Shown piece after piece: positions 1 through 64,000 of a stretch of 64,000 bases of DNA. Origin of the DNA: a virus. Both the position numbers and the translations under genes were made by a program. The stretch spans positions 607 to 64,606 of the IMG/VR virus record IMGVR_UViG_3300009873_000022; one strand, written 5' to 3'. Each line of letters starts with the position of its first letter. Within the stretch, counting starts at the first letter, position 1. A model generated the notes under the pieces. The model ran no database searches, was not told where the DNA came from, and saw nothing but the letters and a program-made list of their open reading frames with translations.

Positions 1-417
1 TTGGACATCCTCCACTGTGCGCGCCTCTTTGCGGATCATCACCGCCAGCCTGCGCCTTTCTTGACACGCTTTTCCACGGCCGTTGCCACTGCCCCACTCA
101 TTTCGTGGACAACCCTCGCACGTCTTGTTCTGCTTCTTGATAGCCAGCTTGTGAGGCTTCATCCCCTCACCGTCCATGCTGAGCGCAAAGCAGCGTGGAG
201 TATTCGGCTTGTTCGGCTTGAATGCTCCTTTGTAGTACGAGTTCACGTACGAAAAGTCCAGGACGATCACATCAAGTGACCTGCCCTTGTTCTCGCCACC
301 GACCGTGAATCGGCGCTTTTGAATCGAAATCTTGTTGCCTCCTTTGCCCGCGCGTGATTTCTCGCGAGCTCTGGTCTTCTTGGCTTTCGCCTTCATTCGC
401 TCAAGGAATGTAGCCAT
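1..417 (-). CDS. hypothetical protein, 5'-partial in window (start ATG at 417, runs off window at 1); contains CxxC...C Zn-ribbon-like cluster (KTCEGCPRNEWGSGNGRGKAC)
   Basis: Manual reverse translation from ATG at 415-417 reads open to position 1 (139 codons). It is absent from the ORF track because there is no stop in the window. It has the same orientation as the downstream operon. Confidence 0.45.
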   Translation of the reverse strand, partial: MATFLERMKAKAKKTRAREKSRAGKGGNKISIQKRRFTVGGENKGRSLDVIVLDFSYVNSYYKGAFKPNKPNTPRCFALSMDGEGMKPHKLAIKKQNKTCEGCPRNEWGSGNGRGKACQERRRLAVMIRKEARTVEDVQ

Positions 418-427
418 TACGTATTCC

Positions 428-823
428 TCACTTCATGCTCCTGATGTTCAATCTCGTTGACTCAAAGATCTCCGTGCCTTCTATCTTCTGTCCCTCCTTC
501 AACCTATCCATATACGCTTTCTTAGAAATACGATTCTGAAACAGATCGTATGCCTTGTTGGCCACCACGTACTTGATGAACTGCTTGTGATTCTTGATCT
601 TCGGGTGCTTGTCGCGAACCACGCTAGACTTGAAGTGCATTCCGCTGGCCCCCTTCAACTTCTTCTTTGAGAAGAGGGCAAGCAGATGTTGTCCCATCTT
701 ATGACGGGCACTGCGCAGCTTGGCCGTTTCAGCATCCTTTTTTCTGATCAGCTTATCCAGTTCACCGTACTCGTCGATCAAGCCTCCCAGCTTAGTGCTT
801 GACTTGTCTGTCTTCTTTCGCAT
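428..823 (-). CDS. basic (K/R-rich) hypothetical protein
   Basis: The track ORF 428..955 overlaps 792..1328. The internal start MRKKTDK is preceded by GGAGAT, so it is the preferred start. Confidence 0.4.
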   Translation of the reverse strand: MRKKTDKSSTKLGGLIDEYGELDKLIRKKDAETAKLRSARHKMGQHLLALFSKKKLKGASGMHFKSSVVRDKHPKIKNHKQFIKYVVANKAYDLFQNRISKKAYMDRLKEGQKIEGTEIFESTRLNIRSMK

Positions 824-1328
824 TGATGATCTCCGTGAATTTCGATGTGAATTCGCTGAGCGCCCCCTCAACGGTCTCCTTGATTCTCCTATCAAGTTCC
901 TCTTTCTCAAGGATACCCTCGATGATGATCGCACGTATCTTGGCCATATGGCCACTGGCCCCTCCTGTCACCTTGGCCTCTGAGTTATCACGTAGCAGAC
1001 TTTCGTGCGCTGCAATGATGGTCATGATGACCAATGCTTCGTCCATTGAAGTGAGGGCCTCTTTCTTAGTACGAGCAGCTATCTCCTTTTCTTCTTTGGT
1101 GACCACATCAGAGTCTGCCAACTGCTCGACCTGACCATACAGGATACTCACTGGTCGCATGATGGTCGATGACAGTGTCTCGGTCAATGCTCCCATGAAC
1201 GCATGAATGGCGTACCAGTCATTGTCATCCTCTGGTACGAACCTGTGCTCCCTGTGCGCACAGGTATTCTTTGCACGATCGAGCCACTTGTCTGCGAGAC
1301 GCAGTAGTCTTTGTCCGGCTTCTTTCAT
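792..1328 (-). CDS. hypothetical protein
   Basis: 178-aa ORF in the minus-strand operon, with a stop/start overlap to the next gene. Confidence 0.45.
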   Translation of the reverse strand: MKEAGQRLLRLADKWLDRAKNTCAHREHRFVPEDDNDWYAIHAFMGALTETLSSTIMRPVSILYGQVEQLADSDVVTKEEKEIAARTKKEALTSMDEALVIMTIIAAHESLLRDNSEAKVTGGASGHMAKIRAIIIEGILEKEELDRRIKETVEGALSEFTSKFTEIINAKEDRQVKH

Positions 1329-1870
1329 TTCACTTTCCTCAGTTGTTCTAGGTCAATTTCTGGATGGCGGCGTTCACGAATGGCCCACCAGTCTGGAACC
1401 GAACTTGGAGCTTTCCACTTGGCGATGTGATACTTCTCGAAGAAGTAGTAGTCGCGATATGCCTCTACAGCATCATTCTGTCTGTACTGCTCTGGCATGC
1501 ACTGAGCGAATGGGCTCATTGCCTTGGCCTTCATGTTATGTGGCCGCTTTGTAAGCTGCCCCCACAGAGTGTGAGTATAGACGTGCTGTCCGTTGTATCG
1601 CTTACGATACTCATTCCCGAGATGCTTCATGAGTTCATGGAGCCATGTGTAGTTGCCATGACTGGCCCCTGCCCACAGTACGACCGGATGATTCTGATGC
1701 GTAGGGCGCAGAATTGCCGGGACAGTGCGCCTTGCATCCTCCGTTCCATCCAGCGTGTGATGCACGGTACACAGAATCTGTGCCGACTCCATGATCATTT
1801 TCACCACATGCTTGTCATTGTGATAGTGTGCCGCCAGCTCTGGGCTTCTGTCGAGTACGAAGATGTTCAT
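1325..1870 (-). CDS. hypothetical protein; the N-terminus (MNIFVLDRSPELAAHYH...ESAQIL) weakly resembles T4 DenV-type pyrimidine-dimer glycosylase (MTRINLTLVSELADQHL)
   Basis: 181-aa ORF. The resemblance is judged from memory of the T4 endoV N-terminus and was not verified. Confidence 0.45.
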   Translation of the reverse strand: MNIFVLDRSPELAAHYHNDKHVVKMIMESAQILCTVHHTLDGTEDARRTVPAILRPTHQNHPVVLWAGASHGNYTWLHELMKHLGNEYRKRYNGQHVYTHTLWGQLTKRPHNMKAKAMSPFAQCMPEQYRQNDAVEAYRDYYFFEKYHIAKWKAPSSVPDWWAIRERRHPEIDLEQLRKVK

Positions 1871-2253
1871 GATGTCACCACTTCAGGAATGGATAGTCCT
1901 GTCCTACTCAAGAGAGTCATGAATGTGTCCATGCTATGGTCAGGCCAGTTGGTATGAATGTACGACTCTTTCGTCTTGAAGTCGTAGTAGATCCCGAACT
2001 TGCAGCATCTGCCATGTACGTAATCCATACCGAGCAGACATCCAGTGCCCATGTAGTCCTCGGTGCTGCGCTTGGAAAACTTCTCTTTCTGACTTCGATA
2101 TCCCTCGACCAGCTTGGTCAGTGTTTCAATCGGAATGAGGCCTGGAATGAAGTGGATATGCCCGAGTCCGATCGGAGCTGAAAGGTTGTACACCTGCGCA
2201 ATCAGCGCGGTGACGTCGAATGATTCTGGAAGAATGATGCGGGTACTGTACAT
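1867..2253 (-). CDS. hypothetical protein
   Basis: The internal start MYSTR is preceded by the conserved AAGGAGATTATC-ATG element. The track ORF extends to 2298. Confidence 0.4.
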   Translation of the reverse strand: MYSTRIILPESFDVTALIAQVYNLSAPIGLGHIHFIPGLIPIETLTKLVEGYRSQKEKFSKRSTEDYMGTGCLLGMDYVHGRCCKFGIYYDFKTKESYIHTNWPDHSMDTFMTLLSRTGLSIPEVVTS

Positions 2254-2263
2254 GATAATCTCC

Positions 2264-2461
2264 TTACTCTTTGAGAAGTTTTCCAAGTAGAATTGCATCC
2301 ATTCGCATCAAGTCACGAATGGCTGCGTACTCATCGCTGCTGATTGAATCGACCTCTGGGCTTGAACAAAACTTTTCGTGCTTGAGAAAATCCTCCTTCA
2401 CCAACTTGAATAGATGTGCCTCCTCTTGGCGACGGAGGTCTACCGATCGCTGACTGCTCAT
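2264..2461 (-). CDS. small hypothetical protein
   Basis: 65-aa ORF packed between neighbours. Confidence 0.3.
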   Translation of the reverse strand: MSSQRSVDLRRQEEAHLFKLVKEDFLKHEKFCSSPEVDSISSDEYAAIRDLMRMDAILLGKLLKE

Positions 2462-2646
2462 GTGAACGCCGCGGTCTTTCGTGCTGTTTCCAGCGAAGTC
2501 ACCACGTCAGCGAGTGTGTCTGTGACATGCTCCAACATGCTGGCGGTCTGATCATTGACTCCGTTGATCTCCAATACATCATTGACACACGAATTGACCT
2601 TGTCTATCAAGGCTGTGATCGCCGCGTCTGCTGCCTGCTTGTCCAT
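2458..2646 (-). CDS. small hypothetical protein
   Basis: 62-aa ORF with start/stop overlaps. Confidence 0.3.
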   Translation of the reverse strand: MDKQAADAAITALIDKVNSCVNDVLEINGVNDQTASMLEHVTDTLADVVTSLETARKTAAFT

Positions 2647-2662
2647 GAAATACTCCTTGAGT

Positions 2663-3535
2663 CTACTTGTCGTCGCGAATACGTTTGAACCTGGGATGCC
2701 GTAATGATCCCTTCTCGGTGATCAGTTGGCACTGTACCTCAACCGTTCTACCTATGATGGTGTTCTTGCTGAACCTCTCCTTCCAAAATGTATCCCTCTG
2801 CTTGTCGGTCATGCCAGACACATTCACATTCCTCTTCTTGTACCTGACCACCAGTGCGCCGAGTGTTCCTTCGTACTTGCCACTGCCCTCCTTGAGGTCA
2901 GTTACTTGCACATCGACGCTGATCTCTTCCTTGATCTTCATCCAAGCGTGTGAACGAGTCGGAACCCAAGGCTTAGATAGATCCTTGATGATGCTACCTT
3001 CGTATCCACTACCGACATGCTCTCTGTTCAAACGGAGCGCATGATCGTGGTCCTCAACTTCACGCGGTTCGATCAGCTTGAAGTGCTTGTTTCGAGGAGC
3101 GCTCAGTGCCTTCAACTGTTCCTTTCGATGCCCTTGCTCTTTCTCGTCACCCTCCCCATAGAAGTAGTCAATGGGCATCACATGGAAGCAGTGGAATACT
3201 GCATCATCGGCTTGGTAGTTCTTGCGATGGATCGTGCCCGCTGAGTTGGCGAATGAACTACACACGATCTCACCGTCGAACATGGTTCCATTCTTGTACT
3301 CGTTGTACATATTGACCAATGCCATGTGAGCGGCCTCTACGTACAACTCAAGCTTCTTGAACATGAACCATTCACGACCGTTGCGGCTGTGAAACCTGAT
3401 ACCATGCTTTGGGTGATATAGAATGATACACCGAACTCCGTCAAGTTTCGGTTCGATGACCATGCTTTCCCAATCCTTGACGCGTTTCTGCTCGTACGTC
3501 TTGGCGAGCATCACTTCCTTTGGCCATGCGCTCAT
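2663..3535 (-). CDS. lig: ATP-dependent DNA ligase
   Basis: Nucleotidyltransferase motif I KxDG is present (EPKLDGVR). Motif IV is EGSIIK and motif V is WMKIK. The protein is 290 aa. Confidence 0.85.
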   Translation of the reverse strand: MSAWPKEVMLAKTYEQKRVKDWESMVIEPKLDGVRCIILYHPKHGIRFHSRNGREWFMFKKLELYVEAAHMALVNMYNEYKNGTMFDGEIVCSSFANSAGTIHRKNYQADDAVFHCFHVMPIDYFYGEGDEKEQGHRKEQLKALSAPRNKHFKLIEPREVEDHDHALRLNREHVGSGYEGSIIKDLSKPWVPTRSHAWMKIKEEISVDVQVTDLKEGSGKYEGTLGALVVRYKKRNVNVSGMTDKQRDTFWKERFSKNTIIGRTVEVQCQLITEKGSLRHPRFKRIRDDK

Positions 3536-3783
3536 TTGAGTCTCCCTGTGACAGTTCCAAGCACACTATTCAAGTTGCGCTGGTGATCAAGCCTGCGTCT
3601 TTCTGCCATGGAAACGGGAGGGCTACGCGATCCCTGCTGTAGATAACCATCTTGATAGGCGGTAGTGGCCCACGACGGCAGCCCCATGTCTTTGCCATAC
3701 ATGATGGAGTAGATTGACAGTTTGTGCCCGAGGGCGGCATCACGTTGCCCTGCGGCTCGGAACCATTTCTTTGCAAATCCCAT
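3532..3783 (-). CDS. hypothetical protein
   Basis: The start MGFAKK is preceded by the conserved AGGAGACTATC-ATG element. The alternative ORF 3570..3827 in another frame is rejected. Confidence 0.4.
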   Translation of the reverse strand: MGFAKKWFRAAGQRDAALGHKLSIYSIMYGKDMGLPSWATTAYQDGYLQQGSRSPPVSMAERRRLDHQRNLNSVLGTVTGRLK

Positions 3784-3932
3784 GATAGTCTCCTAGAAGA
3801 GAAAGAAAGCGTTGCAGTAGCCGCCAAAGCAAGCTACCGGCCTGTGAAGGATACGACTGAACAGCCACAGCCACTTCGTCAAGTCATCTTCAGTTTCGAA
3901 GACCAGAAACCAGTGACCGTTCCAACCTTTCT

Positions 3933-4139
3933 TCAGTCGCATACCTGTCTCCCGTTAGAATCCATACGTGGAGTGATGGCCCCTGCATACGTGCCAAGAT
4001 ACTGACAGCCTGTGCGCTTGTCGATGTAGAGATTCATGTTCTCAAGTTCACGCACTGTCTGTCGCGTTTCGATTGAGGGTGTGCTCTGTGTGCATCCAAC
4101 AAGTGATGCCATGATTGAAACGGCTGCTACGATCTTCAT
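3933..4139 (-). CDS. small putative lipoprotein (lipobox LVGC)
   Basis: The N-terminus MKIVAAVSIMASLVGC reads as a signal peptide plus lipobox. The protein is 68 aa. Confidence 0.4.
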   Translation of the reverse strand: MKIVAAVSIMASLVGCTQSTPSIETRQTVRELENMNLYIDKRTGCQYLGTYAGAITPRMDSNGRQVCD

Positions 4140-4657
4140 GTCTTGTTCCTCTTGAACTTCAGTTCCTCACGAATCAAGTCATCTACGTACTTATCTGCCT
4201 CATCCTTGTACACGTAGCATACTGGAGCATCGCCTGCGATGATACCCTCTTCGCGCAAGAACGCGTATCTGGCCGCATCACGCTGTGCTGACTCCAGTGC
4301 CTTGACCAACTCGTTACGACGAGCAATCTGTCTCTCCATGACAGTCCTCGCGTCGTCTAGCAATTGTTCAAGTTCGGCGTTGCGAGCGGTGATCTTTTCT
4401 GCGCCCTTCATTAGGTCGCCAATCTGTGCCGCCAGTGCTAGTTCTTTCTTGCTTGATGGACGATTCGCCATGCGATCAATGTGTCTGGACAACTGACGGA
4501 CCTCTGCTCCAAGCTCCGACTCGCGCTTGGTGAGTCGGTCGATCTCGTCGAGTAGTTGTAGCAGAAGATCGCCCTTGACAGCGGTCAGGTCCGCCATTTC
4601 ACGAAGCGCCGACAAGGTTTCCGCCTTGACTAACGGTTTAGATGTCAGGCCACTCAT
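4136..4657 (-). CDS. coiled-coil hypothetical protein
   Basis: 173-aa ORF rich in heptad-like Leu/Glu/Arg repeats, with GGAGAA upstream. Confidence 0.45.
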   Translation of the reverse strand: MSGLTSKPLVKAETLSALREMADLTAVKGDLLLQLLDEIDRLTKRESELGAEVRQLSRHIDRMANRPSSKKELALAAQIGDLMKGAEKITARNAELEQLLDDARTVMERQIARRNELVKALESAQRDAARYAFLREEGIIAGDAPVCYVYKDEADKYVDDLIREELKFKRNKT

Positions 4658-4860
4658 GACACGTTCTCCAATGAAAGAGCATTGCGAATACCGCGCCAGC
4701 TAGTATCAACGATTACCTCAGACTCGCCACGGGCATCGATGTACGCCAGCACTGCGTTCCAATGGACATACTCAAGAGTATAGAGCATCGGTGTATCTCT
4801 GTCGTGCGCAAAGCGCGTCGCAAACCAGATAGCCTTGCTACGCTCTGTTGTCCAACTCAA
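4654..4860 (-). CDS. small hypothetical protein
   Basis: 68-aa ORF with overlap coupling. Confidence 0.3.
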   Translation of the reverse strand: MSWTTERSKAIWFATRFAHDRDTPMLYTLEYVHWNAVLAYIDARGESEVIVDTSWRGIRNALSLENVS

Positions 4861-5300
4861 GCCGAGAGTACGCTCAGTCCGACGTACCCTCTGTAGAGTT
4901 TGAACACACCGCCCACAGCCTTTTCCACCTTACCGTAGGCATCCTTCTCGCGATGATACTTGAATCGCTTCAGGAAGAAGCCGCGATTGATGCCGGGGTT
5001 TTCTGCGTCGACCCACACTGCGCGCAGCATGATACGTGCTGTCTCACGCGGTAGATACTGCTCCACCCTTGCAAATGCCTCTGCCCTGTATGGGCGTTCG
5101 TGAAGCCAGATGTACTGCTCGTAGTCTTCGTCACGCAGAGCTTCCTCACAGGCTTCCTTCTTTACCTCAAGCGTCTTGTTCATGGTAGCTGCCAATTCTG
5201 GCACGTAGATGCCTACCAGCAACGGATGTCTGATGAAGGTGAGTCCACTACGACTGTGCTCAAGCGAGCCCTTCAGTTCCGGATGAAGCTCGACACTCAT
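4857..5300 (-). CDS. hypothetical protein
   Basis: 147-aa ORF with GGAG upstream. Confidence 0.45.
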   Translation of the reverse strand: MSVELHPELKGSLEHSRSGLTFIRHPLLVGIYVPELAATMNKTLEVKKEACEEALRDEDYEQYIWLHERPYRAEAFARVEQYLPRETARIMLRAVWVDAENPGINRGFFLKRFKYHREKDAYGKVEKAVGGVFKLYRGYVGLSVLSA

Positions 5301-5491
5301 TTGAATCGCTCCTTGATTTCTACACTGACTGTGTTATCGAACGTAAGGTAGACTACACCCTCGTGATCCACTGTCTGCCCGTAATAGGCATTATAGACAG
5401 GCCTGAATGTCTCACCATCAGCGAGACGTACCAGTATCTCGACCTCGTCAGTGAACGGCTGTAACATTCGAAGTAGATCTTCCTTTGTCAT
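5297..5491 (-). CDS. small hypothetical protein
   Basis: 64-aa ORF. Confidence 0.3.
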   Translation of the reverse strand: MTKEDLLRMLQPFTDEVEILVRLADGETFRPVYNAYYGQTVDHEGVVYLTFDNTVSVEIKERFK

Positions 5492-5781
5492 TTCGCTCTC
5501 CCCGATGTGAGGTGCCTGTACTCGTTGACGACATCGGCCATGTGAAGCTGCTCGATGATGTACTCGAACGGCACATGGAGCTGGTCAGCCACGCGAGCCA
5601 CGATGTCGTCGAACATCTGACACAGAACGTTCGCGTGATGCGGGCCAGACCACTCACCACCGTCAAAGGCAGCATCAGCTTCTGCGCCACGGAGCTGCTC
5701 CATGTACGCATCGTTGCGTTCCAGTACCTTGCGCATGATGCGCGGAACCTGCGGATTGAATGACAAGAAAGAAACAGCCAT
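5488..5781 (-). CDS. hypothetical protein
   Basis: The conserved AAAGGAGACTATC-ATG element lies upstream. The protein is 97 aa. Confidence 0.45.
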   Translation of the reverse strand: MAVSFLSFNPQVPRIMRKVLERNDAYMEQLRGAEADAAFDGGEWSGPHHANVLCQMFDDIVARVADQLHVPFEYIIEQLHMADVVNEYRHLTSGRAK

Positions 5782-5807
5782 GATAGTCTCCTTTGAGAGT
5801 TGATAAA

Positions 5808-6131
5808 TCAGACGTCGCCGCCAGTCTGAATGAAGCGCTCTGTATACTTGATGGCATCAATAGGACTGCTCTTCCGGAAATACAGAGTGATCCAATGTGT
5901 ATCGACGACTTCGCCAAAGTCTACTGGCCAGTAGCCACAGTTCGACATCGAACGAAGTAGCGTGGTGCACTCATCAGGGAATGGATCGCCTGGATCTCCC
6001 GGCACAAGTTTGACCGGCAGAATGATTACAAGCTCATCGCCGCCGATAAGCGTGCCATTCACCGAACTACACTTAAGGACCGTTCCCTCAGCTACGGCAC
6101 GCTCCCTGCGCGATTGATTGCGCTTACCCAT
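5808..6131 (-). CDS. hypothetical protein
   Basis: The conserved AAAGGAGACTATC-ATG element lies upstream. The protein is 107 aa. Confidence 0.45.
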   Translation of the reverse strand: MGKRNQSRRERAVAEGTVLKCSSVNGTLIGGDELVIILPVKLVPGDPGDPFPDECTTLLRSMSNCGYWPVDFGEVVDTHWITLYFRKSSPIDAIKYTERFIQTGGDV

Positions 6132-6247
6132 GATAGTCTCCTTTGAAGATCAGCCAAACAACCAGACAGATAACAAATGCGCACATACCGTGCCGACGAC
6201 GATACCAATGATGATCGGTACTGCACCACTCAACCACTCACGCCAGT

Positions 6248-7153
6248 TCATGCCGCCTTCCTTTCAATGAGTACCTGTACCTGCTTGATGGCAGCTTGGG
6301 CCATGCGTTCACTGAGTACATCAGCATTGATGACCACCAGAAGTTCTCCTCGCTCCTCGCATTCCTTGATGTATGGGCTAGTGACATGTGAGTTCGTGTA
6401 CCCCATATGCCCTTGACACACCCTTCCATCGTCATTGCACAGACGTGCCTTGAAGTTGTAGAAGCGATGCCAGCCCATGCAAGACTGCATAGCCAGTCTG
6501 TTCAGGTCAAGCGGCATGCTGCTGGACTTGGCAGTGAATGAGGTATGAACAGTGCTGGTAGTGGTGAAGACCTGATCGGCAGATGCCCCGACAGTTATCT
6601 CCACCGTGTAACCGGACTTCTGCAGCATGTCACACACTTTGTAGGCAGTAGCGGCACGCCAGATACTGGCCATTGCATCCACACTGCCAAGTCCACCGAT
6701 GTTGATGTAGACGTGTGCAGCCTTGCGCCTGACCTGATGCAGGTCACGACGAGTGTTGCTCCATGCCCTGTCAAGGTTGCCCTGATAGACAGCATGTATA
6801 TCAAGGTCACTGCCGTTGTCGGCCCGTACCCTTCTACGCTTGGTAGCTTGAGTGAGCGCTACCGGCAGCGTCTCGGGATTCAACGTGAGATGTGAGGCAG
6901 CGTACTTCACTGCACTCAACAGTTCCGGCCAGCCTTCCTTAACCTTCTGCTCGAACTCCTCGCCAGTGCGCACGGCAGGACCGTACCACTCACGACCACG
7001 AATTGAGGTCATTGGAATGGCAGTGCGCATCCGCGTTTGATTGATATCATTCTTCGGAGCATCCTTGAGAAGATCCTCGAATGAGGGATAGTGGATAACG
7101 TACTCCACTCGATTCGCGTAGGTACGCGACGGATACTTGCGTTCGATCTTCAT
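6248..7153 (-). CDS. hypothetical protein; possible partner of the adjacent AAA ATPase, with a position like CobT/VWA but no clear MIDAS motif
   Basis: 301-aa ORF translationally coupled to 7150..8391. Confidence 0.45.
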   Translation of the reverse strand: MKIERKYPSRTYANRVEYVIHYPSFEDLLKDAPKNDINQTRMRTAIPMTSIRGREWYGPAVRTGEEFEQKVKEGWPELLSAVKYAASHLTLNPETLPVALTQATKRRRVRADNGSDLDIHAVYQGNLDRAWSNTRRDLHQVRRKAAHVYINIGGLGSVDAMASIWRAATAYKVCDMLQKSGYTVEITVGASADQVFTTTSTVHTSFTAKSSSMPLDLNRLAMQSCMGWHRFYNFKARLCNDDGRVCQGHMGYTNSHVTSPYIKECEERGELLVVINADVLSERMAQAAIKQVQVLIERKAA

Positions 7154-8391
7154 GCTGTCACCTCATTCCTTGCGAGCATTGGCATAATGAGCGCCATTTC
7201 CTCAGCACTCCAGTCAGTGAAGTATGCTTGCTGCCAATCACCCTGCTTCCAGTCTGCCTGTTCAGTCATGTCGGCCAGATCCTTGATGGTGCGGGTTGAC
7301 ATGACGCGTCGCAGCGACTTCACGCGGATAGCCTCGCGCACTTTCCAAGCCCATTCAAGTAGCTTAGGATTGCCGATGGACTCCTCCACTTCCTTGCTGT
7401 AGTCCATGGTGATCATGCCAACACGGAACCGGTCGAGCGTGGCTGCGTCCAACTGATTGCGCCCGACATACATGGCATCAGCGCCATGACCATACGTGTT
7501 GGCTGCACCAATGGCCACGAAGTCCGGGTGACGCTTGACCAGTGGATTCTTGTACCGTTGCGGCAGGTAGAAACTGTCGTTGGCCAGTGCCTTGTTCAGG
7601 AAGGTGAGCAGGTTGGCATCTGCCGCATCCATCTCGTCGAACAGGAACACACCTCCATTCTCATACATCTTGATGAATGGCGATTCAACGTACTCGAACT
7701 GCCCAGACTTGCCAACTGGCAGGAGCCATCCAGTGAAAGCCGACTCACTGAGACCAGCAGAGCACGACTGATCGGCGAAGTCAAGCTTGAGGGCCTCGGC
7801 CAGTTTCGCTGCGAGGTACGTCTTGCCGCAGCCTGCGGGACCGACGAGCATGATGTTCTTGCGCGCAGCGCCAAGCTGTACCATGCGAGGGAATTCCTTG
7901 GGAAGGACTCCCTTGACCACTCTCGTCTTGCCCTTCTCTTTGATGACGAATGGCACTGCCTTTTCGGCCGCCTCACGCAGAGCAGTCTTGGCATCTTGCT
8001 TCAGGGTATCCTTGACCTTGTCAAGCGCCTCGAGTAGCCCGCTCATGTTCTTGTTGAACACGACCATGCCGTGCTCGTCGAGCTTGCTGCGACTGGACTC
8101 GATGACCTGCCCTACGATATCGTAGAGTTTCTCTTCCTGCGAGCCGACCACATTCTGAACACCGGTCTTGTGCAGGCAGATGGCGTCGTAGCCGCGCTGC
8201 GCCAGTTCAACATTCGCTTCGCAGATTTCCTTGAGGAACTTGCGTCGCAGCTCTTCAGACTTGAGCGTGGTCAAGCGATGCCTGACGCCCATGTAGTCCG
8301 CAAGCACATAGACCTGCGAATTGTGGAGATCCCCGTAGTTGAGGTCCTTGATGCTGGCCGGAAGGCCGCGTCCTTTCTTTGCAAAGCCCAT
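7150..8391 (-). CDS. MoxR/CobS-like AAA+ ATPase
   Basis: Walker A is LVGPAGCGKTYLAAKL and Walker B is VFLFDEMDAAD. The conserved AGGAGACTATC-ATG start context is present. Confidence 0.8.
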   Translation of the reverse strand: MGFAKKGRGLPASIKDLNYGDLHNSQVYVLADYMGVRHRLTTLKSEELRRKFLKEICEANVELAQRGYDAICLHKTGVQNVVGSQEEKLYDIVGQVIESSRSKLDEHGMVVFNKNMSGLLEALDKVKDTLKQDAKTALREAAEKAVPFVIKEKGKTRVVKGVLPKEFPRMVQLGAARKNIMLVGPAGCGKTYLAAKLAEALKLDFADQSCSAGLSESAFTGWLLPVGKSGQFEYVESPFIKMYENGGVFLFDEMDAADANLLTFLNKALANDSFYLPQRYKNPLVKRHPDFVAIGAANTYGHGADAMYVGRNQLDAATLDRFRVGMITMDYSKEVEESIGNPKLLEWAWKVREAIRVKSLRRVMSTRTIKDLADMTEQADWKQGDWQQAYFTDWSAEEMALIMPMLARNEVTA

Positions 8392-8415
8392 GATAGTCTC
8401 CTGTGAGAGGTTGAA

Positions 8416-8618
8416 TCAGCAACGAATTGAATCAAGCGCGCCTGTCCGTACCTTGTGACAGTCGCCCATGTCTGAAAAGTGGAACTCTACTACCTGCTGA
8501 GCGAGCAGATCGTATGCCTTGAAGGTTTCGTCCTCAAGGTCAAACGAGAGAAAGACAAAACGTGTCATTCTGTAGCCGGGATGCTTGAATAGATCACCGA
8601 TGGTGAATTTCTTCATGA
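8416..8618 (-). CDS. small hypothetical protein (first gene of the leftward operon)
   Basis: The internal start MKKFTIGD is preceded by CACAGGAGATTATC-ATG. The track ORF extends to 8679 without an RBS. Confidence 0.4.
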
Positions 8619-8639
8619 TAATCTCCTGTGAGATGCAGT

Positions 8640-9426
8640 AGCGAAAGACACTCGACATTGAATGCCCTTCGCACTGCACCCTCTGTATATCGAGGGTGAG
8701 TGTGTCCAGGTTTCGGCCCGTCAGGGCGGAGTCTTGCTGGACGATGTAGGTACTCTGCTTGCTTGTGCTGAGGTGTATTCAGCCGTTGACACACTAGGTA
8801 GGCTATCACGAAGACATGGCCATCATAGGTAAGCTGTCACGAAGACATGGCTATCGGGCGTGGACGTTGCGCAAACTTTCTTTCCCGTTGTAGTGCATTA
8901 TTCTAAGACGCTGCACCGACGTATCATCTAGTTGCATAGACTAGTGAACTTGCATGCACTGACCTTTACTCGGGCCGTTCGAGGTGCGCTAACTTGGGTT
9001 GCATGGGATGCGGTGGAACCTTGAACCGCTTTTTCTAGCTACCGTTTTCCCGGCAGCTCCCATTCCCGCGTTACAGGGTGCCACCCTAGCTAGTGCGCTT
9101 TGTCATGCGCCTTTGCCCGCTGCTCTCACCCGGTAGTTGGCTTGCCTTCCTTGGCCTACGTGGTGGCTGGTACGTGCTACCAGCGGCCCTAGTATGGCCT
9201 ACCCGGCAAGCGGGGGCAATATATAAGGTATAAGGCGCGAGGCCCACAGCGAGCCTAAATGCTTTTGGAATTCAACAACTTAGCCGCGCCCTACCCCAAA
9301 ACCGGGTAAATGGGCCGCTACCGGGTGCCGGGTAGCCTGCAACGGGCCAGTTTTGCGCAAGAAATTGGTTACTTTTTAACCATCTAATCTTGGTTACTTT
9401 TTAACCAATCTTTGGTTACTTTTTGT
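8640..9426. promoter_or_regulatory. ORF-free region of about 790 bp, presumed to hold the promoter and regulatory DNA for the leftward early operon and the terminator for the upstream operon; a possible structured ncRNA
   Basis: No ORF of 60 aa or more is present on either strand in this region. It has balanced GC and several inverted repeats, for example GCTACCGG-GTG-CCGGGTAGC near 9312. Confidence 0.5.
8797..8855. repeat. two 28-bp direct repeats (GGTAGGCTATCACGAAGACATGGCCATC and GGTAAGCTGTCACGAAGACATGGCTATC)
   Basis: The repeats are visible in the sequence with period 31 bp and lie upstream of the leftward operon. Confidence 0.7.
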
Positions 9427-9430
9427 TCAA
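9365..9430. repeat. three tandem copies (period 22-25 bp) of TTGGTTACTTTTTAACCA, each a short palindrome
   Basis: The copies are visible in the sequence and sit immediately after the stop of the FkbM-like gene. The third copy is degenerate. Confidence 0.75.
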
Positions 9431-10026
9431 TCACTCACCGGCACATACAGAGCATGTGTCTTGTCGCTATCAACGAGCTCATATCCATGACGCTCGAACC
9501 ACGAATGGAGATCACTGAGTGTCATTGAGTACATCTTTCGAAGAACGGCCGATGATACATCAATCACTATGACGGGCTTGTACTCCTTTATCATCTTCCA
9601 CGCTCCCCTCAGCGTTAGAAGCTCAGTTCCGTCGCCATGAATATGAATTATGTCGCAATGTGCCAACCGAAGCTCATCGAGCTCGATGCCCTCTATATCG
9701 CCGTCATCGTCCAGTACCAGATGAGAGATGCCGGATTTCTTCTCTGTCTTCAGAGAGTACTTCCCAGCCATGTCCATCACTGCCCTGCGCCATAGACATA
9801 CTGTGGTCGCGTAGCTCTTAGGACTCTGCGTCAGCCACAGTGAATAGAGCTTGGTGAATGCTTGGCCATGCTCAAATGAATGAACCTCTCCGAATCTTGA
9901 CCAGAATTCCCTTGACCACTCACCGTCTCCGGCTCCTATGTCAATAGCGCAATCCCTACCCTTCGTTCGATTGAGCGCCTCCTGGAGAATCCTTATCTCG
10001 GACTTTTCCTTTGAAGGGGATGACAT
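9427..10026 (-). CDS. FkbM-family methyltransferase (likely a sugar or hydroxyl O-methyltransferase)
   Basis: The motifs DIGAGDGEWS and CDIIHIHGDGTELLTLRGAWKMI match the FkbM pattern. The start is uncertain because the track ORF 9427..10098 overlaps the primase by 140 nt. Confidence 0.55.
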   Translation of the reverse strand: MSSPSKEKSEIRILQEALNRTKGRDCAIDIGAGDGEWSREFWSRFGEVHSFEHGQAFTKLYSLWLTQSPKSYATTVCLWRRAVMDMAGKYSLKTEKKSGISHLVLDDDGDIEGIELDELRLAHCDIIHIHGDGTELLTLRGAWKMIKEYKPVIVIDVSSAVLRKMYSMTLSDLHSWFERHGYELVDSDKTHALYVPVSD

Positions 10027-12118
10027 TCTGTGGGAGTTCTTGCTTGAAGCGTTTGAGCTTATCAAACCTGCGGAAGTGATCGACCCATTCTGCGTCATTT
10101 TTGGTACTCCATTCGTTTGCGTTCAACACTGCATACAGGGTAAGCGTACTGACATTGAGTCCATTTCGTATCTTCAGCCTTCTGTTCGGTACTCCCAGTC
10201 GCTTGAACACCACTCCCAGCGCATTCGGTGCCAGACTGGTTCTGGGCAATCTATGCTCTTCGACATATCGCGCCATGATCTGAACGATGCTGTCCATCTC
10301 GTACAGTTGAAGGTCAGGCAGCACCCCAGCAACCATAGTGAATGCCTCTGGAGCCTGCTTGAGTTTCGCGGCAAGCTCATCCATCGGATTCCTGCTGATG
10401 GCGATCATCTCATTCTTTGCTCTCGTGACTGGAGCATGCCCGTTGGGATTGAATTCAGTGAGATCGACGTGTTTGAGATGATTCAGTATCTGCGCTGCTC
10501 CATTCTCTTGGTCCAGCCATTTGTTGTATGCCTTGAAGAACTTCGCGCTCAGTGGGGTATCTGGTGCATTCACACTGAACACGCGCCTGTCTTTCTCGCT
10601 GATTGGCAGAGCATCACTGTGATTAGACGTAATGTACAGATTGGCATAGTTGCGCACTGTTCTGCTTGGCTGGTACTTCTCGCTCAGGTTGAGATCTTCA
10701 TTGGTGATGAATGAATTGAGCCGTCCCATGATGGACGCGCGCAGACTCTTCGAATAATTGACGTAGATCTCATCGATGAACACGAACTGACGTTCTGCAA
10801 TCCATCCATTGAACGAGCTTTCAATATCAGCGCCGTCTATGCGCCTGTAATTGTGTGGCCCGTACATCTGCTTGACGGGCTTTTCCACCAATGAGTTCTT
10901 TCCGATGCCGTGTCCGTATGAGTAGATGAATACAGCTTGCGCCAGCTTGGTCCCTACATGCTGCAATGGATAGGCGAACCACTGCATGAGCCACTTCTTT
11001 TCTGCATCGCGCAGATTGGACGTCAGATGATCGAACAACTCAAGCCACAGTACAGGCTCACCTTCTGCGGGCAGCAATTCAGGAGCCTGCCACGTATTCA
11101 CCACCTCAATTCCCTTGCCCTTCGGCCTGAACCTAGACTTCTTGCCCGGCTCATACACGACACCGTCTACGTCAGTTTCTGGCAGTCTACTCCTCATCCA
11201 TATGTCAATGGCAGGGACCATCTTCTTTGGATCTTCAGGTGATGGAACTCGGTATCTAGGACCGTACTCATTCAACAACTGAGCTCGCTCTCTGAATTTC
11301 TTGGCGATGACCGAGAAGTATTGACCCTGCTCCTTGACGAACACGAGCTCTTCATTCAAGGCCGATAGTGCATCTGCTCTACTGTCACTTCGTCGTGGGA
11401 GCTTCTCGAATGCTGCTCTGGCCTCTTTCGCAGACGTGAAGGTCGCCAGGTAATCATCGAGCCCGACCTTGACCTCGCCCTCTGCGCTCTCCAGATACAC
11501 AAAGCTCACGCTCTTGGGAGCAAGCGTGGCCAGTTCTGCGGACAGTTGATTCATGGCCAGACGAACGTGCTCGTTGTAGCTCAAATCACTGTCATAGCAG
11601 ATGTCTATTGCAGTGTGCTTCAGGTCAAACAGATTGAATTCTTCAAGGAGGGTGATCCCTCTCTTCTTAGATTTGAAGTTGAACACTCCGGCCAGTGCCA
11701 CAGTGGGAATTCCAGAAAGACAAGCCTTGATGGCCTTCTTCTCACCTTCTGTGATGCACAGGTACTTGAGCTTGATCTTCCCCGTCTGCTTGTCTATCGG
11801 CCAGTCATACAGCGGCGAGAAGTACAGGTGTGGAGCAGTGTTGGCGCGCTGATTGTACTTGAACGTACTCTTCTTGATATCACCTACCTTCCATCGTCCC
11901 TTCAGTAGTCTCAGTCTTGCGAAGTTGATCGGCTTCTTGTTGTGATCGAAGAATGGAATCTTGTACGCGCACGCTGTTCCGGCCTTCTTGACACCAAGGA
12001 ACTCCGCGATCTCCACGGAATTCATTGTCTTCAACTTCAGCTTCTTGGCGTGCTTCCACGGTATTCCACTTCTACGCAGGTCTGCCTTTAGCAGAGCGAG
12101 CGGTGATGGCGTTTTCAT
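9956..12118 (-). CDS. DNA primase/helicase (N-terminal Toprim-like primase, C-terminal SF3/D5-P4-type helicase)
   Basis: The Toprim-like motif is LCITEGEKKA. The P-loop is YSYGHGIGKNS. The protein is 720 aa. Confidence 0.8.
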   Translation of the reverse strand: MKTPSPLALLKADLRRSGIPWKHAKKLKLKTMNSVEIAEFLGVKKAGTACAYKIPFFDHNKKPINFARLRLLKGRWKVGDIKKSTFKYNQRANTAPHLYFSPLYDWPIDKQTGKIKLKYLCITEGEKKAIKACLSGIPTVALAGVFNFKSKKRGITLLEEFNLFDLKHTAIDICYDSDLSYNEHVRLAMNQLSAELATLAPKSVSFVYLESAEGEVKVGLDDYLATFTSAKEARAAFEKLPRRSDSRADALSALNEELVFVKEQGQYFSVIAKKFRERAQLLNEYGPRYRVPSPEDPKKMVPAIDIWMRSRLPETDVDGVVYEPGKKSRFRPKGKGIEVVNTWQAPELLPAEGEPVLWLELFDHLTSNLRDAEKKWLMQWFAYPLQHVGTKLAQAVFIYSYGHGIGKNSLVEKPVKQMYGPHNYRRIDGADIESSFNGWIAERQFVFIDEIYVNYSKSLRASIMGRLNSFITNEDLNLSEKYQPSRTVRNYANLYITSNHSDALPISEKDRRVFSVNAPDTPLSAKFFKAYNKWLDQENGAAQILNHLKHVDLTEFNPNGHAPVTRAKNEMIAISRNPMDELAAKLKQAPEAFTMVAGVLPDLQLYEMDSIVQIMARYVEEHRLPRTSLAPNALGVVFKRLGVPNRRLKIRNGLNVSTLTLYAVLNANEWSTKNDAEWVDHFRRFDKLKRFKQELPQNVIPFKGKVRDKDSPGGAQSNEG

Positions 12119-12136
12119 TTGAGTGACCCGCTCTGA

Positions 12137-12589
12137 TCATTGTGCCGCGTATTCTTTGTCGAAGTTGTCCAGCGCCTCTTCTATGGTGTAGCCGAATCCT
12201 GCGATGCCTTCCTGTAGATTCTCACCGCACACTGCGCACCACATATTCCCGTCTCTCTGTACCCGCAGATCATTGGGTCTGTTGGGTACAGGACGAGGCT
12301 GGTCTACCCCTTCCAGTCCCTTTGTAGTGTCACCTGCCCACTTGGCGAACGTGTCAATCTTGGTAGCGCGGCGCTCTGCTATGCTTCCCCAGTTCAAATC
12401 AAATGCCACAGTTACCACGTACATCGCCGCCAGAACGTCTGCCATTTCCTCCTCCATTCGCTTTGAAAGAGGCCCTCGCCCATCTGGGTGAGTATCGCCA
12501 TGATAGTACGCCAGTTTCTTTCCACAAACCTGCGTCAGTTCTCCGCACTCTTCAATGAGCTTCACAAGCCCCTTCGCTGTCAATGCCAT
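12137..12589 (-). CDS. mazG: MazG-like nucleoside triphosphate pyrophosphohydrolase
   Basis: The motif EECGELTQ...EEEMADVLAAMYVVTV is the MazG EExxE/D signature. The protein is 150 aa. Confidence 0.75.
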   Translation of the reverse strand: MALTAKGLVKLIEECGELTQVCGKKLAYYHGDTHPDGRGPLSKRMEEEMADVLAAMYVVTVAFDLNWGSIAERRATKIDTFAKWAGDTTKGLEGVDQPRPVPNRPNDLRVQRDGNMWCAVCGENLQEGIAGFGYTIEEALDNFDKEYAAQ

Positions 12590-12608
12590 GATTCAACTCC
12601 CTCTGTGT

Positions 12609-12860
12609 CTACCGTATGTCAGATTGCTTGCCCGTCCACAGTGATATCAATTCGTCGGCTTCTTCCCGGACCAAGATGCATTCACTCCCATCATCGAACG
12701 TGGCTACATAGTATGTGAGCTGTCCGCCGCAAATCGCCAGTGACAGTCCCAGCTTGTTCAGTGCGATGAATTCCCTGAGAGCATGTTTCTGCAGCTTCTC
12801 ACGAAACTCCGTCACTGTGCTCTTTGGCGTCAGATCAATTCTGGGAAGTCTTGGGTCCAT
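12609..12860 (-). CDS. hypothetical protein (first gene of the leftward replication operon)
   Basis: 83-aa ORF. Confidence 0.4.
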   Translation of the reverse strand: MDPRLPRIDLTPKSTVTEFREKLQKHALREFIALNKLGLSLAICGGQLTYYVATFDDGSECILVREEADELISLWTGKQSDIR

Positions 12861-13189
12861 GGTATCTCCGAATCCACGAATGTCTACCGGTCGCAGTTCG
12901 ATGAGTGTACCGTGGCGCTGTCATGGAGACCTGTTCATCCGGGCGAATGAGGACAGGAGGGAGCAAGAAATGACAGAGCCCTCACCGAACTGCGACAGCT
13001 AGACACTCGGAAGTCTGCTGACGATGAAAGACACTAAGAAAGATGGAGTCCCTTGATGCGAAGTGAGCGACTGCTGGTACATGGCCCACCTGCACGGGTT
13101 ACATGCTACACAGGGCAAAAGTGATTACAAGGCTGGCTTAAAAACCGGCCACATACAAAGGCTTAGGCGAATGTGTCGCAAAATACAGT

Positions 13190-13477
13190 GTAGTCAGTGT
13201 AGCCAGTCGCATTTTGAGTGACTGACTACGCGAAAAGTGACTAGTTTTGCAGTCTTTTGGTCTACTTTGTAGTCAGTGTAGTCAGTCATTCGACACAGAA
13301 AGTATATATATATCTATTTTATGGAATTATCATGTGCAGTGATATTTCCCAGTTACTTTTTACCCTTTTTGACTGACTACACTGACTACAAAGTGGAGCA
13401 AAGAGCCTAAAAACGAGGCCCGGCGATGTAGTCAGTCAACCAAAAAACGACTGACTACACTGACTACACTGACTACA
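13190..13477. repeat. array of a 9-mer GTAGTCAGT and its reverse complement ACTGACTAC, at least 10 copies including tandem doublets and a triplet, arranged around an AT-rich core (13300-13335)
   Basis: Copies are counted directly at 13190, 13221, 13269, 13278, 13372, 13381, 13427, 13451, 13460 and 13469. The central stretch is AGTATATATATATCTATTTTATGGAATTATC. Confidence 0.8.
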
Positions 13478-13489
13478 TTCACTTTTCGC

Positions 13490-14191
13490 TTGCAATCCCA
13501 ATATCTGGCCTGTATATACCGTGCGCATGGGCGGCTGAGCGGATATCACATCTGGTTCCACTCACCATCTTTCGCTTTCACTGCTGGCCTCCCATCACGT
13601 CTTTCAGTAGTGACCTCAGTAGATTCAGTTCAAAGCAGGAAACAATCTGTAGTGAAAGAACGACGGTCAAAACGAGAGAAAACGAAATCTCGTGATAGCG
13701 ACGTCCCTCTTTCATCTAAGACAGACAAATCCGCAGATAAACGCTCACTCCGCGCTCCCAACAAGCCTGGAGCGCTTACCCATAAAAAGCGACGTCACTT
13801 CTTGCGACTGCTCAGCAACGGAGTCACCGTGAGGGATGCGGCCAAGAAGATCGGCATCACCTCGGTATCCCTGTACGCTGCACGCAAGCGTGACGAGGAT
13901 TTCTCGCTCGCATGGGAAGAGGCATATGAACAAGGCACGGACCTCCTCGAGAAAGAGGCTGAGCGTCGTGCAATCAAGGGAGTCAAGGAGCCTGTATTCC
14001 ACCAAGGCAGAAAGATCGCGACTGTCCGCAAGTATTCGGATGTCTTGCTGATCTTCCTGCTCAAGGGACGTAGACCCGGCAAGTTCCGCGACAACGTCGA
14101 CATCACGTCTGGTGGAAATCCAATGGACAATGCGCTCAAGCAATTTGCTGAAGTCATTCGTAATGGAGCAGCGAGGTTGAAGGATGAGTAG
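13490..14191 (+). CDS. terS: terminase small subunit (Terminase_2/P27-like HTH)
   Basis: The motif LRLLSNGVTVRDAAKKIGITSVSLYAARKRDEDFSLAWEEA is TerS-like. The true start may be internal, for example GTG near 13653 after AGGAAA. Confidence 0.65.
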   Translation: MQSQYLACIYRAHGRLSGYHIWFHSPSFAFTAGLPSRLSVVTSVDSVQSRKQSVVKERRSKREKTKSRDSDVPLSSKTDKSADKRSLRAPNKPGALTHKKRRHFLRLLSNGVTVRDAAKKIGITSVSLYAARKRDEDFSLAWEEAYEQGTDLLEKEAERRAIKGVKEPVFHQGRKIATVRKYSDVLLIFLLKGRRPGKFRDNVDITSGGNPMDNALKQFAEVIRNGAARLKDE

Positions 14192-14672
14192 GCTGGCTGA
14201 ATTGGCAGGGTATACTCCCGCAACACTGCGCAACAGAGTCGCCATGCGCATAGAAAGGGAGCCAATGCTGCCCGCGCACGTAGCGCGCAGAAACAATGTG
14301 GCCCGAAAGAGACCGATGGTCACTAGGGCAGAGCTTCTGTCACTGATCACTACTCACAAGCTTGACTACGACAAGGTCGGTGAGATTCTCAGGATCAAAC
14401 CCTCTACGGTCAAGTATTACCTGCACATACATGGGATCTCTATTCGCTCGTTGCAGAGAGATCTAGGCATTGTCAAGAAGGACGCGCAACCTGTACCACA
14501 TCAGCCGATGACTGGGCTACCAATGCGGAACAAGGTCATTCGGTATTTAAATGAACGCCGTGACGGCGAGGTCAAAGAGATTGACTTCAGCGAGGCCGCA
14601 ATCGGCAAGTTCGGTACTCGGTTCACCAATCATGTATATCACGGGCGGAAGCTCACACTCGAGGACATCTGA
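14184..14672 (+). CDS. HTH DNA-binding protein
   Basis: 162-aa ORF with an ATGAGTAG start/stop overlap. A helix-turn-helix-like segment is ELLSLITTHKLDYDKVGEILRIKPSTVKYY. Confidence 0.45.
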   Translation: MSRLAELAGYTPATLRNRVAMRIEREPMLPAHVARRNNVARKRPMVTRAELLSLITTHKLDYDKVGEILRIKPSTVKYYLHIHGISIRSLQRDLGIVKKDAQPVPHQPMTGLPMRNKVIRYLNERRDGEVKEIDFSEAAIGKFGTRFTNHVYHGRKLTLEDI

Positions 14673-14674
14673 AA

Positions 14675-14893
14675 ATGGCAAAGGAAGAAAACACGGCATC
14701 GACGAAACTGGCTGACCTCATCGAGAAGGCCGAGGCAGCGGCAGCGCGACTGAACAAGGCAGTACAGGATGCAGCACTCGCTTCGAATGCAGAAGTGGAT
14801 GCGCGGAATGCACTCAATGCTGCTCAGCAGGCTGTCGATCAGGCAATGAACGAACTGAGGGACAGGTCTCCCTCTGGCACTCACTGGAAGTAA
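14675..14893 (+). CDS. small coiled-coil protein
   Basis: 72-aa ORF rich in A, E and Q. Confidence 0.35.
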   Translation: MAKEENTASTKLADLIEKAEAAAARLNKAVQDAALASNAEVDARNALNAAQQAVDQAMNELRDRSPSGTHWK

Positions 14894-14962
14894 CACGGGA
14901 GGATTCATGAGCGACGAACAAATCGAAAAGATGGTACAGGAAAAGGGCTTACGGCCCCGCGA

Positions 14963-15220
14963 GTGACAAAGGCTCGCATTGATTTCTTGGTGGATGGCGC
15001 ACAGCGACAGTTTCATGTGTTCCCTGGAACGACACTGACTGTTTGTTGCCTCACACTGCCAAATGGATTCTGTGTCACTGGCGAAAGCGCGGCAGCAAGT
15101 CCTGAGAATTTCGACCGTGAGATCGGTGAAAGGATTGCGCTTGAGAATGCCAAACATAAGGTCTGGGCACTCGAAGGCTACCTGCTGAAGCAGTCTCTGT
15201 ACTCGGCGTCGACGAACTGA
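14963..15220 (+). CDS. small hypothetical protein
   Basis: 85-aa ORF abutting terL. Confidence 0.35.
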   Translation: MTKARIDFLVDGAQRQFHVFPGTTLTVCCLTLPNGFCVTGESAAASPENFDREIGERIALENAKHKVWALEGYLLKQSLYSASTN

Positions 15221-16800
15221 TGACCGCAGCACGCAAGAAAGTCGAGGTCGGGCTATCGGTGCATGACCGCATCATAGCCGAGCCCATCGAATTCTTTGCG
15301 AAGGACATCCTTCAACTCAAGCGTTTGAAGGAAGATCTGCCGACAGTCAACTGGGGACTCTCCGATTTCCAAGTGGAGATCGTTGAGTCCCTTTTTGATG
15401 TGGCTCGCTTGAAACTTGGCATGCCCACCAAGTTCAATCACACTGGCAAGCCATGGATAACAGTGCGTTCTGGCCACGGTCCCGGTAAGACCTTCAGTGC
15501 TGCGCTCGTTGCACATTGCTTCAATGCAGCCTTCCCCGGCCGCATCATGGTGACTGCACCGAAGCTCAAGCAGGTAACGGACCGCATATTCCCTGAGTTC
15601 CGCAAGCTTCACATGCGAGCTCAACCTTGGTACAGGGAATTCGTAAAGGTAGAGGCGACACGCGTCACATGGGCAGGTGACCGCGACTGGTGCATGATCG
15701 CAGACTCTGCGACAGCCCCAGAAAACATAGCGGGCTCGCATCATATGTATCAGTTGGTGATTGTTGAAGAAGCGACTGGCGTGGACGAAAAGCTATTCCC
15801 CGTCATTGAGCAGGCACTCACCACCGGCAAGATCCAAGTGATGCTGATGATTGCCAATCCCACGAAACGACAGGGCACTTTTGCAGACTCTCACCTCAAA
15901 GAGAAGCTGCATAAGTATTACTATCGCATCCATGTCAACCCGGAAAACGTGCCGCGCGTGTCCCGTAGTTCCTTGGAGCGCCTCGCTGCCAAGTACGGCA
16001 AGGACTCCCCTGTATATAAGGTGCGCGGACAAGGCGAGTTCGCCACTGAGGACGAGCGTCAGTTGATCTCGCTTCAGTGGATCGTGGATGCGCGTAATAG
16101 GGATGAGATGAATGATGGCTCACTGCCCATGCTGCGTGTTTCCGTAGACGTCGCAGACGGCGGCGCGGCAGTGAGCTCAGTGGTTGTAGCTCGCCACTAC
16201 GCGACGCGCGTGACCATGCTCAAACGAAAGAGATATTCTTTCGAGTCAACTACGGGACTTGAGAAGCTGGCTAATGCAGCCGAGGCTATCTTTGTTGAGT
16301 ATGGAGGGAGGAAGGACAGCTCTGACGACTTTGTCGTTGACGCCAATGGCGTCGGCGCTGGCGTAGCTGGCGAGCTCATTAAGCGTGGATACAATGTAGT
16401 GACCTACAAGGGCGGCACGGAAAGCTCCAATCCCAAGCTCTGGAAGAACAAGCGTACTCAGTCATATCTGAATCTGCGCAATTTCTTCCGTGATGGCCTC
16501 GTGTCCTTTGATGAGGGATTCATCGATGAGCATGCCATCAATGAAGAGGGAATCTCGGAGTGGGATGACTACGAGGCTCAGTTGTGCGCTGTTCGTACGG
16601 TGGATAACAATGAGCGGCTTGAGGAAATAGAAACAAAGAAGGCTCTCGTCGTGCGCGTAGGCATGACACTAGATGACGCCGATGCGACTGCAATGCAGTT
16701 CACTGGCGCAGAGCCTTCTATCATACCGAACCCTGAGGGAACACCGAAGGAGTCTGACATGATGGTCGAATACAGCACGATTCTGGAGGGGCTGTTCTAA
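15220..16800 (+). CDS. terL: terminase large subunit
   Basis: Walker A is GHGPGKT and Walker B is LVIVEEATG. A C-terminal RNase-H-like nuclease region with acidic residues is present. The protein is 526 aa. Confidence 0.85.
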   Translation: MTAARKKVEVGLSVHDRIIAEPIEFFAKDILQLKRLKEDLPTVNWGLSDFQVEIVESLFDVARLKLGMPTKFNHTGKPWITVRSGHGPGKTFSAALVAHCFNAAFPGRIMVTAPKLKQVTDRIFPEFRKLHMRAQPWYREFVKVEATRVTWAGDRDWCMIADSATAPENIAGSHHMYQLVIVEEATGVDEKLFPVIEQALTTGKIQVMLMIANPTKRQGTFADSHLKEKLHKYYYRIHVNPENVPRVSRSSLERLAAKYGKDSPVYKVRGQGEFATEDERQLISLQWIVDARNRDEMNDGSLPMLRVSVDVADGGAAVSSVVVARHYATRVTMLKRKRYSFESTTGLEKLANAAEAIFVEYGGRKDSSDDFVVDANGVGAGVAGELIKRGYNVVTYKGGTESSNPKLWKNKRTQSYLNLRNFFRDGLVSFDEGFIDEHAINEEGISEWDDYEAQLCAVRTVDNNERLEEIETKKALVVRVGMTLDDADATAMQFTGAEPSIIPNPEGTPKESDMMVEYSTILEGLF

Positions 16801-19800
16801 TGGCTGGCACAGTTCCACCGATTGAAGAAGAACCGAAAGAACAACCTCTGGATCAGGTAACTACCTACGATCTGAGCAATCTCACATGGGGATTTGCTGG
16901 ATACAGGTACAATCCTGATGAGCTGGCATCCCGGCGTGGGCTCAAGATCTACCAGCAGATGCTCACTGATGAGCAGGTCAAGGCTGTCGTAGAGTTCAAG
17001 CTCGCTGCTATCTTGTCACGAGGATATCAATTCGTGTTCGACGGCTCGAAGCTCTCGCCCGAAAAGCAGGAGGAGCGCTCGTGTCTATTCCAGCACATAC
17101 TGCTCAAGATGCGCGGATCCTTCATGGATGCCCTCGAAGGAATTGCCTCTGGCAGAGAATATGGGTTCAGTATCACGGAAAAAGTGTACGGTGAAGTGAC
17201 GTACGACGGGTCTCCATATGTCGGCATCAATCAACTGCTGACCAGAGACCCGAGTTCATTCCTGTTCAAGACTGATGCCTATGGAAACCTCGTCGAGGTC
17301 AAGCAGCAAGTGACGGGGCAGCAGGAAGTGATCATTGACCAGAGTCGAATGATACACTATGTCCATGCGCCCAAGTGGGACGCAATCTACGGCAGAAGTG
17401 ACCTCCGCGCTGCTCATCGCTCGTGGTATGCGAAGGATAACCTCGTAAAGCTGGAACTAATGTATCTCGAGAAGTTCGGCGGTGGAACTGCTGTAGCCAA
17501 GCGCATGACAGATGATGCTCCACGTTCTGGCACTCCTGATCATGTTCAGTTAGAGTTCGCGATCAAGAACATCTCGTCACTGCGCTCCATCGTTCTTCCC
17601 AAGGGAGTTGAGCTAGAGATTCTGTACCCGAACGTGACCACTCAGTTCCGTGAGGCAATCACGTACCACGACCTCGCCATTGCGAAGGCTTTGCTGGTTC
17701 CTAATTTGCTGGGATTGTCACATACAGGGCAAACAGGCGCGTTCGCTCAGTCGCAGACTCAACTACAGGCTTTCTTTTGGACACTGAACACCGACGCCAA
17801 TCGCCTCGAAGAGTGCCTCAATGAGCAGCTGTTCAGAGACCTCGGTGATCAGAACTGGGGTGACGGAGACTATCCACGCTTCAAGTTCAAGAAGGCTGAT
17901 ATCGAGCATACCAAGTGGATCGTCGCTACATGGAAGGAGATGCTCAATATCAAGGCTGTTCTTCCCACTGAAGATGATGAGAAGTTCCTTCGTGAGCTCT
18001 TGGAGATGCCGGAACGCGATGAAAACAGTGTCATCCTTGAAAACCCTGTTGAGCTGCGCAAGGAAGAGGAAGCCAAGAAGGCTCAAGCTGATGCACTCGC
18101 TGCGCAGCAAGCTCAACAGCAAGGGCAGCAGGATGCAGTGAAGAAGGAGCTCGCCGATCAAAAGGCAGCGAGCGATGCGGCGCAGCAGGATGTCAAGAAG
18201 TTGCAGAGTGACCTAGCTGCACTGAAGGTCGAGTCTACTAAGGTTCAACCGATCACAGTTGATATAGTCAGGGCAGAAATGGAGGCCGCGCTTAGGAAGT
18301 TTGGTTACAATCCCGATCAACCACGTGATGGTCACGGTAGGTTCGGCGAGGGTGGAGGCAGTGATTCAGGTAAGGACCACGAAACTGAGTTGTATGAAAA
18401 GACCGGGGTAAGACTTCGCATCTCTACTGTAAAGACGGACAAGGACCGGGTAGAGGCTGTTTCAAAGGCTACGATGGAGGTCGTTTCATCATTAGCAGAA
18501 AATCCCGCCATTGGTACGGTTCTTCGTAGAGACGGAGTGACCATAGAGATAGTCGATGGAAAGACTATCATGAATGAAGCACATGGTACTCAATCATTTG
18601 CCTCGTACAATGAAGCCACTGGAACTATCAAAGTTGCTGCTGGATTGAATTTATCCGGCACCGCAGCGACTCCAAGTATTGGAAAGTTTAATGTGGGTAC
18701 AGATTTCCGTACAGTATTGGCCCACGAGATAGGACACGCAGTGAGCCGTCGTATAGCTGTAGACGCACTCAAAGCTGATCCAAATGCCCTCGTTGGCGCT
18801 GCACTGTATAAGTCACTTGGGTCATCCCGAATTGAAAAGGGAGTCAGTGGATACGCAGCAAAGAATGCTAGAGAATTCATGGCGGAAGCATTCGCCGCGT
18901 ACACACACCCTGGATACTCATCTTCAAAAGGTTTGCCAAAAGAAGTAGAGCATGTATTTGAACTCGCTGGAGTTGGCGCTGGGACACGTAAGTTTGACAC
19001 AGAAGTAGTCCCGCACGGCAAGCTCTATGGAGTCCCGCTCACTACGTTTCAGCGCGCTACGATGCGAGTCAACTTCCAGACCATCGAGCAGAAGACGAAT
19101 ACCTTCGCTGACTCTGCCGTGCGCAACCTCGCTGCCATAGTGGCGAAGGCCGCACGCAGAGCGCTTGGAGACGATGAAAACATGAAGAGTCTGTTGGACG
19201 ATGACCCCTCGGATGTCGCGGCAATAGACGTAGGGCAGGCAGACAAGAGCAAGTTGCGAGCGACATACCGTGATCTACTGAACCAGTCGTGGAAGCTTGG
19301 AGCCAATCTCGCGAACAACGAACTGGCCCGTGCACGAGGCAGTGAGTTCGTCAATGCCACGGCCAAGTTCGCAAGTCTGTTGGACAAGGCATCGCAGTAC
19401 TTTGATACCCAAGCGTTCCGCATGGCAGGCGACACCTCTGATCAGGTGCGCAAGACCATTCAGCAGGAACTTCAGAATGGCATCAAACAGGGCAAGCCAC
19501 TCACGGATGTTCGCGTCAACATATGGAACAGGCTCGTTACCAAGGGCATGACATCGCAGTCTGCCGTCAAAGATGTAGAGGATGACGATGCGGTGAATGA
19601 GGCACTAGACCTGCTCTGGGCAGATAGCGAAGCCGGAGCAGTGGCTTACTTGAATACTCTTGTTCGCACCAATACTTTCGAGGCGCTCAATGAAGCGAGG
19701 TATGCGCAGTTCACTGATCCTGAGCTTGGTGACTTTGTGGTTGCCTTACGCTATGCCGCAGTCCTCGATAGCTCAACGACCAACATCTGTGAAGAGATGG

Positions 19801-19961
19801 ATGGAAAAGAGTTCACCACGGACAACCCCATCTGGGATGAGTACCGACCACCGAATCATTTCAACTGCCGCAGCATCCTTGTGCCAATCACGGCGGTGGA
19901 TGGTTGGGATGGCAAAGAGTCACCGGAACCGAGCCTCTCGCCGCAGGAGGGATTCAAATGA
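16800..19961 (+). CDS. portal protein (Mu gp29/DUF935-like) fused to an HExxH metallopeptidase-like insert and a C-terminal MuF/SPP1 gp7 head-morphogenesis domain
   Basis: The protein is 1053 aa. A central A/Q-rich coiled coil is present. The HExxH motif is VLAHEIGHAV, followed by EFMAEAF. The C-terminal MuF motif is NICEEMDGKEF...PPNHFNCRSILVPI. Confidence 0.75.
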   Translation: MAGTVPPIEEEPKEQPLDQVTTYDLSNLTWGFAGYRYNPDELASRRGLKIYQQMLTDEQVKAVVEFKLAAILSRGYQFVFDGSKLSPEKQEERSCLFQHILLKMRGSFMDALEGIASGREYGFSITEKVYGEVTYDGSPYVGINQLLTRDPSSFLFKTDAYGNLVEVKQQVTGQQEVIIDQSRMIHYVHAPKWDAIYGRSDLRAAHRSWYAKDNLVKLELMYLEKFGGGTAVAKRMTDDAPRSGTPDHVQLEFAIKNISSLRSIVLPKGVELEILYPNVTTQFREAITYHDLAIAKALLVPNLLGLSHTGQTGAFAQSQTQLQAFFWTLNTDANRLEECLNEQLFRDLGDQNWGDGDYPRFKFKKADIEHTKWIVATWKEMLNIKAVLPTEDDEKFLRELLEMPERDENSVILENPVELRKEEEAKKAQADALAAQQAQQQGQQDAVKKELADQKAASDAAQQDVKKLQSDLAALKVESTKVQPITVDIVRAEMEAALRKFGYNPDQPRDGHGRFGEGGGSDSGKDHETELYEKTGVRLRISTVKTDKDRVEAVSKATMEVVSSLAENPAIGTVLRRDGVTIEIVDGKTIMNEAHGTQSFASYNEATGTIKVAAGLNLSGTAATPSIGKFNVGTDFRTVLAHEIGHAVSRRIAVDALKADPNALVGAALYKSLGSSRIEKGVSGYAAKNAREFMAEAFAAYTHPGYSSSKGLPKEVEHVFELAGVGAGTRKFDTEVVPHGKLYGVPLTTFQRATMRVNFQTIEQKTNTFADSAVRNLAAIVAKAARRALGDDENMKSLLDDDPSDVAAIDVGQADKSKLRATYRDLLNQSWKLGANLANNELARARGSEFVNATAKFASLLDKASQYFDTQAFRMAGDTSDQVRKTIQQELQNGIKQGKPLTDVRVNIWNRLVTKGMTSQSAVKDVEDDDAVNEALDLLWADSEAGAVAYLNTLVRTNTFEALNEARYAQFTDPELGDFVVALRYAAVLDSSTTNICEEMDGKEFTTDNPIWDEYRPPNHFNCRSILVPITAVDGWDGKESPEPSLSPQEGFK

Positions 19962-20353
19962 ATCGTAGGCAAGTACTGAAGTGGGCAGTTGCCGGCATCG
20001 TAGTCGCCGCGTCTGTTCCATATGTAGTGTATGGAAATGATCCGTACCTTGAGCTCGTTGATGCCAAGGGAAAGGTCGTTGCGCGAGTGTATGCGCGTGA
20101 CCCATCAGTGTATGCGGACCTGAGTGATGCACTCCATGGAACTGAATCAACGCACCTTGAGTTCATTTTCGAGTACGAAAACACGAATGGCAATCCTGTC
20201 AATCTGCGAAAGGCGGTATGGCGCAATTTGCCACATGATCTGGCCAAAGCACTGAAGCCGGAGCACGAGCTTGACACGCGTGGCCTCGTACTGTACCTCT
20301 ATGACAGGCTTCATCTGACGATACCTGTTGACGTAAGGAGCACGATTGTATGA
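19958..20353 (+). CDS. hypothetical protein with an N-terminal hydrophobic segment
   Basis: ATGA overlaps the portal stop. The N-terminus is MNRRQVLKWAVAGIVVAASVPYVV. Confidence 0.45.
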   Translation: MNRRQVLKWAVAGIVVAASVPYVVYGNDPYLELVDAKGKVVARVYARDPSVYADLSDALHGTESTHLEFIFEYENTNGNPVNLRKAVWRNLPHDLAKALKPEHELDTRGLVLYLYDRLHLTIPVDVRSTIV

Positions 20354-20679
20354 GCAGGACACTGGTAAGCGGAGCTCCCGTGCCTGAAGACGGCAGTCAC
20401 CGCGAGCTCAAGGAAAATGGGCAACAGAAAGACTATGTCGTGTTGTCTGCCGAGGAACGTGCGAAAGGATTTGTCAAGCCACTCCGCATGTCTTACAAAC
20501 ATGCATGTGGAACAGTGACCACAATGAACATTGCCATTGCAGAGACATACGCGCGCGACCCTCATTTCTACAGCGGTACGTTCTGCGCTCGATGCAAACG
20601 GCATCTTCCCTTGAAAGAATTCACATGGGTTCCGGACGGAGAATCTATGGATCCCGCACTACAGACGGTGAAGTCATGA
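20350..20679 (+). CDS. hypothetical protein
   Basis: 109-aa ORF, overlap-coupled. Confidence 0.4.
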   Translation: MSRTLVSGAPVPEDGSHRELKENGQQKDYVVLSAEERAKGFVKPLRMSYKHACGTVTTMNIAIAETYARDPHFYSGTFCARCKRHLPLKEFTWVPDGESMDPALQTVKS

Positions 20680-20960
20680 GTCAACCATTCATTGCACGCG
20701 TTCAGCAGCTGATACAGCAGCGCACAGATATGGAGATCGTGCAGACTGCCATTGATGTGATACAGAAGAACGCACTCAAGTCTACGGCAGCTACACTCAC
20801 ACTCGATGAAGTGGCATGGCTGGCGGCATTCATTGGCAAGGCAAGTTCTGGGGCGCGAGATGCAATGATGAAACGTGACGTGGCGGTTGATGAGAATGGA
20901 ACACGTGTAATCAACATCACGGCTGATGATAGCGTGAAAGCAGCAGATGGAGCAGGCTAA
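20676..20960 (+). CDS. hypothetical protein
   Basis: ATG at 20676 overlaps the upstream stop. The track ORF 20505 start lies inside the previous gene. Confidence 0.4.
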   Translation: MSQPFIARVQQLIQQRTDMEIVQTAIDVIQKNALKSTAATLTLDEVAWLAAFIGKASSGARDAMMKRDVAVDENGTRVINITADDSVKAADGAG

Positions 20961-22015
20961 TGGCCAAACAAATCAAAGGCGCTGAGATATTCAGTATCGG
21001 AACATGGAATGGACTCACCTTCACCGGTGAAGATATCGACAGCATGGTTTCGAGCTTCGATGCTCTTAGTCTAGCTGGCCGCATTCCACTCAAGCTGTCA
21101 CATGACGGCCCTGATGAACGCTTTGACCCGTTGACCAAGCTGTCAATGGGATGGGTGCAAAGAGTTTGGCGCGAAGGAACGCGCCTCATGGCGGACATGG
21201 AAGTTCCAGACGGAGTCGCAAAACTTATCAAGGAAGGATTCTTGAAGTTCGTTTCTGTTGAGCTACTCAAGGATGTTCAGGCGAGCACGCGGATTATCCC
21301 GTGGGTCCTGGATGCAGTAGCTCTGCTGGGGTCCGAGCAACCTGCCCTCGGTGTCCTCAGGGACCTTACATCGATCGACATGTCTCGAAGAACTGCATTC
21401 CAGTTCCGTGAGCGTGCGACGTTCAGGCGGGAAGTGTCATTTGATGGAGATCGTAAGCATATGGCAGACGATATTGACAAGACAGGGCAGGAGCGCATCA
21501 AGGAGCTGGAGAAGCAGCTCGATGAGGCTCGTGTCAAGGCCGCTGAGCGTGACGTGTTCGAACGGAAGGCCAAGGATCTGGAAGAGAAGAGCAAAAACGA
21601 AAAGGTTTCTGCTCATCGCGCCAAGATCAAGGAGAAGTTCGATACGGCCGTCACGGAGAAGCGTATTCAGCCGAAGATCCGTGAGCGGTTCTACTCGCGG
21701 TTCGAAATCGACAGTGACGATGTACTCAAGATCGGGCTCGATACGGTCGATGAGTACATTGCGGAGAACCCGAATCCGCTGGCACCGCGCGTGAATACGT
21801 TCGGTTCCAACGGTGACACGGTTGCCGTCGGTGCTACGGCAGATGCCGAGGCACTGAACAAGGCGCGCGAGCTGGTCCGGGCCAATGGTGGCAACGTCAA
21901 TGATCCGGAAGCGCTCATTCGTGCCGGTATCCAGCTCTTCCAGAGGGACCGAAACCTCGCGGAACGCTACCGCAACCTCCCGGCGGACTTTGCCGCTGGC
22001 TCACTGGATCGATAG
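20960..22015 (+). CDS. putative prohead protease/scaffold (Mu gpI-like), with a coiled-coil C-terminal half
   Basis: The call rests on position between portal/MuF and capsid. The scaffold-like repeat is KELEKQLDEARVKAAERDVFERKAKDLEEK. Confidence 0.5.
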   Translation: MAKQIKGAEIFSIGTWNGLTFTGEDIDSMVSSFDALSLAGRIPLKLSHDGPDERFDPLTKLSMGWVQRVWREGTRLMADMEVPDGVAKLIKEGFLKFVSVELLKDVQASTRIIPWVLDAVALLGSEQPALGVLRDLTSIDMSRRTAFQFRERATFRREVSFDGDRKHMADDIDKTGQERIKELEKQLDEARVKAAERDVFERKAKDLEEKSKNEKVSAHRAKIKEKFDTAVTEKRIQPKIRERFYSRFEIDSDDVLKIGLDTVDEYIAENPNPLAPRVNTFGSNGDTVAVGATADAEALNKARELVRANGGNVNDPEALIRAGIQLFQRDRNLAERYRNLPADFAAGSLDR

Positions 22016-22027
22016 GAGGTCCACGAG

Positions 22028-22402
22028 ATGTCTACCGAAGGAAAGTATGACGTTATCAACGTCCTCGCCGCACAGGACCTGACTGTCGCGGATGCTATCT
22101 ATCACGCCGTCACGTTCGGTGGTACGATTGCCCCGAACACGTCGCGTGTCGCTGGCGTTCTGCGGTCGAAGGCGAAGAGCGGTGAGCAGGCTTCAGTGGT
22201 CTATCAAGGCTTCACCAAGGTGATGGTCGGTGCTGCGGTCAGCACGCTCGGCTATCCGCTGACGGTGACAGCCTCTGGCTGGTTCATTGCGGCGAGCTCT
22301 GGTGGTGCTACGGTCGGTCGTGCTCTTGCCACTGCGGCATCGGGCGACCTGATCCCGGCATTCGTGGACTTCATGACCATTCCGGCTTGGCCCGGCGTTT
22401 AA
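22028..22402 (+). CDS. DUF2190-like head decoration/cement protein
   Basis: 124-aa protein rich in G, A and V, lying directly upstream of the major capsid gene. Confidence 0.5.
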   Translation: MSTEGKYDVINVLAAQDLTVADAIYHAVTFGGTIAPNTSRVAGVLRSKAKSGEQASVVYQGFTKVMVGAAVSTLGYPLTVTASGWFIAASSGGATVGRALATAASGDLIPAFVDFMTIPAWPGV

Positions 22403-22417
22403 GGAGGCGACTGAAAT

Positions 22418-23398
22418 ATGGGTACTTCAACAGGTCGCGATCTCCATATCGACGGGTATCTGTCGGAGATCGCTTTGAACTATCGCCCTCAGGGCATGAT
22501 CGGTGACATGATTGCTCCGATCGTGAACGTGGACAAAGAAACGAACGTCTACCCGATCTTCAATCGTGGTGAAGCGTTCGCTATCGAAGACACGTCGCGG
22601 TCTCGCAGTCAGGAAGCAAGGCGCGTCACGCGCTCTGTTTCCAGCGCGAGCTACGTCGCCAAGAACTACGCTCTGGCGTACGACTTGCCGATTGAAGATC
22701 GTGCCAACATGGACGCTGCTCTGCAGTTCGAATTGGAAGCTGGCGCTGGCCGGTATCTGCAGGACAAGCTGTTCCTTGATTGGGACCGTCGTGTCCTTTC
22801 TCTGGTTGGATCTGCCTCGAACGTCGCTACCGGGTTCCTCACTGGTAGTTCGTGGACGGCGGCTTCCAATCCTGGTGACCCGATCAGCATGATCTGGAAG
22901 GCAATGGAGCAGCAGCAGTCGCTGACCGCTCAGAAGCCGAACAGTCTGTTGTTCGGTTGGCGCGCATGGAATGCGTTCCGTCGTAACGTGAACGCTCGTA
23001 ACTTCGTTACTGGCACGAACAACGGCGGCGGCGCAGTCACGCGTCAGAATGCACAGGCCGCGTTCGAAGTGGACCGACTGATTGTCGCGGGTGCATTCTA
23101 CAACACGACGAACGAAGCGCAGGCTGCGGCACTCAGCAACAATCCGCTCCATGATGCGGTTCTGCTGTACTACGCTCCCCTGTCTCCGAGCCGTGAAACC
23201 CCGAGCTTCATGTACAGCTTCCGCTGGACGAATCCGCTGCTCGGTGTCCCGATGGCTGTCACTCGCTACCCGTACGACGCTCGTCGTCAGGTGGAAGGTG
23301 TGCAGGTTCAGTACTATCAGGACGAGAAGATCACTGGGTCTGAATATGGCGCGCTTCTGCTCGGCGTCGGCTCGGCTCAGGCGAACGGCCTCACCTGA
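22418..23398 (+). CDS. major capsid protein
   Basis: 326-aa ORF after scaffold and decoration, with a strong RBS GGAGG. A terminator follows. Confidence 0.7.
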   Translation: MGTSTGRDLHIDGYLSEIALNYRPQGMIGDMIAPIVNVDKETNVYPIFNRGEAFAIEDTSRSRSQEARRVTRSVSSASYVAKNYALAYDLPIEDRANMDAALQFELEAGAGRYLQDKLFLDWDRRVLSLVGSASNVATGFLTGSSWTAASNPGDPISMIWKAMEQQQSLTAQKPNSLLFGWRAWNAFRRNVNARNFVTGTNNGGGAVTRQNAQAAFEVDRLIVAGAFYNTTNEAQAAALSNNPLHDAVLLYYAPLSPSRETPSFMYSFRWTNPLLGVPMAVTRYPYDARRQVEGVQVQYYQDEKITGSEYGALLLGVGSAQANGLT

Positions 23399-23447
23399 TC
23401 TGTCGAGGGTGTTGATGCCATGACGTTGACGGCGTTCACGATAGTTG

Positions 23448-23482
23448 GTTCCCCGCTTGCTGGCGTGGACGCCGTCCTTTTT
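23448..23482 (+). terminator. rho-independent terminator after the capsid gene
   Basis: The GC hairpin is GGCGTGGACGCCGTCC, followed by TTTTTTT. Confidence 0.6.
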
Positions 23483-23504
23483 TTGAGTAACATAGGAGGC
23501 TGAG

Positions 23505-23798
23505 ATGAGTACCGTGAAAAAGAAGGTAGTGAAGGAGAAGTTGGTCAAGATGCCGGACTGGTTGAATGGGATCAAGCTGGTCGGTGACGTACTCGTCATT
23601 CCGACAAGTGTATTTGATGTCAGGAAGGTGACATCACAGGATGCAGTGAGTCAGAGCACTGTGTCTGTGCATTTCGAGGTGACCAAGAAGCCCACCCTCA
23701 TTACAGGAGTGGCAAGCGGGTCTATATCACCAGAAGAAATGCGCAGGTTCGCCAGCATGCTTCCCAATACTTACGCATCTCGGCCCTTTGGTCTCTGA
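23505..23798 (+). CDS. hypothetical protein
   Basis: 97-aa ORF with RBS AGGAGG. Confidence 0.45.
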   Translation: MSTVKKKVVKEKLVKMPDWLNGIKLVGDVLVIPTSVFDVRKVTSQDAVSQSTVSVHFEVTKKPTLITGVASGSISPEEMRRFASMLPNTYASRPFGL

Positions 23799-23812
23799 TA
23801 AGGAGAAATACA

Positions 23813-26800
23813 ATGGAAATCGTCATTCACAGTCTTGGCATGCCCTTCAATGGGGAAACGATCGCGAAGCGCTCGCTCGGTGGATCTGAGTCTGCGGCAT
23901 ACTATCAGGCGGTAGAGTTGGCAAAGCGAGGGCATCGTGTCACCGTATTCAGCACAATTTCTCTGCAGGAACAGGGAGAATGGGACGGTGTTCGGTATTG
24001 CAGTGCCGGAGAAGTGACACAAGAGGCTCCGCTGGGGTCTTTGTTCACGTTCTATGCGCAGCATACTCCGCATGACGTGCTCATCATTCAGCGTCACCCA
24101 ATGGCTTTCCATTGGCGCTGGAACAGTAAGATCAACATCCTTCAATTGCATGATCTCGCATTATTCCGTAGTGCGGGAATGGTAAATCATGGAATGTGGC
24201 AGGTTGACTACGTCACGTGCGTGAGCGAATGGCACAAGAAACAGGTATCTGAGGTTTACGGACTTGATCCAGACTTCGTGTCTGTGGTTCCTAATGGTGT
24301 AGACCCAGCACTGTACGTGGCCGAAGCAGATTGGAGTGGTAAGGAAAATCTGTGGGAAAACATTCAACGTGCCGCAGAGTCTGGTGAAACATTCAATATG
24401 TTGTACCAGTCACGCCCCGAACGTGGATTGGAACACCTATTGCGTCCAGGTGGCATCATGGATCGTCTGAAGGATACCAAAGCGACTCTATGGTATTGCG
24501 GGTATGATAATACCGTACCGCAGATGGTTAACTTCTATGATCAATTGAACTCGTGGGGTGAGGCACTACCGAATGTAGTGAACATTGGAGCACTGACCAA
24601 GGCGCAACTGGCTTCCGTACAGAAAGTCAGTGACTTGCTTATCTACCCAACAGAATTCGAAGAAGTTTCGTGCATCACGGCGATGGAGGCCATGCATGCC
24701 GGACTTCCACTGCTGACCAGTGAGTGTGCGGCCCTTCCGGAAACTTGCAAAGATAGCGGAACGTTTCTGATCCCACTCAAGGATGGACAGGCAGATGAGG
24801 ACGGATTTGTCAGTGCTGTGCGCGGATTTCTGAGTGGCGCAGGGCCAAAAGACAGCAAGGAAAAGCAACTTGAAGCGGCCAAGACGCGCACGTGGGTGAA
24901 TGCAGTTGATGTGTTGGAATCAGCTATCGAGGCAGCATTCAATCGTCGTCGAGGATCGGCGGCGCGTGATCTACGTCACATGATTGACCACAGTGACGCG
25001 ATGCTGGCGCAGGACCGAGAAATGGTGTATGCACCGTCCGAACCAAATGCCATCGCAGATGCGGCAAGAAATGAACTTGTAACCAAGTATGCATTCGCAA
25101 ATTCAACGGAAGCATACAAGGAACACTATGACAAACATCAGTCTAGGTACTACGATGATCACGAGGACAAGGTCATTGGTGAGGATGTTACTGGTAGCAC
25201 TCGTTTCAGGGGCGTCGCTGGGCTGATTGCCAATGAAGCAGCTAAGAAGCCGTCATTCAGGATGCTAGATTACGGATGTGCACATGGTCACTACCTGATT
25301 CCCATCGCCAAGGCTTATCCAGGATCTCGATTCACTGGTATTGATATCAGTGAACGGGCAATAGCAGCAGCTACGAAGTGGATGGTCCGTGACAATGTTT
25401 CTAATGTCCAGCTCTATCAGGGTAATCAGGATCTACTACGGGACCTTAACCGCCTGTGTCCATTCAAGTTACCCGCTCTTGGTGAGGATGCGTGGAATGT
25501 TGATCCGACCACTGGCAATGCTGTTCGAAATGTATTGAACAGGGAATCTCAGCGTGATCTGTTCGATATCATTCTTGCGGGAGAAGTCCTAGAGCATGTC
25601 GCTGACCCGTTCATGCTGCTCAGTGCGCTTCGTGATCTGTTGAAGCCTGATGGTCTCTTGATCATCACTACTCCTACAGGAAAGTGGGAATGGACAGGGC
25701 GTAGCGAGTTCCGTAAGGCTAGAGAGCATCTGTGGCATTTCGAAAAACAGGATATCCGAGACATCTGTGGCAAGAATGATGTTCAGATTCTTTGTGCCCC
25801 GGCTTCTCACGATATAACCGGTGAGGCCCTCGGATCGTGGGTCTGGGGAGTTCGACCGGTCTATCCGTTTGGTGGCATTGACATGAGGCGCAAGTTTGAA
25901 CAGCTCGCCCCTCGTGAAACAGTTTCGGCATGTTTGATTGTCAAGGACGGTGAGTCGACACTTCGCAAGTGTCTGCTATCGTTCATTGATTATGTCGATG
26001 AAATCATTGTGGCCATTGACCCAGATACGAAGGACAATACCAATGGCGTTCTACAAGAAATCATCAAAGAGTACCCGCTAGTGCCCATCAAGTCATTGTC
26101 GGGAGTGGTAGCAATGCGTGAAGGATTCGCGGCAGCACGGAATCTTACTCTCGATCACGCATGTGGCGATTGGGTATTGTGGGTAGACGCAGACGAAGAA
26201 ATCTCACAGCCTTGGGAAATGTGGAAGTATCTGCGTCCTAGCCAGCATCGCGCGTTTGGATTCAAGCAAATTCACTATTCTGCTCGCCCTGCGCAGGTAC
26301 TGACGGAAGACTTGCCGTGCCGACTCATTCGCCGTCGTGATTCTATTCGCTTTCATGGGTTTGTCCATGAACATCCAGAGGAAAAGCAGGGTGAGGCAAT
26401 CAAGTATTCCACCATTCGCGACGACATGCAGTTCTTGCACGGTGGATACGTGGACGAGGCCACTCGCCGCGCACGGTTCCGAAGAAACTTACCTCTCCTC
26501 ATGCGCGACATCAAAGAGAATCCTGACCGCAAGATCAACAAGTTCTTGTATCTTCGTGACATAGCACAGAGTCTCGCGTTTGAACACGAGCAAACAGGTG
26601 GTGTCGTTCTTGAGACACAACCTGAGCGAGCAAAAAAGGGCACCGAAATCTGGGAGAAGATGCTAGAGGATGAGAACAGTCCCACCAGAATGCTGATTGA
26701 TTCGCTTCAGTATTACTCTTTGTGTGTAGAGGTGCTAAGTGGTGGAGGAGGCATCGAAGCTGAGATATCACTTGGTTGTGCTGTTCAGGGAATCCCAAGT

Positions 26801-26914
26801 CTGGCTGCTCGCGTACAGGCAAAGGGAAGGTTCCTTACGCGAGATCATTTTTTCCGTCTGAGTAATCGTATTCAACAGGAGGCTACTAAGCACTATGAGT
26901 CAAGGTATCTTTAA
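23813..26914 (+). CDS. trifunctional glycosyltransferase (GT4/GT-B) - class I SAM methyltransferase - glycosyltransferase (GT2/GT-A) polyprotein
   Basis: The GT4 N-terminus is GGSESAAYY...GHRVTVFS. The GT4 C-terminus is EEVSCITAMEAMHAGLPLL. The methyltransferase motif I is MLDYGCAHG and the post-I motif is LLKPDGLLIIT. The GT2 domain has SACLIVKDGESTL...WVDADEEI with a DxD. Confidence 0.8.
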   Translation: MEIVIHSLGMPFNGETIAKRSLGGSESAAYYQAVELAKRGHRVTVFSTISLQEQGEWDGVRYCSAGEVTQEAPLGSLFTFYAQHTPHDVLIIQRHPMAFHWRWNSKINILQLHDLALFRSAGMVNHGMWQVDYVTCVSEWHKKQVSEVYGLDPDFVSVVPNGVDPALYVAEADWSGKENLWENIQRAAESGETFNMLYQSRPERGLEHLLRPGGIMDRLKDTKATLWYCGYDNTVPQMVNFYDQLNSWGEALPNVVNIGALTKAQLASVQKVSDLLIYPTEFEEVSCITAMEAMHAGLPLLTSECAALPETCKDSGTFLIPLKDGQADEDGFVSAVRGFLSGAGPKDSKEKQLEAAKTRTWVNAVDVLESAIEAAFNRRRGSAARDLRHMIDHSDAMLAQDREMVYAPSEPNAIADAARNELVTKYAFANSTEAYKEHYDKHQSRYYDDHEDKVIGEDVTGSTRFRGVAGLIANEAAKKPSFRMLDYGCAHGHYLIPIAKAYPGSRFTGIDISERAIAAATKWMVRDNVSNVQLYQGNQDLLRDLNRLCPFKLPALGEDAWNVDPTTGNAVRNVLNRESQRDLFDIILAGEVLEHVADPFMLLSALRDLLKPDGLLIITTPTGKWEWTGRSEFRKAREHLWHFEKQDIRDICGKNDVQILCAPASHDITGEALGSWVWGVRPVYPFGGIDMRRKFEQLAPRETVSACLIVKDGESTLRKCLLSFIDYVDEIIVAIDPDTKDNTNGVLQEIIKEYPLVPIKSLSGVVAMREGFAAARNLTLDHACGDWVLWVDADEEISQPWEMWKYLRPSQHRAFGFKQIHYSARPAQVLTEDLPCRLIRRRDSIRFHGFVHEHPEEKQGEAIKYSTIRDDMQFLHGGYVDEATRRARFRRNLPLLMRDIKENPDRKINKFLYLRDIAQSLAFEHEQTGGVVLETQPERAKKGTEIWEKMLEDENSPTRMLIDSLQYYSLCVEVLSGGGGIEAEISLGCAVQGIPSLAARVQAKGRFLTRDHFFRLSNRIQQEATKHYESRYL

Positions 26915-27452
26915 TAAGCTTCGTAAGGCAGCTGCTGAGGCACTCAGGGGCAAGGAGCCTGCTGAGTCTTCGATCCCGGTAATCGGGTTGTGGGACGTCG
27001 AGGTATTCCGTGAAGACGGTACCATTGAACGAAAGCAACTCAAGAATACCGTGACTGTCGTTGGACTGAACCGCATTGCTAATCGTGCGGTGCAGGGTAC
27101 TGGTACGTCGCCGTTCTACGTGCTCGCTATTGGCACGGCGACGGCCGCCCCTGCACTCACTGATTCACAGTCGAGCCTCGGCGAGGTTTCTCGTAAGTCT
27201 TCGACAGTGACGGGCGCTAGCGCACAGTCTCGTGAGTGGATTTTCCTCGTGGCTACATGGGGCGGGTCCGCCGATGGTATCACTTCTGTAGCACTGGCAT
27301 CTGCCGGTCTTTCCGACAATCCAAGTTCACTGGCTACGTCTGTGCTCGCTAATCGCGTGAACGGCCTCGGTGTAACGCTGGCAAACAGTGACCTTCTTTC
27401 ACTCACATGCCGAATTCGTGTTGGTTCGCACGATACGGCACACACTACCTAA
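26895..27452 (+). CDS. hypothetical protein (possible structural protein or substrate)
   Basis: 185-aa protein rich in S, T and A, lying between the glycosyltransferase polyprotein and the radical SAM gene. Confidence 0.45.
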   Translation: MSQGIFNKLRKAAAEALRGKEPAESSIPVIGLWDVEVFREDGTIERKQLKNTVTVVGLNRIANRAVQGTGTSPFYVLAIGTATAAPALTDSQSSLGEVSRKSSTVTGASAQSREWIFLVATWGGSADGITSVALASAGLSDNPSSLATSVLANRVNGLGVTLANSDLLSLTCRIRVGSHDTAHTT

Positions 27453-27462
27453 CGGAGGAACA

Positions 27463-28188
27463 GTGTTTACTCTTCGTCATATTCATCAGGTCGAGATTAC
27501 GTCGCGGTGCAATTTGCGATGCAAATACTGTGTCCATCCAAAGATGGTGCGGCCTAAGCAAGACATGAGCGAAGAGCACTTCTTATTGTCTTTGAAGTGG
27601 GCTCGGTTCTTTATGGATAGAGGAGGCCACCGAGAGCTGAATTTAGCTGGCATCGGAGAGTCGACGATGCACCCTGACTTTGTTCGCTGGTTATTCTTAG
27701 CACGAGAGCAGCTAGGAGATGACGTGAAGCTGGTACTGGCTACTAATGGGCTTCTGGTCACGGATGAACTTGCTAGGGCGATAGCTCCTGCAAGACCTCA
27801 CGTCTACGTCTCACTGCATCGCCCTGAGAAAGCAGGCCCCGCCGTGGCGGCTCTAGACAGAGTTGGAATATTAGCTGGAGTATCCAATGATCCGTCTATT
27901 GCCGCCACGGATTGGGCTGGTCAAGTCTCATATGCTGGTCTAATGACTCTACCGGGCAGACCTTGTCCGTGGGTGACGAATGGATGGGGGATTGTATTAT
28001 CTGATGGAAGGCTGACTCGCTGTTCTTTTGACGGTATTGGAGTAGGTGTGATCGGCACCATTGAGGATGATCTTGAGGAGCTGAGTACCGCTCCATACGA
28101 ACTTTGCAAGACATGCGATCAGAACGTCGGAGTTCCAGGTTTCTTTCAGCAACGTATTCACGGGGAGGAGAAAATCAATGCTGCGTAA
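27463..28188 (+). CDS. small radical SAM enzyme with a C-terminal twitch/SPASM-like Cys cluster
   Basis: The CxxxCxxC motif is SRCNLRCKYC. C-terminal cysteines lie in CPW...CSF...CKTCD. A GTG start at 27463 after GGAGGA is preferred over the track start 27388, which overlaps the upstream gene. Confidence 0.7.
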   Translation: MFTLRHIHQVEITSRCNLRCKYCVHPKMVRPKQDMSEEHFLLSLKWARFFMDRGGHRELNLAGIGESTMHPDFVRWLFLAREQLGDDVKLVLATNGLLVTDELARAIAPARPHVYVSLHRPEKAGPAVAALDRVGILAGVSNDPSIAATDWAGQVSYAGLMTLPGRPCPWVTNGWGIVLSDGRLTRCSFDGIGVGVIGTIEDDLEELSTAPYELCKTCDQNVGVPGFFQQRIHGEEKINAA

Positions 28189-28753
28189 TCTTTTGGTGTC
28201 AATGATGCTACTTCTTTGTGGAGTAGCACATGCTGGTGTAGCGAACATCTCATGGACCAATGCCACGACGAATACGGATGGTTCGCCTATCCCAACTACC
28301 TGCACGACATCGCCGTGTGGAAAGCTCGTACAGTCTGTTGTTGAGTATGGTACGTGCAATGGGACCAATGTGTTCGGTACTAAACAAGGTGAGATCACAG
28401 TGACGGCACCTGCGAACACTACTCCTGTCAATATGGTCGTAGTGCAGATGTACTGCTTCCGTGTATTTCATCGCAATGACTATACAGTAGCATCTGATAT
28501 GTCGAACGTCGGTAGCAAGGACAATGTGCCGCCGAAACCGAATGCTCCTGGTGTGATGACCATTTCAGGTCTTACAGTGTTTCAAGTGATTGGATCACCT
28601 AACAAGTTCGCACTGATTCCAGTAGGAACTGCCCCGCCAGATACGAAATGCGACGCAACTCAGTCCGTCAACGGTCGCTATGCCGTTCCTCGTGAATCAG
28701 TGTCTTGGTTTGGATCGGTACGACCGCAGGTGGTGGTCGCTGAATGTGGCTGA
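28178..28753 (+). CDS. secreted protein with a signal peptide and many N-x-S/T sequons, FN3/Ig-like
   Basis: The signal peptide is MLRNLLVSMMLLLCGVAHAG. Sequons seen are NIS, NAT, NGT and NTT. Confidence 0.5.
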   Translation: MLRNLLVSMMLLLCGVAHAGVANISWTNATTNTDGSPIPTTCTTSPCGKLVQSVVEYGTCNGTNVFGTKQGEITVTAPANTTPVNMVVVQMYCFRVFHRNDYTVASDMSNVGSKDNVPPKPNAPGVMTISGLTVFQVIGSPNKFALIPVGTAPPDTKCDATQSVNGRYAVPRESVSWFGSVRPQVVVAECG

Positions 28754-28829
28754 AAAAGCTGTGGTGGCTCCTGCTAGAGCTGCTTGGCAAAGATGGTCCT
28801 GGTACTCCTGAAAACTTTGAGGTGACGAA

Positions 28830-29135
28830 ATGAGATTCAATTGGAAAATGCCTACGACGCGCGAGAGTGGTCGCCCGCAACGTATTGAAGATCTTGCCGG
28901 ATACGATCTTCGAATGAAGGTAGAGGGCGCACCAGATTTCGTGTCCGTGTACGAGCCCGGTCCGGCAGACACGACATGCGTGCTTGATATCACGGATGTT
29001 GGCACGTACGAGTTTGAGCTCTATGCTGTCGGAAAGAACGGTAAGACAAGTCTTGCCCCCGCGCGTGCCAGCTTCGTTATCCCCGATGTCTCTGCTCCTG
29101 GTACGCCCGGTGAATTCTTAGTGACGCTGGTTTGA
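28830..29135 (+). CDS. Ig/FN3-like domain protein
   Basis: 101-aa ORF with a beta-sandwich-like composition. Confidence 0.4.
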   Translation: MRFNWKMPTTRESGRPQRIEDLAGYDLRMKVEGAPDFVSVYEPGPADTTCVLDITDVGTYEFELYAVGKNGKTSLAPARASFVIPDVSAPGTPGEFLVTLV

Positions 29136-29172
29136 TTAAGTTCATCAAGTCATGAAGGGAACTGGATAACTA

Positions 29173-29901
29173 ATGGCCTTCCGTGATTCAGTCGTAACGT
29201 CTGGAACCACCGGGGGAAGCCCGTCTGACGTGGCTGTCACTACTCCGACCATCGTCGCTGGTGACAGGCTCTACTGTTTCATTTGCGCTGACTCCCCTTC
29301 GGCAACGATTGATGACGTTCCTTCTGGATGGACGTTAATCGACTCCGCTCAAGGGGCCTCTCCTGACGGCCATCTGTACGCGCTATACGAGAAGCTCGTG
29401 GCGAGTGGGTCGGAAGGCGCGTCGCAGACATGGAGCTTCGATAGTTCGAGTGTTAGGTGGATGGCGATTATGGCTTCGTGGTCAGGACGCCACGCAACCA
29501 ACGCGCCTTCCTTCGCTACCGAAACGTACAACACGTCGTCGAATACGTCGCCTATTTCCCTGTCCGGGTCTAGTGGAACCGCTGCAGCGGGCGATGACAT
29601 CGCGCTTTTTATCGGCTACGACCAGACAGTCTCGACTGCTACTTGGACAACGGCAAGCTATTCGAGCAGCCTGACAGAGCAAGAAGATAGCAACCCGATT
29701 ATATGGCTTTCTGCGGCGCTCGCTACTCGCGATAGCGTCGGTGCTGGCGCGTTTGGCACAATAACAGCGACCGGCACCCGATCAGGAAGCGGTAATGCGG
29801 GCTATCTGATGTATGCGCTTGCCATTCCGGCAGCCCCGGGCGGCGGAAGTGACGGCGATACTGCCACGGTTGAAAAGTATAAACTGAGGATCGCAGCATG
29901 A
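29173..29901 (+). CDS. hypothetical fibre or decoration protein
   Basis: 242-aa ORF. It ends in TVEKYKLRIAA, a motif shared with the next gene. Confidence 0.45.
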   Translation: MAFRDSVVTSGTTGGSPSDVAVTTPTIVAGDRLYCFICADSPSATIDDVPSGWTLIDSAQGASPDGHLYALYEKLVASGSEGASQTWSFDSSSVRWMAIMASWSGRHATNAPSFATETYNTSSNTSPISLSGSSGTAAAGDDIALFIGYDQTVSTATWTTASYSSSLTEQEDSNPIIWLSAALATRDSVGAGAFGTITATGTRSGSGNAGYLMYALAIPAAPGGGSDGDTATVEKYKLRIAA

Positions 29902-30578
29902 GCAGAAACGTAGTAGACTCAGATACGTTCACTAGTTCAATTGACGCGAGCTGGGACAATGGTGTTGGCGGTACGCATCTTGGCGTTTGGGTGACAGGTG
30001 GGTACGTGCGCCCGAACTCGACTAGTGAAGCCGGGTACTTGATGCGCAATACTGGCACGTACGGCGCAGACCAGTACAGCCGTGTGACGCTGCAGACGCT
30101 GGCCTCTGGGGCCAATGAGCTTCATGCAGGAGTGTACAGCAACACTACCGACTATCAGAAGTACGATGCGTTCTTAATTGGCAATCCTGCTGACGTGAAG
30201 TACGGCATTTTCAAGGCCGCTGCCGGTGGAAGCGGTAACATGCTGATACAGTCAGACGGAACGAATGGAACGAGCGACATCCCCGGTGAGGCCGGTACTG
30301 CCGGTTGGATTCTGACACTGGAAGTGTGGGACAATGGCGACGGTACGCGAACGTTGAAGTTGTACACCGATGAGGGCAGTGGCGATGTGCTTCGCTTGCA
30401 AGTCGTTGATAATGGTACCATTGGTGGTGCGGTCATTACTTCTGGCCGTCCCATGTGTGGCGTTTACGCTCCAGGATCCGTTTCCAATGCGCAACTTTCG
30501 GCATGGGAAGGAGGCAATTTGACCACAGACCAAGGAGGCACAGTGGAGAAGTATCGCGTTACGAGGATCAAGGCATGA
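29898..30578 (+). CDS. hypothetical fibre or decoration protein, beta-sandwich-like
   Basis: 226-aa ORF. It ends in TVEKYRVTRIKA. Confidence 0.45.
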   Translation: MSRNVVDSDTFTSSIDASWDNGVGGTHLGVWVTGGYVRPNSTSEAGYLMRNTGTYGADQYSRVTLQTLASGANELHAGVYSNTTDYQKYDAFLIGNPADVKYGIFKAAAGGSGNMLIQSDGTNGTSDIPGEAGTAGWILTLEVWDNGDGTRTLKLYTDEGSGDVLRLQVVDNGTIGGAVITSGRPMCGVYAPGSVSNAQLSAWEGGNLTTDQGGTVEKYRVTRIKA

Positions 30579-31489
30579 CCAAGCTTCGCGTCATTCGTCG
30601 CGGTTCAAGTAACGTGTATATCCCTCCAACGGGAGGAACGGTTACGCGGCTGTTCACCGACGATTGCAGCGGCACGGACCCTGCAACGCTGTGGACTATT
30701 TCCGACGATCTTGGTAGCGGGTTGGATGCTCCGGGCGGCGAGTACGTACCCTACGCCGGGCAGGACTGGCATCTGATCGATCTGCACTACACGCAGATGG
30801 GCGTGAGCTTCCGCAACGAAGTGACGACGAAGTCGCAGGGGGCATGGAATGGTAGGACTGCATTTGACACAGAGTATTGGTACCGTCTCAGCATTAGACT
30901 ACCTGGTCCAAGTGACCCGAATGGATACCCGGAGTGGATTACCAGCTATCCAGATGCGTATTACGAAATTTTGACGCAGTGGCACGACAGTGCCCCGCGT
31001 ACTGCGGGATATAGTGCCAACCCGATTGCCACGCTATCTGTCGATTCACCAGCCGGTGCTTCTGCGCGGTGGAAGTTTCTAGCTCGCGGATATGGTGGTG
31101 GTGCTGGTGGACCAAGTGGGTTCAGCACGACTGGCAGCGTTGATCTTGGAGCATGGGCCGACGACCTCGGCACGGAAGTGGTCTTTGTATTCCGTTTTCG
31201 CTATGCATGGGCCACACAGACTGGGTTCGTCGAGGTGTGGAAGAATGGTGTCAAGATGGTATCCCAGTTTGATATGTATCTCGCTTACTATCAAGCTGAT
31301 GGATGGGCTCCGTATTGGAAAGCTGGCATTTACCATGGATGGGCAAACAGCCAGTCCGGTGCTCCGACTCCTCTTGGTCCTACGCGTCGTACGCATTTGA
31401 AGCGAGACTATCGTATGTGCACGGTAGCGGGTAATCCTGCTGTCCCCGTTGGAACTGACAATACCGGCTATCTGGATATGACAACATGA
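30575..31489 (+). CDS. putative polysaccharide lyase (PL7/alginate-lyase-like jelly-roll) depolymerase
   Basis: QWH is present as ILTQWHD, and YWKAGIYHG resembles the PL7 Q(I/V)H and YFKAGxY motifs. The start MTKLRV overlaps the upstream stop with ATGA. Confidence 0.45.
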   Translation: MTKLRVIRRGSSNVYIPPTGGTVTRLFTDDCSGTDPATLWTISDDLGSGLDAPGGEYVPYAGQDWHLIDLHYTQMGVSFRNEVTTKSQGAWNGRTAFDTEYWYRLSIRLPGPSDPNGYPEWITSYPDAYYEILTQWHDSAPRTAGYSANPIATLSVDSPAGASARWKFLARGYGGGAGGPSGFSTTGSVDLGAWADDLGTEVVFVFRFRYAWATQTGFVEVWKNGVKMVSQFDMYLAYYQADGWAPYWKAGIYHGWANSQSGAPTPLGPTRRTHLKRDYRMCTVAGNPAVPVGTDNTGYLDMTT

Positions 31490-33828
31490 CTAGCTATGTT
31501 GGAGCAGGCTTTGGCGTCACTACGGCTGTGCTACCAGCACACCAAGTGGATGACTTGATGCTCGCGTTCGCATACCGAGATGGCAGCAACACGCCACCTG
31601 GATTGTCTCCGGATGGATGGACTTCTGTAGTTAATTCAGGGGCTAACACTAATTCAATTAGACTAGGCTGGCTCAGGGCTAGCACGACTGGACATATAAG
31701 TGGAGTGTGGTCAAACGCTACGACACTGATTGTCAATGTGTATCGCCCGAATTCTGGATATCTACTCCGAGTAGGTAACTTCATAGTCAATGGTGGCGCG
31801 TCTAGTGCTGCCGTGTATCCGACGTTATCATTGCTAGATGTGAACAGCAAGTCATGGGTCGTGGCTTTCGCAGGGCATAGAAGTACAAATACTAATTTGC
31901 AGAATGCTCCAACAAGCATGACCATGCGGGCTAGTTCGGTAGATGCCACTGACGAGGGAGCTAGCTTTGACACTAATGGTGCAATGACCGCATGGAATGT
32001 GAGCAGCGTTGCGCTTGGTGGCACCGCATCAGGTTGGCGAGCCGTTGTACAAGAGATAGTAGAGTACCCTGTGAAGGTAGCTCAGGTGGAGAGCACCATC
32101 GTTCCAACCGAGCCCGGATTCACCGTCATTAATGTTGATGTAGTCAGGACGACTAATGTCCCCAGTGTGGAAGATGCGATAGCAAAGATTGGAAGATGGA
32201 TTCACAATGTAGACAGCACAATAGTTGTAACTGAAGCGTCAGTAGAGAGCACTACTGATACGACTGCTACTACAGTAGATGCCATTTCTACGGATGATAA
32301 CTATGTGAAGCTGCTTTCTAAGCTTCTAGCGGACGCTACTGTCATAATAGATGAGGTTTCGTCATCGTACATACCGGGTGGTGGCGGTGGGCCTACGGTT
32401 TCTGTACTTACAGATTTAGTCAGTATCGTAGATGAAGCATTGAGCATAGCTAGATATCTGCGCATAACTCAGGACTTGTTGACCCTAGACACTCCTGTCT
32501 TAGAAACAGACACTAGTCTGGTTGCTGTAGCTACTGATATTAGTGATGTCACTGATACTGTAACTAAGTGGCAAATTAGGCTTCTGCAGAGCGCTGCCGT
32601 TCTAGTCGATGCACTGTCTTCAGTTCTTACTGGCAGTGGTACCGTCCAGACTAAAGTTCTGGAAAGTGCGCTGGATGTGATAGATGTCTTAGTGAAGTCA
32701 CTTAGGGCATTGCGAGAGGAATCTATATCTGCAGTTTCAGAGGGACCACTCGAAAGGGTGTTTGACTACACTCAAGAGAGCAGTGTGGTATTAGACACTC
32801 CATCACTAGAGAGCTTCAGTTTCTTGGAGGCTAGGGCCTCGTCATCACCTGAAGTCAATGATGGCACAGTCAGCTTTGTGAGGTATGCGCGTGTTGCAGA
32901 GAGTTTATCTGTACTGATTGATTCGTTATCATCTTCTTTGCAACAGTCTGGAACTGTCAATACATCTGTTCTGTCATCTACTGTGACAGTAATAGACCAA
33001 CTTCTTAGAAGTTTGATGGATGTTCGAGAGGTAACTTCGGAGTTGGTGCTATCTGATTCGTCAGTCATGTGGTCTACGCTGAATAGGTTAGCTGAGTCAC
33101 TGGTAGTCTTGATCGATGAGGTAGTAAGTAGCACTATAGTTAGTGGAGGACTGTACGTCAAGACTCTTGAAGATATGATAACAGTGGTGTCTCAGATAAA
33201 CAAGATTCTAATCCTGCTGAGAGACGACAGTTCGCCTGTGACAGATAGCCCATTGATAAAGGCTCTGAGCATAGTCTCACAGAGTACAGTCGATGCAGTA
33301 TCTGAGGCAGTGACACGGCTAAGGTTCACACGCCTGTTGACCGATGAGTTAACTGCGTTCGATGATCTGGTTTACTACACACTAGGAATTCAGGTAAGAA
33401 CTCTTACCAGTGCCATCACGGTGTATGATGAGTTGGTGCAGGCTCTTTCGGCAGCTCGGCTATCTAGTGATGGCCTTCTGATAGTAGACTCTTTGTCTGG
33501 TCCACTACTTCGTGGTCGCATAATGGCTGACGACGTAATCGCATTCGATGCAGTGGTCACGACAGTGCTGCGTCAGTATGCATTCACGTCTGAGAGTCAG
33601 GTGACGCTGGACGACTCTGTTGTATCAATTCTTCGTGTTCGTAGAATACTTGATTCCATAGCTCTAACGGTAGATGACATCGTTTCAAATGTGTACCAGT
33701 TCTTTCTCACATATGGTGTCACCGTACCGAAGATATCGTTGTCTGTAGATACCATCAAGCTGCGCATGTTGCCAGCTGCAATACTAGGAATGCGCAGTGA
33801 CACCATTCGACTCAGTGTAGGAGCCTAG
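31486..33828 (+). CDS. fibre protein with internal repeats of about 45 aa
   Basis: 780-aa ORF. Three or more copies of a repeat like L(V/I)DxLSSxL..SGTV.T.VL.S...VID.L..SL lie between aa 360 and 565. Confidence 0.55.
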   Translation: MTSYVGAGFGVTTAVLPAHQVDDLMLAFAYRDGSNTPPGLSPDGWTSVVNSGANTNSIRLGWLRASTTGHISGVWSNATTLIVNVYRPNSGYLLRVGNFIVNGGASSAAVYPTLSLLDVNSKSWVVAFAGHRSTNTNLQNAPTSMTMRASSVDATDEGASFDTNGAMTAWNVSSVALGGTASGWRAVVQEIVEYPVKVAQVESTIVPTEPGFTVINVDVVRTTNVPSVEDAIAKIGRWIHNVDSTIVVTEASVESTTDTTATTVDAISTDDNYVKLLSKLLADATVIIDEVSSSYIPGGGGGPTVSVLTDLVSIVDEALSIARYLRITQDLLTLDTPVLETDTSLVAVATDISDVTDTVTKWQIRLLQSAAVLVDALSSVLTGSGTVQTKVLESALDVIDVLVKSLRALREESISAVSEGPLERVFDYTQESSVVLDTPSLESFSFLEARASSSPEVNDGTVSFVRYARVAESLSVLIDSLSSSLQQSGTVNTSVLSSTVTVIDQLLRSLMDVREVTSELVLSDSSVMWSTLNRLAESLVVLIDEVVSSTIVSGGLYVKTLEDMITVVSQINKILILLRDDSSPVTDSPLIKALSIVSQSTVDAVSEAVTRLRFTRLLTDELTAFDDLVYYTLGIQVRTLTSAITVYDELVQALSAARLSSDGLLIVDSLSGPLLRGRIMADDVIAFDAVVTTVLRQYAFTSESQVTLDDSVVSILRVRRILDSIALTVDDIVSNVYQFFLTYGVTVPKISLSVDTIKLRMLPAAILGMRSDTIRLSVGA

Positions 33829-33829
33829 C

Positions 33830-34114
33830 ATGAGGATAGAAGTACATGAGCGGATCGCAGGCACTACGATTGTGCCGACATGGGTTAATTCTGGCCCTGA
33901 TCCGTCCTTCATAACCAGCATATTGCGTACCGGCAGTGAGACTGTCGTCAGTACCGCCACTCCCGTTAGCAGTGGACCCAGCAACTACTTTGCCATCCAC
34001 GCACTTCCCACGACACCGAATGTGTGGTACGTGAATGAGTGGATTGCTTACATCTCAGCCAGTACGTACGTCTCTAGACAATATGTCAAGGCAGTAAAGC
34101 CGGAGGTCTACTGA
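33830..34114 (+). CDS. hypothetical protein
   Basis: 94-aa ORF. Confidence 0.35.
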   Translation: MRIEVHERIAGTTIVPTWVNSGPDPSFITSILRTGSETVVSTATPVSSGPSNYFAIHALPTTPNVWYVNEWIAYISASTYVSRQYVKAVKPEVY

Positions 34115-34115
34115 T

Positions 34116-34541
34116 ATGGGCGCGTATACGAATTGGGGATTGGTGGCTGGTAGATATCCTACCGTGGCTACCTCTAGGACAGAGGCCGATGCTGAGGACA
34201 ATTTCATTGCAGGAGCCGAGGGAGAAATCAATTCAAGGTTGGCTACGAAGTACACTACTCCGTTCTCAACTGTTCCCGCTCTAATAACTGATTTGGCAAC
34301 AGATCTGACGTACGTCAAATTGCGTCACTACACCAAGGATGTCAAGGGTGTCGCGGACCACATAGAATCTATCTTCAAGGGGCTCCTTGATGGTACAATA
34401 ACCCTGACTGAAGGTGAGTCATCCGGAGGCAACGAGGCTTATATCAATGAGACCTACCATTCTGCCTTTGGGCTTGACGACCCTGTAGAATGGAGTAGAG
34501 ATCAGGATCAGCTTGCTGAAGAGTCGGATGCGAGGCTCTGA
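34116..34541 (+). CDS. putative head-tail connector/adaptor
   Basis: The call rests on position, and the protein is 141 aa. Confidence 0.4.
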   Translation: MGAYTNWGLVAGRYPTVATSRTEADAEDNFIAGAEGEINSRLATKYTTPFSTVPALITDLATDLTYVKLRHYTKDVKGVADHIESIFKGLLDGTITLTEGESSGGNEAYINETYHSAFGLDDPVEWSRDQDQLAEESDARL

Positions 34542-35029
34542 TGGCAATCAAGTACTCATCATTCTCGTCTGTCAATCAGCAGCCATTCAGGTTGACGGCC
34601 GAGTTCAATCCTGCCAAGCTGACCGCGAAGCTAGAGGCACTGGCACGGCGACTCAAGACCTACAGGCGCACAGCTAATATCGCTGTGTCAACGCAATTGT
34701 ATGCGTGGACCATAAAGAATTTCGATACTGAAGGAAGCTCATTCGGTGGATGGAAGGCGCTGCGTCCCGCTACCGTGAAAGCAAAGAAACGTGAGGGCAA
34801 AGAAAAGATTCTAGTGAGAACCGGAGCGCTCCGTGCGTCGTTCTTGCCTTTTCACAGTGATGATAATGCGGGTATTGGCACAGAACTTGAGTATTCCGTC
34901 TATCATGAGAATGGTGTTCCGAGTAGAAATTTGCCGAAACGTCCAATGCTTCCGCCTAGAAAGGTAGTGCTAGATATCGGAATGAAGGTCTATCAGTTCT
35001 ACATCGACAAAGCGATTAAACAGTCATGA
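34541..35029 (+). CDS. virion morphogenesis protein (Mu gpG/Phage_tail_S-like)
   Basis: The pattern W..L.P.....K...GK.ILV.TGALR.S....GN..GIGT...Y...H..G.....LP.RP recalls Mu G. Confidence 0.55.
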   Translation: MAIKYSSFSSVNQQPFRLTAEFNPAKLTAKLEALARRLKTYRRTANIAVSTQLYAWTIKNFDTEGSSFGGWKALRPATVKAKKREGKEKILVRTGALRASFLPFHSDDNAGIGTELEYSVYHENGVPSRNLPKRPMLPPRKVVLDIGMKVYQFYIDKAIKQS

Positions 35030-35490
35030 ACATCATACCGCTAGACGTTGCATTGGTGGCCAGTACGATACAAGATATCCTTCGTACATCTGATGATATC
35101 GGTGGAAGGTCTGTACCGGTGACACGCGGATCTCCACCTGATGATTCCGCCATCACCGAGAATGGATGGGTAGGTATCTATCCTGAATCTGTGTCTTACC
35201 AGCCTAGGACCCTAGGTATTGCCACAGGGTTCATGTCGTATGAGGCGCGAATAAATCTGGTCGTCAGATACATGCACTTGTCTAACCCTGAGGAACTTGA
35301 GGATGCCCTCGAAGAACTAGTGCATTCTGTTGTAAAGGTTCTACTGACCAACGCTACGCTGTCCGGCACAGTCGAGGCCATGTCGCTTGGTCAAGTCAGT
35401 TACAGTGACTACGGAAACAGCACGGTCGGGTTCACACAGACAGCCATTCTATCATTCACATTCACGGGTTCAACTGAAATCATTGACTAG
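35026..35490 (+). CDS. putative tail completion protein
   Basis: 154-aa ORF with an ATGA overlap. Confidence 0.4.
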   Translation: MNIIPLDVALVASTIQDILRTSDDIGGRSVPVTRGSPPDDSAITENGWVGIYPESVSYQPRTLGIATGFMSYEARINLVVRYMHLSNPEELEDALEELVHSVVKVLLTNATLSGTVEAMSLGQVSYSDYGNSTVGFTQTAILSFTFTGSTEIID

Positions 35491-35504
35491 GAGGGAGTAC
35501 TTAA

Positions 35505-36500
35505 ATGAGCTATGGTGCGCAAGTAAAGATTGGTATCGCTCGGCAGTTGAACACGGGATCTTACGTGTCTGCTGCTGGTTCGTTTCATCAGTTCGCGTTT
35601 CTTTCGGATGACATCGGTGCAGAATTTTCCGAAGTCATCAGTGAGAACCTGATTGGAAGGTTCGAGCAGGGTGCGAGTTACCCTGGACCGCAGAATGTGG
35701 CTGGTACACTGACATTCGAACTGACTCCGAGAAACATCGGTGCTGCACTGGCCGCAACGGTGAATCACAGCCCGTCGTCTGTATCGTCGGGCAGTATCCG
35801 CACTGTGACGTTCTTGCCGACAACGGCAGACTTCGATTCTACACTGGTGAAGTCTCCGTTCAGTGTCTACAAGCAATTCACTGACTCTACGTCGGCAGAA
35901 CTGTTCTACGATGCTCAGTTCGCCCAGATGCAACTTACTCTTTCACAGGGTGCACTGACCCGCGGTTCAGTGACTGTCGTTGGTGGCAAGCGCCTTCCCA
36001 CTGGTATCGGCAGTCTTGCTGTTATTCCCGTGGCTGCCGATGTTACGCGTCACTTTCCATGGAATGTCGCTTCCATCAGCTGGAACGGTACTGGCGTGTC
36101 GAACATGTCAGAACTGACGATCAGTCTCAATGATCCGATCCAGCCGCTGTACGCCATCAACAACTCGCTCGAACCCTCGAAGTTCGCGCGTAGTGGGTTC
36201 CGTGAAGTGACGGTCAATGGTACGATCTATTTCAATGACCGAGTGTTGTTCAATGACACTACCACGGGCACGCAGCGCCGGCTCATCATCACGCTGATTA
36301 ATACCAGAACGGCCATTCAGTCTGGATACTACGATACGCTTCAGATTGATATTCCGCAGGTTCTGCTGACTGAAATGAAGCCGTCGGTCAGTGGTCCTGG
36401 TGAGCAGTCAGTGTCGTTCACGGGGCGCGCTACACTGGACCCGAGCAGCAACTACGCGATTCAGTTCATTCTTGTCAACACCTGGACGGCCGGGTACTGA
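35505..36500 (+). CDS. putative major tail (tube) protein
   Basis: 331-aa ORF with RBS GGAGGGAG, directly upstream of the chaperone and tape measure genes. Confidence 0.55.
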   Translation: MSYGAQVKIGIARQLNTGSYVSAAGSFHQFAFLSDDIGAEFSEVISENLIGRFEQGASYPGPQNVAGTLTFELTPRNIGAALAATVNHSPSSVSSGSIRTVTFLPTTADFDSTLVKSPFSVYKQFTDSTSAELFYDAQFAQMQLTLSQGALTRGSVTVVGGKRLPTGIGSLAVIPVAADVTRHFPWNVASISWNGTGVSNMSELTISLNDPIQPLYAINNSLEPSKFARSGFREVTVNGTIYFNDRVLFNDTTTGTQRRLIITLINTRTAIQSGYYDTLQIDIPQVLLTEMKPSVSGPGEQSVSFTGRATLDPSSNYAIQFILVNTWTAGY

Positions 36501-36518
36501 GTAACTTGGGAGGATCTA

Positions 36519-36818
36519 ATGAGCAATTATGTACGGACATCTACGGTCGAAGTTGAGTTTGATGGTGATAAGTTGACTGCGACCATCAAGGCTCTTGAAC
36601 TCGGTGATCTATTGAAGGTACAGAGCATCGATACTGAAGTTGATTTTCTGCAGTGGGCGCGAGAAGCCCTGCCGAAGTACATCAAGGTTGATGGACTGCG
36701 CGATGCTGCTGGAACAGACCTCACGATCGAAGATGTCTGCACTTCGGCATACTTCCTGCCACTAATGCTTGAGTTAGGCGGTCACCTTACAGAGACAGCC
36801 AAGCTCAAGCGCCCTTAG
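36519..36818 (+). CDS. putative tail assembly chaperone
   Basis: 99-aa ORF between the tube and tape measure genes. Confidence 0.45.
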   Translation: MSNYVRTSTVEVEFDGDKLTATIKALELGDLLKVQSIDTEVDFLQWAREALPKYIKVDGLRDAAGTDLTIEDVCTSAYFLPLMLELGGHLTETAKLKRP

Positions 36819-36841
36819 AAGCCCAGCGAGCCATTGCAGTA

Positions 36842-37075
36842 GTGGTCGCTGGGTACGTGACAGCAAAGGAATGGGAAGTAGTTGAGGGTGGAATGGAAAT
36901 GGCCGCATGGAAGCGGCTTTGGAATAGCTGCCATGCATGGGTGATGGGATGTCCTGTCAGGATTGCGTGGCCAGACAATGGTTCCACACTGGAGCAACCA
37001 GCAATAGCTGTACACTTGTTCGAGTTGATCTCAGTGGCAATGATTAAGGAGGCCGTGAAGTCACGTGGCAAATAA
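36842..37075 (+). CDS. small ORF in the -1 frame relative to the chaperone, between the chaperone and the tape measure gene (GTG start)
   Basis: The frame is open from 36779. No canonical slippery heptamer was found, so a programmed frameshift is unproven. Confidence 0.25.
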   Translation: MVAGYVTAKEWEVVEGGMEMAAWKRLWNSCHAWVMGCPVRIAWPDNGSTLEQPAIAVHLFELISVAMIKEAVKSRGK

Positions 37076-38936
37076 CGTAATCGAAATCTTGCTAAGGGCG
37101 AAGGATGAAACATCTAGCGTCCTTGGCAAGTTCAAAAGCCAACTGCTCAGTGTCAAAGGATTGGTCGCTGGGCTGTTTCTTGGTGGAATTGCTGCGAAGT
37201 TCACGCAGGAGACCATCGGTGCAGAACAGGCCCTGTCGCAGCTTCGAAATGCTCTTCAGAATGTAGGAGCTGCGGCAGGGGTCACGGAAGAGCAGCTTCT
37301 TGCACAGGCGGCAGCTCTTCAGAAGGTCACGCGATTCTCTGATGATGCTGTCCAAGAAACGCAGACTCTTCTGCTGCGGATGGGATTGACTGGAAAGACT
37401 CTAGTTGATGTCACAAAGGCATCTACCAATCTTGCCGAGGCCATGAAAATGGACCTCAGTGGCGCTGCTCGCATTCTGGGCAGGGCCATTGAGGATCCAG
37501 CCCGTGGCATGCTGATTCTGCGCCGATATGGAATCAATTTCAGCGAGTCTCAAAAGCAACTGATCAAAGACCTGAAGGAGACTGGTGATAAGGCTGGTGC
37601 ACAGGCAATCATTCTTAGCGAACTCGAAAAACGATTCAAGGGCGCTGCCGAGGCCGGTGGAAATACGCTAGGAGGAGCACTGGCCAAGTTGAAGAATGCC
37701 TTCGGTGACTTGTTTGAAGCTGGAGAAAAGGACACAGGAAAGGTCGTAGCAGGGCTAAACAAAATAACAGAGGCTCTTCAAGACCCGGCAACCAAGACCG
37801 CCATTGATACGCTTGCTAGCGGGTTCTCCACCCTATTCTCTGTAATAGTAAAAGGTGCTGCGTCTGGGGTCAATGGTATAGAGAAGCTCATCGAAGGGAC
37901 ACGTAGATACAATGAGCTACAGGGTAAGATTGCCATGCTTCGTGATCCTATACAGGGTCCTTCGCAGTGGCTCCGTGACAATGGGTTCAGTGGACCATCA
38001 ACTCGCGGTGGTAGAAGGAACAGAAGTACATCATCTGTCGCGAGTATTGAAGAGGGTCCGGCAGGTGCAATAAGACCACTTCTTGAAGAGTTCCAAATCT
38101 TCGGGGCTGCTGCCAAAGGGATTGCGAGTGAGGACGTCATTGGAAACTACATGGATGGCCTCGAGAAAGAGACCAGAACCAATGTCGAGTCAATCAGTGG
38201 GCAACTCGATGAGTTTCGCGCGAAGCTCGATGTCCTAGTTTCTGGTGGTCCGGGCGGTGGAGGAAAGCTATCTAAAGAAGAGGCAAAGAAGCGGTGGGAA
38301 GAGCGATTCGATGAGTTGATCCCGGCCTTCGACATACAGAAGATCAGGGAAATGAAGAAGCCTCTTGAGACAGGGCTGAGTGAGCTATCTCAGTTCAGTA
38401 TCGGAGTATTCAGGAGAATGGGCGAGAGTATCTCGCAGTCCTTCAGTGACGCATTGTATGAAGGGAAGTTCTCAATGCAGACCCTCAAGGACATTGTGCG
38501 CAGGTCGCTCTCTGACATTGGTGCAACCATTCTTTCAAGTGGGATCAAAGAAGCCTTCGCCAGTTTGTTCAAGGGAAGCTCATCTGCCACGGGAAGTAGC
38601 AGTGGAGGAATATGGTCCTCGATCATATCTGGAATAGGAGCCGCATTCGGATTCAAGGCGGGTGGTGGACGGATCGATGGTCCGACTTGGGTCGGTGGAG
38701 AGTTAGTAGCTCCGAGTGACAGCGCACATGTCTACAATGCTAGTCAACTGGCGTTCATGGGTGCTGGAGGCGGGTCTAGTGTCAACTACTCTCCAGTCTA
38801 CAACATCACCATCGAAGCGAAAGACGCAGAGGATACTAAAGCCAAGATGGCCGAGTATCTCGAGAGAAGGCTGGCGGAAGAAAGGCAGGAATTGGCACGT
38901 GACATGCGCCGCAATGGTATTGGAGTTCTTAAATGA
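37065..38936 (+). CDS. tail tape measure protein
   Basis: The protein is 623 aa. The N-terminus has hydrophobic and coiled-coil segments and G-rich regions typical of tape measure proteins. Confidence 0.75.
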   Translation: MANNVIEILLRAKDETSSVLGKFKSQLLSVKGLVAGLFLGGIAAKFTQETIGAEQALSQLRNALQNVGAAAGVTEEQLLAQAAALQKVTRFSDDAVQETQTLLLRMGLTGKTLVDVTKASTNLAEAMKMDLSGAARILGRAIEDPARGMLILRRYGINFSESQKQLIKDLKETGDKAGAQAIILSELEKRFKGAAEAGGNTLGGALAKLKNAFGDLFEAGEKDTGKVVAGLNKITEALQDPATKTAIDTLASGFSTLFSVIVKGAASGVNGIEKLIEGTRRYNELQGKIAMLRDPIQGPSQWLRDNGFSGPSTRGGRRNRSTSSVASIEEGPAGAIRPLLEEFQIFGAAAKGIASEDVIGNYMDGLEKETRTNVESISGQLDEFRAKLDVLVSGGPGGGGKLSKEEAKKRWEERFDELIPAFDIQKIREMKKPLETGLSELSQFSIGVFRRMGESISQSFSDALYEGKFSMQTLKDIVRRSLSDIGATILSSGIKEAFASLFKGSSSATGSSSGGIWSSIISGIGAAFGFKAGGGRIDGPTWVGGELVAPSDSAHVYNASQLAFMGAGGGSSVNYSPVYNITIEAKDAEDTKAKMAEYLERRLAEERQELARDMRRNGIGVLK

Positions 38937-39934
38937 GTACACAACTTATTCCGCCGTGGATTATTCCGTTGACGGAGGACTATGAGTATCCGGATGATGG
39001 TACGCTTCTTCATCGTTCGCAGTTCGCTCCTGGTCTGACTCAGCGTCAAAGCTATGGTGACCCGAGACTCAAGCTCTCACGCAAACATGTAGTTCGCGGT
39101 GAGGAGATGGGGGTTCTGGCCTCTGTTCTAAAGAGTGCGAAGGGTTCATTCGAGTCGGTATATTCACGCGTACACAGAACTCGTCGTGGGTCTTTTCCTA
39201 CAGCAGAGCTTCTGTTGAACCCGTACTTTGCCAATGGAACTACTGATTGGGCATCATCCAATGCAAATTTGGTACTCAGTGTAGCCGATAGGACATTGCG
39301 CGGAACTCGCGCTGGCGTTGCCGCTGACTATACCATACGTCCAGGGTCATTCACTACGATATCTGGCGCCTGCTACTTTGCACGACTGATTTCTCAGTCT
39401 GGTAAGGGAGCAATGGACTACAGACTTCAGTTCGGCACTACTGCCGGAGGAGCTGAACTATCGGCCACGGCGGCAGATATAACTTCAGCAGGAATGAAGA
39501 CCCTCTATGCTGTGGCAACTGGAACGACCACTCACTTCAGCATCTTAGATGGTAACACTAGCCGCTCTATTGGAGACTTCCAAGAGTTTCTGTATGTCAG
39601 TGTTTCAAGATGCATCATGGTCAATGGGGCAGGCCAGACCGGTAACGCATTGAATGTAGATGGCCTGCCTGTTTCTACAGCTGGTCTACTTCTTAGGGAT
39701 GACCCTATCGAAATCAATGGCGAATTGAAATTCTGTTCCACGTCATTAAATAGTGATTCATCTGGCGCAGGGTATCTGCAATTCACTCCGGCCCTCGTGC
39801 GGTCTCCTGAAGACAACGACCCCATCGTCGTTCACATGCCAATGGCTAAGTTTCTTGCTTCCAACTACCGAGAGTCGAACAAGTACGGGTTGCAACTTGA
39901 CATCGAGTATGACCTGGAGCACATCTACGAATGA
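38933..39934 (+). CDS. minor tail protein
   Basis: 333-aa ORF downstream of the tape measure gene. Confidence 0.45.
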   Translation: MSTQLIPPWIIPLTEDYEYPDDGTLLHRSQFAPGLTQRQSYGDPRLKLSRKHVVRGEEMGVLASVLKSAKGSFESVYSRVHRTRRGSFPTAELLLNPYFANGTTDWASSNANLVLSVADRTLRGTRAGVAADYTIRPGSFTTISGACYFARLISQSGKGAMDYRLQFGTTAGGAELSATAADITSAGMKTLYAVATGTTTHFSILDGNTSRSIGDFQEFLYVSVSRCIMVNGAGQTGNALNVDGLPVSTAGLLLRDDPIEINGELKFCSTSLNSDSSGAGYLQFTPALVRSPEDNDPIVVHMPMAKFLASNYRESNKYGLQLDIEYDLEHIYE

Positions 39935-40557
39935 CGCGAAATACAGCCGCCGCCGTAACCTCTGCGTCTAGCTTGCCGGTAGTACGCTATCGCATTCTAT
40001 GCGAGATAGATTCGCTGACCGGTGGAACGCTGAGAATGTCGAATGGAAATGAGTTCATCAGGTTCAATAGTAACACCTACTCACCGCTTGGAACCTTGGC
40101 CAGCATGGACAAGGTCCAGGAGGATTCAGAGATCTATCCTCGTGCAGTGAGATTGAAGCTTGCTGCCGTTCAGTCTGCGCAGATAGTGGATTTGATTAAT
40201 GAAACGTACTTCAACAAGCCAGTGCGCCTGTATCGCACTTTCTTGACTGACTCCTACACGGTAGTCAGCACACCTGAGCCTCTATTCAGTGGATTCGTGA
40301 ACATGGCCAGATTCAATACTGGCGATAAGGAATCTTACTTCGAGATAGAGGTAGAGAGCAGGTTGATCAGGCAACCTCGTGTGAGGTACTTCACCAGAGA
40401 AGTACATCAATTTGTCATGGGCTACAGTGGGGACACCTTCTTTGATCTTGTTCCGATGATTCCATTGACCAAGGCTAATTGGGGCGGGCATAACATCAAT
40501 GTCAATAAGAATCCCATGCCCGCATATGACGATCCTTACTGGGACCAATACGTATGA
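39931..40557 (+). CDS. minor tail protein (distal tail, L-like position)
   Basis: 208-aa ORF. Confidence 0.45.
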   Translation: MTRNTAAAVTSASSLPVVRYRILCEIDSLTGGTLRMSNGNEFIRFNSNTYSPLGTLASMDKVQEDSEIYPRAVRLKLAAVQSAQIVDLINETYFNKPVRLYRTFLTDSYTVVSTPEPLFSGFVNMARFNTGDKESYFEIEVESRLIRQPRVRYFTREVHQFVMGYSGDTFFDLVPMIPLTKANWGGHNINVNKNPMPAYDDPYWDQYV

Positions 40558-40958
40558 GATACGAAGACTGGCAAACAAGATTTTGGATGGAATTGGACCG
40601 CGCCAAGATCAGGCGATGGCAGTGGGGAGTCCATGATTGCGTATCCTTCGCAGCTCGAATGGCTGATGTCATCTCCGATAGGGATTATGCAGCACTGAAG
40701 TCGTCCATACAATGGAACACACCGAAACAAGTTGCTGAGTTACTGAAGGCTAAGCCCTTGAAAGAGTTGATAGAAGGTGTACTTGGGCCATCAATGGATT
40801 GGAGATTCGCCAAGCATGGCGACTTGGTCATTGCGACCGATGAGTCTAGTGCCGAAGTACTGACAGTCCATGATGGCAGTCGTCTATTGTGTGCCGATAA
40901 GATCGGGTACTGCATAGTAGACATCAAGTACGCGGCATGCGCCTGGAGGGTGATCTAA
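40554..40958 (+). CDS. tail-associated protein with a possible NlpC/P60-like Cys-His (lambda gpK-like position)
   Basis: The motif GVHDCVSFAARM is present. The protein is 134 aa. Confidence 0.35.
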   Translation: MRYEDWQTRFWMELDRAKIRRWQWGVHDCVSFAARMADVISDRDYAALKSSIQWNTPKQVAELLKAKPLKELIEGVLGPSMDWRFAKHGDLVIATDESSAEVLTVHDGSRLLCADKIGYCIVDIKYAACAWRVI

Positions 40959-43156
40959 TGCCTCAATTCATTGCCGCTGCCGCAGTATGGCTCATCGAAG
41001 CCGGAATTCCGGCTGCGGTCGTTACTTTCGCTGCGAATGTCTTTGTGTATGCATCCACGACATACATTCTAGGCAGAGTGAATCAGGCTTTAGCGCCCAA
41101 GCAGCGCGGACAGTCTGGGAATGCCGCCGTCGCAGAGGGTATGGAAATATCCTACTACGACTCTGGCGCTGGGCTTCGTATCATCTATGGGCGAGTTCGT
41201 GTCGGTGGAATGGAAACAATTCCTCCATTCACGTCTGGAGACAACTACGAGTATCTGCACAAGGTACTGACCATTGCAGGACACGAGGTAGACTCTTTCT
41301 ATGGCGCTCAGTTCAACACTAACACCATCGATGTGAGAAGTCTTCAACCGATGGCGTTCACTACCAGCGATGGGCAGGTGAACTTTGGTACCTATCAGAA
41401 CAATGCATGGATCAGGCTTTCACGCGGTACGTCTACTGACTCAGCGGATGCCATTCTCTGCAGCGTCGATTCTGCGACATATGGGTTGGCGCGCGGTAGG
41501 GGAATAGCCAAGGCTAGGGTGTCATTCAAATACACTGACACACTGTGGCGAACGGGCGTTCCAGAATGTACCTTCGTAGTGCAGGGAAAGCGATGCTACG
41601 ACCCAAGACTGGATTCATCTCCGGGCGCTGATCCGACTAATCCAAGCTATGCAGCCTGGACCTCAAACGGAGTACTACATACCGTAGACTATCTGATGAG
41701 TGAGTACGGTGGTGGCTACTCTAGCTCTGATATCGACTGGACTCTAGTCGTGATTGCGGCGAACACCGCAGATGAAGCAGTCAATATTCCAGGGTCTACT
41801 ACACAACCTCGGTACACCTTCAATGGGCTCATTGATGCATCTGCATCATTCACTGATAACTTGAAGACCTTGGTTAATTCCTACCTTGGAAGGTTGACAT
41901 TCACTGGGGGCAAGTGGCGGGTCTACGCGGGTAGCTGGCAGACTCCGTCCACGTCGATTGACTACACGGACTTCATCTCGCCTGTCGGTATCACGTTTGA
42001 AAACGGCAGACAGCGTCGCTTCAGCAGAATGTCGGTCTGGTACGTAGACCCTTCTCGCAACTGGCAACGAGTGCAGTGCTACCCGCGATATAACTCCACG
42101 TATGCCACTGCAGACTTTGAAACCATCGATGCAGAAATAGAGCAACTAGCAACCACGAGCGAGTACGAGGCACAGCGGAAGGGTGAGTTCTTGCTGCGCG
42201 CATCGCGAAACCAAGTGACGGTCACTGGCCGTCTTCCTCCTCGCATGCAGAACATCGCATTGTGGGATACGGTCACCCATACTTGGGGCGCGATTGGATG
42301 GGCATCAAAGACCTTCAGGGTCACTGCGATTGATATGAATGTCGATGCGTCTCTTGACGTAGTGCTTCTTGAAGAACAGTCTGGAGATTGGACTGATCTA
42401 GCGGCCGGGGACTACAATTCTGCATCCACTGCCGCAATCCCCAGCATCAATCCTACATCACCAAGTGAACCGCAGAATGTGGCTGCATACGGTCTTGGAG
42501 GGGCCATCCTGATTGACTGGGATGATCCCATCATTCGTCCCATAGGTACTAGGTACCGAGTGTTCCTTGGGAACAGCAACTATCCAATAGGAGCACAGGT
42601 CTGGGACGGTGATGTCACGAAGGCTATAATGTATCGTGACACTACTTCTCCAGCTTACTTCTGGGTTCAGGCATATGCTGGGGATCAAGAGAGTCTGATT
42701 GCACCGAGCACGTACGGGATTGGAGCCGCTGCTTCTGTACTGATTGGAGTCAACTCACCGGTAGTGCCGTCCTCCATACCTCCATCCCCGCCGACCATCA
42801 CTGGTGTTTCTAACTTCCAGATGCCATATGCAGTCGGTGGAACACTGGGATATGCCGACTATGCCATTGGCGATGACCCTTCTGTACAGGCGTCTGGCAT
42901 CGGTACGTTCAGCTATCAGTGGAGTGTCTTCTCGCTGACAGCGAGGCCTAGGGGATTCCTTAACTCTGTCTATGTACTACCTAACTCTGCACTGACCATA
43001 TCTGGCGTCAACAGCAATAGACCAGTCATGTATGTGTCTACTCAAATGGGAATTTCCTCATACAGTTACATCAATGGCGGTGTGAAAGTTTTGGTATCTA
43101 ACGCTGGTGGGACGGCAGTCAATACTACTATGACTCTGTCATTCTGGAGAAAGTGA
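40937..43156 (+). CDS. central tail fibre/host-specificity (J-like) protein
   Basis: 739-aa ORF after the small tail proteins. Confidence 0.55.
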   Translation: MRLEGDLMPQFIAAAAVWLIEAGIPAAVVTFAANVFVYASTTYILGRVNQALAPKQRGQSGNAAVAEGMEISYYDSGAGLRIIYGRVRVGGMETIPPFTSGDNYEYLHKVLTIAGHEVDSFYGAQFNTNTIDVRSLQPMAFTTSDGQVNFGTYQNNAWIRLSRGTSTDSADAILCSVDSATYGLARGRGIAKARVSFKYTDTLWRTGVPECTFVVQGKRCYDPRLDSSPGADPTNPSYAAWTSNGVLHTVDYLMSEYGGGYSSSDIDWTLVVIAANTADEAVNIPGSTTQPRYTFNGLIDASASFTDNLKTLVNSYLGRLTFTGGKWRVYAGSWQTPSTSIDYTDFISPVGITFENGRQRRFSRMSVWYVDPSRNWQRVQCYPRYNSTYATADFETIDAEIEQLATTSEYEAQRKGEFLLRASRNQVTVTGRLPPRMQNIALWDTVTHTWGAIGWASKTFRVTAIDMNVDASLDVVLLEEQSGDWTDLAAGDYNSASTAAIPSINPTSPSEPQNVAAYGLGGAILIDWDDPIIRPIGTRYRVFLGNSNYPIGAQVWDGDVTKAIMYRDTTSPAYFWVQAYAGDQESLIAPSTYGIGAAASVLIGVNSPVVPSSIPPSPPTITGVSNFQMPYAVGGTLGYADYAIGDDPSVQASGIGTFSYQWSVFSLTARPRGFLNSVYVLPNSALTISGVNSNRPVMYVSTQMGISSYSYINGGVKVLVSNAGGTAVNTTMTLSFWRK

Positions 43157-43710
43157 TGGGAATCGTAAGGGATTTAAACGAACTTGGAATACTGGCCTCC
43201 CAGATTTCTGGGCAGTTGGTAGACGGGCAGATTGCCTCACTGTCAGGAAGTAAGATAAACTCTGGCACCGTCGCCGCTGCCTACATTGATTCTGCCATTG
43301 CCAGACTTGCTTCGCCTGCATTCACCGGTACACCTACCACACCGGATGTCGCAAGTGTAGATGCGTCGACAAAGATCGCCAACACTAATTTCGTCAACCC
43401 GACACGCAACTTCACGGCATCGAGCGGAAGCTACGTGTTCGCCAACGGATTCAAAATTTGTTGGGGATATCAGTATCAAGGCGATCATGGTGGCGGTGGC
43501 TTCGGTGGCGCCAATGGCTCAATCAATTTCGATGGTGGCTTCACTACTGGCATTCTCGGACTGGTCGCGACCATCTATGACGCGAATGCAACCGCCAGCA
43601 TCATTCTCAATACGTACAACTGGTCGCAGTCTGGTTTTTATTGGGCCACATCAGAAATGGCTGCAATCACGCAAGACTACTACATCATGTACATTGCTCT
43701 TGGGTACTGA
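43153..43710 (+). CDS. tail fibre-associated protein
   Basis: 185-aa ORF with a G-rich region. Confidence 0.4.
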   Translation: MMGIVRDLNELGILASQISGQLVDGQIASLSGSKINSGTVAAAYIDSAIARLASPAFTGTPTTPDVASVDASTKIANTNFVNPTRNFTASSGSYVFANGFKICWGYQYQGDHGGGGFGGANGSINFDGGFTTGILGLVATIYDANATASIILNTYNWSQSGFYWATSEMAAITQDYYIMYIALGY

Positions 43711-43712
43711 TC

Positions 43713-44174
43713 ATGATTATCACGCTGACACGCGACGCGAATCAACCATCAACAGACTGTACGCTCGGGGTCATGCTGGTTAATGAACGAAAGTTCTTCA
43801 CGATGGAACGACCATGGATACCAGAGTCTACCGGTGTCGGCATTGCCGGTCAGCCTTACCTGTCGTGCGTATCTACCGGAACTTACCGTCTAGAGCGCAG
43901 AGAAACTGAGGCGCGTGGAAAGCACTGGATGCTGTATGCCCCGACTCTCGGAGTCTACCGTTATCCACAAGATGTACCGGCAGGAGTTCACGGGCGCAGC
44001 CTCATCTTGATCCACGCTGCCAACTATGCCGAAGAACTGCATGGCTGCATTGCTCCTGGAAAGACTCGCTTCAAAAGCGAAGGCAGGTGGATGGTAACAG
44101 AATCTCGCGCCGCCATGAATGAGCTGCGCACTCTTCTTGGAAATCAGTTGGACTTAATCTTGGAGATAAAGTGA
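43713..44174 (+). CDS. YkuD-like L,D-transpeptidase-fold protein (putative cell-wall-active lysis enzyme)
   Basis: The motif H-x12-LHGCIAPG fits the L,D-transpeptidase H...HGC signature. The start MIITLTRD follows the upstream stop. Confidence 0.45.
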   Translation: MIITLTRDANQPSTDCTLGVMLVNERKFFTMERPWIPESTGVGIAGQPYLSCVSTGTYRLERRETEARGKHWMLYAPTLGVYRYPQDVPAGVHGRSLILIHAANYAEELHGCIAPGKTRFKSEGRWMVTESRAAMNELRTLLGNQLDLILEIK

Positions 44175-44629
44175 TGTTGAAACTAATGGAAGCCTTATCA
44201 AAAGTCGTTCCATTCATTGCCGGGCTTCTTCCCGATCCAGACGCTACTCATGAGGAGCTTCACGTGTGGAGACTTAGAATTGTATTCTGTCAGATCTTTG
44301 CCTTCATAGTCATGCTTAGTCTTTCTGGTATAGCCTATGTGGCCTTCACGACATTTGTGTCTGCCGATGAATTAGACTTGAAGATACAAAAGGCTGTCAA
44401 GCCAATCGAGATGAAGGTAGATTCATTGGATGTATTGGTCAGGCAGCAACTCGCTGTCACTCTTTCTACACAAATCCGAGACGCACGCAGACGGTGGTGT
44501 GCCGCACCGATAGACTCAATGGATAGAGAGCGCACTCAACAGGACATTGACAGGCTTCAGGATGAATACTACAGGGTCAAGGGCGAAAGATATTCTGTGC
44601 TGCCTTGTGCAGAACTCAATGGGAGGTAA
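44171..44629 (+). CDS. membrane protein (1 TM), possibly holin- or antiholin-related
   Basis: The TM segment is IVFCQIFAFIVMLSLSGIAYVAFTTFV. Confidence 0.4.
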   Translation: MMLKLMEALSKVVPFIAGLLPDPDATHEELHVWRLRIVFCQIFAFIVMLSLSGIAYVAFTTFVSADELDLKIQKAVKPIEMKVDSLDVLVRQQLAVTLSTQIRDARRRWCAAPIDSMDRERTQQDIDRLQDEYYRVKGERYSVLPCAELNGR

Positions 44630-44631
44630 TC

Positions 44632-44832
44632 ATGTGGTCTAGCATCTGGGCATTTTGGGTTGGACACGGAACGAAGGTTCTGGGTTTTCTTTCTGGTACC
44701 ATCGCGGCCGTAGCTGGTGTCGGCGGGTTGATCCCTGATCGTCATCTCAAATACTACATGGCTGTCATTGCAGTCCTGACGTTCTGGCGCGGTTTCTTCA
44801 ATAGTGCGCAGAACAAGGATGGTGGAGTATGA
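44632..44832 (+). CDS. putative holin (2 TM)
   Basis: ATG follows GGGAGG. Two hydrophobic helices are present. The protein is 66 aa. Confidence 0.5.
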   Translation: MWSSIWAFWVGHGTKVLGFLSGTIAAVAGVGGLIPDRHLKYYMAVIAVLTFWRGFFNSAQNKDGGV

Positions 44833-45308
44833 CTGACCTATCAAAGATCCTGATTGGATGTGTGGCCTTGATACTACTATTGGCAGGGTCATATGGAAAA
44901 GGAAGAAGTGACGGCGCTGCCATTGAGCGGAACAAGTTCAATGAGGTATCAATCGCGCAGAAGGTGCGCATCGAAGAACTGGAGAAGCGACAGGCAAGAA
45001 TCTCAGAGGAGAAGGACAATGAGTGGAGTGGAAAAGTGCGCGAGCTCAATGTGCGCATTGATGCTCTCAGCAATCTTGATATCGAGCCTATCAGGCTGTG
45101 TGTCCCGCGTCGTAGCATCGGACCCTCCGAAGTTCCCGCCACTGCCAGAAGCGGTGACGGAGGAGGTTCCAACGAAGGACATGGTTTGTTGGCTGGGGGA
45201 GATATTAGGCAGGACCTCTTGGTGTACGCAAAACAATGCGAATCAATGAGACAGAGGTTGGCCATTGCCCAGAAGTGGGCTTACGAGGTGAGTAGAGAAC
45301 AGAAGTGA
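44829..45308 (+). CDS. i-spanin (Rz-like): N-terminal TM plus a coiled-coil periplasmic domain
   Basis: The N-terminal TM segment is ILIGCVALILLLAG, followed by heptad repeats. Confidence 0.6.
   Translation: MTDLSKILIGCVALILLLAGSYGKGRSDGAAIERNKFNEVSIAQKVRIEELEKRQARISEEKDNEWSGKVRELNVRIDALSNLDIEPIRLCVPRRSIGPSEVPATARSGDGGGSNEGHGLLAGGDIRQDLLVYAKQCESMRQRLAIAQKWAYEVSREQK
45019..45249 (+). CDS. o-spanin (Rz1-like lipoprotein) embedded in the +1 frame of the i-spanin gene
   Basis: The RBS is GAGGAGAAGG. The lipobox is LSGC, followed by proline-rich PPKFPPLPEA. Confidence 0.55.
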   Translation: MSGVEKCASSMCALMLSAILISSLSGCVSRVVASDPPKFPPLPEAVTEEVPTKDMVCWLGEILGRTSWCTQNNANQ

Positions 45309-45344
45309 GAAGGAGGGCCGCGAGTTACCACGGCCCTCACTTCA
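45309..45344. terminator. bidirectional hairpin between convergent lysis and leftward-arm transcription units
   Basis: The hairpin is GAGGGCCGcgagttaccaCGGCCCTC, with an 8-bp stem. Confidence 0.45.
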
Positions 45345-45345
45345 T

Positions 45346-45651
45346 TCAAGCCAGATGCACTTGACTAAGTTCCAAGCCATTCATGTCTGCGACGATTTGT
45401 CGATATCGAAGTACTTCGGCATCCATCGCACTTACCATAGCCTCCCAGTACTCGACCTCCGTCATGACTCCCTTCTTGATGAGAAGCTGTACCAGTCCTG
45501 AGTGCTGAACCATTGCAGAGTTCACTCCTACTCGAAGATGCTTTGGCTCTTGATCCTTGCTTCTAGGCATGGAGGCCACTCCAGATTGCATGGCGTGACA
45601 CAGTTCGTTGTACCGTTGCATCAGCTGCGATAGCTTCACTACGTCTTCCAT
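45346..45651 (-). CDS. hypothetical protein
   Basis: The start MEDVV overlaps the SPFH stop as ATGA. The track ORF extends to 45723. Confidence 0.4.
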   Translation of the reverse strand: MEDVVKLSQLMQRYNELCHAMQSGVASMPRSKDQEPKHLRVGVNSAMVQHSGLVQLLIKKGVMTEVEYWEAMVSAMDAEVLRYRQIVADMNGLELSQVHLA

Positions 45652-46610
45652 CACTTTACTCCTGTGCTGAAAAATGGGATGGGAAGGCTGGCGTTGTACT
45701 GCTGTGGCAGTTGACCGTTCCACCGCTCAGCCTTGGTCTGCTCAACCTGAATGCGCAGCACTTCGAGCACATCCTTGTTCTGCTGAAGCGCGGCGTTCTG
45801 GATCTTCATGGCATCTGCCTTTGCAGTGGCATTCTTCAAGGTGGCATATGCCTCGCCGTCAGCAGTGGCCCTTACTGCAGACGCCTCTGCTTCTGCAATG
45901 GCAACCTTCTGCTTCTGTTCAGCTTCGACGGTCTTCAGCTTGTTCTCAGCACCGAGGCGAAGCTGCTCTTGTGTCACCTTGTCATTGATGGCGTCCATGT
46001 ACGACTTGCTGAATGCAAAGTTGCGCATATCGATGTTGACTACCTGTGCGCCATACAGGGCCAGCTTCTGCCCTAGCGCAGCATAGATATCTGACGATAC
46101 CGCTGCTCGTTTCGCAATGAGATCAGGTGCAGTGTACTTCGCAGTCACGGCCTTGAAGATTTCCTGTGCGGCTGTTTGCACGTAGCTGGAAAGATCACCG
46201 TCGTGTGAGTACTTCTCATAGACCTCCGCGACCTTGTCTGGGCTGATGGAGTAACGAACTGTCAGACTGACTGTCACTGGCTGCGTGTCAGAGGTTGAGC
46301 CGTTTGCATTCTCAATATCAGCTTGCTCAGCACGAACATTGAACAGCGCAATCTTCTGCCACGGAGGAAGGATAGCCAGCCCTTCCTGTTCAATGCCAAC
46401 GATCTTTCCGAATTGAGTCACTACACCACGACTTCCCGTTGGAACAGAATAAAATGGCCACAGAATACTGATCGCGATGAGTATCGCTATGGTAATCAGT
46501 ACGTCCCTGATGATGGCCGTAAAGTTCACCTCTGTGACTACCCTTGCTGGCCCTCTTCCGAATGCGTCTTCGATTGTCTTTGTCTTGGTGTATCTGTCTT
46601 TGATGCTCAT
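45651..46610 (-). CDS. SPFH/band-7 (prohibitin/HflKC-like) membrane protein
   Basis: An N-terminal TM segment is followed by an SPFH core and a C-terminal A/E-rich coiled coil. Confidence 0.75.
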   Translation of the reverse strand: MSIKDRYTKTKTIEDAFGRGPARVVTEVNFTAIIRDVLITIAILIAISILWPFYSVPTGSRGVVTQFGKIVGIEQEGLAILPPWQKIALFNVRAEQADIENANGSTSDTQPVTVSLTVRYSISPDKVAEVYEKYSHDGDLSSYVQTAAQEIFKAVTAKYTAPDLIAKRAAVSSDIYAALGQKLALYGAQVVNIDMRNFAFSKSYMDAINDKVTQEQLRLGAENKLKTVEAEQKQKVAIAEAEASAVRATADGEAYATLKNATAKADAMKIQNAALQQNKDVLEVLRIQVEQTKAERWNGQLPQQYNASLPIPFFSTGVK

Positions 46611-46617
46611 GCTTCCC

Positions 46618-47259
46618 TCAGAATAGTTTGAACGTTATGAACCCGTTTTTCCAGAATGATGCCGATCCATCTTCTTGTACAGGCGTCTCCGGTACCTCGA
46701 AATCGAAATGATACTCTTTATCTAGTAACCTCCTTGCCTTGGTCAAGCCTCTGTATGCAGTGAGCATGGCCAGCCTCTTGTTATGTAGATCTCGTTTGGC
46801 AACATCATACATGGACAGCAGAGGATGATCAGCATTCTTTTTCTTAGCTGCCTTTTCCAACTTCTTCAGATGTTTTCTGGCTGCCGCATTCGTGTCTAGA
46901 TCGCCCTCAACCCTCTCGATATTCTGCTCTACAATGAGGATCACATGGTTGAGAAAGTCTGCATCCTCGTTCCCCAGAACTTGCCTCAACGCTTCGGTCA
47001 CTATCTGGCGAATGATCAAGTGCGCGTACTCTTCTCTAGATAGGCTTTTCTTTGTTTCTCCTTCTTTGTCATACCGATCCCTCTTTTCTGGGTCACTCAG
47101 TATTTCATAGGCGCGATTGATCTCTGCCATCTTTTCATTCGCGTCACTGCTCTTGTTTCTATCCGGATGATAGTGAGATGACTTTCTTCGGAAGGCTTTT
47201 CGTATCTCATCCTGTGTGGCATTGGGTCTGACGCCCAAGATTTCATACAGACTAGCCAT
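46618..47259 (-). CDS. DnaJ (J-domain) co-chaperone-like protein
   Basis: The J domain is [31 protein letters not shown], with the HPD motif. Confidence 0.75.
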
Positions 47260-47443
47260 AGATTTCTCTCATGCCCATGTACCAGATATAGACCAGAGAC
47301 GGAATGACCCACAGAACTAGCCATGCTACCGCAGACCAGAAAATCACTTTTCCAGGAACAGAATCCGGATTAGACATCCCTTGATAGTACCCAAGCATGA
47401 TCATGCCGCCCACTATCCCTATCATTAGCATGCCCGCTATCAT
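47252..47443 (-). CDS. small membrane protein (2 TM)
   Basis: 63-aa hydrophobic ORF. Confidence 0.4.
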
Positions 47444-47856
47444 GGACCCTCCTTCACCACGTGTGAGGCGAGAATGACACTGATCACATCGTGAGGGCTG
47501 ACCCCGGCCACGGTCGCTATCTCCTGCATCTTCTTGGTCAGTTGATCATTCAACCTGATTGGAACAGCAATAGAACTGATTTCAACATCAGACTTGTCTT
47601 CCGCTTCAATCCGCCTCTCAATCTCCCTGTTGAGGCGTCGTGTCTCTTCGCGCTTCTGCTCCTCTTCTTCGGTAGCCAGAGTAGCTTTGATTGCCTCTGC
47701 CAAAGTAGTGATGGCGACAAAGAGTTCTTCGCGTGGAAGCCTCTTCGTGACATTGGCCAGCCAGTCTCTCAATTCAATCATGTCCAAGGGCGTCCCAGGA
47801 CTCCATTGAAACGTGGTGCTCATATCTTGTTCCTCTCTTCGGCTCTTGTATTCCAC
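47440..47856 (-). CDS. hypothetical protein with a possible RHH-like C-terminus
   Basis: 138-aa ORF. Confidence 0.35.
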   Translation of the reverse strand: MEYKSRREEQDMSTTFQWSPGTPLDMIELRDWLANVTKRLPREELFVAITTLAEAIKATLATEEEEQKREETRRLNREIERRIEAEDKSDVEISSIAVPIRLNDQLTKKMQEIATVAGVSPHDVISVILASHVVKEGP

Positions 47857-48182
47857 ATCTTGACGGCTAGCTCTTTCGTGTCATGAAAGCCACAGTGCGC
47901 TCCGCATCCTTTTCCGTACTGCGCATCACAGATGATTGTGAATGCTTTACGGTGTAGTCTATCATTGCCATATAGTTCGTCGCTTGAGATAAGCACGAGT
48001 GTATCGTCTTTGCCACAGAACGGACAGGGCGGATAGGAATGTAGAGTCACTACCCTTTCAATCTCACCTCTTACCCTTTCTATTTCCTTGACCAACTTTG
48101 ACGGTGGACATACCAGCGCGATATCAGTCAGTTCGCGGCGAAGGCGGCTAAGGTGTGGCTCCGCTGATTTCAGATTAATCAT
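47820..48182 (-). CDS. Lar-family restriction-alleviation-like Zn-ribbon protein
   Basis: CPFCG and CGAHCG are present. The C-terminal KMWNTR resembles the Lar-family WNxR. Confidence 0.5.
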   Translation of the reverse strand: MINLKSAEPHLSRLRRELTDIALVCPPSKLVKEIERVRGEIERVVTLHSYPPCPFCGKDDTLVLISSDELYGNDRLHRKAFTIICDAQYGKGCGAHCGFHDTKELAVKMWNTRAEERNKI

Positions 48183-48508
48183 TTGTCTCTCCTGAGGTAG
48201 ACTCGCGCACCGACTGAAATAGAATTGATTCCCTTGTCAATTCCAGTAGAGAGTGATGACATGTGGGAGGCCTCCAATGAAAGATGCACCTTGCCGAACT
48301 TGGGTACATCTACTGGAGTTTCCCACCCTAGGGTCACTCGACCATATGGATTTGCGGACCTGTCTGAAATCCGTGAGAACTTCGTAGTCTCGATCACGCC
48401 ATGCTTGGTAGCATTGACCGAAGTGACTGTTTCAATTCGTGGCAATGATACATCGAGGATTGAAAGGTTCGTTTCCAGGTACAGGCAGCACAGCAGAGCT
48501 TCCATCAT
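48179..48508 (-). CDS. hypothetical protein
   Basis: 109-aa ORF. Confidence 0.35.
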   Translation of the reverse strand: MMEALLCCLYLETNLSILDVSLPRIETVTSVNATKHGVIETTKFSRISDRSANPYGRVTLGWETPVDVPKFGKVHLSLEASHMSSLSTGIDKGINSISVGARVYLRRDK

Positions 48509-48735
48509 ACTCTCCTAACCGACGGTAGTGGCACAGACTGATTCCACTTCTCTTCTTTCATCAACCTCTTTACGATGTTGGTCGCAGACTCCGGACTTTC
48601 TGCGACGTAGGTTGCGTAGTCAGTCGGGTTCCCATACCCCTCATTCCGTGAAAAATCTTTTTCGTGTGTAGTGATAACCCATCCATTAGATGCTTGGCGA
48701 ATTTCGATTACTCTGATTACAGGCTTATCCGACAT
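48505..48735 (-). CDS. hypothetical protein
   Basis: 76-aa ORF. Confidence 0.35.
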   Translation of the reverse strand: MSDKPVIRVIEIRQASNGWVITTHEKDFSRNEGYGNPTDYATYVAESPESATNIVKRLMKEEKWNQSVPLPSVRRV

Positions 48736-49045
48736 TTGAATTCTCCAGTTTTGAACTCAGTTCATTAATCACTTTAGCCGCATCTTCAAGTTTTCCCATT
48801 GACTCTACTAGTGCTGCTCTAGTCGCTACCAGTATGACCTCCAGTAGTCCTACGGCAAGAATGGTCACTGCATTGATTCCGAACAACAGAGCCACTAGAA
48901 AATCACCGTGGCCTACGGAAACTCCTGCACCGAATATGAACAGCAGAGCTATCAGAACCGATGGAGTATGTGGTCTTGCCTTCATACGAATTTTCCCCCT
49001 TCTGCAAACTTTCCATACGGGAGATTGAATTCCTGATGGCTCCAC
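48725..49045 (-). CDS. membrane protein
   Basis: 106-aa ORF with several hydrophobic helices. Confidence 0.4.
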   Translation of the reverse strand: MEPSGIQSPVWKVCRRGKIRMKARPHTPSVLIALLFIFGAGVSVGHGDFLVALLFGINAVTILAVGLLEVILVATRAALVESMGKLEDAAKVINELSSKLENSNVG

Positions 49046-49284
49046 ACCTCACCCATGATTCGGTCACTGTTGAGCATGACGAAGAATGCACCTAGCCATT
49101 CCTCTCGTTTCTTCAGTGCCTTCCTTCGAAGTGCGATTGGCCGATTAGAGTCAAGACACTTGGCATGATGGACGTTAGAGTACCAGACTGACAGAATCAA
49201 TCCGGTCAAACTGGCCAGTGCCATGTTCTCATCGTATGCTATTCCCTTTCGTGTCTTGCGAATTTCGGTTTGCAGCTCCTTCAC
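48982..49284 (-). CDS. hypothetical protein
   Basis: 100-aa ORF that overlaps the next ORF, so the start is uncertain. Confidence 0.3.
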   Translation of the reverse strand: MKELQTEIRKTRKGIAYDENMALASLTGLILSVWYSNVHHAKCLDSNRPIALRRKALKKREEWLGAFFVMLNSDRIMGEVWSHQEFNLPYGKFAEGGKFV

Positions 49285-49449
49285 TATCTCGACTATCCAC
49301 GCGACCTAGTCAGTACTTGAGTGACCCTTGTACTTTCCTTTCGTTCGTGGTGGAGTAGAGTGCTTCTGTATCAGCTCCTCACATCTCTCTACCCATTCTC
49401 TGACTGATTTTCTCTTCATGGCGTCCTCTGTTTGGTGGCCCTGCCAGTG

Positions 49450-49760
49450 GCCTCGCCGCGCCTAGCACATAGCGCGGCAGGCTGGCAAGCAATTTAACAA
49501 TAATTCAACCCGGCCCCGGCTGGCCCTGCCTGCCCCGGCCCACATGCCCCGGCCCAAGCCCCGCGAGCTCTGGCGCGAGCCCCATGGGCCCCGGCTGGCC
49601 TATTACCTGCCCCGGCTGGCCCCGGTTTGCCAGCCCTGCCCCGGCTGGCCTGCCCCGGCTGGCCCTGCCCGGTTTGCGCAACCTGCCAGCCTGTAGCGGC
49701 CCGTGGTGGGCCGTGGGGCCTAATAACAGCGGGGGCACCAAGCCCTGTGAGCCCCAAGCA
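49450..49760. repeat. GC-rich intergenic repeat block with at least 5 copies of TGCCCCGGCTGGCC and G-tracts on the minus strand, preceded by the hairpin GCCGCGC...GCGCGGC
   Basis: The block is visible in the sequence, and its local GC is far above the roughly 50% of the rest of the window. The collagen-like ORFs called here are artefacts. Confidence 0.7.
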
Positions 49761-50085
49761 GCCCGCTACAATCCGGGCAGGCACTCGGGTCACGCGGCTT
49801 GTCAACGTTCATGGCGGCGGACTGCTCCATGTTTTGCCGGATGCGCTCCTGAGTTTCCCTTTCCTCAAGGATCTCAATGTACTTCTGGAGATAGTGCTGT
49901 GCCTTCTTCAGATCCTCGATTCCATTTTTCTTTTTGTGACGGAACACATACTTGGTGATGTTCCCTTGGAAGTAGTCGAGATTGAAGATATTCACTACAT
50001 CCCAGTGTTCAATGCCTCCGGTCTGATAGTGACTACCACCGACTTGAGTTTCGTTTGCCTTACTTGTAGACTGGCCAACCATGAT
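49720..50085 (-). CDS. DUF3310-like protein
   Basis: The motif GGSHYQTGGIEHWDV is present. The internal start MVGQ avoids overlap with the HD gene. Confidence 0.4.
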   Translation of the reverse strand: MMVGQSTSKANETQVGGSHYQTGGIEHWDVVNIFNLDYFQGNITKYVFRHKKKNGIEDLKKAQHYLQKYIEILEERETQERIRQNMEQSAAMNVDKPRDPSACPDCSGLLGAHRAWCPRCY

Positions 50086-50629
50086 AGGTCTCCTGTACCA
50101 AAGCGAGTGAGTAACGGGCCTCGAAGGCCATGCTGAATACCTCATAGAGCCACTTGGTCTGCTCATTGATATCCATGAGTCCACGTTCGCGTATGGCAGT
50201 GAGTCCATTCATGGCAACCGTGGCCATGATTCTGTTTCCACTGTCTACCTCCTCCATTGAGAAGATCACCAGCTCCATGATGTCACAGAATTTAAGTACG
50301 CGCTTCTCAATGCCACTCAGCTCCGTGTGCATACTGAATTCATTCTTGATCCGCTCCTCGACTACGCGAAGCGCTGACTCGAGTTCTGGGTGACGCCACT
50401 TGACCGGAGATGGAACATCACCAGTGATCCCCTCTGGTGCGTCATGGTACAGTGCTGCTCGCCACAGTGCTTTCGATGCGGTCGGTAGCACAATATCAAT
50501 CAATGCCAGTATCCCGAACGTGTGCTCACCAACTGTCTGTTGATGCACAGGAGGAAGAGTGTGAAGCCGCTTTACTCTGGCAACCACTCGCATCAACTTC
50601 AGCCTGTCGAATTCTTGTTTACCGTACAT
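50060..50629 (-). CDS. HD-domain phosphohydrolase (YfbR-like 5'-deoxynucleotidase family)
   Basis: H...HD...D is present as HTFGILALID...YHDAPEGITGD. Confidence 0.7.
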   Translation of the reverse strand: MYGKQEFDRLKLMRVVARVKRLHTLPPVHQQTVGEHTFGILALIDIVLPTASKALWRAALYHDAPEGITGDVPSPVKWRHPELESALRVVEERIKNEFSMHTELSGIEKRVLKFCDIMELVIFSMEEVDSGNRIMATVAMNGLTAIRERGLMDINEQTKWLYEVFSMAFEARYSLALVQETYHGWPVYK

Positions 50630-50630
50630 G

Positions 50631-51665
50631 TCAACCTCCCTTCACAGACATTCTGCGCTGAAGCCATTCAATGCAGGCGATCTTCCAGTCTTCCGCCTTG
50701 CAGTGTGCAGCCAGATGGTTGATTGCCTCTTGGGTTTGTCCGGCCTTGTGCATGTCCCACGCCAGTTGAATGGGGAAGAAGACATCCAGGAAGTACGAAT
50801 CATAGTGCCCACACTGTTCCCTGTGCGCGCCTTCCATCACTTCTAGCAGTTGGAACAACCACTCTTCCCATCTTGTGCCATTGATCAATGGGTACGGCTT
50901 GATGTTCTGTGTGGCGTACCTATCCACGCTCGCCGGGCTGGACCGCACCTTCAACCATGCGTCCTGTTGAGTGTAGACATGAAAGCTGTCGCTCACTTGG
51001 ATGTATGACCCTACCTCTACGCGCAAGGCGCGAGCCACGAATTCTTGAATGGTGCTGAACTGTACTGCGTTCGCTCCGTATGCTCCCCAGATGGCGTCGT
51101 TGCTGCGGCAGCTTACCGTGATGTTCAACCTTCCATCGCGCAACTTGAAGAAGATCAGATCATTGCACGGGATATCCTTCGAATTAGCCCCGAGGTCTGC
51201 AATTGGATCCCAGATGGCCACCACTGCGCGACGAGTATCTGGATCGTCACCAAGAAGTCTGATGACGCGACGGAGCTGATCAATTCCATGGAATGCCCTG
51301 ATTCGAAAGCCGTAAGCTCCGTGGAATGTCTCTCCATTGTCACTGTACTCAGACATCTTCTTGTTATAGCGAGTCAGTGTCGCTACGTCATTGCGCCCAT
51401 CGATGATCCACAGAGCCTCCATGAAATGGAAAAACGGATTCGCGTCTCTTTCTGGCGAAAAGAGCACACGCTCATCCGGTCGCAGGTACTCTGTAATCCA
51501 CAGACCCTTGTACTCCGCTGTCTCCATTCCACGGGGAGATATCACCCTCCAATTCTCCGAGTCTTGAATGGCCTCGACCGCACTGATCCTGAGATTGTTC
51601 AGTGCCTGATTCACATTTCTTACCACGACTGATCTAATCACTTCTTTCTCCTTTTGATTTCCCAC
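50631..51665 (-). CDS. thymidylate synthase-family enzyme (ThyA or dUMP hydroxymethylase; Cys nucleophile retained with His replaced by Asn)
   Basis: The protein aligns by eye to ThyA. LWIIDGRND aligns to LWFLQGDTN. AYGFRIRAF aligns to VYGKQWRAW. DPDTRRAVVAIWDP aligns to DPDSRRIIVSAWN. IPCNDLIFF aligns to APCHAFFQF. RSNDAIWGAYGAN aligns to RSCDVFLGLPFN, and the uracil-specific Asn is kept. Confidence 0.8.
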   Translation of the reverse strand: MGNQKEKEVIRSVVVRNVNQALNNLRISAVEAIQDSENWRVISPRGMETAEYKGLWITEYLRPDERVLFSPERDANPFFHFMEALWIIDGRNDVATLTRYNKKMSEYSDNGETFHGAYGFRIRAFHGIDQLRRVIRLLGDDPDTRRAVVAIWDPIADLGANSKDIPCNDLIFFKLRDGRLNITVSCRSNDAIWGAYGANAVQFSTIQEFVARALRVEVGSYIQVSDSFHVYTQQDAWLKVRSSPASVDRYATQNIKPYPLINGTRWEEWLFQLLEVMEGAHREQCGHYDSYFLDVFFPIQLAWDMHKAGQTQEAINHLAAHCKAEDWKIACIEWLQRRMSVKGG

Positions 51666-52648
51666 GGTCTAAGTACAACTTCTGACAGCGTCCTTATCTT
51701 GGTAGCGCCATCAACGGCCGTTCTATCACTGCCGGTAGGCATTCTCAATTCTTTCTTGCCCTTCTTGTCGGGTAGCAGCCCAACACGGTATGACTTGGCA
51801 TCACACACGTTGCACGGCTTCAACGAAGCTCTGTCACCTTGCATCAAGAATCTTCTTGCCGCCATGAACTCATTACCGTTCCACACGGCATCGAGGCCGT
51901 CCTTCACGATGTTTCCACACTGATATACGCCGCGCCAGTCATTACAGCAGATGGCCACTTCTCCATCCCATCGAATGGATAACTCACGGAATGGCTTCGC
52001 GCATCTGGCCTTCAACGGTTCTTTCAGTCCGGGGGAGCCAGAGCCGCAATGATTGTTCAGTGTCGAGTGTGTCCCGGCCTGCGCTACACTGATATCCTGT
52101 ACGCGAATGAATACTCGCGCCTTGTGCCCGTATCTGTTGTGTGGTGACCAGTCCTTTTCTTGTGGATAGGCATGTACTTCGAACACGTTTGAATCGAACG
52201 ATGAGAATTGTTCTGTGTTCGAAAACAGAATCGGGTCAATCTTGTCCTTGATCTTCACATACTCATAGGCATCGAATGCAAATACATTCAAGCCTGCATC
52301 AAACAGCTCTCTCAATGACTCGAACACTCCGGGTGGACGCAATAGCCCACCACCATTGGATGTCATCATCAACTGTACATTCGGCAGATACCTGCGGAAT
52401 GCCTTGACGATCTTGATGTAGTTAGGGTTCATCGTCGGTTCGCCATGCATTGCGAACTCAATGCGAGGATTCCACCCTGCCTCTGCAATCTGACCAGCGA
52501 TACTCTTGGCAGTAGCCACGGTCATGAACTTGAAATTCTTCTCCTTCTGTGTGCGGATACCCTGTAGCCCACAGAAGTCGCAATAGAGGTTGCAGCCCTC
52601 ACTGAGTTCCACCTGTACGGCGAACGGAGCTTCTTGTCTGTACTTCAT
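51638..52648 (-). CDS. radical SAM enzyme with a SPASM-like C-terminal domain
   Basis: The CxxxCxxC motif is EGCNLYCDFCG. The C-terminus has CCNDWRGVYQCGN...CNVCD. Confidence 0.8.
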   Translation of the reverse strand: MKYRQEAPFAVQVELSEGCNLYCDFCGLQGIRTQKEKNFKFMTVATAKSIAGQIAEAGWNPRIEFAMHGEPTMNPNYIKIVKAFRRYLPNVQLMMTSNGGGLLRPPGVFESLRELFDAGLNVFAFDAYEYVKIKDKIDPILFSNTEQFSSFDSNVFEVHAYPQEKDWSPHNRYGHKARVFIRVQDISVAQAGTHSTLNNHCGSGSPGLKEPLKARCAKPFRELSIRWDGEVAICCNDWRGVYQCGNIVKDGLDAVWNGNEFMAARRFLMQGDRASLKPCNVCDAKSYRVGLLPDKKGKKELRMPTGSDRTAVDGATKIRTLSEVVLRPWEIKRRKK

Positions 52649-53673
52649 TTCAACATCTCCTCTATGTACATCTGACCGACCAGCTTGGGATCGTGCTCTC
52701 TCAGCAGTCTGTACCCATGATGTACGATCTCTCCAATCGAAGACCTGCGCAGTGGCAGTCCATTCAGTATGGCAGACACATTGAACGCCAGTTCACTTGG
52801 CCCATTGACTGGGATTACGTGCCTCCACTTTCGTAGCTCACCATTGTATCGGAACCAGTCGTAGTGCATGATGTTGACACATCCAGCATCCATGGCCTCC
52901 ATCTGCGCGTACTGTGTGCCACCTCCATCATCTGGAAACCATGTCATGTCCACGTTCACCGTAGCTGCCGCAGCCAATCTCACTGGAGCATCAAAAGTCA
53001 TGGGATACTGAAAGGTCTTACCACTCTGCTGAAAGACATCACCGTATTTCGCTTCGAGTTGCTTGGTGTACATGCGAAATTCAGCGCCCAGAAGCTTCAC
53101 CCTGTACTGTGGCTCGAGCATCCTGTTTGCCTCCAGCACGATCCTCGGGCGTTTGACACTGGCAATTCGCGCAATGGATATCGCTTCATTTCTCCTGCGA
53201 ATCTCAGGAAACGGACCAGCACGCATGTATGGATGTGGAATCCACACTGCGTCCTTGTAGAAGTGCCGTATCGTTGGACGGATACAGATGGGCCGCGTTG
53301 CCAGTTTGGTGACCTTTCCCAAATGATCGTAGATCGTGAATTCATTTGGGTCATGAATGACGGTGCGCATACCATCGGCCATCAAGCGCATGATCATATC
53401 TGGAGGAGTGAGGTACTTGGAATTCGCCGGTGATCCCATCACGGTAGGCATGTCTTTGACTATGGTCCTAGCCTCGCTGAATGTGATGTTCCTGTATTTC
53501 ACTCCTTCATACTGTGCAAAGTTTCGTAGCCTCTCTGGCGGTTCGCCACGAGGTTTGACACGAAGTATCACGGGTTCGTGTCCAGCGGCTTCGAACGCTT
53601 TGAACAAGTGCGCAGTGAACGTGGATGTTCCGCCTCCAAGGTACGGGCGAAAGAAGAATATTCCTACTTTCAT
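52645..53673 (-). CDS. GT-B fold glycosyltransferase, possibly DNA-modifying (the N-terminus recalls T4 alpha-glucosyltransferase)
   Basis: MKVGIFFFRPYLGGGTSTF...AAGHEPVILRV is compared with the T4 AGT N-terminus MRICIFMARGLEGCGVTKF...GHEVTLV as recalled from memory. Confidence 0.45.
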   Translation of the reverse strand: MKVGIFFFRPYLGGGTSTFTAHLFKAFEAAGHEPVILRVKPRGEPPERLRNFAQYEGVKYRNITFSEARTIVKDMPTVMGSPANSKYLTPPDMIMRLMADGMRTVIHDPNEFTIYDHLGKVTKLATRPICIRPTIRHFYKDAVWIPHPYMRAGPFPEIRRRNEAISIARIASVKRPRIVLEANRMLEPQYRVKLLGAEFRMYTKQLEAKYGDVFQQSGKTFQYPMTFDAPVRLAAAATVNVDMTWFPDDGGGTQYAQMEAMDAGCVNIMHYDWFRYNGELRKWRHVIPVNGPSELAFNVSAILNGLPLRRSSIGEIVHHGYRLLREHDPKLVGQMYIEEMLK

Positions 53674-53792
53674 CTATGGGCTCCCAGCGATATCGCCTTA
53701 CAATGAACACACTGGTAGACACCACCCTTGAGATGATTGAACTTGAACTCCCATTTGCAGTTAAGGAATAGACACCTGATTGAGTACCTCAT
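53670..53792 (-). CDS. possible 40-aa Zn-ribbon microprotein, translationally coupled (ATGA overlap)
   Basis: The sequence MRYSIRCLFLNCKWEFKFNHLKGGVYQCVHCKAISLGAHR has CxxxxC...CxxC. The longer track ORF 53670..53918 overlaps the upstream gene. Confidence 0.25.
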   Translation of the reverse strand: MRYSIRCLFLNCKWEFKFNHLKGGVYQCVHCKAISLGAHR

Positions 53793-54664
53793 ATGATCCC
53801 TTCCCCTTTCAACTTGCTCACGTTCAATTGCAACTCGAAATTGAAATGCGGCAACTCGTACGGAAAAGCCTTGCGCCAATTGATACGAACATCGGTGCGT
53901 TCTTTCATTCCTTCCCACGATGTAGCACCGATCACTTTCTTTCGAACAACGGTTACGTACTTGGGATGCGCATCACGCAGCATGTGTGCCGCCTTGGCCT
54001 GTGTCTCTTCGTTACGGTAGATACTGCACCCTCCCTTCATATTAGACCCGGTCTGGTTCCAGCAGTAGTCGTAGACACAGGCATTTGGAATTCCACGCTC
54101 AAGAAGCGACAATGTCACGTGAAAGTCCTCCATGACCCTGTACTCATCGAACCTTAGCCCGGTCTTGGCAAACTCTTTGATGTTGAACCCATGAACATTG
54201 TTGATGCGCGTACACCATCTGTAAGGGCTTAGATAGTGTGATGAATCTACACGGCTAGACAACCCTGTCTGCACGATTCCCATGCTGAGTGGCCTGACCA
54301 TCATGTAGAGCATGTGCCTCATGTCAGGTGCAGTGGCCTTCACTAGTTTGATGGCTCTTGGTCTTTCTCTACGGTAGAAGTAGAGGTCGTCATCGAACAT
54401 CAGAGCATACTTGGTAGGGCAATGATCAAGTATCCACTGTCTGGTCTTGCCAATCCCCTTCTTTGATATACCCAAGACCTTGAATAGTGAATTTGGGTGA
54501 TGCTGTCTGTATTCAGATACCTCATCAATTGGCACTACGACCCTGACCTTGCCAGCCTCTGAAAGTTCTACTGGCATGGCATAGAACGTTCGCACATCTG
54601 CGGCCCTACCCCTACTGGGAATGTAGATGGTAGTGTCTTCCATCAACTCTTCGTACGAACTCAT
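53789..54664 (-). CDS. putative GT-A fold glycosyltransferase (DxD-like MFDDDLYFY)
   Basis: The N-terminus IYIPSRGR is Rossmann-like and an acidic DDD motif is present. The protein is 291 aa. Confidence 0.4.
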   Translation of the reverse strand: MSSYEELMEDTTIYIPSRGRAADVRTFYAMPVELSEAGKVRVVVPIDEVSEYRQHHPNSLFKVLGISKKGIGKTRQWILDHCPTKYALMFDDDLYFYRRERPRAIKLVKATAPDMRHMLYMMVRPLSMGIVQTGLSSRVDSSHYLSPYRWCTRINNVHGFNIKEFAKTGLRFDEYRVMEDFHVTLSLLERGIPNACVYDYCWNQTGSNMKGGCSIYRNEETQAKAAHMLRDAHPKYVTVVRKKVIGATSWEGMKERTDVRINWRKAFPYELPHFNFELQLNVSKLKGEGII

Positions 54665-54672
54665 GAGTGCTC

Positions 54673-55662
54673 CTATAATGGTAACTCGTGCTGTAGTGTC
54701 CCCACTCCTGTCGGTGTGAAAAGACTGCGCGGCCTTCCCTCACCATTCTTGACGCGCATGTACTTGTCGAACTCGCAGAGTGAATGTTCAATCTCTCGCA
54801 TCTCGAATGGAAGTTCCGTTCCACGTGCATGTGCTTTGGAGTATACGAACATGTTGAACCAACTCCCCTGTATCAGAAGATCTCGCATGACAGCATTGTA
54901 ATCAATCTTCCTGTACTTCTTGGTCTTTGGACGTTCAGCGCTGCCAGTCAGCAATCGATGAATGCCGCGCTTCGCACCGGGTCCGGGGTTGGCCCATGAC
55001 TCACTGTCAATGTTCTTGGCAAGGACCCTAGTGTACCTTAGATCACACGCTATCTCATATGCAACGAATGGCCCAATGGTATAGATCTCGCTCAGTGCCT
55101 CGACTGCCTTTTCCATTGAGCGATGATTCGCTATCTGCGCCGCCAGTTCATCGCGCTTTTCAAAGAGTTCCTGTAGTGCCTCACATATGACAACGATCTT
55201 TGACTCCTTTCGCCCGCCAGATGTAACGATGTACGCGCCAGTGAATATCTGCTTTCCCTCTGCTTTTCGTTTCTCCAGAATCTTGATGGCACGATCTTTG
55301 ACCCACAGGTTCTTCGACCACTTTCCCTTGGTGAGTTCGCTACGTGGTAGCCCAAAGAACAGAGCATCGTAGGTCTCTGGCCAATTGAACAGTCGAAACA
55401 TGGCACAGTGGAAGATGATATCACCATCGGTCATTTCCTTACCGCGACCGAGAAGACGTACGAACCGGTCTACCCAAGCGAGTGTCACACGGTCAAGTTG
55501 CCTGAATACATTGGTGAACTTGTATTTGGACAGTATCTTGTCCTTAGTGTATGGTGGGGACCTCTTCTCTACGAATCTGCGTAGATAGATTGAATGACGC
55601 TCATTGATGAAATACCAGAATGTCTTCAATTGAGTTTTCCGGTACGCAATCTTATCGGCCAT
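54673..55662 (-). CDS. hypothetical protein in the DNA-modification-like cluster
   Basis: 329-aa ORF with no recognisable motif by eye. Confidence 0.45.
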   Translation of the reverse strand: MADKIAYRKTQLKTFWYFINERHSIYLRRFVEKRSPPYTKDKILSKYKFTNVFRQLDRVTLAWVDRFVRLLGRGKEMTDGDIIFHCAMFRLFNWPETYDALFFGLPRSELTKGKWSKNLWVKDRAIKILEKRKAEGKQIFTGAYIVTSGGRKESKIVVICEALQELFEKRDELAAQIANHRSMEKAVEALSEIYTIGPFVAYEIACDLRYTRVLAKNIDSESWANPGPGAKRGIHRLLTGSAERPKTKKYRKIDYNAVMRDLLIQGSWFNMFVYSKAHARGTELPFEMREIEHSLCEFDKYMRVKNGEGRPRSLFTPTGVGTLQHELPL

Positions 55663-55719
55663 GAAATTCTCCTTGACGGTGAGGAGGCAGTTTATACGAT
55701 ACTGCCAAACGTTCCAGGA

Positions 55720-56721
55720 TTAGGCGGCGACCTTGACGTAGCCGTTAGCCACGAGCCAGCTCACGTATCCCTTCATCTTCTTCTCAGGGATGTCATGCTG
55801 CTTCTTGGCCAGACGAACAGCCTTGCCGTAGCTGGTCTTGGAGCCAATGACAGACTGTGCCTGCTCGCGCACTCCACCTTTGAATGCCTTGACCGTAGAA
55901 AGCATGGTTTCTTCAGTCAGCTTGGTGCGCTTGCTGCGCTCCTTCTTCTCCTTCTTTTCGGTAGCAGGGGCATCATCAGAACTCCGCTTCTTCTTTTTCT
56001 TTGCAGGAGCCTCCTCGCTGACCTTCTCCTTTTTCTTCTTGGAAACCTTTTCTTCTGACGGCTTGCTCTTCTCAGACTTGCTCATCTTCGTACTCCTATC
56101 TCTTGGTGCGACCGGCCAGATCTTCAACGTTTCGTCCCGGTCTTTAAGTTTGAAACGAACGTCGTTGTCATCGGAAACAACTCCGAGGACGCGATGCATC
56201 ATGTACTCTACGGTGTGAAATGCCTTGGTGTATGTTTGTGTCTTTACCTTTTTGCCAAGCCCTCCTGCAATAAGTCGGTTGAGATCGTCCCATGAAAACT
56301 GTGCCAGTGTTGTCTGTATCTCATACACGAAATTCGAATCATTGTACGCATCCTTTTCCGTGCGCATGTACACGGGTATGGATGGCGTCCATCTCTTATC
56401 GTTGTTCTTGTCCTTTTCGTAATCAGCAATCTTTTCATTGATGATCTTGACGTAGCGGGCCAAGAACTTCTTTCCATTGATGGCGCTGCGCGGTATGGTT
56501 TCCCTGAGTTCACGCCTGAATGTCATTGCTGCAGAGTGTGGATCCTCCTTGGTATTCTTGTAGTTTTCCTTTCGATTCTTCTTTTCTTCCTCGCGCTTCT
56601 TTGCGTTCTTTGCGTACCGCTTGAGATCCTTGTCAGTGGACGGTACGAATGCGGGAGTGGTACTTGCCTCTGATGTCTTGGACTTTTTCTTTGAGAGTGA
56701 GTCTTTCTTTTCCTTTACCAT
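55720..56721 (-). CDS. lysine-rich histone H1-like DNA-binding protein
   Basis: Poly-K/E tracts such as KKKEKVSEEAPAKKKKKRS are present. The C-terminus has a winged-helix-like globular segment of about 70 aa. Confidence 0.55.
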   Translation of the reverse strand: MVKEKKDSLSKKKSKTSEASTTPAFVPSTDKDLKRYAKNAKKREEEKKNRKENYKNTKEDPHSAAMTFRRELRETIPRSAINGKKFLARYVKIINEKIADYEKDKNNDKRWTPSIPVYMRTEKDAYNDSNFVYEIQTTLAQFSWDDLNRLIAGGLGKKVKTQTYTKAFHTVEYMMHRVLGVVSDDNDVRFKLKDRDETLKIWPVAPRDRSTKMSKSEKSKPSEEKVSKKKKEKVSEEAPAKKKKKRSSDDAPATEKKEKKERSKRTKLTEETMLSTVKAFKGGVREQAQSVIGSKTSYGKAVRLAKKQHDIPEKKMKGYVSWLVANGYVKVAA

Positions 56722-58186
56722 AGCGTTTCTCCATTGCCTTTAACAGTGACCGTTGAGTCTTGTCTTTCGAGTGCAGTGAATCGACCATGATTTCATCGAC
56801 AGTTCCCTGCGCTATGATCCGATAGACGATCACTCTGCGCTTCTGACCCTGTCGCCATATTCGCCTTATGAACTGTTCATAGTTTTCCAAGTTCCAGGTT
56901 AGCGAAAAGAATATAACGATGCCTCCCCTGCCCTCCTGCAGATTGAGGCCATGCGCTATGCTGTCTGGTTGCCCTGCCATGCCCGGCAGAGTGCCTTTGT
57001 CCCATTGTCGTAGATACTTCTCTACCTCTTTATCCTTGGTGTGTCCACCAATGAATGGAATGTCCTTGAACTGTGGCGCATGCTTTGCGAAGTATCGCTT
57101 CATACGCTCCATGTCGTGCCTGAACTCATACGCTATCAGTGCGGGCTCACCGTTCAGTTCCTCCAGAAGATCGACTAGTTCCTCGCACTTAGCGTCATGT
57201 ATCTTACGCCATTTCTTGCGTGGCTTTAGTGGGTTCTCATTGACTATCTCGCCCGTCTCAGAGTAGAACGCTCCGCCATTGGCTATCTGACGCAGTTTTC
57301 CAGACGCCACGGCAGCGTTCGCTGCCACGATGTCACCTTCATTGTACTCAAGCACGAATTCCTTTTCCATCTTTCGATACGTGGCCATGGACTTATCATC
57401 AAGCTGCACATACCGATCCACGTAAGTGAGTGGCGGAAGATCCAACTTCTCATCACCGAAACGAAGTATCAGGTGCCTGATGCGCCTGAACATCCTCTTC
57501 TTCGCGCCACGCTGAAGTTCCCAGGCATATCCCATGTACCCGGAGGGATAGAAGTATTCATTCCTGAATGCGGTGATGTACGGCCCGAAGGCCTCACCTA
57601 GGTCTAACGTGTATATCTGACCGAACAATCCCATCAATCCGTTTGGGGCTGGAGATCCAGTCATGATGTACCTTCTATCGAAGAACTTCAAGATACTCTT
57701 TAGAGTACGGAATCTCACCGTATTGGTGTGTCGTAGCTTGCTGGACTCATCTACTGCCAGCATCACACGTTTTCCACGCTTGAACCACTTCTTCTGGCGC
57801 TTCAACCAAGGCAACCCCTCGTAGTTCATCAGACGGATATCTGCATCCTTGTACAGGGCATCTTCTTTCTTTCCTCCGTGAACTATGGAGTACTTGAACT
57901 TCCGCGTATCCCGCCACTTCGATATTTCTTTTGGCCACACATTCAGGATGATCCTGCGCTTTGCCAAGACCATCAATTCATCAACTATCCCAAGCGACTT
58001 GAGTACCTTGAAGATCATCAAGATGATCATGGTCTTCCCAAGACCAGGAGCCAAGAAGAATCCAGCGGCAGGGTTTTCAACTCCGTGCGCGATGCATTCT
58101 TCTTGATAGTCTTTCGGTACGAACCTTGGCCATTTCGATTTCTTTCTCAAGGAGTGAGAGGGCCTCCGCCGCGCTATCGACTTCAT
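56633..58186 (-). CDS. SNF2-family helicase
   Basis: Motif I is APGLGKT. Motif II is LAVDESSKL. Motif VI is QGQKRRVIVYRIIAQGTVDE. Confidence 0.8.
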   Translation of the reverse strand: MKSIARRRPSHSLRKKSKWPRFVPKDYQEECIAHGVENPAAGFFLAPGLGKTMIILMIFKVLKSLGIVDELMVLAKRRIILNVWPKEISKWRDTRKFKYSIVHGGKKEDALYKDADIRLMNYEGLPWLKRQKKWFKRGKRVMLAVDESSKLRHTNTVRFRTLKSILKFFDRRYIMTGSPAPNGLMGLFGQIYTLDLGEAFGPYITAFRNEYFYPSGYMGYAWELQRGAKKRMFRRIRHLILRFGDEKLDLPPLTYVDRYVQLDDKSMATYRKMEKEFVLEYNEGDIVAANAAVASGKLRQIANGGAFYSETGEIVNENPLKPRKKWRKIHDAKCEELVDLLEELNGEPALIAYEFRHDMERMKRYFAKHAPQFKDIPFIGGHTKDKEVEKYLRQWDKGTLPGMAGQPDSIAHGLNLQEGRGGIVIFFSLTWNLENYEQFIRRIWRQGQKRRVIVYRIIAQGTVDEIMVDSLHSKDKTQRSLLKAMEKRYGKGKERLTLKEKVQDIRGKYHSRIRTVH

Positions 58187-58424
58187 ATGTCTTGTGTCCC
58201 AACTTCTTCAGTTGCCTGTGTCTGTAGTCCTGTAGCGGTTCAGATTCTGTATCTGTTCTTTTGAACTCGAACAGTACGGTAGTCCCATACTTAGCAAGAA
58301 CGAGCTGGTCATTGAACCCGTTGCTACCGTAGGCTCCCTTCGTCTGCATCTTGTACGCGATGTATCCTTTCCTGCGCACGGCCCGAACGAACTTGTTCTC
58401 CTCTATTCGTTCGGGCTTGCTCAT
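58077..58424 (-). CDS. VRR-NUC domain nuclease
   Basis: D...LFEFKR together with the PD-(D/E)xK-like core matches the VRR-NUC family. The protein is 115 aa. Confidence 0.6.
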   Translation of the reverse strand: MSKPERIEENKFVRAVRRKGYIAYKMQTKGAYGSNGFNDQLVLAKYGTTVLFEFKRTDTESEPLQDYRHRQLKKLGHKTYEVDSAAEALSLLEKEIEMAKVRTERLSRRMHRARS

Positions 58425-58627
58425 ACGTCCTCACCAGACAGTTTTCGCAACCAGTTCAACTGCGCATATGACACAGAGCAATCCATGCCGAATCTTCCAA
58501 ACCTGTGCACCATGTCATCAACGAACTTGATGGCAGCCTCTGATACCGCCCCTTTCTCTGCCGCGTCAAGCAGCTCTTCGACTTCACTGACTGTCGCGTA
58601 ATGATCTTTGAATTGTGTCTTGCTCAT
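58421..58627 (-). CDS. small hypothetical protein
   Basis: 68-aa ORF. Confidence 0.35.
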   Translation of the reverse strand: MSKTQFKDHYATVSEVEELLDAAEKGAVSEAAIKFVDDMVHRFGRFGMDCSVSYAQLNWLRKLSGEDV

Positions 58628-59301
58628 GACATCACCTTCTTCCAGTGCTTACAGGTTCCACCCGGTTGACTGCTGCGGTGGGAACACCACTTACATGAAT
58701 TGATTGACGGTGTGGGTAGAAACTTCCTCTCACTCATCAGCCGCTTTCCCTCGCCTATCCAGTGTCGCGTGAGAATCTTCAGTTCTGAGTCTGTGAATGA
58801 CAGCTTCATGGTATCACCGCTATCAATGTACCAGAACTCTACCTCGGCACCATCACTCCTTGGAAACTTGATCTTCGATGTGATCGCCCCGAGTTCAGCC
58901 TGCTGTGTCCATTCAGGCCAGATCTTGCCAGTCTTGTAATCGATATACAACACTGGCGCGTTTCGAGGAGGAACGACAGCATCGCTCTTGCTTACGAACT
59001 GCCCTTGGTACTCTTTCGCCGGTTTGAAATCAAGATCGAAGTTCCAGTACTCTTCTGCCACGGGAGTAGCGGCCTTCAAGCCCTTGAACTCATACTCGAA
59101 CAGTTTCAGATCCTCTGGAACAGACTTGATGGCTCCCTTGACATATGCCTCAGCCATCTTATGAATGGCATCACCGCGCAGCATGGCTGGCCCTGGAGGT
59201 TGTCGAATCTTGTCAATGTACGAAAGCTTCACTGCGTACAGGCACTTCTTGGATTGCGCCCATAGCGAGTATGACCATCGCTTCAGTTGATACTCTTTCA
59301 T
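58624..59301 (-). CDS. Cas4/RecB-like PD-(D/E)xK exonuclease with a 4-Cys cluster
   Basis: An N-terminal Cys is present, with the motif IDYKTGK and the C-terminal cluster CKWCSH...GTCKHW. The start MKEYQ follows GGAGG. The track ORF extends to 59487. Confidence 0.6.
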   Translation of the reverse strand: MKEYQLKRWSYSLWAQSKKCLYAVKLSYIDKIRQPPGPAMLRGDAIHKMAEAYVKGAIKSVPEDLKLFEYEFKGLKAATPVAEEYWNFDLDFKPAKEYQGQFVSKSDAVVPPRNAPVLYIDYKTGKIWPEWTQQAELGAITSKIKFPRSDGAEVEFWYIDSGDTMKLSFTDSELKILTRHWIGEGKRLMSERKFLPTPSINSCKWCSHRSSQPGGTCKHWKKVMS

Positions 59302-59312
59302 TGAACCTCCAA

Positions 59313-59885
59313 TTAGAATACGCGCTTCCACCACGGACGATTCACATACTGCATGATTTGAATCAAGTGACGCGCCTGATTTTTCGCATCGTCGAGCGCG
59401 TCGTGCGATGTCCCGTAGTACGTTGCCTTGACATCTCGGTTCAGTGCATACATGGTACGGTGACACATCACGTCTTTGTACGACCACAGTACAGGCAGCT
59501 CACATGCTCGAAGAGCATTCTGCACAATCGGAATGTCGAATGCCGCGCCCATGCTCCAGACTCTGATTCGATCAGTTGGCTCATTCTTCCGTGAACGCAG
59601 CCAATCATTGAACCGCCACAGCATAGAATGGAGGGCCTCTGGATCCCTCATCCATCCCATCTTTGCCTCTGCTGACTGAGTCTTCCACCAGTCAATGGTC
59701 TTCTGATCGAAGTGCAGCCCTGCGCGCATGTTACTGCCGGGGGTAGCGTTTCCCTTGAACTCATCTCCCAGTGTTCCCTTGCCAAAGTCCATTGTCACTG
59801 CCGCCAGTGAAACCACTGCCGCGTTTGATTGCAGACTCATGGTCTCTGTGTCGATCATCACTTCAATGAATTTATCCACTCTCAT
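59313..59885 (-). CDS. DnaQ-like DEDD 3'-5' exonuclease
   Basis: Exo I is VMIDTET and the Exo III-like motif is YGTSHDALDDA. Confidence 0.7.
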   Translation of the reverse strand: MRVDKFIEVMIDTETMSLQSNAAVVSLAAVTMDFGKGTLGDEFKGNATPGSNMRAGLHFDQKTIDWWKTQSAEAKMGWMRDPEALHSMLWRFNDWLRSRKNEPTDRIRVWSMGAAFDIPIVQNALRACELPVLWSYKDVMCHRTMYALNRDVKATYYGTSHDALDDAKNQARHLIQIMQYVNRPWWKRVF

Positions 59886-60220
59886 TCTCCTCTGAGTACA
59901 TTCAGTGCCATCAGTGTCATGATCTCTGCCGTGGTAGGTCTTCGTCCCTTGGCACCACCGATTCGCTCGGCAATTCGCTTCTCCGCCATTGAAAGATACA
60001 CGATTGCCTCCTTGACATGAGAGGCATACTTGACCAAGTCCTGTGTCGAGGTTCCTTTTCGATTCGAAGCCTTCTTGGCATGGCGATACACGAACTCCTT
60101 AGATACCTTGTGTGTCTCGGCAATTTCTTCGGTCGGCAACCCGTTTTCAACGTCATGGACCACATTCGCAATTAGTGTAGGGTTTGCACGCTTGAAACGC
60201 TTGATTCTCTTGATCTTCAC
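59882..60220 (-). CDS. HTH protein (sigma region-4-like or transcriptional regulator)
   Basis: The helix-turn-helix-like segment is LPTEEIAETHKVSKEFVYRHAK. Confidence 0.4.
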   Translation of the reverse strand: MKIKRIKRFKRANPTLIANVVHDVENGLPTEEIAETHKVSKEFVYRHAKKASNRKGTSTQDLVKYASHVKEAIVYLSMAEKRIAERIGGAKGRRPTTAEIMTLMALNVLRGE

Positions 60221-60423
60221 TTCTTGCTCCCTTTCTTACCTGACAGCATGCTCTGCAGACGCTCATCGTACAACTTGAGCTTTTCACGGCGAACCATCAT
60301 TTGTGCGGGGCTTCGCTTGCTCCAGTAGTAGAAACTCGAACGGCATGTCGGACACACATCAAGCCGTGACAACGGCCCAATGGTATTGGAACATGATGGA
60401 ATGATACACGCCCGGACTTTCAT
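60217..60423 (-). CDS. Zn-ribbon protein
   Basis: CIIPSC...CPTC is present. Confidence 0.4.
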   Translation of the reverse strand: MKVRACIIPSCSNTIGPLSRLDVCPTCRSSFYYWSKRSPAQMMVRREKLKLYDERLQSMLSGKKGSKK

Positions 60424-60435
60424 TGTTGATTTCCT

Positions 60436-61323
60436 TTATCGTTTAATGAACTCTTTCATACGAATTGTTCTTACGGCCAAAGCTGCTGCAATGCTGCGAA
60501 CCATATCTGGTGAGGCAGCTACTCTATCGAGAGACGGTAAGCTATTTGACATCCCCTTACGCGTAATCAATGATGCACTGTCCATTACTACCCTAGCCCC
60601 ATCAGATCTATATGGCTGCAATAGACTGTACCTAATGGTTCTGTTCAGAGCCTCATAGACTAGCTTAAATATCGCTGGGTCTAATGAAAACTCAGTCTGT
60701 AATGGGCCACCATAGTTGATAGAATCGTAATAGCTATCGATTGAATTCTCAGTCCCCATCTTAAAGATAAATCCAAACATCAACATGACATTCATCCATG
60801 CGGCCATAGCTCTGTTAACACTTTTCCCCGGAAACATTTCCTTGAACTGTGCATACATACGCATCGTTTCTGATGTTTCTCTGCCGCGCTGGAGGTTATA
60901 GATTATGCCTGCTTTTCTAAACGCTCCTCCAATAATGAAAGCCATTAGTATATCAGCTACGACTCTCGGGTTATTAGTCTGAAGATCGGCGAGTACGAAG
61001 GACACTGGATATTCAACTGGCCAACTCTGCATCACAGTTACTAAATCCCCGGGAACAACTATTACACCCTTCTTGCGAAGAATATCTACAACTTTTGGAT
61101 TACGCTCTATTGCTACTAAACAGTGATCCTTATACTTCTTCTTCAGTGCCACACTCCGATCTATATCCCTAGTTCCAGGTAGATATAGAATCAGAGCATC
61201 GTGCTTGTTAGGTGCATGCTTCTCAACTATATTCCAGCAAGTTCTTCTCCAATGATCCTTGGTATAGTTATCATACTCTACAGCATCGATAGTTTCTACC
61301 TTGTTCATTTTGCCCTCGCCCAT
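60436..61323 (-). CDS. hypothetical protein in an AT-richer segment
   Basis: 295-aa ORF whose local GC is visibly lower than its surroundings. Confidence 0.45.
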   Translation of the reverse strand: MGEGKMNKVETIDAVEYDNYTKDHWRRTCWNIVEKHAPNKHDALILYLPGTRDIDRSVALKKKYKDHCLVAIERNPKVVDILRKKGVIVVPGDLVTVMQSWPVEYPVSFVLADLQTNNPRVVADILMAFIIGGAFRKAGIIYNLQRGRETSETMRMYAQFKEMFPGKSVNRAMAAWMNVMLMFGFIFKMGTENSIDSYYDSINYGGPLQTEFSLDPAIFKLVYEALNRTIRYSLLQPYRSDGARVVMDSASLITRKGMSNSLPSLDRVAASPDMVRSIAAALAVRTIRMKEFIKR

Positions 61324-63197
61324 GAAAAATCAGACACCTTCGGATCAGCAAGCATCGGAACATTGAACTCCATATCACACATGGCATCTGCAATCCGCCT
61401 GCCGTGCGCAGCACTAGGGGCCATGCACACTAGCTCGTCATGCACCTGCAATGCAATGCGCGCGTCTGGCACCTGCTGGAACACATTGATCATGCCTTGC
61501 TTGGTCACGTCTGCCGCGGACGGTTGAATGAGATAATTGAGCATCTTGTACTCGAAGCTCATCCAGAACTCTTCGCCGGTATGCTTGTTCCTCAGATACT
61601 TTGGTTCCTCGCAGAAGTACTCACGACCTCCCCATGTGGTCAATGGCTTTCCACGACGCTCAAGGTCCTTGAGCTCATCAATTAGGCCCTTGATTCCTGG
61701 AACAGCCTGCAGAATGCCGTCACGCACCTTCTTGGCAGTGTTCTTGTCCAAACCCATGCCGTGAGCCAGCTTATCCAAGCCCATGCCGTAGATCAGACCG
61801 AACACCGTCACCTTGATGGCCTTTCGAGGAATATCAATTCCCAGAATCTTGCCTACCAGAACGCGGCAGAAGTCGTGGACGTCCAACTTCGGGTTATCAC
61901 GGTATGCCTTCATCAACACACCTCTTTCGAAGTGTGCCAGCAACCTGAGTTCTTGTTGATTGTAGTCAACTGTGATCAGAACAGAGTCTTCATCAGGGAT
62001 GATGAAGTCACGCAACCCAATGAAGTCATAGCCGTGCTGATCCTTGGCCCATAACTGCATCAGCAGCAACGTATCCTTGTTCTTTGAATCCTCCACATTG
62101 CCAGCCACGTTCTGGAAGTTCGGATCGTACGATGACATTCGACCGCTGCGCGCTCCACCGCCTCCTTCATCGGTCTTGTTCCTTACTTGGTTGAAGCGCG
62201 GTAGAACCCGACCATGTGTCAATTCAGCCTGTTCAATCCACGGAATGATGAATGAGCTCGTGTACTTCTTGATGACTGAATGGATGGCCAGCAAATCGAG
62301 CAGCCGCTTGTCGTTGCAGGTAGCCTTCAAGTTCTCTACCTTCGTACTTACCTTGCCAGTCGGAGTCTTGATGATTGAATCCAGCTTGTTACTGGCGATC
62401 AATGCCTTGGCCAGTTGCGCACCGCTGTCTACATTGAACCGCTTCTTGACATCAGGGTTGTCCATATCACCAGGACTGATGCGAAGCCTCTTGCATATCC
62501 TTCGAACGAGGTCCTTGTCCATCTTCTCGAAGACATGCAGACACTCTTTCAGTCTATCCATGTCTACCCGAACACCGCTGCGCTCCATCTCCAATGTGAT
62601 TGGAGTAAGTGCCAGTTCGCGCCTGTACGCTGGCAGCATTCCACGGTCTGCTATCTCTGGCCGTATTTTGTCCCACAGACGGTACGTCCTATCAACGTCA
62701 CCTATAGCATACGGACCAAGGATGCTTGGAGGGCACTTCCACATATGCTCGCCCCAGCTACTCGGCTTTCGCTTTGCCTCAGGGATGTTGGACAGCACCC
62801 AATCCTTCACTCGGTCTGACTCTTCTGGCGGCATGTCCAGATACACTTCAGCCAGTGGCTTCAGTGCCAAAGTCTCTTCGTGTGGGTTCTGCAGGAATGA
62901 TAGATACAGAGTGTCCTCCACCGTTGATGGTGGCGAAAGCCCCCAGTGAGTCTCTATCACATCTGTATCGAATGAGTTGTTGTGAAACACAACGGGCATT
63001 CCAGACCTGTAGATGTCCTTCACTACCTCTCTGGCAGTGCCGACGCTACAGTTGTTTCCCTCTGTATGCCCGAATGCATAGTACTTCTTGTTCCCCAAGA
63101 GATCTCTGACTGCCACTCCCACTGGAACCGGTGGATAGTACGGGCGCGACTCGATTGACTTGGTTTCGAGGTCGACAGTATATGCGGCCTGTTTCAT
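61305..63197 (-). CDS. DNA polymerase I (family A) with an N-terminal 3'-5' exonuclease
   Basis: Exo I is VDLET and Exo II is HNNSFD. Pol motif A is DYNQQELR, motif B is KVTVFGLIYGMG and motif C is QVHDELV. Confidence 0.85.
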   Translation of the reverse strand: MKQAAYTVDLETKSIESRPYYPPVPVGVAVRDLLGNKKYYAFGHTEGNNCSVGTAREVVKDIYRSGMPVVFHNNSFDTDVIETHWGLSPPSTVEDTLYLSFLQNPHEETLALKPLAEVYLDMPPEESDRVKDWVLSNIPEAKRKPSSWGEHMWKCPPSILGPYAIGDVDRTYRLWDKIRPEIADRGMLPAYRRELALTPITLEMERSGVRVDMDRLKECLHVFEKMDKDLVRRICKRLRISPGDMDNPDVKKRFNVDSGAQLAKALIASNKLDSIIKTPTGKVSTKVENLKATCNDKRLLDLLAIHSVIKKYTSSFIIPWIEQAELTHGRVLPRFNQVRNKTDEGGGGARSGRMSSYDPNFQNVAGNVEDSKNKDTLLLMQLWAKDQHGYDFIGLRDFIIPDEDSVLITVDYNQQELRLLAHFERGVLMKAYRDNPKLDVHDFCRVLVGKILGIDIPRKAIKVTVFGLIYGMGLDKLAHGMGLDKNTAKKVRDGILQAVPGIKGLIDELKDLERRGKPLTTWGGREYFCEEPKYLRNKHTGEEFWMSFEYKMLNYLIQPSAADVTKQGMINVFQQVPDARIALQVHDELVCMAPSAAHGRRIADAMCDMEFNVPMLADPKVSDFSWARAK

Positions 63198-63424
63198 TCG
63201 TGAATCTCCTCGATACCGTACTCATGTCTTTCGCGCAGATACCGCAGTCTATTGAAACGCCGGTGCAACCTGAAGATGACCTGCTTCCTTCGCTTATTGG
63301 CCAACTCTTCATCGAGCATCTTGCCAATCTGCTTTTCAGTCAGGCCATTTCTGCTGGCTAGTGTAGACACGGTATCCTGGTACGAAAGTTCTGTGATCTT
63401 CGTGGGCTTCTTTTTCCTCTTCAT
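63194..63424 (-). CDS. small DNA-binding-like protein
   Basis: The start MKRKKKPT follows GGAGG. The track ORF extends to 63484. Confidence 0.4.
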   Translation of the reverse strand: MKRKKKPTKITELSYQDTVSTLASRNGLTEKQIGKMLDEELANKRRKQVIFRLHRRFNRLRYLRERHEYGIEEIHE

Positions 63425-63436
63425 TGAACATCCTCC

Positions 63437-63508
63437 AAAGGGGACACAGCCCTTGCCCGAGTCGAGCTGTGTCCCCATCTTCACTTGACGATAATCACTT
63501 CGTAGTGA
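63437..63508. terminator. two hairpins (GGGGACACAG...CTGTGTCCCC 10-bp stem, and AATCACT-acgaa-AGTGATT) between the acidic-protein gene and the next gene
   Basis: The inverted repeats are visible. A short T-run follows on the minus strand. Confidence 0.45.
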
Positions 63509-64000
63509 TTACTTCTTGCCCTTCTTGGCAAACCGCGACTTCGCCGGGGCCTTCTTGGCTGGCTTCTTTGCCGGGGCCTTCTTGGCTGGCTTCTTTGCCG
63601 GGGCTTTCTTGGCTGCACCCTTCTTGCCCTTCTTCACGGGCTTCTCATCCTCATCGTCCTCATCCTCGTCGTCCTCATCCTCATCCTCATCATCCTCGTC
63701 GTCCTCATCCTCATCGTCCTCATCGTCCTCATCGTCCTCATCGTCCTCATCGTCCTCGTCCTCGTCCTCGTCCTCATCGTCCTCATCGTCCTCGTCCTCG
63801 TCCTCGTCCTCATCCTTCTTGCTCTTCTTGCCCTTCTTCACGGGCTTCTCATCCTCATCGTCCTCGTCCTCGTCGTCCTCGTCCTCATCCTCATCCTCAT
63901 CCTCATCCTCGTCTTCGTCTTCGTCTTCGTCTTCGTCTTCGTCTTCGTCTTCGTCTTCGTCTTCGTCTTCGTCTTCGTCTTCGTCTTCGTCTTCGTCTTC
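63509..64000 (-). CDS. poly-acidic (Glu/Asp repeat) protein with a C-terminal H1/AlgP-like AKKPAKK tail; 5'-partial, open through the window end
   Basis: Read on the minus strand from the window end, the sequence is (ED)n...EKPVKKGKKSKK-(D/E)n-EKPVKKGKKGAAKKAPAKKPAKKAPAKKPAKKAPAKSRFAKKGKK*. The track start at 63841 is a GTG inside a longer open frame. Confidence 0.55.
   Translation of the reverse strand, partial: EDEDEDEDEDEDEDEDEDEDEDEDEDEDEDEDEDEDEDEDEDDEDEDDEDEKPVKKGKKSKKDEDEDEDEDDEDDEDEDEDEDDEDDEDDEDDEDDEDEDDEDDEDEDEDDEDEDDEDEKPVKKGKKGAAKKAPAKKPAKKAPAKKPAKKAPAKSRFAKKGKK
63906..64000. repeat. perfect hexanucleotide tandem repeat (GTCTTC)n of about 15 units, running to the window edge, encoding (Asp-Glu)n on the minus strand
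   Basis: The repeat is visible in the sequence. Confidence 0.9.

Follow-up and report, generated by a model that had tools for sequence, protein, structure and literature searches.

The window, that is, the 64,000 nucleotides of the IMG/VR virus record IMGVR_UViG_3300009873_000022 that we analyzed, contains an interval at 8617-9430 that lies between two minus-strand genes; because both of these neighbors are encoded on the minus strand, we read the interval (the element) on that strand as well. The features of the element and its neighbors are collected in Table 1 in the order in which they are read. An earlier note on this DNA described the interval as devoid of ORFs of at least 60 aa. Strictly, it is not, that is, a mechanical 71-aa ORF with a GTG start (8594-8809, minus strand) and an extended frame of the downstream gene both enter it; neither survives comparison with the closest relative of the element (contig L032, see below), where indels of 1, 3, 5, 8, 12, and 5 nt intervene.

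Table 1. Coordinates in the window of the element, its parts, and the flanking genes.
Feature	Position	Strand	Description
Upstream gene	9427-10098	minus	Weak methyltransferase match (Pfam Methyltransf_23, E=0.0012, below cutoff)
Three tandem 18-bp sites, TTGGTTACTTTTT(AACCA)	9365, 9390, 9412 (9365-9429)	.	Third site degenerate
Conserved spacer	9283-9364	minus	Nearly identical in L032
IHF-type core ATTCAAcaacTTA and A/T tract	9254-9282	plus	Core 9270-9282, tract 9254-9266
AT island CCTTATACCTTATATATTG	9217-9235	minus	Putative -10 TATATT (9223-9218), poor -35 TGGGCC (9246-9241)
Body, ~600 nt	8617-9216	minus	U-poor (18% T, sense), GCAA- and CTAG-enriched, many predicted hairpins
119-nt invariant block	8783-8901	minus	Holds both direct repeats (8795-8855)
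3' module	8629-8704	minus	Hairpin 1 and compound hairpin 2, conserved loop UUCAAUGUCGAG
Hairpin 1, CACCCTC/GAGGGTG	8698-8677	minus	Part of the 3' module
Hairpin 2	Outer helix 8678-8674 with 8638-8634; inner stem 8671-8663 with 8650-8642	minus	
Shine-Dalgarno AGGAG and ATG of the 66-aa gene	8614-8628	minus	Directly after the 3' module
Downstream gene, 66-aa ORF	8416-8616	minus	Good Shine-Dalgarno sequence

The AAA ATPase encoded next to the element has one close homologue (82% aa identity), on Logan contig L032; this contig is the only close relative that we found and the only one in which the element is recognizable by plain sequence. Using blastn, positions 8614-9432 of the window are 85.6% identical to L032 over 846 nt, compared with 73-76% for the adjacent coding DNA. 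The differences are unevenly distributed. None falls in the three 18-bp sites, whereas the intervening spacers have diverged; both direct repeats lie in a 119-nt stretch that is 100% identical (invariant columns 550-668 of the alignment); the central part (~9085-9215) varies and has indels of 1, 3, 5, and 8 nt; and close to the 3' end there are others of 12, 5, and 1 nt. The body also contains compensatory changes, e.g., in CTGGTA..TACCAG and CTAGT..ACTAG. The earlier note had named an assembly artefact as an outcome that would overturn its reading; the independent assembly of the same region in a second sample, at the 85.6% identity given above, argues against this. TAA, TAG, and TGA each occur in all six frames of the interval, and the substitutions that separate it from L032 lack three-base periodicity as judged by eye. 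Because every kind of stop codon is found in every frame and the indels are not confined to multiples of three, we exclude both coding and recoding. From this comparison we conclude that the interval is functional and non-coding, not junk.

The covariance-model search that the earlier note had proposed came back empty: with the Rfam 15 models at their gathering thresholds, no family matches the window or seven related loci, and the unmatched families include GOLLD, ROOL, OLE, group I/II introns, RNase P, tmRNA, and 6S. When E-values up to 10 are allowed, the only matches are to Mu-gpT-DE (17.6 bits, threshold 49) and isrG (10.6 bits, threshold 100); we rejected the weak Mu-gpT-DE match because its stem is not kept in L032. 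ARAGORN identified no tRNA or tmRNA genes in the window. Neither blastn nor megablast found a match for the elements of the window, L045, and L001 among 50,697 cultured-phage records, and the isolate with the closest primase, Stenotrophomonas phage AXL3 (29% identity), lacks a gap of this kind. A literature search located no prior description. The element is a previously undescribed non-coding module of a clade of uncultivated phages, in which DNA sites are followed by a region of ~600 nt.

A family of elements downstream of a primase-helicase

We found relatives of the element by way of homologues of the 720-aa DUF3854-DUF5906 primase-helicase. Gene-free gaps on the gene strand and downstream of the primase were seen first in L038, L039, L119, L121, and L122; nhmmer searches from L038 and L039 then linked L040, L043, L045, L074, L001/L044, L046, L076, and L042, and the same layout and orientation downstream of a homologous primase-helicase also occur in L119/L120, L121, and L122. 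As used here, the family consists of the element of the window and fourteen further ones, in L032, L038-L040, L042, L043, L045, L046, L001, L074, L076, L119, L121, and L122. Of the ten IMG/VR loci whose primases are closest, eight have an element, and the elements of the family are located in the replication-gene block of uncultivated phages.

The shared layout runs from palindromes to an IHF-type box, an AT island, the body, and hairpins that precede the next gene. The body is ~400-700 nt long and contains 12-19% T; GGA is depleted in most members. When the tetranucleotide GCAA was counted in 13 elements, 10 of them showed a 2-5 fold enrichment (only 1.1-1.9 fold in L076, L119, L122, and L039); in the body of the window element we counted eight GCAA (3.4 expected) and seven CTAG (2.3 expected). 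Stable hairpins directly precede the Shine-Dalgarno sequence and ATG of the next gene, which differs between members. A role as a CsrA/Rsm sponge was considered and rejected, GGA being under-represented.

The window element shares the general traits of the family: it lies on the strand of its flanking genes, downstream of a DUF3854-DUF5906 primase-helicase, falls in the size range of 0.4-0.85 kb, and is U-poor. A more specific tie is provided by R1, a covariance model of the 3' module that was trained on L040, L043, and L045 only. Searched against both strands of the whole window, R1 gives one significant match (8629-8704, minus strand; 18.2 bits, E=0.006, full length), and this match falls where the layout predicts; in 1.4 Mb of other loci, the only match outside the training set is at the orthologous place in L032. 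The corresponding type of 3' end, a compound hairpin with the loop UUCA..GAG, is common only to the window, L032, L040, L043, and L045. The 5' start that most relatives share (GGAGACCGGG-hairpin-ACAGCCGGG) is absent from the window and L032; a pattern scan for it recovered only the already-found contigs among viral contigs and 120 chance-level matches, across all phyla, among genome contigs, which gave no clue to the host. A control-region HMM that was trained without the window did not match the window. The 3' module, synteny, palindrome type, composition, and length lead us to conclude that the window and L032 represent a diverged subtype of the family.

Upstream sites and the putative promoter

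The earlier note had reported three tandem palindromes next to the upstream gene. Two are exact copies of TTGGTTACTTTTTAACCA (9365-9382 and 9390-9407); the third (TTGGTTACTTTTTGTTCA, 9412-9429) stands as a copy, with 15 of 18 positions identical, and fails as a palindrome, and it overlaps the stop codon of the upstream gene. The start-to-start spacings to the next copy are 25 and 22 bp, and shuffles of the window gave zero matches to TTGGTTACTTTTTAACCA. We also considered and rejected intrinsic terminators: the stem TGGTTA/TAACCA contains only two G-C pairs, a T tract is lacking on both strands, and the terminator scan made no call at the three sites. The related motif that had been noted at 13350 is a single 10/11 match to an 11-mer at 13351, where ~0.4 matches are expected, that is, it is at chance level. 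A textbook iteron cluster around an AT tract, which is a better candidate for an origin, is found at 13190-13476.

Tandem palindromes, two or three in number and with an A5/T5 center, occur in five members of the family (the window, L032, L040, L043, and L045). The window and L032 have TGGTTA-AAAAG-TAACCA and the other three have TGCTCA-CTTTT-TGAGCA at the same place; L043 carries, in addition, a hybrid site (TGCTCAAAAAGTAGCCA). The consensus for Fis is a 15-bp core, GnnYAnnnnnTRnnC, with an A/T-rich center (PMC10380432), and the cores of the window sites (GGTTACTTTTTAACC twice and GGTTACTTTTTGTTC in the third copy) agree with it at all six defined positions; the same holds for L040 and L045, which have GCTCACTTTTTGAGC, and for the hybrid of L043, GCTCAAAAAGTAGCC. 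This consensus is degenerate (~1 match per 1,000 positions), and the strict conservation of all 18 bp suggests a binder that is more specific than Fis. The sites may be read by Fis or another nucleoid protein of the host; given the conservation across the full 18 bp, a specific HTH protein is also possible.

Exact copies of the 18-mer occur on 28 IMG/VR contigs, where the surrounding sequences represent about a dozen unrelated contexts, and in several phage contigs it is located just after terminator hairpins. In contig L017, which has no protein in common with the window, three exact copies within 100 bp lie directly upstream of a TTGACA promoter, and the gene downstream of this promoter is primase-polymerase-like as judged by eye. 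On the simplest reading, the 18-mers would be the upstream sites of a widely shared DNA-binding protein and would mark the start of a transcription unit.

The spacer that follows the sites includes a palindrome (TTGCGCAA, 9353-9360) and two GC-rich hairpins or CCGGGTAG-type repeats (e.g., 9317-9336); in the repeat scan, these repeats constitute families D3-D5, I2, and I4, and CTTGCGCAAAA also occurs in L039. The IHF-type core (ATTCAAcaacTTA) agrees with eight of the nine defined positions of WATCAAnnnnTTR, a pattern that the window contains at the frequency expected by chance (one found, 0.86 expected). In the family, the sense-strand box TAAGT-N2-3-TTG(A/T)(A/T), the complement of which is the IHF core WATCAAnnnnTTR, occupies an equivalent position in 11 of the 13 elements shown, with a diverged form in the other two (L074 and L046); the core is perfect in L076, L119, and L121, and an A/T tract follows it.

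The AT island is located 45-65 bp past the IHF-type box and, in most members, is the -10 element of a good sigma-70 promoter. Its position in the window corresponds to that of TTGCAC/TTGCAA-N17-19-TATAAT in L040, L045, L043, L001, and L046 (e.g., TTGCAC-N18-TATAAT in L040 and TTGCAA-N18-TATAAT in L045 and L001) and of TTGCAC-N17-TATTAT in L074 and L076. The sigma-70 scan of the window did not call the AT island, and the window and L032 have no convincing -35 element. We infer a transcription start near 9211; alternatively, transcription of the upstream genes could read through and supply the RNA. A promoter that the scan called inside the body (8927-8900) was rejected, as it is not kept in L032 and such calls are expected by chance (one found, 1.5 expected). 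The promoter cluster with operators that had been suggested for this region finds support in a modified form: the three tandem sites lie upstream of the IHF-type core and the AT island, and they look like the sites of an upstream activator or architectural protein and not like operators that overlap a promoter.

Folding and repeats of the body

The several stem-loops mentioned in the earlier note hold up partially, in that the folding of the single sequence is only moderately better than that of shuffles: z is -3.56 for the minus strand of 8617-9216, and for 8860-9365 it is about -2.5 whichever strand is folded. We computed consensus-fold z-scores for four independent pairs of elements, each against column-shuffled alignments, and obtained sense and antisense values of -4.85 and -2.84 for the window and L032, -8.30 and -6.03 for L040 and L045, -5.81 and -0.64 for L001 and L046, and -6.51 and -3.63 for L038 and L039; that is, the consensus fold is stronger on the sense strand in four of four pairs. 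The same strand is favored by wobble pairs: among hairpins that are 8 bp or longer and contain a single non-Watson-Crick position, the sense strand has 12 G.T and 5 A.C (p=0.007), an excess that runs counter to the composition, which favors A.C.

Helices that covary are found in the 3' module. For the inner stem of hairpin 2, compared across five sequences, 45 of 45 cells are paired and three pairs are changed on both sides; the covariation score of this stem is 0.556, compared with 0.281 in shuffles (0 of 500 reach 0.556) and values of at most 0.27 with slid partners. The window has TGCAG/CTGCA as the outer helix, where L032 has TGATG/CATCA (two double changes), and the stem of hairpin 1 is CACCCTC/GAGGGTG in the window, CACCAC/GTGGTG in L032, GCGTCGC/GCGACGC in L045, and GCCCGGTT/AACCGGGC in L043; thus, for both hairpin 1 and the outer helix, compensatory differences are found even between the window and L032. 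Elsewhere in the family of elements, stems vary around fixed loops, e.g., AGGUAACAG and CAAGAGUAACA. These covarying helices are local. When the single-sequence MFE fold of one element is imposed on its partner, most changed pairs break (e.g., 9 kept and 29 broken), and only the count of double changes exceeds that of slid controls; because this test gave a weak result, we do not claim a global fold. Alignment of the 5' domains of nine members with MAFFT for RNAalifold failed, and no intrinsic terminator is found at the end of the element.

The paired direct repeats that had been described as 28 bp in length are real and are 30 nt each (8795-8824 and 8826-8855); 27 of 30 positions are identical, the period is 31, and 1 nt separates the copies. 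Their 19-nt core has two matches in the window (0.01 expected), both in the repeats, and a pattern scan for the doubled core found zero matches in viral contigs and two unrelated chance matches in metagenome contigs. Each repeat contains a mini-hairpin (UGUC-UUCGU-GACA or GAUA), and in L043 two repeats of 27 nt lie about as far from the 3' end. The invariant block that includes the repeats is not unusually structured (z=+0.59), so the constraint on these 119 nt is on sequence and not on pairing. The invariant 31-nt repeats most likely serve as tandem sites that a sequence-specific partner, either a protein or a pairing nucleic acid, recognizes, and not as structural elements. They are neither a CRISPR array nor solitary CRISPR repeats, as the 30-nt copies are separated by 1 nt, with no spacers and no third copy.

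Interpretation and likeness to known systems

A structured ncRNA, one of three options that the earlier note offered, is the best supported of them: the element is conserved above its coding flanks, its hairpins covary, its consensus fold is biased to the sense strand, and it recurs in ~15 elements. The reading that we favor, which we place narrowly on the probable side, is that the interval is a conserved non-coding module with two parts, a DNA control region and a transcribed body that acts as a folded RNA. The control region (~200 bp) would proceed from the three Fis-consensus sites to the IHF-type bend site and the short AT island; nucleoid proteins would assemble on it to form an enhancer-like promoter, by which a transcription unit in the early/replication block would be started or boosted. 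The body (~600 nt) would be transcribed on the minus, that is, gene-sense, strand and would function as an RNA that is U-poor and rich in GNRA-type GCAA, has many hairpins, including the conserved compound hairpin before the next ribosome-binding site, and runs into the next genes; that the ~600-nt region acts as a folded RNA is most likely. An RNA so poor in U and so densely structured would be expected to resist RNase E and Rho. One candidate role is a stable leader that resists both and so protects or regulates the downstream message; alternatively, the product may be a processed stable RNA. A bolder proposal, which we regard as possible but less likely than not, is that the element represents a new class of ~600-nt structured phage RNA with an enhancer-like control region of the IHF/Fis type that is co-inherited with a P4-alpha-like primase-helicase and acts in replication, either as a primer or organizer RNA or by providing a ribonucleoprotein scaffold, to which a phage factor would bind by way of the invariant repeats.

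The same features could instead describe a secondary or transcription-primed origin of replication. The 18-bp sites and GTTGCA-type repeats would then be iterons for the primase-helicase, the AT island would be the unwinding element, IHF and Fis would be accessory, and the hybrid formed by a long U-poor transcript would prime the PolA-type polymerase of the phage, as RNA II does in ColE1. Co-inheritance with the primase-helicase, always within the replication block, is consistent with this, as are the proximity of the three 18-bp sites to the primase-helicase gene and the gene content of the phage, which encodes PolA, ligase, and primase-helicase and has no classical initiator among the proteins scanned. 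IHF and Fis sites are typical of origins (PMC10380432). The 18-mers in L017 also adjoin an AT-rich tract and other repeats, upstream of the gene judged by eye to be primase-polymerase-like. A U-poor RNA would, moreover, form a stable RNA-DNA hybrid. Nevertheless, we consider an origin unlikely, and the second origin that had been suggested for this region is less likely than a structured RNA: a more typical signature, with 11 copies of ACTGACTAC in both orientations around TATATATATATCTATTTTATGG, is located at 13190-13476; the AT island is only ~15 bp and the body has 52-60% GC; and the orientation of the element is fixed, with its end abutting the ribosome-binding site of the next gene. The bias of structure and wobble pairs to one strand and the presence of stems with conserved loops also point more to a folded RNA than to sites in duplex DNA.

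This strand bias bears as well on a reading in which the entire interval is a regulatory region at the level of DNA, that is, protein sites and promoters for middle or delayed-early genes, with a functionless transcript and hairpins that are incidental or are palindromes for binding proteins. Such a region would explain why the control region is the best conserved part across subfamilies and why the three sites and the invariant direct repeats, which are located in an unstructured block, resemble protein sites. It would not explain why a body of ~600 nt with similar length and composition is kept in about 15 diverged elements, why stems covary while loops are fixed, or why consensus folding and G.T pairs favor one strand, which DNA palindromes would not; we judge it quite improbable. 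Hidden coding, either by small ORFs or with a recoded stop codon, could appeal to the mechanical ORFs of 25-71 aa and to the richness of the interval in CTAG/TAG; given the stop codons in every frame, the frame-shifting indels, and the unperiodic substitutions, we give it almost no credence, and the same applies to an assembly artefact given the independently assembled relative.

Structured RNAs longer than ~500 nt are rare, and OLE, GOLLD, and ROOL each opened questions about RNA-only or RNA-protein machines. The element described here has clear boundaries, a recognizable control region, ~15 diverged copies, and a fixed genomic partner in the primase-helicase, so it is directly testable. The tandem palindromes may be a regulatory word that is common to unrelated phages; if they are read by a host nucleoid protein, the timing of phage gene expression would be linked to the growth state of the host.

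The element shares with the RNA II/origin region of ColE1 a structured transcript of ~550-600 nt from a promoter of the sigma-70 type (both predicted here) and a genome with a PolA-type polymerase; however, we identified neither a promoter for an antisense RNA I nor an RNase H site nor G/C stretches of the hybrid-forming kind in the element, and a better origin candidate is found elsewhere in the window. Origins of the iteron type in plasmids and phages combine tandem direct repeats, an IHF site (putative in the element), and an AT patch near a replication gene. As their hallmarks we took three or more iterons of ~17-22 bp, tens of bp of AT-rich sequence for unwinding, and an initiator gene close by; the element differs in having only two or three repeats, a very short AT patch, and a GC-rich body with strand-biased, RNA-like covariation.

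The control region is reminiscent of rrnB P1, which has three upstream Fis sites at -71, -102, and -143 and yields a stable RNA as the rrn product, and of Mu Pe, an IHF-activated promoter: as deduced from the DNA, two or three Fis-consensus sites lie upstream and an IHF-type core lies between them and the putative promoter. The sites are farther from the inferred start than those of rrnB P1, being centered at about -160 to -210 in the window and at -114 to -186 in the elements of L040 and L045; conservation extends over all 18 bp, which is more than Fis would require. Long phage leaders that are processed or antiterminating are known from lambda (nut), HK022 (put), and P4 (the immunity leader that yields CI RNA). 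The element resembles these in being a putative untranslated structured leader in an early operon, in its association with a P4-alpha-like primase-helicase, and in its tandem repeats that contain hairpins; it is, however, many times longer than nut and put, has no match to boxA/boxB, and has no Rfam match of the C4/CI type.

A likeness in kind is to the 'ornate' large RNAs GOLLD, ROOL, and OLE (PMC12286853), which are also hundreds of nucleotides in length and phage-borne, have many GNRA-rich hairpins and no associated function, and are conserved in architecture more than in sequence. The element matches no Rfam model and is not next to tRNA genes; instead, it is located in a replication block, has its own control region of the IHF/Fis type, and runs into the next gene. 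It resembles the large ornate RNAs in kind and differs from them in its context and its control region.

An iteron-like cluster between the early and structural genes

The divergent gap that separates the minus-strand early genes from the plus-strand structural genes contains 11 copies of the 9-mer ACTGACTAC/GTAGTCAGT (10 exact and one with a single mismatch), in both orientations, with copies flanking an AT-rich tract, TATATATATATCTATTTTATGG. When one mismatch or fewer is allowed, the whole window contains 34 matches to the 9-mer, compared with 12.3 expected. The arrangement follows the textbook layout of iterons with an unwinding element, and it is the most probable candidate for an origin or early control region.

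Features of the window
Feature	Position	Strand	Annotation
AAA_5 (MoxR/CobS-like) ATPase, then DUF7192 protein	6248-8391	minus	directly downstream of the non-coding element
Iteron-like 9-mer cluster	13190-13476		
AT-rich tract	~13305-13330		
SPFH/Band-7 and DnaJ-domain proteins, side by side	45651-47259	minus	
Thymidine-hypermodification gene cluster	50060-55662	minus	
5-hmdU DNA kinase	in 50060-55662	minus	PF18723, E=3e-61
TET-associated-glycosyltransferase-like protein	in 50060-55662	minus	
Radical SAM/SPASM enzyme	in 50060-55662	minus	
Thymidylate-synthase-like protein	in 50060-55662	minus	
YfbR-like HD 5'-deoxynucleotidase	in 50060-55662	minus	
Coding region almost without T	63520-64000	minus	ORF incomplete, runs past window end

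Motifs of the non-coding element and its surroundings

The CTAG tetranucleotide is usually avoided in bacteria and phages; among the 13 elements in which it was counted, a set made up of the window's own (8640-9430) and its relatives, seven show an approximately 3-fold enrichment. The window's own element has seven occurrences where 2.3 are expected (the whole-window density is 1.9 per kb). The ATPase-DUF7192 gene pair is kept in most of the related contigs, and its metagenomic homologues number in the thousands.

The 18-mer of the element's tandem sites also occurs in an unrelated phage contig, IMGVR_UViG_3300033143_001227 (L017), that has no protein in common with the window at E<1e-3. Positions 631-730 of this contig hold three exact copies; a long TA-rich tract and several inverted repeats of GTTGAACTTC accompany them. 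Downstream of all these features come a TTGACA promoter and a gene judged by eye to be primase-polymerase-like. Nine further IMG/VR contigs (L005, L008, L013, L014, L018, L019, L025, L027, and L031) form a group in which the 18-mer is found approximately 25 nt from GGTTCGATTTCC, a sequence on the opposite strand that by its appearance may be the 3' portion of a tRNA gene.

Probable base modification and other coding regions

With a thymidine-hypermodification gene cluster in the window, the phage DNA probably carries a hypermodified base in place of T; such a replacement, if true, would affect any protein that reads the A/T-rich sites described here.

Elsewhere in the window, the pairing of SPFH/Band-7 and DnaJ-domain genes is unusual in a phage. 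The product of the coding region almost without T contains long Glu/Asp repeats, coded by GAAGAC and GAGGAT units, that are both interrupted and followed by Lys-rich tails of the KKPAKKAP type; these tails are like a histone-H1-like tail.

Follow-up and report, generated by a model that had tools for sequence, protein, structure and literature searches.

The alpha protein of phage P4 combines a primase, an SF3 helicase, and a C-terminal winged-helix origin-binding domain, and the P4 ori is composed of direct and inverted short repeats. The P4 iterons have the sequence TGTTCACC, and P4 additionally needs a second repeat element, crr. In SV40 (large T) and the papillomaviruses (E1), inverted short sites located next to easily melted DNA direct two SF3 hexamers, which results in bidirectional unwinding. 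The Rep protein of SaPIs is an SF3 helicase as well, and its C-terminal winged helix reads short iterons (PMC9371898). SaPI origins contain 6 to 12 iterons and an AT-rich centre, with at least two iterons per side in opposite directions, and a pair of Rep hexamers is proposed to load itself, with one hexamer per side (PMC9371898).

Analysis of a 64,000-base stretch (the window) of a 64,606-base metagenomic contig revealed a 9-mer repeat array at the point where two gene arms diverge; the two ends of the window showed no overlap. This position had been proposed from the sequence alone and was confirmed by the gene map: a minus-strand early/replication arm extends to the left and a plus-strand late arm to the right. 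On the minus strand left of the array, two small genes (12609 to 12860 and a MazG-like gene at 12137 to 12589) are followed by a primase-helicase gene (9956 to 12118), and the early arm further encodes a ligase, a helicase, and a family-A DNA polymerase. The genes on the right are terS, terL, and a gene for a portal-MuF fusion. The latter is a single ORF of 1053 aa (16800 to 19961), in which a Mu-type portal is fused to a Mu F-like head-morphogenesis domain; the segment separating the two weakly matches the anthrax lethal-factor N/C domain (E = 0.0017, below the cutoff). The array is located in a non-coding region of about 750 to 790 bp, 5' of the early operon and 1.07 kb from the start of the primase-helicase gene, with the two small genes between. 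Judged from its sequence features, it is probably the phage replication origin and would belong to the type in which iterons and a DNA-unwinding element serve self-loading SF3 helicases.

The distance between the array and the small terminase gene terS (13610 to 14191, plus strand; phrog_4044, E = 5e-35) had to be revised. The start of terS is likely GTG 13610 or GTG 13652, because the profile match begins at residue 88 of the TTG-initiated ORF from 13490, because the terS gene call in L056, a relative with a primase-helicase 85% identical to that of the window, starts at the equivalent of about 13610 to 13650, and because the segment from 13490 to 13609 carries indels of 1, 4, 6, and 2 nt relative to L056. 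The array is therefore separated from terS by about 133 to 175 bp. The spacing of 10 bp given in the sequence-only reading rested on the TTG extension of the ORF at 13490 and has to be abandoned. The description, in the same reading, of the product of 14184 to 14672 as an HTH protein is unsupported, since neither Pfam nor PHROG yielded a match for this ORF at E ≤ 0.01 and no HTH was detectable. Between the array and terS lies a block (13512 to 13545, GTATATACCGTGCGCATGGGCGGCTGAGCGGA) that is almost identical in L056, with diverged non-coding DNA on its flanks. This block is a candidate late promoter or a candidate for the real terminase recognition site.

A count on both strands revealed 10 exact copies of the 9-mer GTAGTCAGT or its reverse complement within 13190 to 13476, and a scan allowing one mismatch added an eleventh copy (GTAGCCAGT at 13199). 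A twelfth copy, AAATACAGT at 13181, is decayed and matches at 5 of 9 positions. The rest of the 64 kb contains a single exact copy (48616), and no second cluster is formed by exact or one-mismatch copies in the window. The chance expectation for the whole window is 0.47 copies, and none of 100 shuffles reached 11 copies. The sites follow the plan 3+1+2 / 85-bp AT core / 2+1+3, with the orientations (+)(-)(+), core, (-)(+)(-). The left outer triplet (13181 to 13207, plus strand) comprises the decayed copy (13181 to 13189), an exact copy (13190 to 13198), and the one-mismatch copy (13199 to 13207). It is followed by a single iteron in the opposite orientation (13221 to 13229, minus strand; ACTGACTAC on the plus strand), which is kept in L056, and by an inner doublet of two GTAGTCAGT copies in 9-bp register (13269 to 13286, plus strand), the end of which lies 43 bp from the symmetry centre. 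To the right of the core, a doublet inverted with respect to the left one starts 43 bp from the centre (13372 to 13389, minus strand), followed by a single exact copy in the opposite orientation (13428 to 13436, plus strand) and by the outer triplet, which reads as three times ACTGACTAC on the plus strand (13450 to 13476, minus strand). The two-fold symmetry is centred at 13329, and the site distances on the two sides (43/43, 100/99, and 122/121 bp) agree within 1 bp. The sequence-only reading had described at least ten copies in both orientations, occurring as singles, tandem doublets, and one triplet in a roughly symmetric arrangement; the number and the layout were borne out, and the symmetry proved to be tighter than "rough."

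The spacers are partly symmetric too; their inverted arms measure 44 nt (89%) and 48 nt (81%). Because of this dyad symmetry, the array as single-stranded DNA folds into one 290-nt hairpin (-78 kcal/mol, z = -11.8). The sole Rfam match of the region, a sub-threshold miRNA, is likewise attributable to the dyad. Comparison of the region with 50,697 phage records by megablast and blastn revealed no match, and matches to the 9-mer in the literature were restricted to primers and oligonucleotides. The host factor DnaA was considered as a binder of the 9-mer and rejected; the match to the DnaA box is only 5/9, and the hosts are spread across many phyla.

Two clusters flanking a centre, together with the strong overall dyad symmetry, would also suit a centromere-like partition site or a cruciform/hairpin site for recombination or telomere resolution. 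The parC site of plasmid R1, with two short-repeat clusters flanking a promoter, is the model for the former, and one distant relative carries a ParB_N-domain gene opposite its array. Such a ParB_N-DUF4417 neighbour was found, however, in only one or two distant relatives, and no ParA, ParM, ParR, protelomerase, or recombinase was detected in the flanks of the window array. With a polymerase, a helicase, and a ligase of its own, the phage appears from its genome to be lytic, and the symmetry centre is an imperfect palindrome. A role in partition or resolution is thus highly improbable.

The iterons surround an AT-rich core of 85 bp (13287 to 13371), the proposed DNA-unwinding element. The AT content of the core is 70.6%, compared to 48.7% for the window. 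It practically coincides with the AT maximum among all 85-bp segments of the 64 kb, which starts 1 bp away, and 0.04% of the segments are as AT rich. The core includes (TA)5 at 13303 to 13312, the only run of four or more TA units in the window. A (TA)n-rich core of 35 bp had been noted before; a sub-core of this length does exist (13296 to 13330, 83% AT), but the real core is the complete 85 bp between the inner doublets. An A-tract element, GAGCCTAAAAACGAGGCC, was seen between the iteron clusters on the right (13400 to 13420), with a mirror partner at about 13241 to 13265. GGCC(T/G)AAAAA-like elements occupy the equivalent place in L058, L059, L062, L144, and L145, which together with L057 are relatives at 37 to 46% identity. 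The GGCC(T/G)AAAAA element sometimes lies within a small palindrome (GCCTTTTTATAGGC). As a candidate, the A-tract element at 13400 to 13420 may be a bend or a site for an accessory factor.

It is reasonable to assume that the region also holds the divergent early and late promoters, although scanning for sigma-70 promoters and terminators was uninformative for the region and detected no sigma-70 promoter in the core; the promoter type of the host may differ from sigma-70. The array could also be read as an operator at which a transcription factor or an autoregulating initiator controls divergent promoters, with no role in replication. Its position exactly at the divergence of two transcription units agrees with this, symmetric sites around an AT-rich, TATA-containing core suit back-to-back promoters, and plasmid iterons (P1 and pSC101) double as operators. 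Twelve sites over 290 bp and the most extreme AT core of the genome nevertheless exceed the needs of a typical operator, no candidate regulator was found among the flanking ORFs, and in two unrelated elements described below (L005 and L034) arrays of the same 9-mer occur between or behind genes that run in the same direction rather than at a divergent promoter. A purely regulatory array is therefore considered unlikely, while regulation as a second function of the array is possible.

Alignment of 13186 to 13480 with the corresponding region of L056 revealed that 97 of 99 iteron columns are identical, compared to 117 of 200 other columns (58.5%; Fisher p = 3e-15). Every iteron of the window is kept in place in L056, where the left outer cluster also has three copies, the outermost of which is degenerate (TGTAGCCTG). 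Identity is only 57% in the AT core, where the TATATATA run is nevertheless retained. Judged by this alignment, the iteron sites are under selection.

Arrays of the same kind were found across the phage family. Like L056, the relatives L057, L058, L059, L062, and L144 have, upstream of the primase-helicase gene, repeats in two orientations that surround a TATATA-type core; a weaker two-orientation cluster of this kind is present in L145, and two-orientation arrays also occur in many of 80 more distant metagenomic relatives. The array lies directly upstream of the primase-helicase gene in the relatives. Only one-sided tandem repeats were found in L060 (TACCCTCT) and L142 (TAAGTAGT), and a clear array is absent in L061, L143, and the cultured relative AXL3, which has the same synteny as the window without clear iterons. 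The repeat differs between relatives: TGTAGTCACGT in L058, TGTAGTCAT in L062, TGTAGCTATGT in L059, TGTAGCCATGT and TGTAGACATG in L144, TGTAATTTA in L145, AAGTGGGACAC in L057, and GTGATAACG (14 times) in L068, with further variants in L076, L090, L105, and L108. Searching IMG/VR for relatives of the primase-helicase yielded only two matches, at 28% identity, neither of which carries the motif. In L024, a relative at 28% identity, a different set of repeats at 15-bp spacing (44 to 120) is situated about 800 bp upstream of the primase-helicase gene, an arrangement that appears to fit the family rule of repeats upstream of this gene.

The type of gene found opposite the array bears on a further interpretation, namely, that the array is a pac site, with TerS bound to both clusters of repeats and an initial cut by the large terminase within the AT core. 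Precedents are known from SPP1 (pacL/pacR) and from P1, in which two clusters of short repeats (hexamers) flank the cut region, a central stretch of about 90 bp, near the terminase genes. The position of the array 133 to 175 bp upstream of terS, the common synteny of terS and array in the family, the likeness of two clusters around a central region to P1 pac, and portal and TerS types that suggest headful packaging all point in this direction. The array is retained, however, next to at least three unrelated kinds of TerS. In this place, the window and L056 have the phrog_4044/HTH_23 type, L058 to L062, L143, and L144 have an Sf6_terminase type (14 to 19% identical to TerS of the window), and L073 and L110 have a Terminase_2 type. 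It also persists with neighbours not recognised as TerS, i.e., a ParB_N-DUF4417 gene in L085 and co-directional genes without a family match in L068. The TGTAGTCA core is common to the window and L058/L062, whose TerS proteins share no more than about 14% identity; searching IMG/VR for TerS relatives found none. Moreover, the 9-mer has no GATC-type methylation motif, arrays of GTAGTCAGT in unrelated contigs adjoin primase-helicase genes without an adjacent terS, and the conserved block at 13512 to 13545 could serve packaging, or late transcription, instead. Since the terS neighbour is swapped while the TGTAGTCA core is retained across two TerS families, the distribution indicates that the array tracks the primase-helicase gene and not the terminase. 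The sequence-only reading had left the choice between an iteron origin and a TerS-bound pac site; the origin is favoured because the arrays follow the primase-helicase, and the pac alternative is disfavoured and regarded as improbable.

The proposed initiator is the 720-aa primase-helicase encoded at 9956 to 12118 on the minus strand, which consists of a DUF3854 Toprim-like part and a DUF5906 SF3 helicase. A profile built from 28 family members matched 6K9C, the primase-polymerase of phage NrS-1, in the helicase part of the latter (E = 1.3e-30). Among all PDB chains at E ≤ 1, this profile retrieved only the NrS-1 primase and an unrelated thioredoxin and no SaPI Rep. For the C-terminal domain, a helix-helix-helix-hairpin was predicted with confidence, and the model matches winged-helix DNA binders, including ORC/Cdc6; the fold comparison retrieved nothing specific to the origin-binding domain of P4 alpha. 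The primase-helicase is thus described as an SF3 helicase with a predicted C-terminal winged helix, at approximately residues 596 to 690 (10049 to 10333). This predicted winged helix is the most variable and least conserved segment of the protein. Among L058, L062, L059, and L144, the helicase cores are 72 to 82% identical, the iterons are 1 to 2 bases apart, and the C-terminal domains are 47 to 64% identical. The window and L058/L062 share the TGTAGTCA core, yet their winged helices are only 18 to 29% identical. From these comparisons, winged-helix identity does not appear to simply track iteron identity.

Arrays of GTAGTCAGT in two orientations around AT-rich cores were also detected in unrelated contigs, comprising L001 to L023 (IMG/VR), L026, L034, L040, L044, L045, and L046. 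The carriers include genomes or MAGs of Streptococcus suis, Bacteroidaceae, Obscuribacterales, Terriglobia, and Acidobacteriota. Scanning of the genome collection yielded 30 matches, compared to an estimate of about 17 expected by chance for an 18-mer; therefore, only loci with multi-copy clusters were used. The arrays usually adjoin a D5/VapE-type primase-helicase gene, and no terS was present beside those examined. In L005, which belongs to a group of 18 related IMG/VR contigs, the array is flanked by the genes of a BT4734_N/PriCT_2/VapE primase-helicase and of a ResIII helicase; in L034 (S. suis), it immediately follows the 3' end of a D5_N-DUF5906-Pox_D5 gene. In both, the order and orientation of the 9-mers are as in the window, and the array is immediately 3' of the primase-helicase gene. 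In L010, the array follows a PrimPol-DUF3987 gene. A separate array, of GTAGTCA with an AT-rich centre, was observed between ftsZ and recO in a Bacteroidaceae MAG (L051, 4070 to 4215), with no primase-helicase gene within the 8 kb examined.

Neither tblastn (E < 0.01) nor all-against-all BLASTP clustering revealed a protein shared by the window and the other GTAGTCAGT loci, and hmmsearch with the family winged-helix profile revealed no shared domain. Three composition-matched control doublets were found in 0, 7, and at least 100 viral contigs, and both orientations occurred within 300 bp in none of them, compared to 23 of 23 GTAGTCAGT contigs. With the control 9-mers, tandem doublets were common in coding DNA, whereas two-orientation clusters were not. 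Because of this difference, recurrence of GTAGTCAGT in unrelated elements by chance appears unlikely. A portable origin "word," TGTAGTCA(GT), used by phages and satellite-like elements across very different bacterial phyla in the plan ++ - ++ / AT / -- + -- with primase-helicases that lack detectable sequence similarity, might account for the recurrence, but is a doubtful proposal. If it were true, either a so far unrecognised, fast-evolving DNA-reading module would move between SF3 initiators together with the origin, or the binder would be something other than the primase-helicase; in that case, the 6+6 site plan would directly reflect, at the sequence level, how a double hexamer loads.

A long-range stem with 29-nt arms and an inner hairpin was identified at 12877 to 13009, probably on the minus strand, directly upstream of the first early gene. 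The surrounding block (12861 to 13010) is 94% identical to L056, far above its flanks. The same stem shape was found in the same place in nine relatives, formed by unrelated sequences (z of -2.6 to -9). RNAalifold predicted no structure from the MAFFT alignment of the upstream stems because the stem sequences do not align; therefore, single-sequence folds were used. Rfam contained no match for this stem. The stem may function as leader RNA, as an RNase III site, or as a single-strand priming/initiation element; it adjoins the proposed origin and may be part of it or a separate element.

If the array is the origin, the C-terminal winged helices of the primase-helicase would bind the iterons, with one hexamer per arm: six winged helices would read the six sites of one arm, and a second hexamer would read the other arm. 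The AT core between the two hexamers would melt, the two helicases would then travel apart, and the Toprim-type primase domain of the primase-helicase would prime synthesis for the phage DNA polymerase. Since the early and late units diverge on either side of the array, binding of the initiator would probably influence their promoters as well. For the cumulative GC skew, the minimum was found at 13819, about 350 bp to the right of the array, and the maximum at 45317, where the two gene arms converge. These extremes are consistent with the proposed origin but confounded by the switch in gene orientation at the same points.

The window also contains genes for a dNTPase-like protein (50060 to 50629), a thymidylate-synthase-like protein (50631 to 51665), a radical SAM protein (51638 to 52648), and a beta-glucosyl-HMC-type glucosyltransferase (53789 to 54664), in addition to the MazG-like pyrophosphohydrolase at 12137 to 12589. 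By its predicted functions, this set is typical of DNA base hypermodification. If the phage DNA is modified, recognition of the iterons would have to act on modified bases.

The array provides a candidate origin, testable at base resolution, for an uncultured phage family with a DUF3854-DUF5906 primase-helicase, and both of these domains are still listed by Pfam as domains of unknown function. The 6+6 plan predicts one hexamer per arm for self-loading SF3 helicases, a question that is open for the SaPI Reps (PMC9371898). The iteron series TGTAGTCA, TGTAGCTA, TGTAGCCA, and TGTAGACA in close relatives, together with the diverging winged helices, offers material for mapping a recognition code. 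For annotation, the locus is a caution that repeat arrays beside terS should not be called pac sites by position alone.

Among known systems, the origins of SaPIs and other PICIs closely resemble the array. In both cases, two repeat sets flank an AT-rich centre with at least two repeats per side in opposed orientations, and the 12 sites of the window fall within the range of 6 to 12. An SF3 helicase with a C-terminal winged helix, in some cases joined to a primase, serves as the initiator (proposed, with a predicted winged helix, in the case of the window), and the origin is linked to the initiator gene. Specificity varies by lineage in SaPIs/PICIs, and the repeats of the window family also differ by lineage, but the window and L058/L062 have TGTAGTCA in common despite divergent winged helices. 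The differences are that the iterons are 9 bp long here and 5 to 6 bp in SaPIs/PICIs, that the SaPI origin lies 3' of rep whereas the array lies 5' of the operon in the window, that the primase domain is DUF3854/Toprim-like and the protein has no detectable match to SaPI Rep structures, and that the carrier is a phage of about 64.6 kb, apparently lytic, rather than a satellite. The locus resembles P4 in that one polypeptide carries DUF3854, DUF5906, and a predicted winged helix and in that the short repeats stand in both orientations, but a crr-like second array is absent from the window, which has only the stray copy at 48616. The symmetric 6+6 plan suggests the same logic as in SV40 and the papillomaviruses, although the origin-binding domain of these viruses is not a C-terminal winged helix, their sites are pentamers or hexamers, and their core is much more compact. 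Plasmids of the Rep_3/RepA class (P1, F, pSC101, and R6K) have direct repeats of 17 to 22 bp in one orientation, phased at about 22 bp next to an AT region, whereas the repeats of the window are 9 bp long, occur in both orientations in a 9-bp register, and stand on both sides of the AT core. In P1 pac, the terminase recognises hexamers that contain Dam sites, whereas the repeats of the window family do not follow the TerS family and are also found next to primase-helicase genes of unrelated elements. The array is thus most likely a further example of an already known origin type, with a site plan that is unusually clean and symmetric.

Follow-up and report, generated by a model that had tools for sequence, protein, structure and literature searches.

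The portal-zincin-MuF gene and its locus

The stretch of DNA that we analyzed (the window, 64,000 nt of viral sequence) carried a single open reading frame encoding a 116-kDa chain of 1053 aa, in which a portal, a helical linker, a junction motif, a zincin cargo domain and a MuF domain were joined. The gene directly followed that of the large terminase (TerL), its ATG overlapping the TerL stop codon, and GGAGG lay 7 nt upstream of the ATG. Its features, all on the + strand, were as follows:

15220 to 16800, + strand: large terminase (phrog_2 TerL, E 1.3e-22; syntenic in relatives)
16800 to 19961, + strand: the portal-zincin-MuF gene
16944 to 17957, + strand (aa 49-386; fold spanning about aa 15-410): Mu-type portal domain, from Pfam, PHROG and AF2/Foldseek
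18045 to 18206, + strand (aa 416-469): long helix rich in Q, A, E and K, with which the variable linker after the portal begins
18300 to 18359, + strand (aa 501-520): junction motif FGYNPDQPRDGHGRFGEGGG, at the N-terminal edge of the insert
18312 to 19004, + strand (aa ~505-735): cassette inserted relative to the ~820-aa family, from alignments A1 and A5, linker lengths and third-position GC (GC3)
18369 to 18965, + strand (aa ~524-722): lethal-factor/PPEP-like (M34-type) zincin domain
18723 to 18737, + strand (aa 642-646): HEIGH (H642, E643, H646), two predicted zinc ligands and the general base
18852 to 18893, + strand: YAAKNAREFMAEAF (Y685, E692, E696), with the predicted catalytic Tyr and the Glu predicted as third zinc ligand
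19005 to 19454, + strand (aa 736-885): N-terminal helices of the MuF part, conserved throughout the family
19455 to 19877, + strand (aa 886-1026): MuF/SPP1 gp7 domain, from Pfam and TIGRFAM
19848 to 19874, + strand (aa 1017-1025): PPNHFNCRS within the MuF domain
20960 to 22015, + strand: prohead protease/scaffold gene (phrog_976 head maturation protease, E 7e-21, aa 2-233)

The 9162 bp spanning the gene matched a separately assembled Logan contig with 0 mismatches, and the same uninterrupted portal and MuF frame was found in >100 relatives from independent metagenomes. A frameshift or misassembly was therefore ruled out, and the 1053-aa frame described in the initial annotation is real, identical in two independent assemblies and flanked by the genes for large terminase and prohead protease. 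We found no convincing internal translation start that would yield a separate MuF or zincin-MuF protein; the sole candidate, TTG at aa 531 preceded by AAGGA at a distance of 10 nt, was weak.

Relatives shared the syntenic order TerL, portal-MuF, small ORF(s), protease, decoration protein and major capsid protein, and the protease gene was kept at the same position in those without a zincin. Two extra small ORFs (19958-20353 and 20350-20679) lay 3' of the portal-zincin-MuF gene and were missing in all three relative loci read (L006, L011 and L012). Their GC3 of 0.52-0.54 was intermediate and uninformative on co-acquisition with the insert, a possibility that was set aside. The phage also encoded DNA polymerase A, ligase, thymidylate synthase, glucosyltransferase and DNA-modification genes, and an integrase was not found among the ~25 ORFs covered by a non-exhaustive scan. 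The gene probably belongs to a lytic tailed phage.

Both structural ends of the chain were readily assigned. Pfam Portal_Mu (PF06074 / DUF935) matched aa 49-386 with 141.4 bits against a gathering score of 23.9 (E 5.7e-41), and the phrog_113 portal profile matched at E 1.7e-58. The full-length AF2 model had pLDDT >90 over aa ~50-400, and Foldseek matched the portals of G20c, P23-45, JBD30 and Mu (E 1e-10 to 3e-14), so that the profile match and the modeled fold together bear out the Mu gp29-like portal region proposed initially. When the full-length model was searched against the PDB, only portals were among the 50 matches listed, and no solved MuF structure. At the other end, Phage_Mu_F (PF04233) matched aa 886-1026 at 59.6 bits (gathering score 29.6, E 6e-16) and TIGR01641 phageSPP1_gp7 at 54.2 bits (cut-off 39.65, E 1.6e-14). 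The C-terminal MuF motif PPNHFNCRSILVPI was present, C997, H1020 and C1023 were invariant in 115 family sequences, and the chain ended 27 aa past the domain, which thus had the canonical form that had been claimed for it. The helical region ahead of it was modeled at pLDDT of about 90-98.

Following the portal, aa 416-469 formed one continuous helix in the AF2 model, within a region that differed in sequence and length between relatives. Its earlier description as a Q/A-rich coiled coil holds as far as the long helix goes; that these helices would form a coiled coil or barrel in a dodecamer is something we infer rather than see in the model.

An accessory cassette and its junction motif

A search for portal-MuF chains returned 424 matches, of which the best 120 all carried both PF06074 and PF04233 and were mostly 790-880 aa long. 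Judging from these sequences, the portal-MuF fusion is the norm in a large metagenomic phage family with proteins of about 820 aa; our literature searches on such fusions yielded nothing specific beyond Iyer et al. From R406 to H739 the linker measured 332 aa, compared with a median of 93 aa (5-95%: 78-108) for 114 relatives, placing an insert of ~230 aa between portal and MuF, after which family alignments A1 and A5 picked up again at VVPHGKL. Among the 114 relatives only one had a comparable linker insertion, an ADP-ribosyltransferase in a protein from Logan SRR17234072 (P0113), and none had a zincin. These alignments and linker statistics reject the notion that the HExxH segment is part of the standard MuF N-terminal region, from which it had been set apart at the outset. 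The initial annotation had also called the portal-peptidase-MuF chain unusual. This stands for where the cargo sits, between portal and MuF, which is the only rare feature, and not for the fusion of portal and MuF, and the chain is best described as an unusual arrangement of parts known to travel together rather than a new kind of system.

Base composition set the insert apart from the rest of the gene. Its GC3 of 0.39, against 0.60-0.68 in the flanks, was the second-lowest of 157 200-codon windows in the phage. Because of this atypical composition, the sequence suggests that the zincin cassette was acquired horizontally and recently. P0113 had a similar GC3 trough in its ADP-ribosyltransferase insert, as did the zincin of P0130, a collinear zincin-MuF homologue (42% identity) whose ORF was open to the contig end.

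The junction motif at the N-terminal edge of the insert was single-copy within the window, and its core in the cassette read ..YNPDQPRDGHGRFGEGGG... It followed the pattern K-[YF]-x-P-[DNS]-Q-P-R-D-x-x-G-[RK]-[FW]-..GG, of which a longer variant was ..Q-P-R-V-P-A-G-S-P-x-G-G-Q-[FW]-.SGGG. The motif also preceded the ADP-ribosyltransferase insert of P0113 and was N-terminal, or nearly so, in the free-standing zincin homologues P0122-P0125 (P0121 kept the Gly-rich part only). In many phage polyvalent proteins it stood ahead of cargo modules, recurring between modules in up to 7 copies, and P0179, with 7 copies, had no zincin. A broad pattern search of the portal-MuF relatives recovered it in P0113 only, plus one weak match in P0110. 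Were the motif a signal delimiting exchangeable cassettes, its analogues would be pre-toxin motifs such as VENN in CdiA and the capsid-targeting sequence of T4 internal proteins. String searches of the literature found no description of the junction motif, which does not by itself prove novelty. In the AF2 model the motif was disordered (pLDDT <50) and not docked in the active site, and self-docking and self-cleavage therefore find no support in the model.

The zincin domain, its homologues and known systems

The zincin occupied about 200 aa (about 524-722), twice the segment of about 100 aa initially delimited, since the domain includes an N-terminal alpha/beta half in addition to its catalytic helices in the AF2 model. 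Both catalytic elements reported from the first reading, HEIGH and a downstream Glu in EFMAEAF (aa 692-698), were present. HEIGH lay on a predicted helix (aa 636-659), its H, E and H were invariant in 63 diverse homologues, and it aligned with HETAH of the Pro-Pro endopeptidase (PPEP). The second element, on and just ahead of a predicted helix at aa 690-702, aligned with Y..PEEFFAESF of the same enzyme, and Y685, E692 and E696 were likewise invariant in the 63 homologues. E692, which opens EFMAEAF, is the most likely third zinc ligand, and Y685 precedes it by seven residues; this Tyr-to-Glu spacing of 7 equals that in PPEP-3 (Tyr190/Glu197) and PPEP-1 (Tyr178/Glu185) (PMC12828418). The full predicted catalytic set (H642, E643, H646, Y685, E692) is thus present.

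Pfam offered one resemblance, to ATLF (PF07737), which scored 18.6 bits over aa 624-703, below its gathering score of 27.4 (E 0.0017), and no Pfam polyvalent-protein family matched at E <= 0.1. ATLF, lethal factor and the PPEPs are assigned to MEROPS family M34. Nineteen of the 63 profile-detected zincin homologues matched ATLF at E <= 0.001, the best at E 3.8e-15, and the predicted structure had a fold similar to that of solved lethal-factor-like members. Searching PDB chain sequences with aa 501-867 as a single sequence gave no match even at E 10, and a six-sequence zincin profile gave a weak PPEP match at E 0.82; it is on fold and residue conservation, not on this match, that we base the lethal-factor-like assignment. 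The only NCBIfam metalloprotease match was weak (NF038122, 19.9 bits against a cut-off of 80) and was disregarded. By fold and conserved residues, the insert is a lethal-factor/PPEP-like gluzincin with predicted peptidase activity. Identity to anthrax lethal factor and PPEP-1/2/3 was about 14-16%, with the ATLF score under the gathering threshold, and the contexts differ: lethal factor is a secreted toxin and the PPEPs are secreted proteases, whereas the context of the present zincin would be the interior of a phage capsid.

A word-indexed homologue search with the insert found 6 proteins, whereas an exhaustive profile search revealed a wider family; a scan of IMG/VR with the zincin alignment gave 2 loci. 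Phage_Mu_F was present in 46 of the 63 zincin homologues, further ones carried ADP-ribosyltransferase, InPase, Acb1 or Zeta toxin domains, and others occurred in proteins with ART-PolyVal and GNAT domains. Structural matches of the zincin in BFVD were annotated as head-morphogenesis, polyvalent or 'lethal factor' phage proteins. Chains combining zincin and MuF, portal and zincin, or portal, MuF and zincin were all found elsewhere, and the zincin family is a regular companion of MuF in phage polyvalent and cargo proteins. The free-standing homologue P0122 had HVIGH and had lost the catalytic Glu, making a non-catalytic role possible for some family members.

Polyvalent proteins of phages combine 2-15 domains, zincin metallopeptidases being the commonest, and cargo domains fused to MuF and portal have been reported among them, MuF being thought to bring effectors into the host (PMC5512222; Iyer, Burroughs, Anand, de Souza, Aravind 2017, J Bacteriol). 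The present protein shares with them a zincin of the HExxH and downstream Glu type joined to virion-targeting domains (MuF and portal), and a gene placed within the portal-terminase packaging module. Unlike them, it has one enzymatic module, placed between portal and MuF instead of after MuF; with portal, zincin and MuF in one polypeptide, encoded between TerL and the prohead protease, it is a minimal example of a polyvalent protein. Jamet et al. (2017, BMC Biol; PMC5576092) reported that 20% of putative MuF toxins have a metallopeptidase domain. In those polymorphic toxins, as here, MuF is combined with a variable enzymatic domain and the toxin gene adjoins the portal gene, but MuF is N-terminal, the toxin is C-terminal, an immunity gene follows and the phages are temperate (PMC5576092), whereas the present cargo precedes MuF in the chain and is joined to the portal. 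We identified no immunity gene for the portal-zincin-MuF gene.

Mu gp29 (portal) and gp30 (MuF), and SPP1 gp6 and gp7, belong to the same two families and likewise follow the terminase, portal first. In cultured Bacillus, Staphylococcus and Geobacillus phages, portal and MuF are adjacent separate genes (about 28-32% identical to the protein described here), and it is in the ~820-aa metagenomic family, including the present protein, that the two form one polypeptide. Within that family, P0113 (1018 aa; portal, ADP-ribosyltransferase, MuF) is 43% identical overall (alignment A1) and 54% in the best local alignment. Its linker insertion site, similar junction motif, Gly-rich stretch before the cargo, GC3 trough and syntenic locus are all alike; its cargo differs, being ADPrib_exo_Tox (PF03496) with no zincin. 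Two proteins outside the family carry portal and zincin in one chain: an ORF of 1310 aa in IMGVR_UViG_3300036766_000658 has portal, MuF and the same ATLF-like zincin in the canonical order portal-MuF-cargo and also bears an intein, and P0272 (687 aa) is a portal with a C-terminal zincin. Both differ in having a portal of the Phage_portal_3 family and the zincin at the C-terminus.

Possible roles of the zincin

On balance we favor, with moderate confidence, the reading that the zincin is a virion-packaged, probably ejected accessory cargo module within the portal-MuF fusion. Since a portal points its C-terminus into the capsid, assembly of the prohead would place the zincin and MuF at the portal vertex, with as many as 12 copies of each. 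The linker would probably be cut during maturation, the likely agent being the prohead protease, as for the C-terminal tail of Mu gp29, whose last 124 residues are missing in the virion structure, which its authors ascribed to protease I (PMC11915804); the zincin itself may contribute to the cut. Alone or still joined to MuF, it would become a capsid-internal passenger that exits together with the DNA and, at an early stage of infection, acts as a protease on a host target or on proteins packaged alongside it. An ejected effector freed by self-cleavage, one of the two roles initially suggested, is plausible as a prediction, though release should need no zincin, since relatives and the ADP-ribosyltransferase variant lack one. 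The presence of PF03496 in P0113, at the same place and behind a similar motif, suggests that the linker serves as a cargo site. A covalent tether to a 12-mer ring would be an odd way to deliver an effector, and without cleavage the zincin would stay in the emptied capsid. The 12 MuF copies per prohead implied by the fusion would also depart from the studied MuF model, as SPP1 gp7, which binds the portal, is present in only 1-2 copies per capsid (PMC5576092).

The two inserts show that the flexible portal-MuF linker can take up foreign enzyme cassettes, a zincin here and an ADP-ribosyltransferase in a sister phage, and insertion there would set the cargo at a defined, stoichiometric place within the capsid. 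The protein is a tractable natural example for studying how phages load and release injected effectors, and whether polyvalent-protein zincins act on the chains they belong to or on proteins of the host. Cargo-cassette boundaries can be sought by the junction motif and by troughs in base composition, sequence marks that would aid annotation and could guide the engineering of protein-delivering phages. Current concepts are unchanged, and the picture of polyvalent proteins and MuF cargo drawn in 2017 is extended.

A credible though unlikely alternative is that the zincin has no host target and cuts only its own polyprotein, for instance in or close to the junction motif (aa ~501-520), where the zincin meets MuF, or at both places, freeing MuF from the portal. 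Autoproteolysis has been proposed as a main role of polyvalent-protein metallopeptidases (Iyer et al., PMC5512222), and the zincin lies exactly between two structural modules, directly behind a conserved motif that recurs between modules of polyvalent proteins. Yet >100 relatives have the same portal-MuF fusion with neither zincin nor motif, the chain of P0113 combines the motif with an ADP-ribosyltransferase and lacks a zincin, and P0179 has seven motifs and no zincin, so a zincin within the chain itself cannot be required for the fusion to be processed; nor was the motif predicted to dock in the active site. Cleavage of the peptides KFGYNPDQPRDGHGRFGEGGG and KYSPDQPRVPAGSPEGGQFTSGGG by the zincin, if seen, would favor processing at the junction motif. 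More doubtful is a broader proposal in which the portal vertex acts as a covalent loading dock for 12 copies of the protease, released at a junction motif that would be a general processing or packaging signal for exchangeable cassettes.

We consider it quite unlikely that the zincin is an aid to ejection that leaves before or with the DNA and cuts an envelope component such as a protein or the stem peptides of peptidoglycan, helping the genome to enter. A comparable proposal exists for the metallopeptidase domain of gp47, a packaged polyvalent protein of phi24B (bioRxiv 10.64898/2026.04.10.717836), and SPP1 gp7, a MuF protein, is needed for efficient infection according to the title of a reference cited in PMC5576092. 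However, the closest structural relatives, lethal factor and the PPEPs, are sequence-specific protein endopeptidases and not peptidoglycan peptidases, and the present data point to no target.

It is less credible again that the insert is a catalytically irrelevant passenger or structural spacer, recent and neutral or merely structural. Its atypical GC3, pointing to recent acquisition, its presence in this member only when compared with 114 relatives, and the loss of the catalytic Glu in one homologue would fit such a view, but the frame is unbroken over 690 nt and the five catalytic residues are intact, canonically spaced and invariant across 63 diverse homologues.

The other role initially suggested, a maturation protease that replaces or assists the prohead protease on capsid, scaffold or portal proteins, is very improbable: although the zincin would sit inside the prohead at the portal and some MuF-containing PHROG families are labelled 'head maturation protease' (phrog_595), it is an accessory insertion of atypical base composition whose homologues co-occur with toxin and effector domains, and the phage has a dedicated prohead protease/scaffold gene that is retained in syntenic zincin-less relatives, which assemble the same module.

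Layout of the fusion gene and its relatives

The portal-MuF fusion gene (window 16800..19961, +) was listed among the predicted ORFs as an open frame of 1053 aa without interruption, with an ATG that follows a GGAGG and overlaps the stop of the large-terminase gene upstream. A separately assembled Logan contig was identical over 9162 bp spanning the gene (0 mismatches); its features are therefore real and a frameshift artefact between portal and MuF was excluded, bearing out the initial annotation of one ORF joining a portal, an HExxH segment and MuF. Portal and MuF/SPP1 gp7 assignments were the same from PHROGs and TIGR01641. Features of the protein (gene on the + strand) were as follows:

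aa 49-386: Portal_Mu (PF06074; Pfam, E 5.7e-41)
aa 501-520 (window 18300-18359): junction motif FGYNPDQPRDGHGRFGEGGG, which opens the insert
aa 624-703: ATLF, anthrax lethal factor domain (Pfam, 18.6 bits, sub-threshold against a gathering score of 27.4)
aa 642-646: HEIGH, read from the protein sequence
aa 692-698: EFMAEAF, read from the protein sequence
aa 886-1026: Phage_Mu_F (PF04233; Pfam, E 6e-16, above the gathering score)

Just past the junction motif, an in-frame TTG at window 18390 (aa 531) has AAGGA 10 nt upstream, a weak and unconvincing candidate for the internal start of a free zincin-MuF protein.

Comparison of the whole fusion protein with a collection of 5.8 billion proteins returned 424 relatives, the best 120 of which (from JGI, ENA, Logan and NCBI contigs) all carried both PF06074 and PF04233 and were mostly 790-880 aa long. 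In Bacillus phages Eoghan and Glittering, Staphylococcus phage MVC_VPHSA1 and Geobacillus phage GBK1, portal and MuF are separate adjacent genes, and cultured-phage homologues shared ~28-32% identity with the fusion protein. As the relatives are fused whereas the cultured homologues are separate genes, sequence comparison indicates that portal-MuF fusion is the family norm and the mark of an uncultured phage group, rather than peculiar to this protein. Thus, of the earlier view that a portal/metallopeptidase/MuF chain is unusual, the part concerning the fusion itself fell away, as it is the norm in the best 120 of 424 relatives, and the part concerning cargo between portal and MuF stood.

Loci of relatives were syntenic with the window: TerL and portal-MuF are followed by one or two small ORFs, then by genes for a ~350-aa protease/scaffold, a ~124-aa decoration protein and the major capsid protein, and last by one for a glycosyltransferase-methyltransferase protein of ~1000 aa. 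Shortly downstream of the major capsid protein gene in the window, a 1033-aa protein (23813-26914, +) with GT4 glycosyltransferase, SAM methyltransferase and GT2 glycosyltransferase domains, its position kept in related phages (L011 from 9275, L012 from 8807), may be an enzyme of virion glycosylation or modification. Directly 3' of the fusion gene come two small ORFs (window 19958-20353 and 20350-20679, +), one of 131 aa with a hydrophobic TAT-like N-terminal segment and the other of 109 aa with a C...C..C pattern. The three relatives whose loci were read (L006, L011 and L012) lack both and have just one or two small ORFs (72-95 aa) ahead of the protease; a role as zincin inhibitor or immunity proteins is pure speculation.

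Several family members carried intein or Hint domains (P0080, P0002, P0068, P0091, P0105 and L008 168-4100, aa ~800-1070), including a weak Intein_splicing match directly past the MuF domain in L008. In P0080, an insertion of ~290 aa (aa ~790 onward) splits the invariant MuF motif PPNHFN|CRS. Inteins tend to occupy critical sites, so an intein-type insertion here hints that the H/C-containing PPNHFNCRS motif is functionally critical.

A cargo cassette in the portal-MuF linker

The fusion protein was collinear with its ~820-aa relatives to about aa 505, and the alignment restarted at VVPHGKL (aa ~736). From the invariant R406 to the nearly invariant H739 the linker comprised 332 residues, against a median of 93 (5th-95th percentile 78-108) in 114 relatives. 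Only one of these had a linker of comparable length (295 residues): P0113, a 1018-aa sister protein with an ADP-ribosyltransferase (PF03496, Pfam) at the same site as the zincin insert. Other long relatives were long for other reasons, namely Hint or intein domains in four of them (precomputed Pfam list) and, in P0080, the insertion inside the MuF motif. GC3 of the insert (window 18312-19004) was 0.39 compared to 0.60-0.68 in the flanking parts of the gene; among 157 windows, each 200 codons long, from all genes of the phage (mean 0.56, SD 0.08), only one was lower. Similar troughs were found in the P0113 ADP-ribosyltransferase insert (L006 2778-5834, aa ~480-660; 0.55 versus about 0.85) and in the zincin of P0130 (L010 37-2577, aa 74-245; 0.63 versus 0.86). 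Since cargo GC3 was markedly below that of the structural core in three independent genes, the troughs fit horizontally exchanged cassettes and suggest that cargo moves between phages of differing base composition. Within the phage, GC3 was lowest in a 780-aa ORF of the tail region (window 31486-33828, +; 0.43 overall, windows down to 0.375), which has no Pfam match and may likewise have been acquired recently or be mosaic.

A motif similar to that opening the insert preceded the ADP-ribosyltransferase of P0113 (aa ~476-503), and four free-standing zincins (P0122-P0125) had it at their N-terminus or close to it; in a fifth, P0121, the Gly-rich part alone was recognisable. Long polyvalent proteins had it repeatedly between their modules, seven times in P0179 (domains ART-PolyVal, GNAT and ADPrib_exo_Tox) and seven times in P0253, and it was present in P0188, P0219, P0173 and P0265. 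Two forms were distinguished, a short one (34 instances; K-[YF]-x-P-[DNS]-Q-P-R-D-x-x-G-[RK]-[WF]-..GG) and a long one (38 instances; ..Q-P-R-[VE]-P-A-G-S-[PS]-x-G-G-[QE]-[FW]-.SGGG). A broad pattern search of 119 portal-MuF relatives recovered the motif in P0113 only, plus one weak match in P0110, and the window held a single copy; the cassette therefore came in as motif plus domain. Because the motif was found in the zincin-less chains P0113 and P0179, it does not depend on a zincin within its own chain; it might serve in processing, as a signal for packaging or as a hinge. A limited literature search found no published description of it. P0130 has another repeated junction on either side of its modules, FHTPGG.DHDQ..H...G(S/G) (aa ~25-45 and ~560-585).

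The zincin domain and its catalytic residues

With the insert as sole query, five free-standing proteins of 270-300 aa were recovered (38-46% identity). Contigs of two were read: one gene lay directly 3' of a TerL gene, the other a few kb downstream of a portal gene. An exhaustive HMM search with the homologue alignment yielded 826 cluster representatives at E <= 1e-3 and 191 at E <= 1e-10, in proteins of about 100 to about 2250 aa with the domain N-terminal, central or C-terminal in one to three copies. Among 63 homologues scanned with Pfam, 46 carried Phage_Mu_F and 19 matched ATLF (best E 3.8e-15); further partners were InPase, ADPrib_exo_Tox, Acb1, Zeta toxin, topoisomerase IB and portal domains. 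Structural neighbours of the insert in BFVD were phage proteins labelled head-morphogenesis, 'lethal factor' or large polyvalent.

The H/E/H of HExxH and the Tyr and two Glu of S-x-Y-A-x-x-N-x-x-E-x-x-A-E-x-F (H642, E643, H646, Y685, E692 and E696 in the fusion protein) were invariant in all 63, in support of the proposal that HEIGH and the downstream Glu in EFMAEAF form a zincin-like site. A weak profile-to-PDB alignment (E 0.82) paired HEIGH with HETAH, and Y..N.RE.MAEAF with Y..YPEEFFAESF, of Pro-Pro endopeptidase. Catalytic residues of PPEP-3 are His153, Glu154, His157, Tyr190 (oxyanion) and Glu197 (third zinc ligand), and those of PPEP-1 include Tyr178 and Glu185 (PMC12828418); their Tyr-to-Glu spacing of seven is matched by Y685 and E692. 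Given the invariant catalytic set and this spacing, which also rule out a chance HExxH, the insert is predicted to be a sequence-competent lethal-factor-like gluzincin. Its own domain family and its insertion in the linker rule out the HExxH as part of the MuF N-terminal region. One free-standing homologue (P0122, 270 aa) had HVIGH in place of HEIGH with the remaining domain conserved and, having lost the catalytic Glu, may be a pseudo-enzyme.

Proposed role of the zincin and phage lifestyle

Zincin-like metallopeptidases are the commonest domain of polyvalent proteins, and cargo domains (PBECR, 2H) have been reported in fusion with MuF and portal domains (Iyer et al. 2017, PMC5512222); a metallopeptidase domain occurs in 20% of putative MuF toxins (Jamet et al. 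2017, PMC5576092). Related arrangements in public data were a portal-MuF-intein-zincin chain (L008, 1310 aa), a portal-zincin chain (P0272) and, as in the fusion protein, a zincin N-terminal to MuF (P0130, P0161 and P0228). P0130 was collinear with aa 502-1052 of the fusion protein (42% identity) and, because its reading frame continues to the edge of the contig, may be fused to something upstream. What is new is that the cargo stands between portal and MuF; the same linker accepts an ADP-ribosyltransferase in a sister phage. We regard the protein as a neat example for specialists rather than a surprise; what most merits follow-up is the junction motif, along with the notion that the portal acts as a loading dock.

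The portal C-terminus (crown) points into the capsid interior. We postulate that a helix (aa 416-469), the zincin and MuF would jut into the prohead from each of 12 portal subunits, and that, as the head matures, the linker would be cut, the probable agent being the prohead protease (gene at 20960-22015). Either alone or still attached to MuF, the zincin would then be a free passenger inside the capsid, exiting with the DNA to work as a protease early in infection. The virion structure of Mu lacks the last 124 residues of gp29, a loss that its authors credit to protease I cleavage (PMC11915804). SPP1 gp7 binds the portal (PMC5576092), and MuF domains are thought to bring effectors into the host (PMC5512222).

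Alternatively, the zincin might purely process its own chain, but this would not account for the handling of the same fusion in more than 100 zincin-less relatives or in the ADP-ribosyltransferase-bearing P0113. An envelope-breaching enzyme, a role suggested for the packaged metallopeptidase-bearing phi24B gp47 (bioRxiv 10.64898/2026.04.10.717836), seems rather improbable here. The maturation protease proposed in the initial annotation is unlikely, as the phage has a dedicated, conserved protease gene and the zincin has been inserted as an accessory. An inert passenger, for which the HVIGH of P0122 would be a precedent, is likewise unlikely given intact, invariant catalytic residues. We favour the packaged protease; the zincin is an accessory module with an intact catalytic set and belongs to a MuF-associated family of cargo domains.

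The phage encodes a DNA polymerase A and an ATP-dependent ligase (window 61305-63197 and 2663-3535, -), a thymidylate synthase-like protein and a glucosyltransferase; no integrase was seen among the ORFs scanned, and the phage looks lytic. This speaks for an effector that promotes infection rather than an inter-bacterial toxin like the MuF toxins of temperate phages. The thymidylate-synthase-like gene adjoins genes for a radical-SAM protein and the glucosyltransferase, a homologue of beta-glucosyl-HMC alpha-glucosyltransferase (window 50631-51665, 51638-52648 and 53789-54664, -). Together with the polymerase and ligase genes, these suggest a lytic phage with hypermodified DNA.
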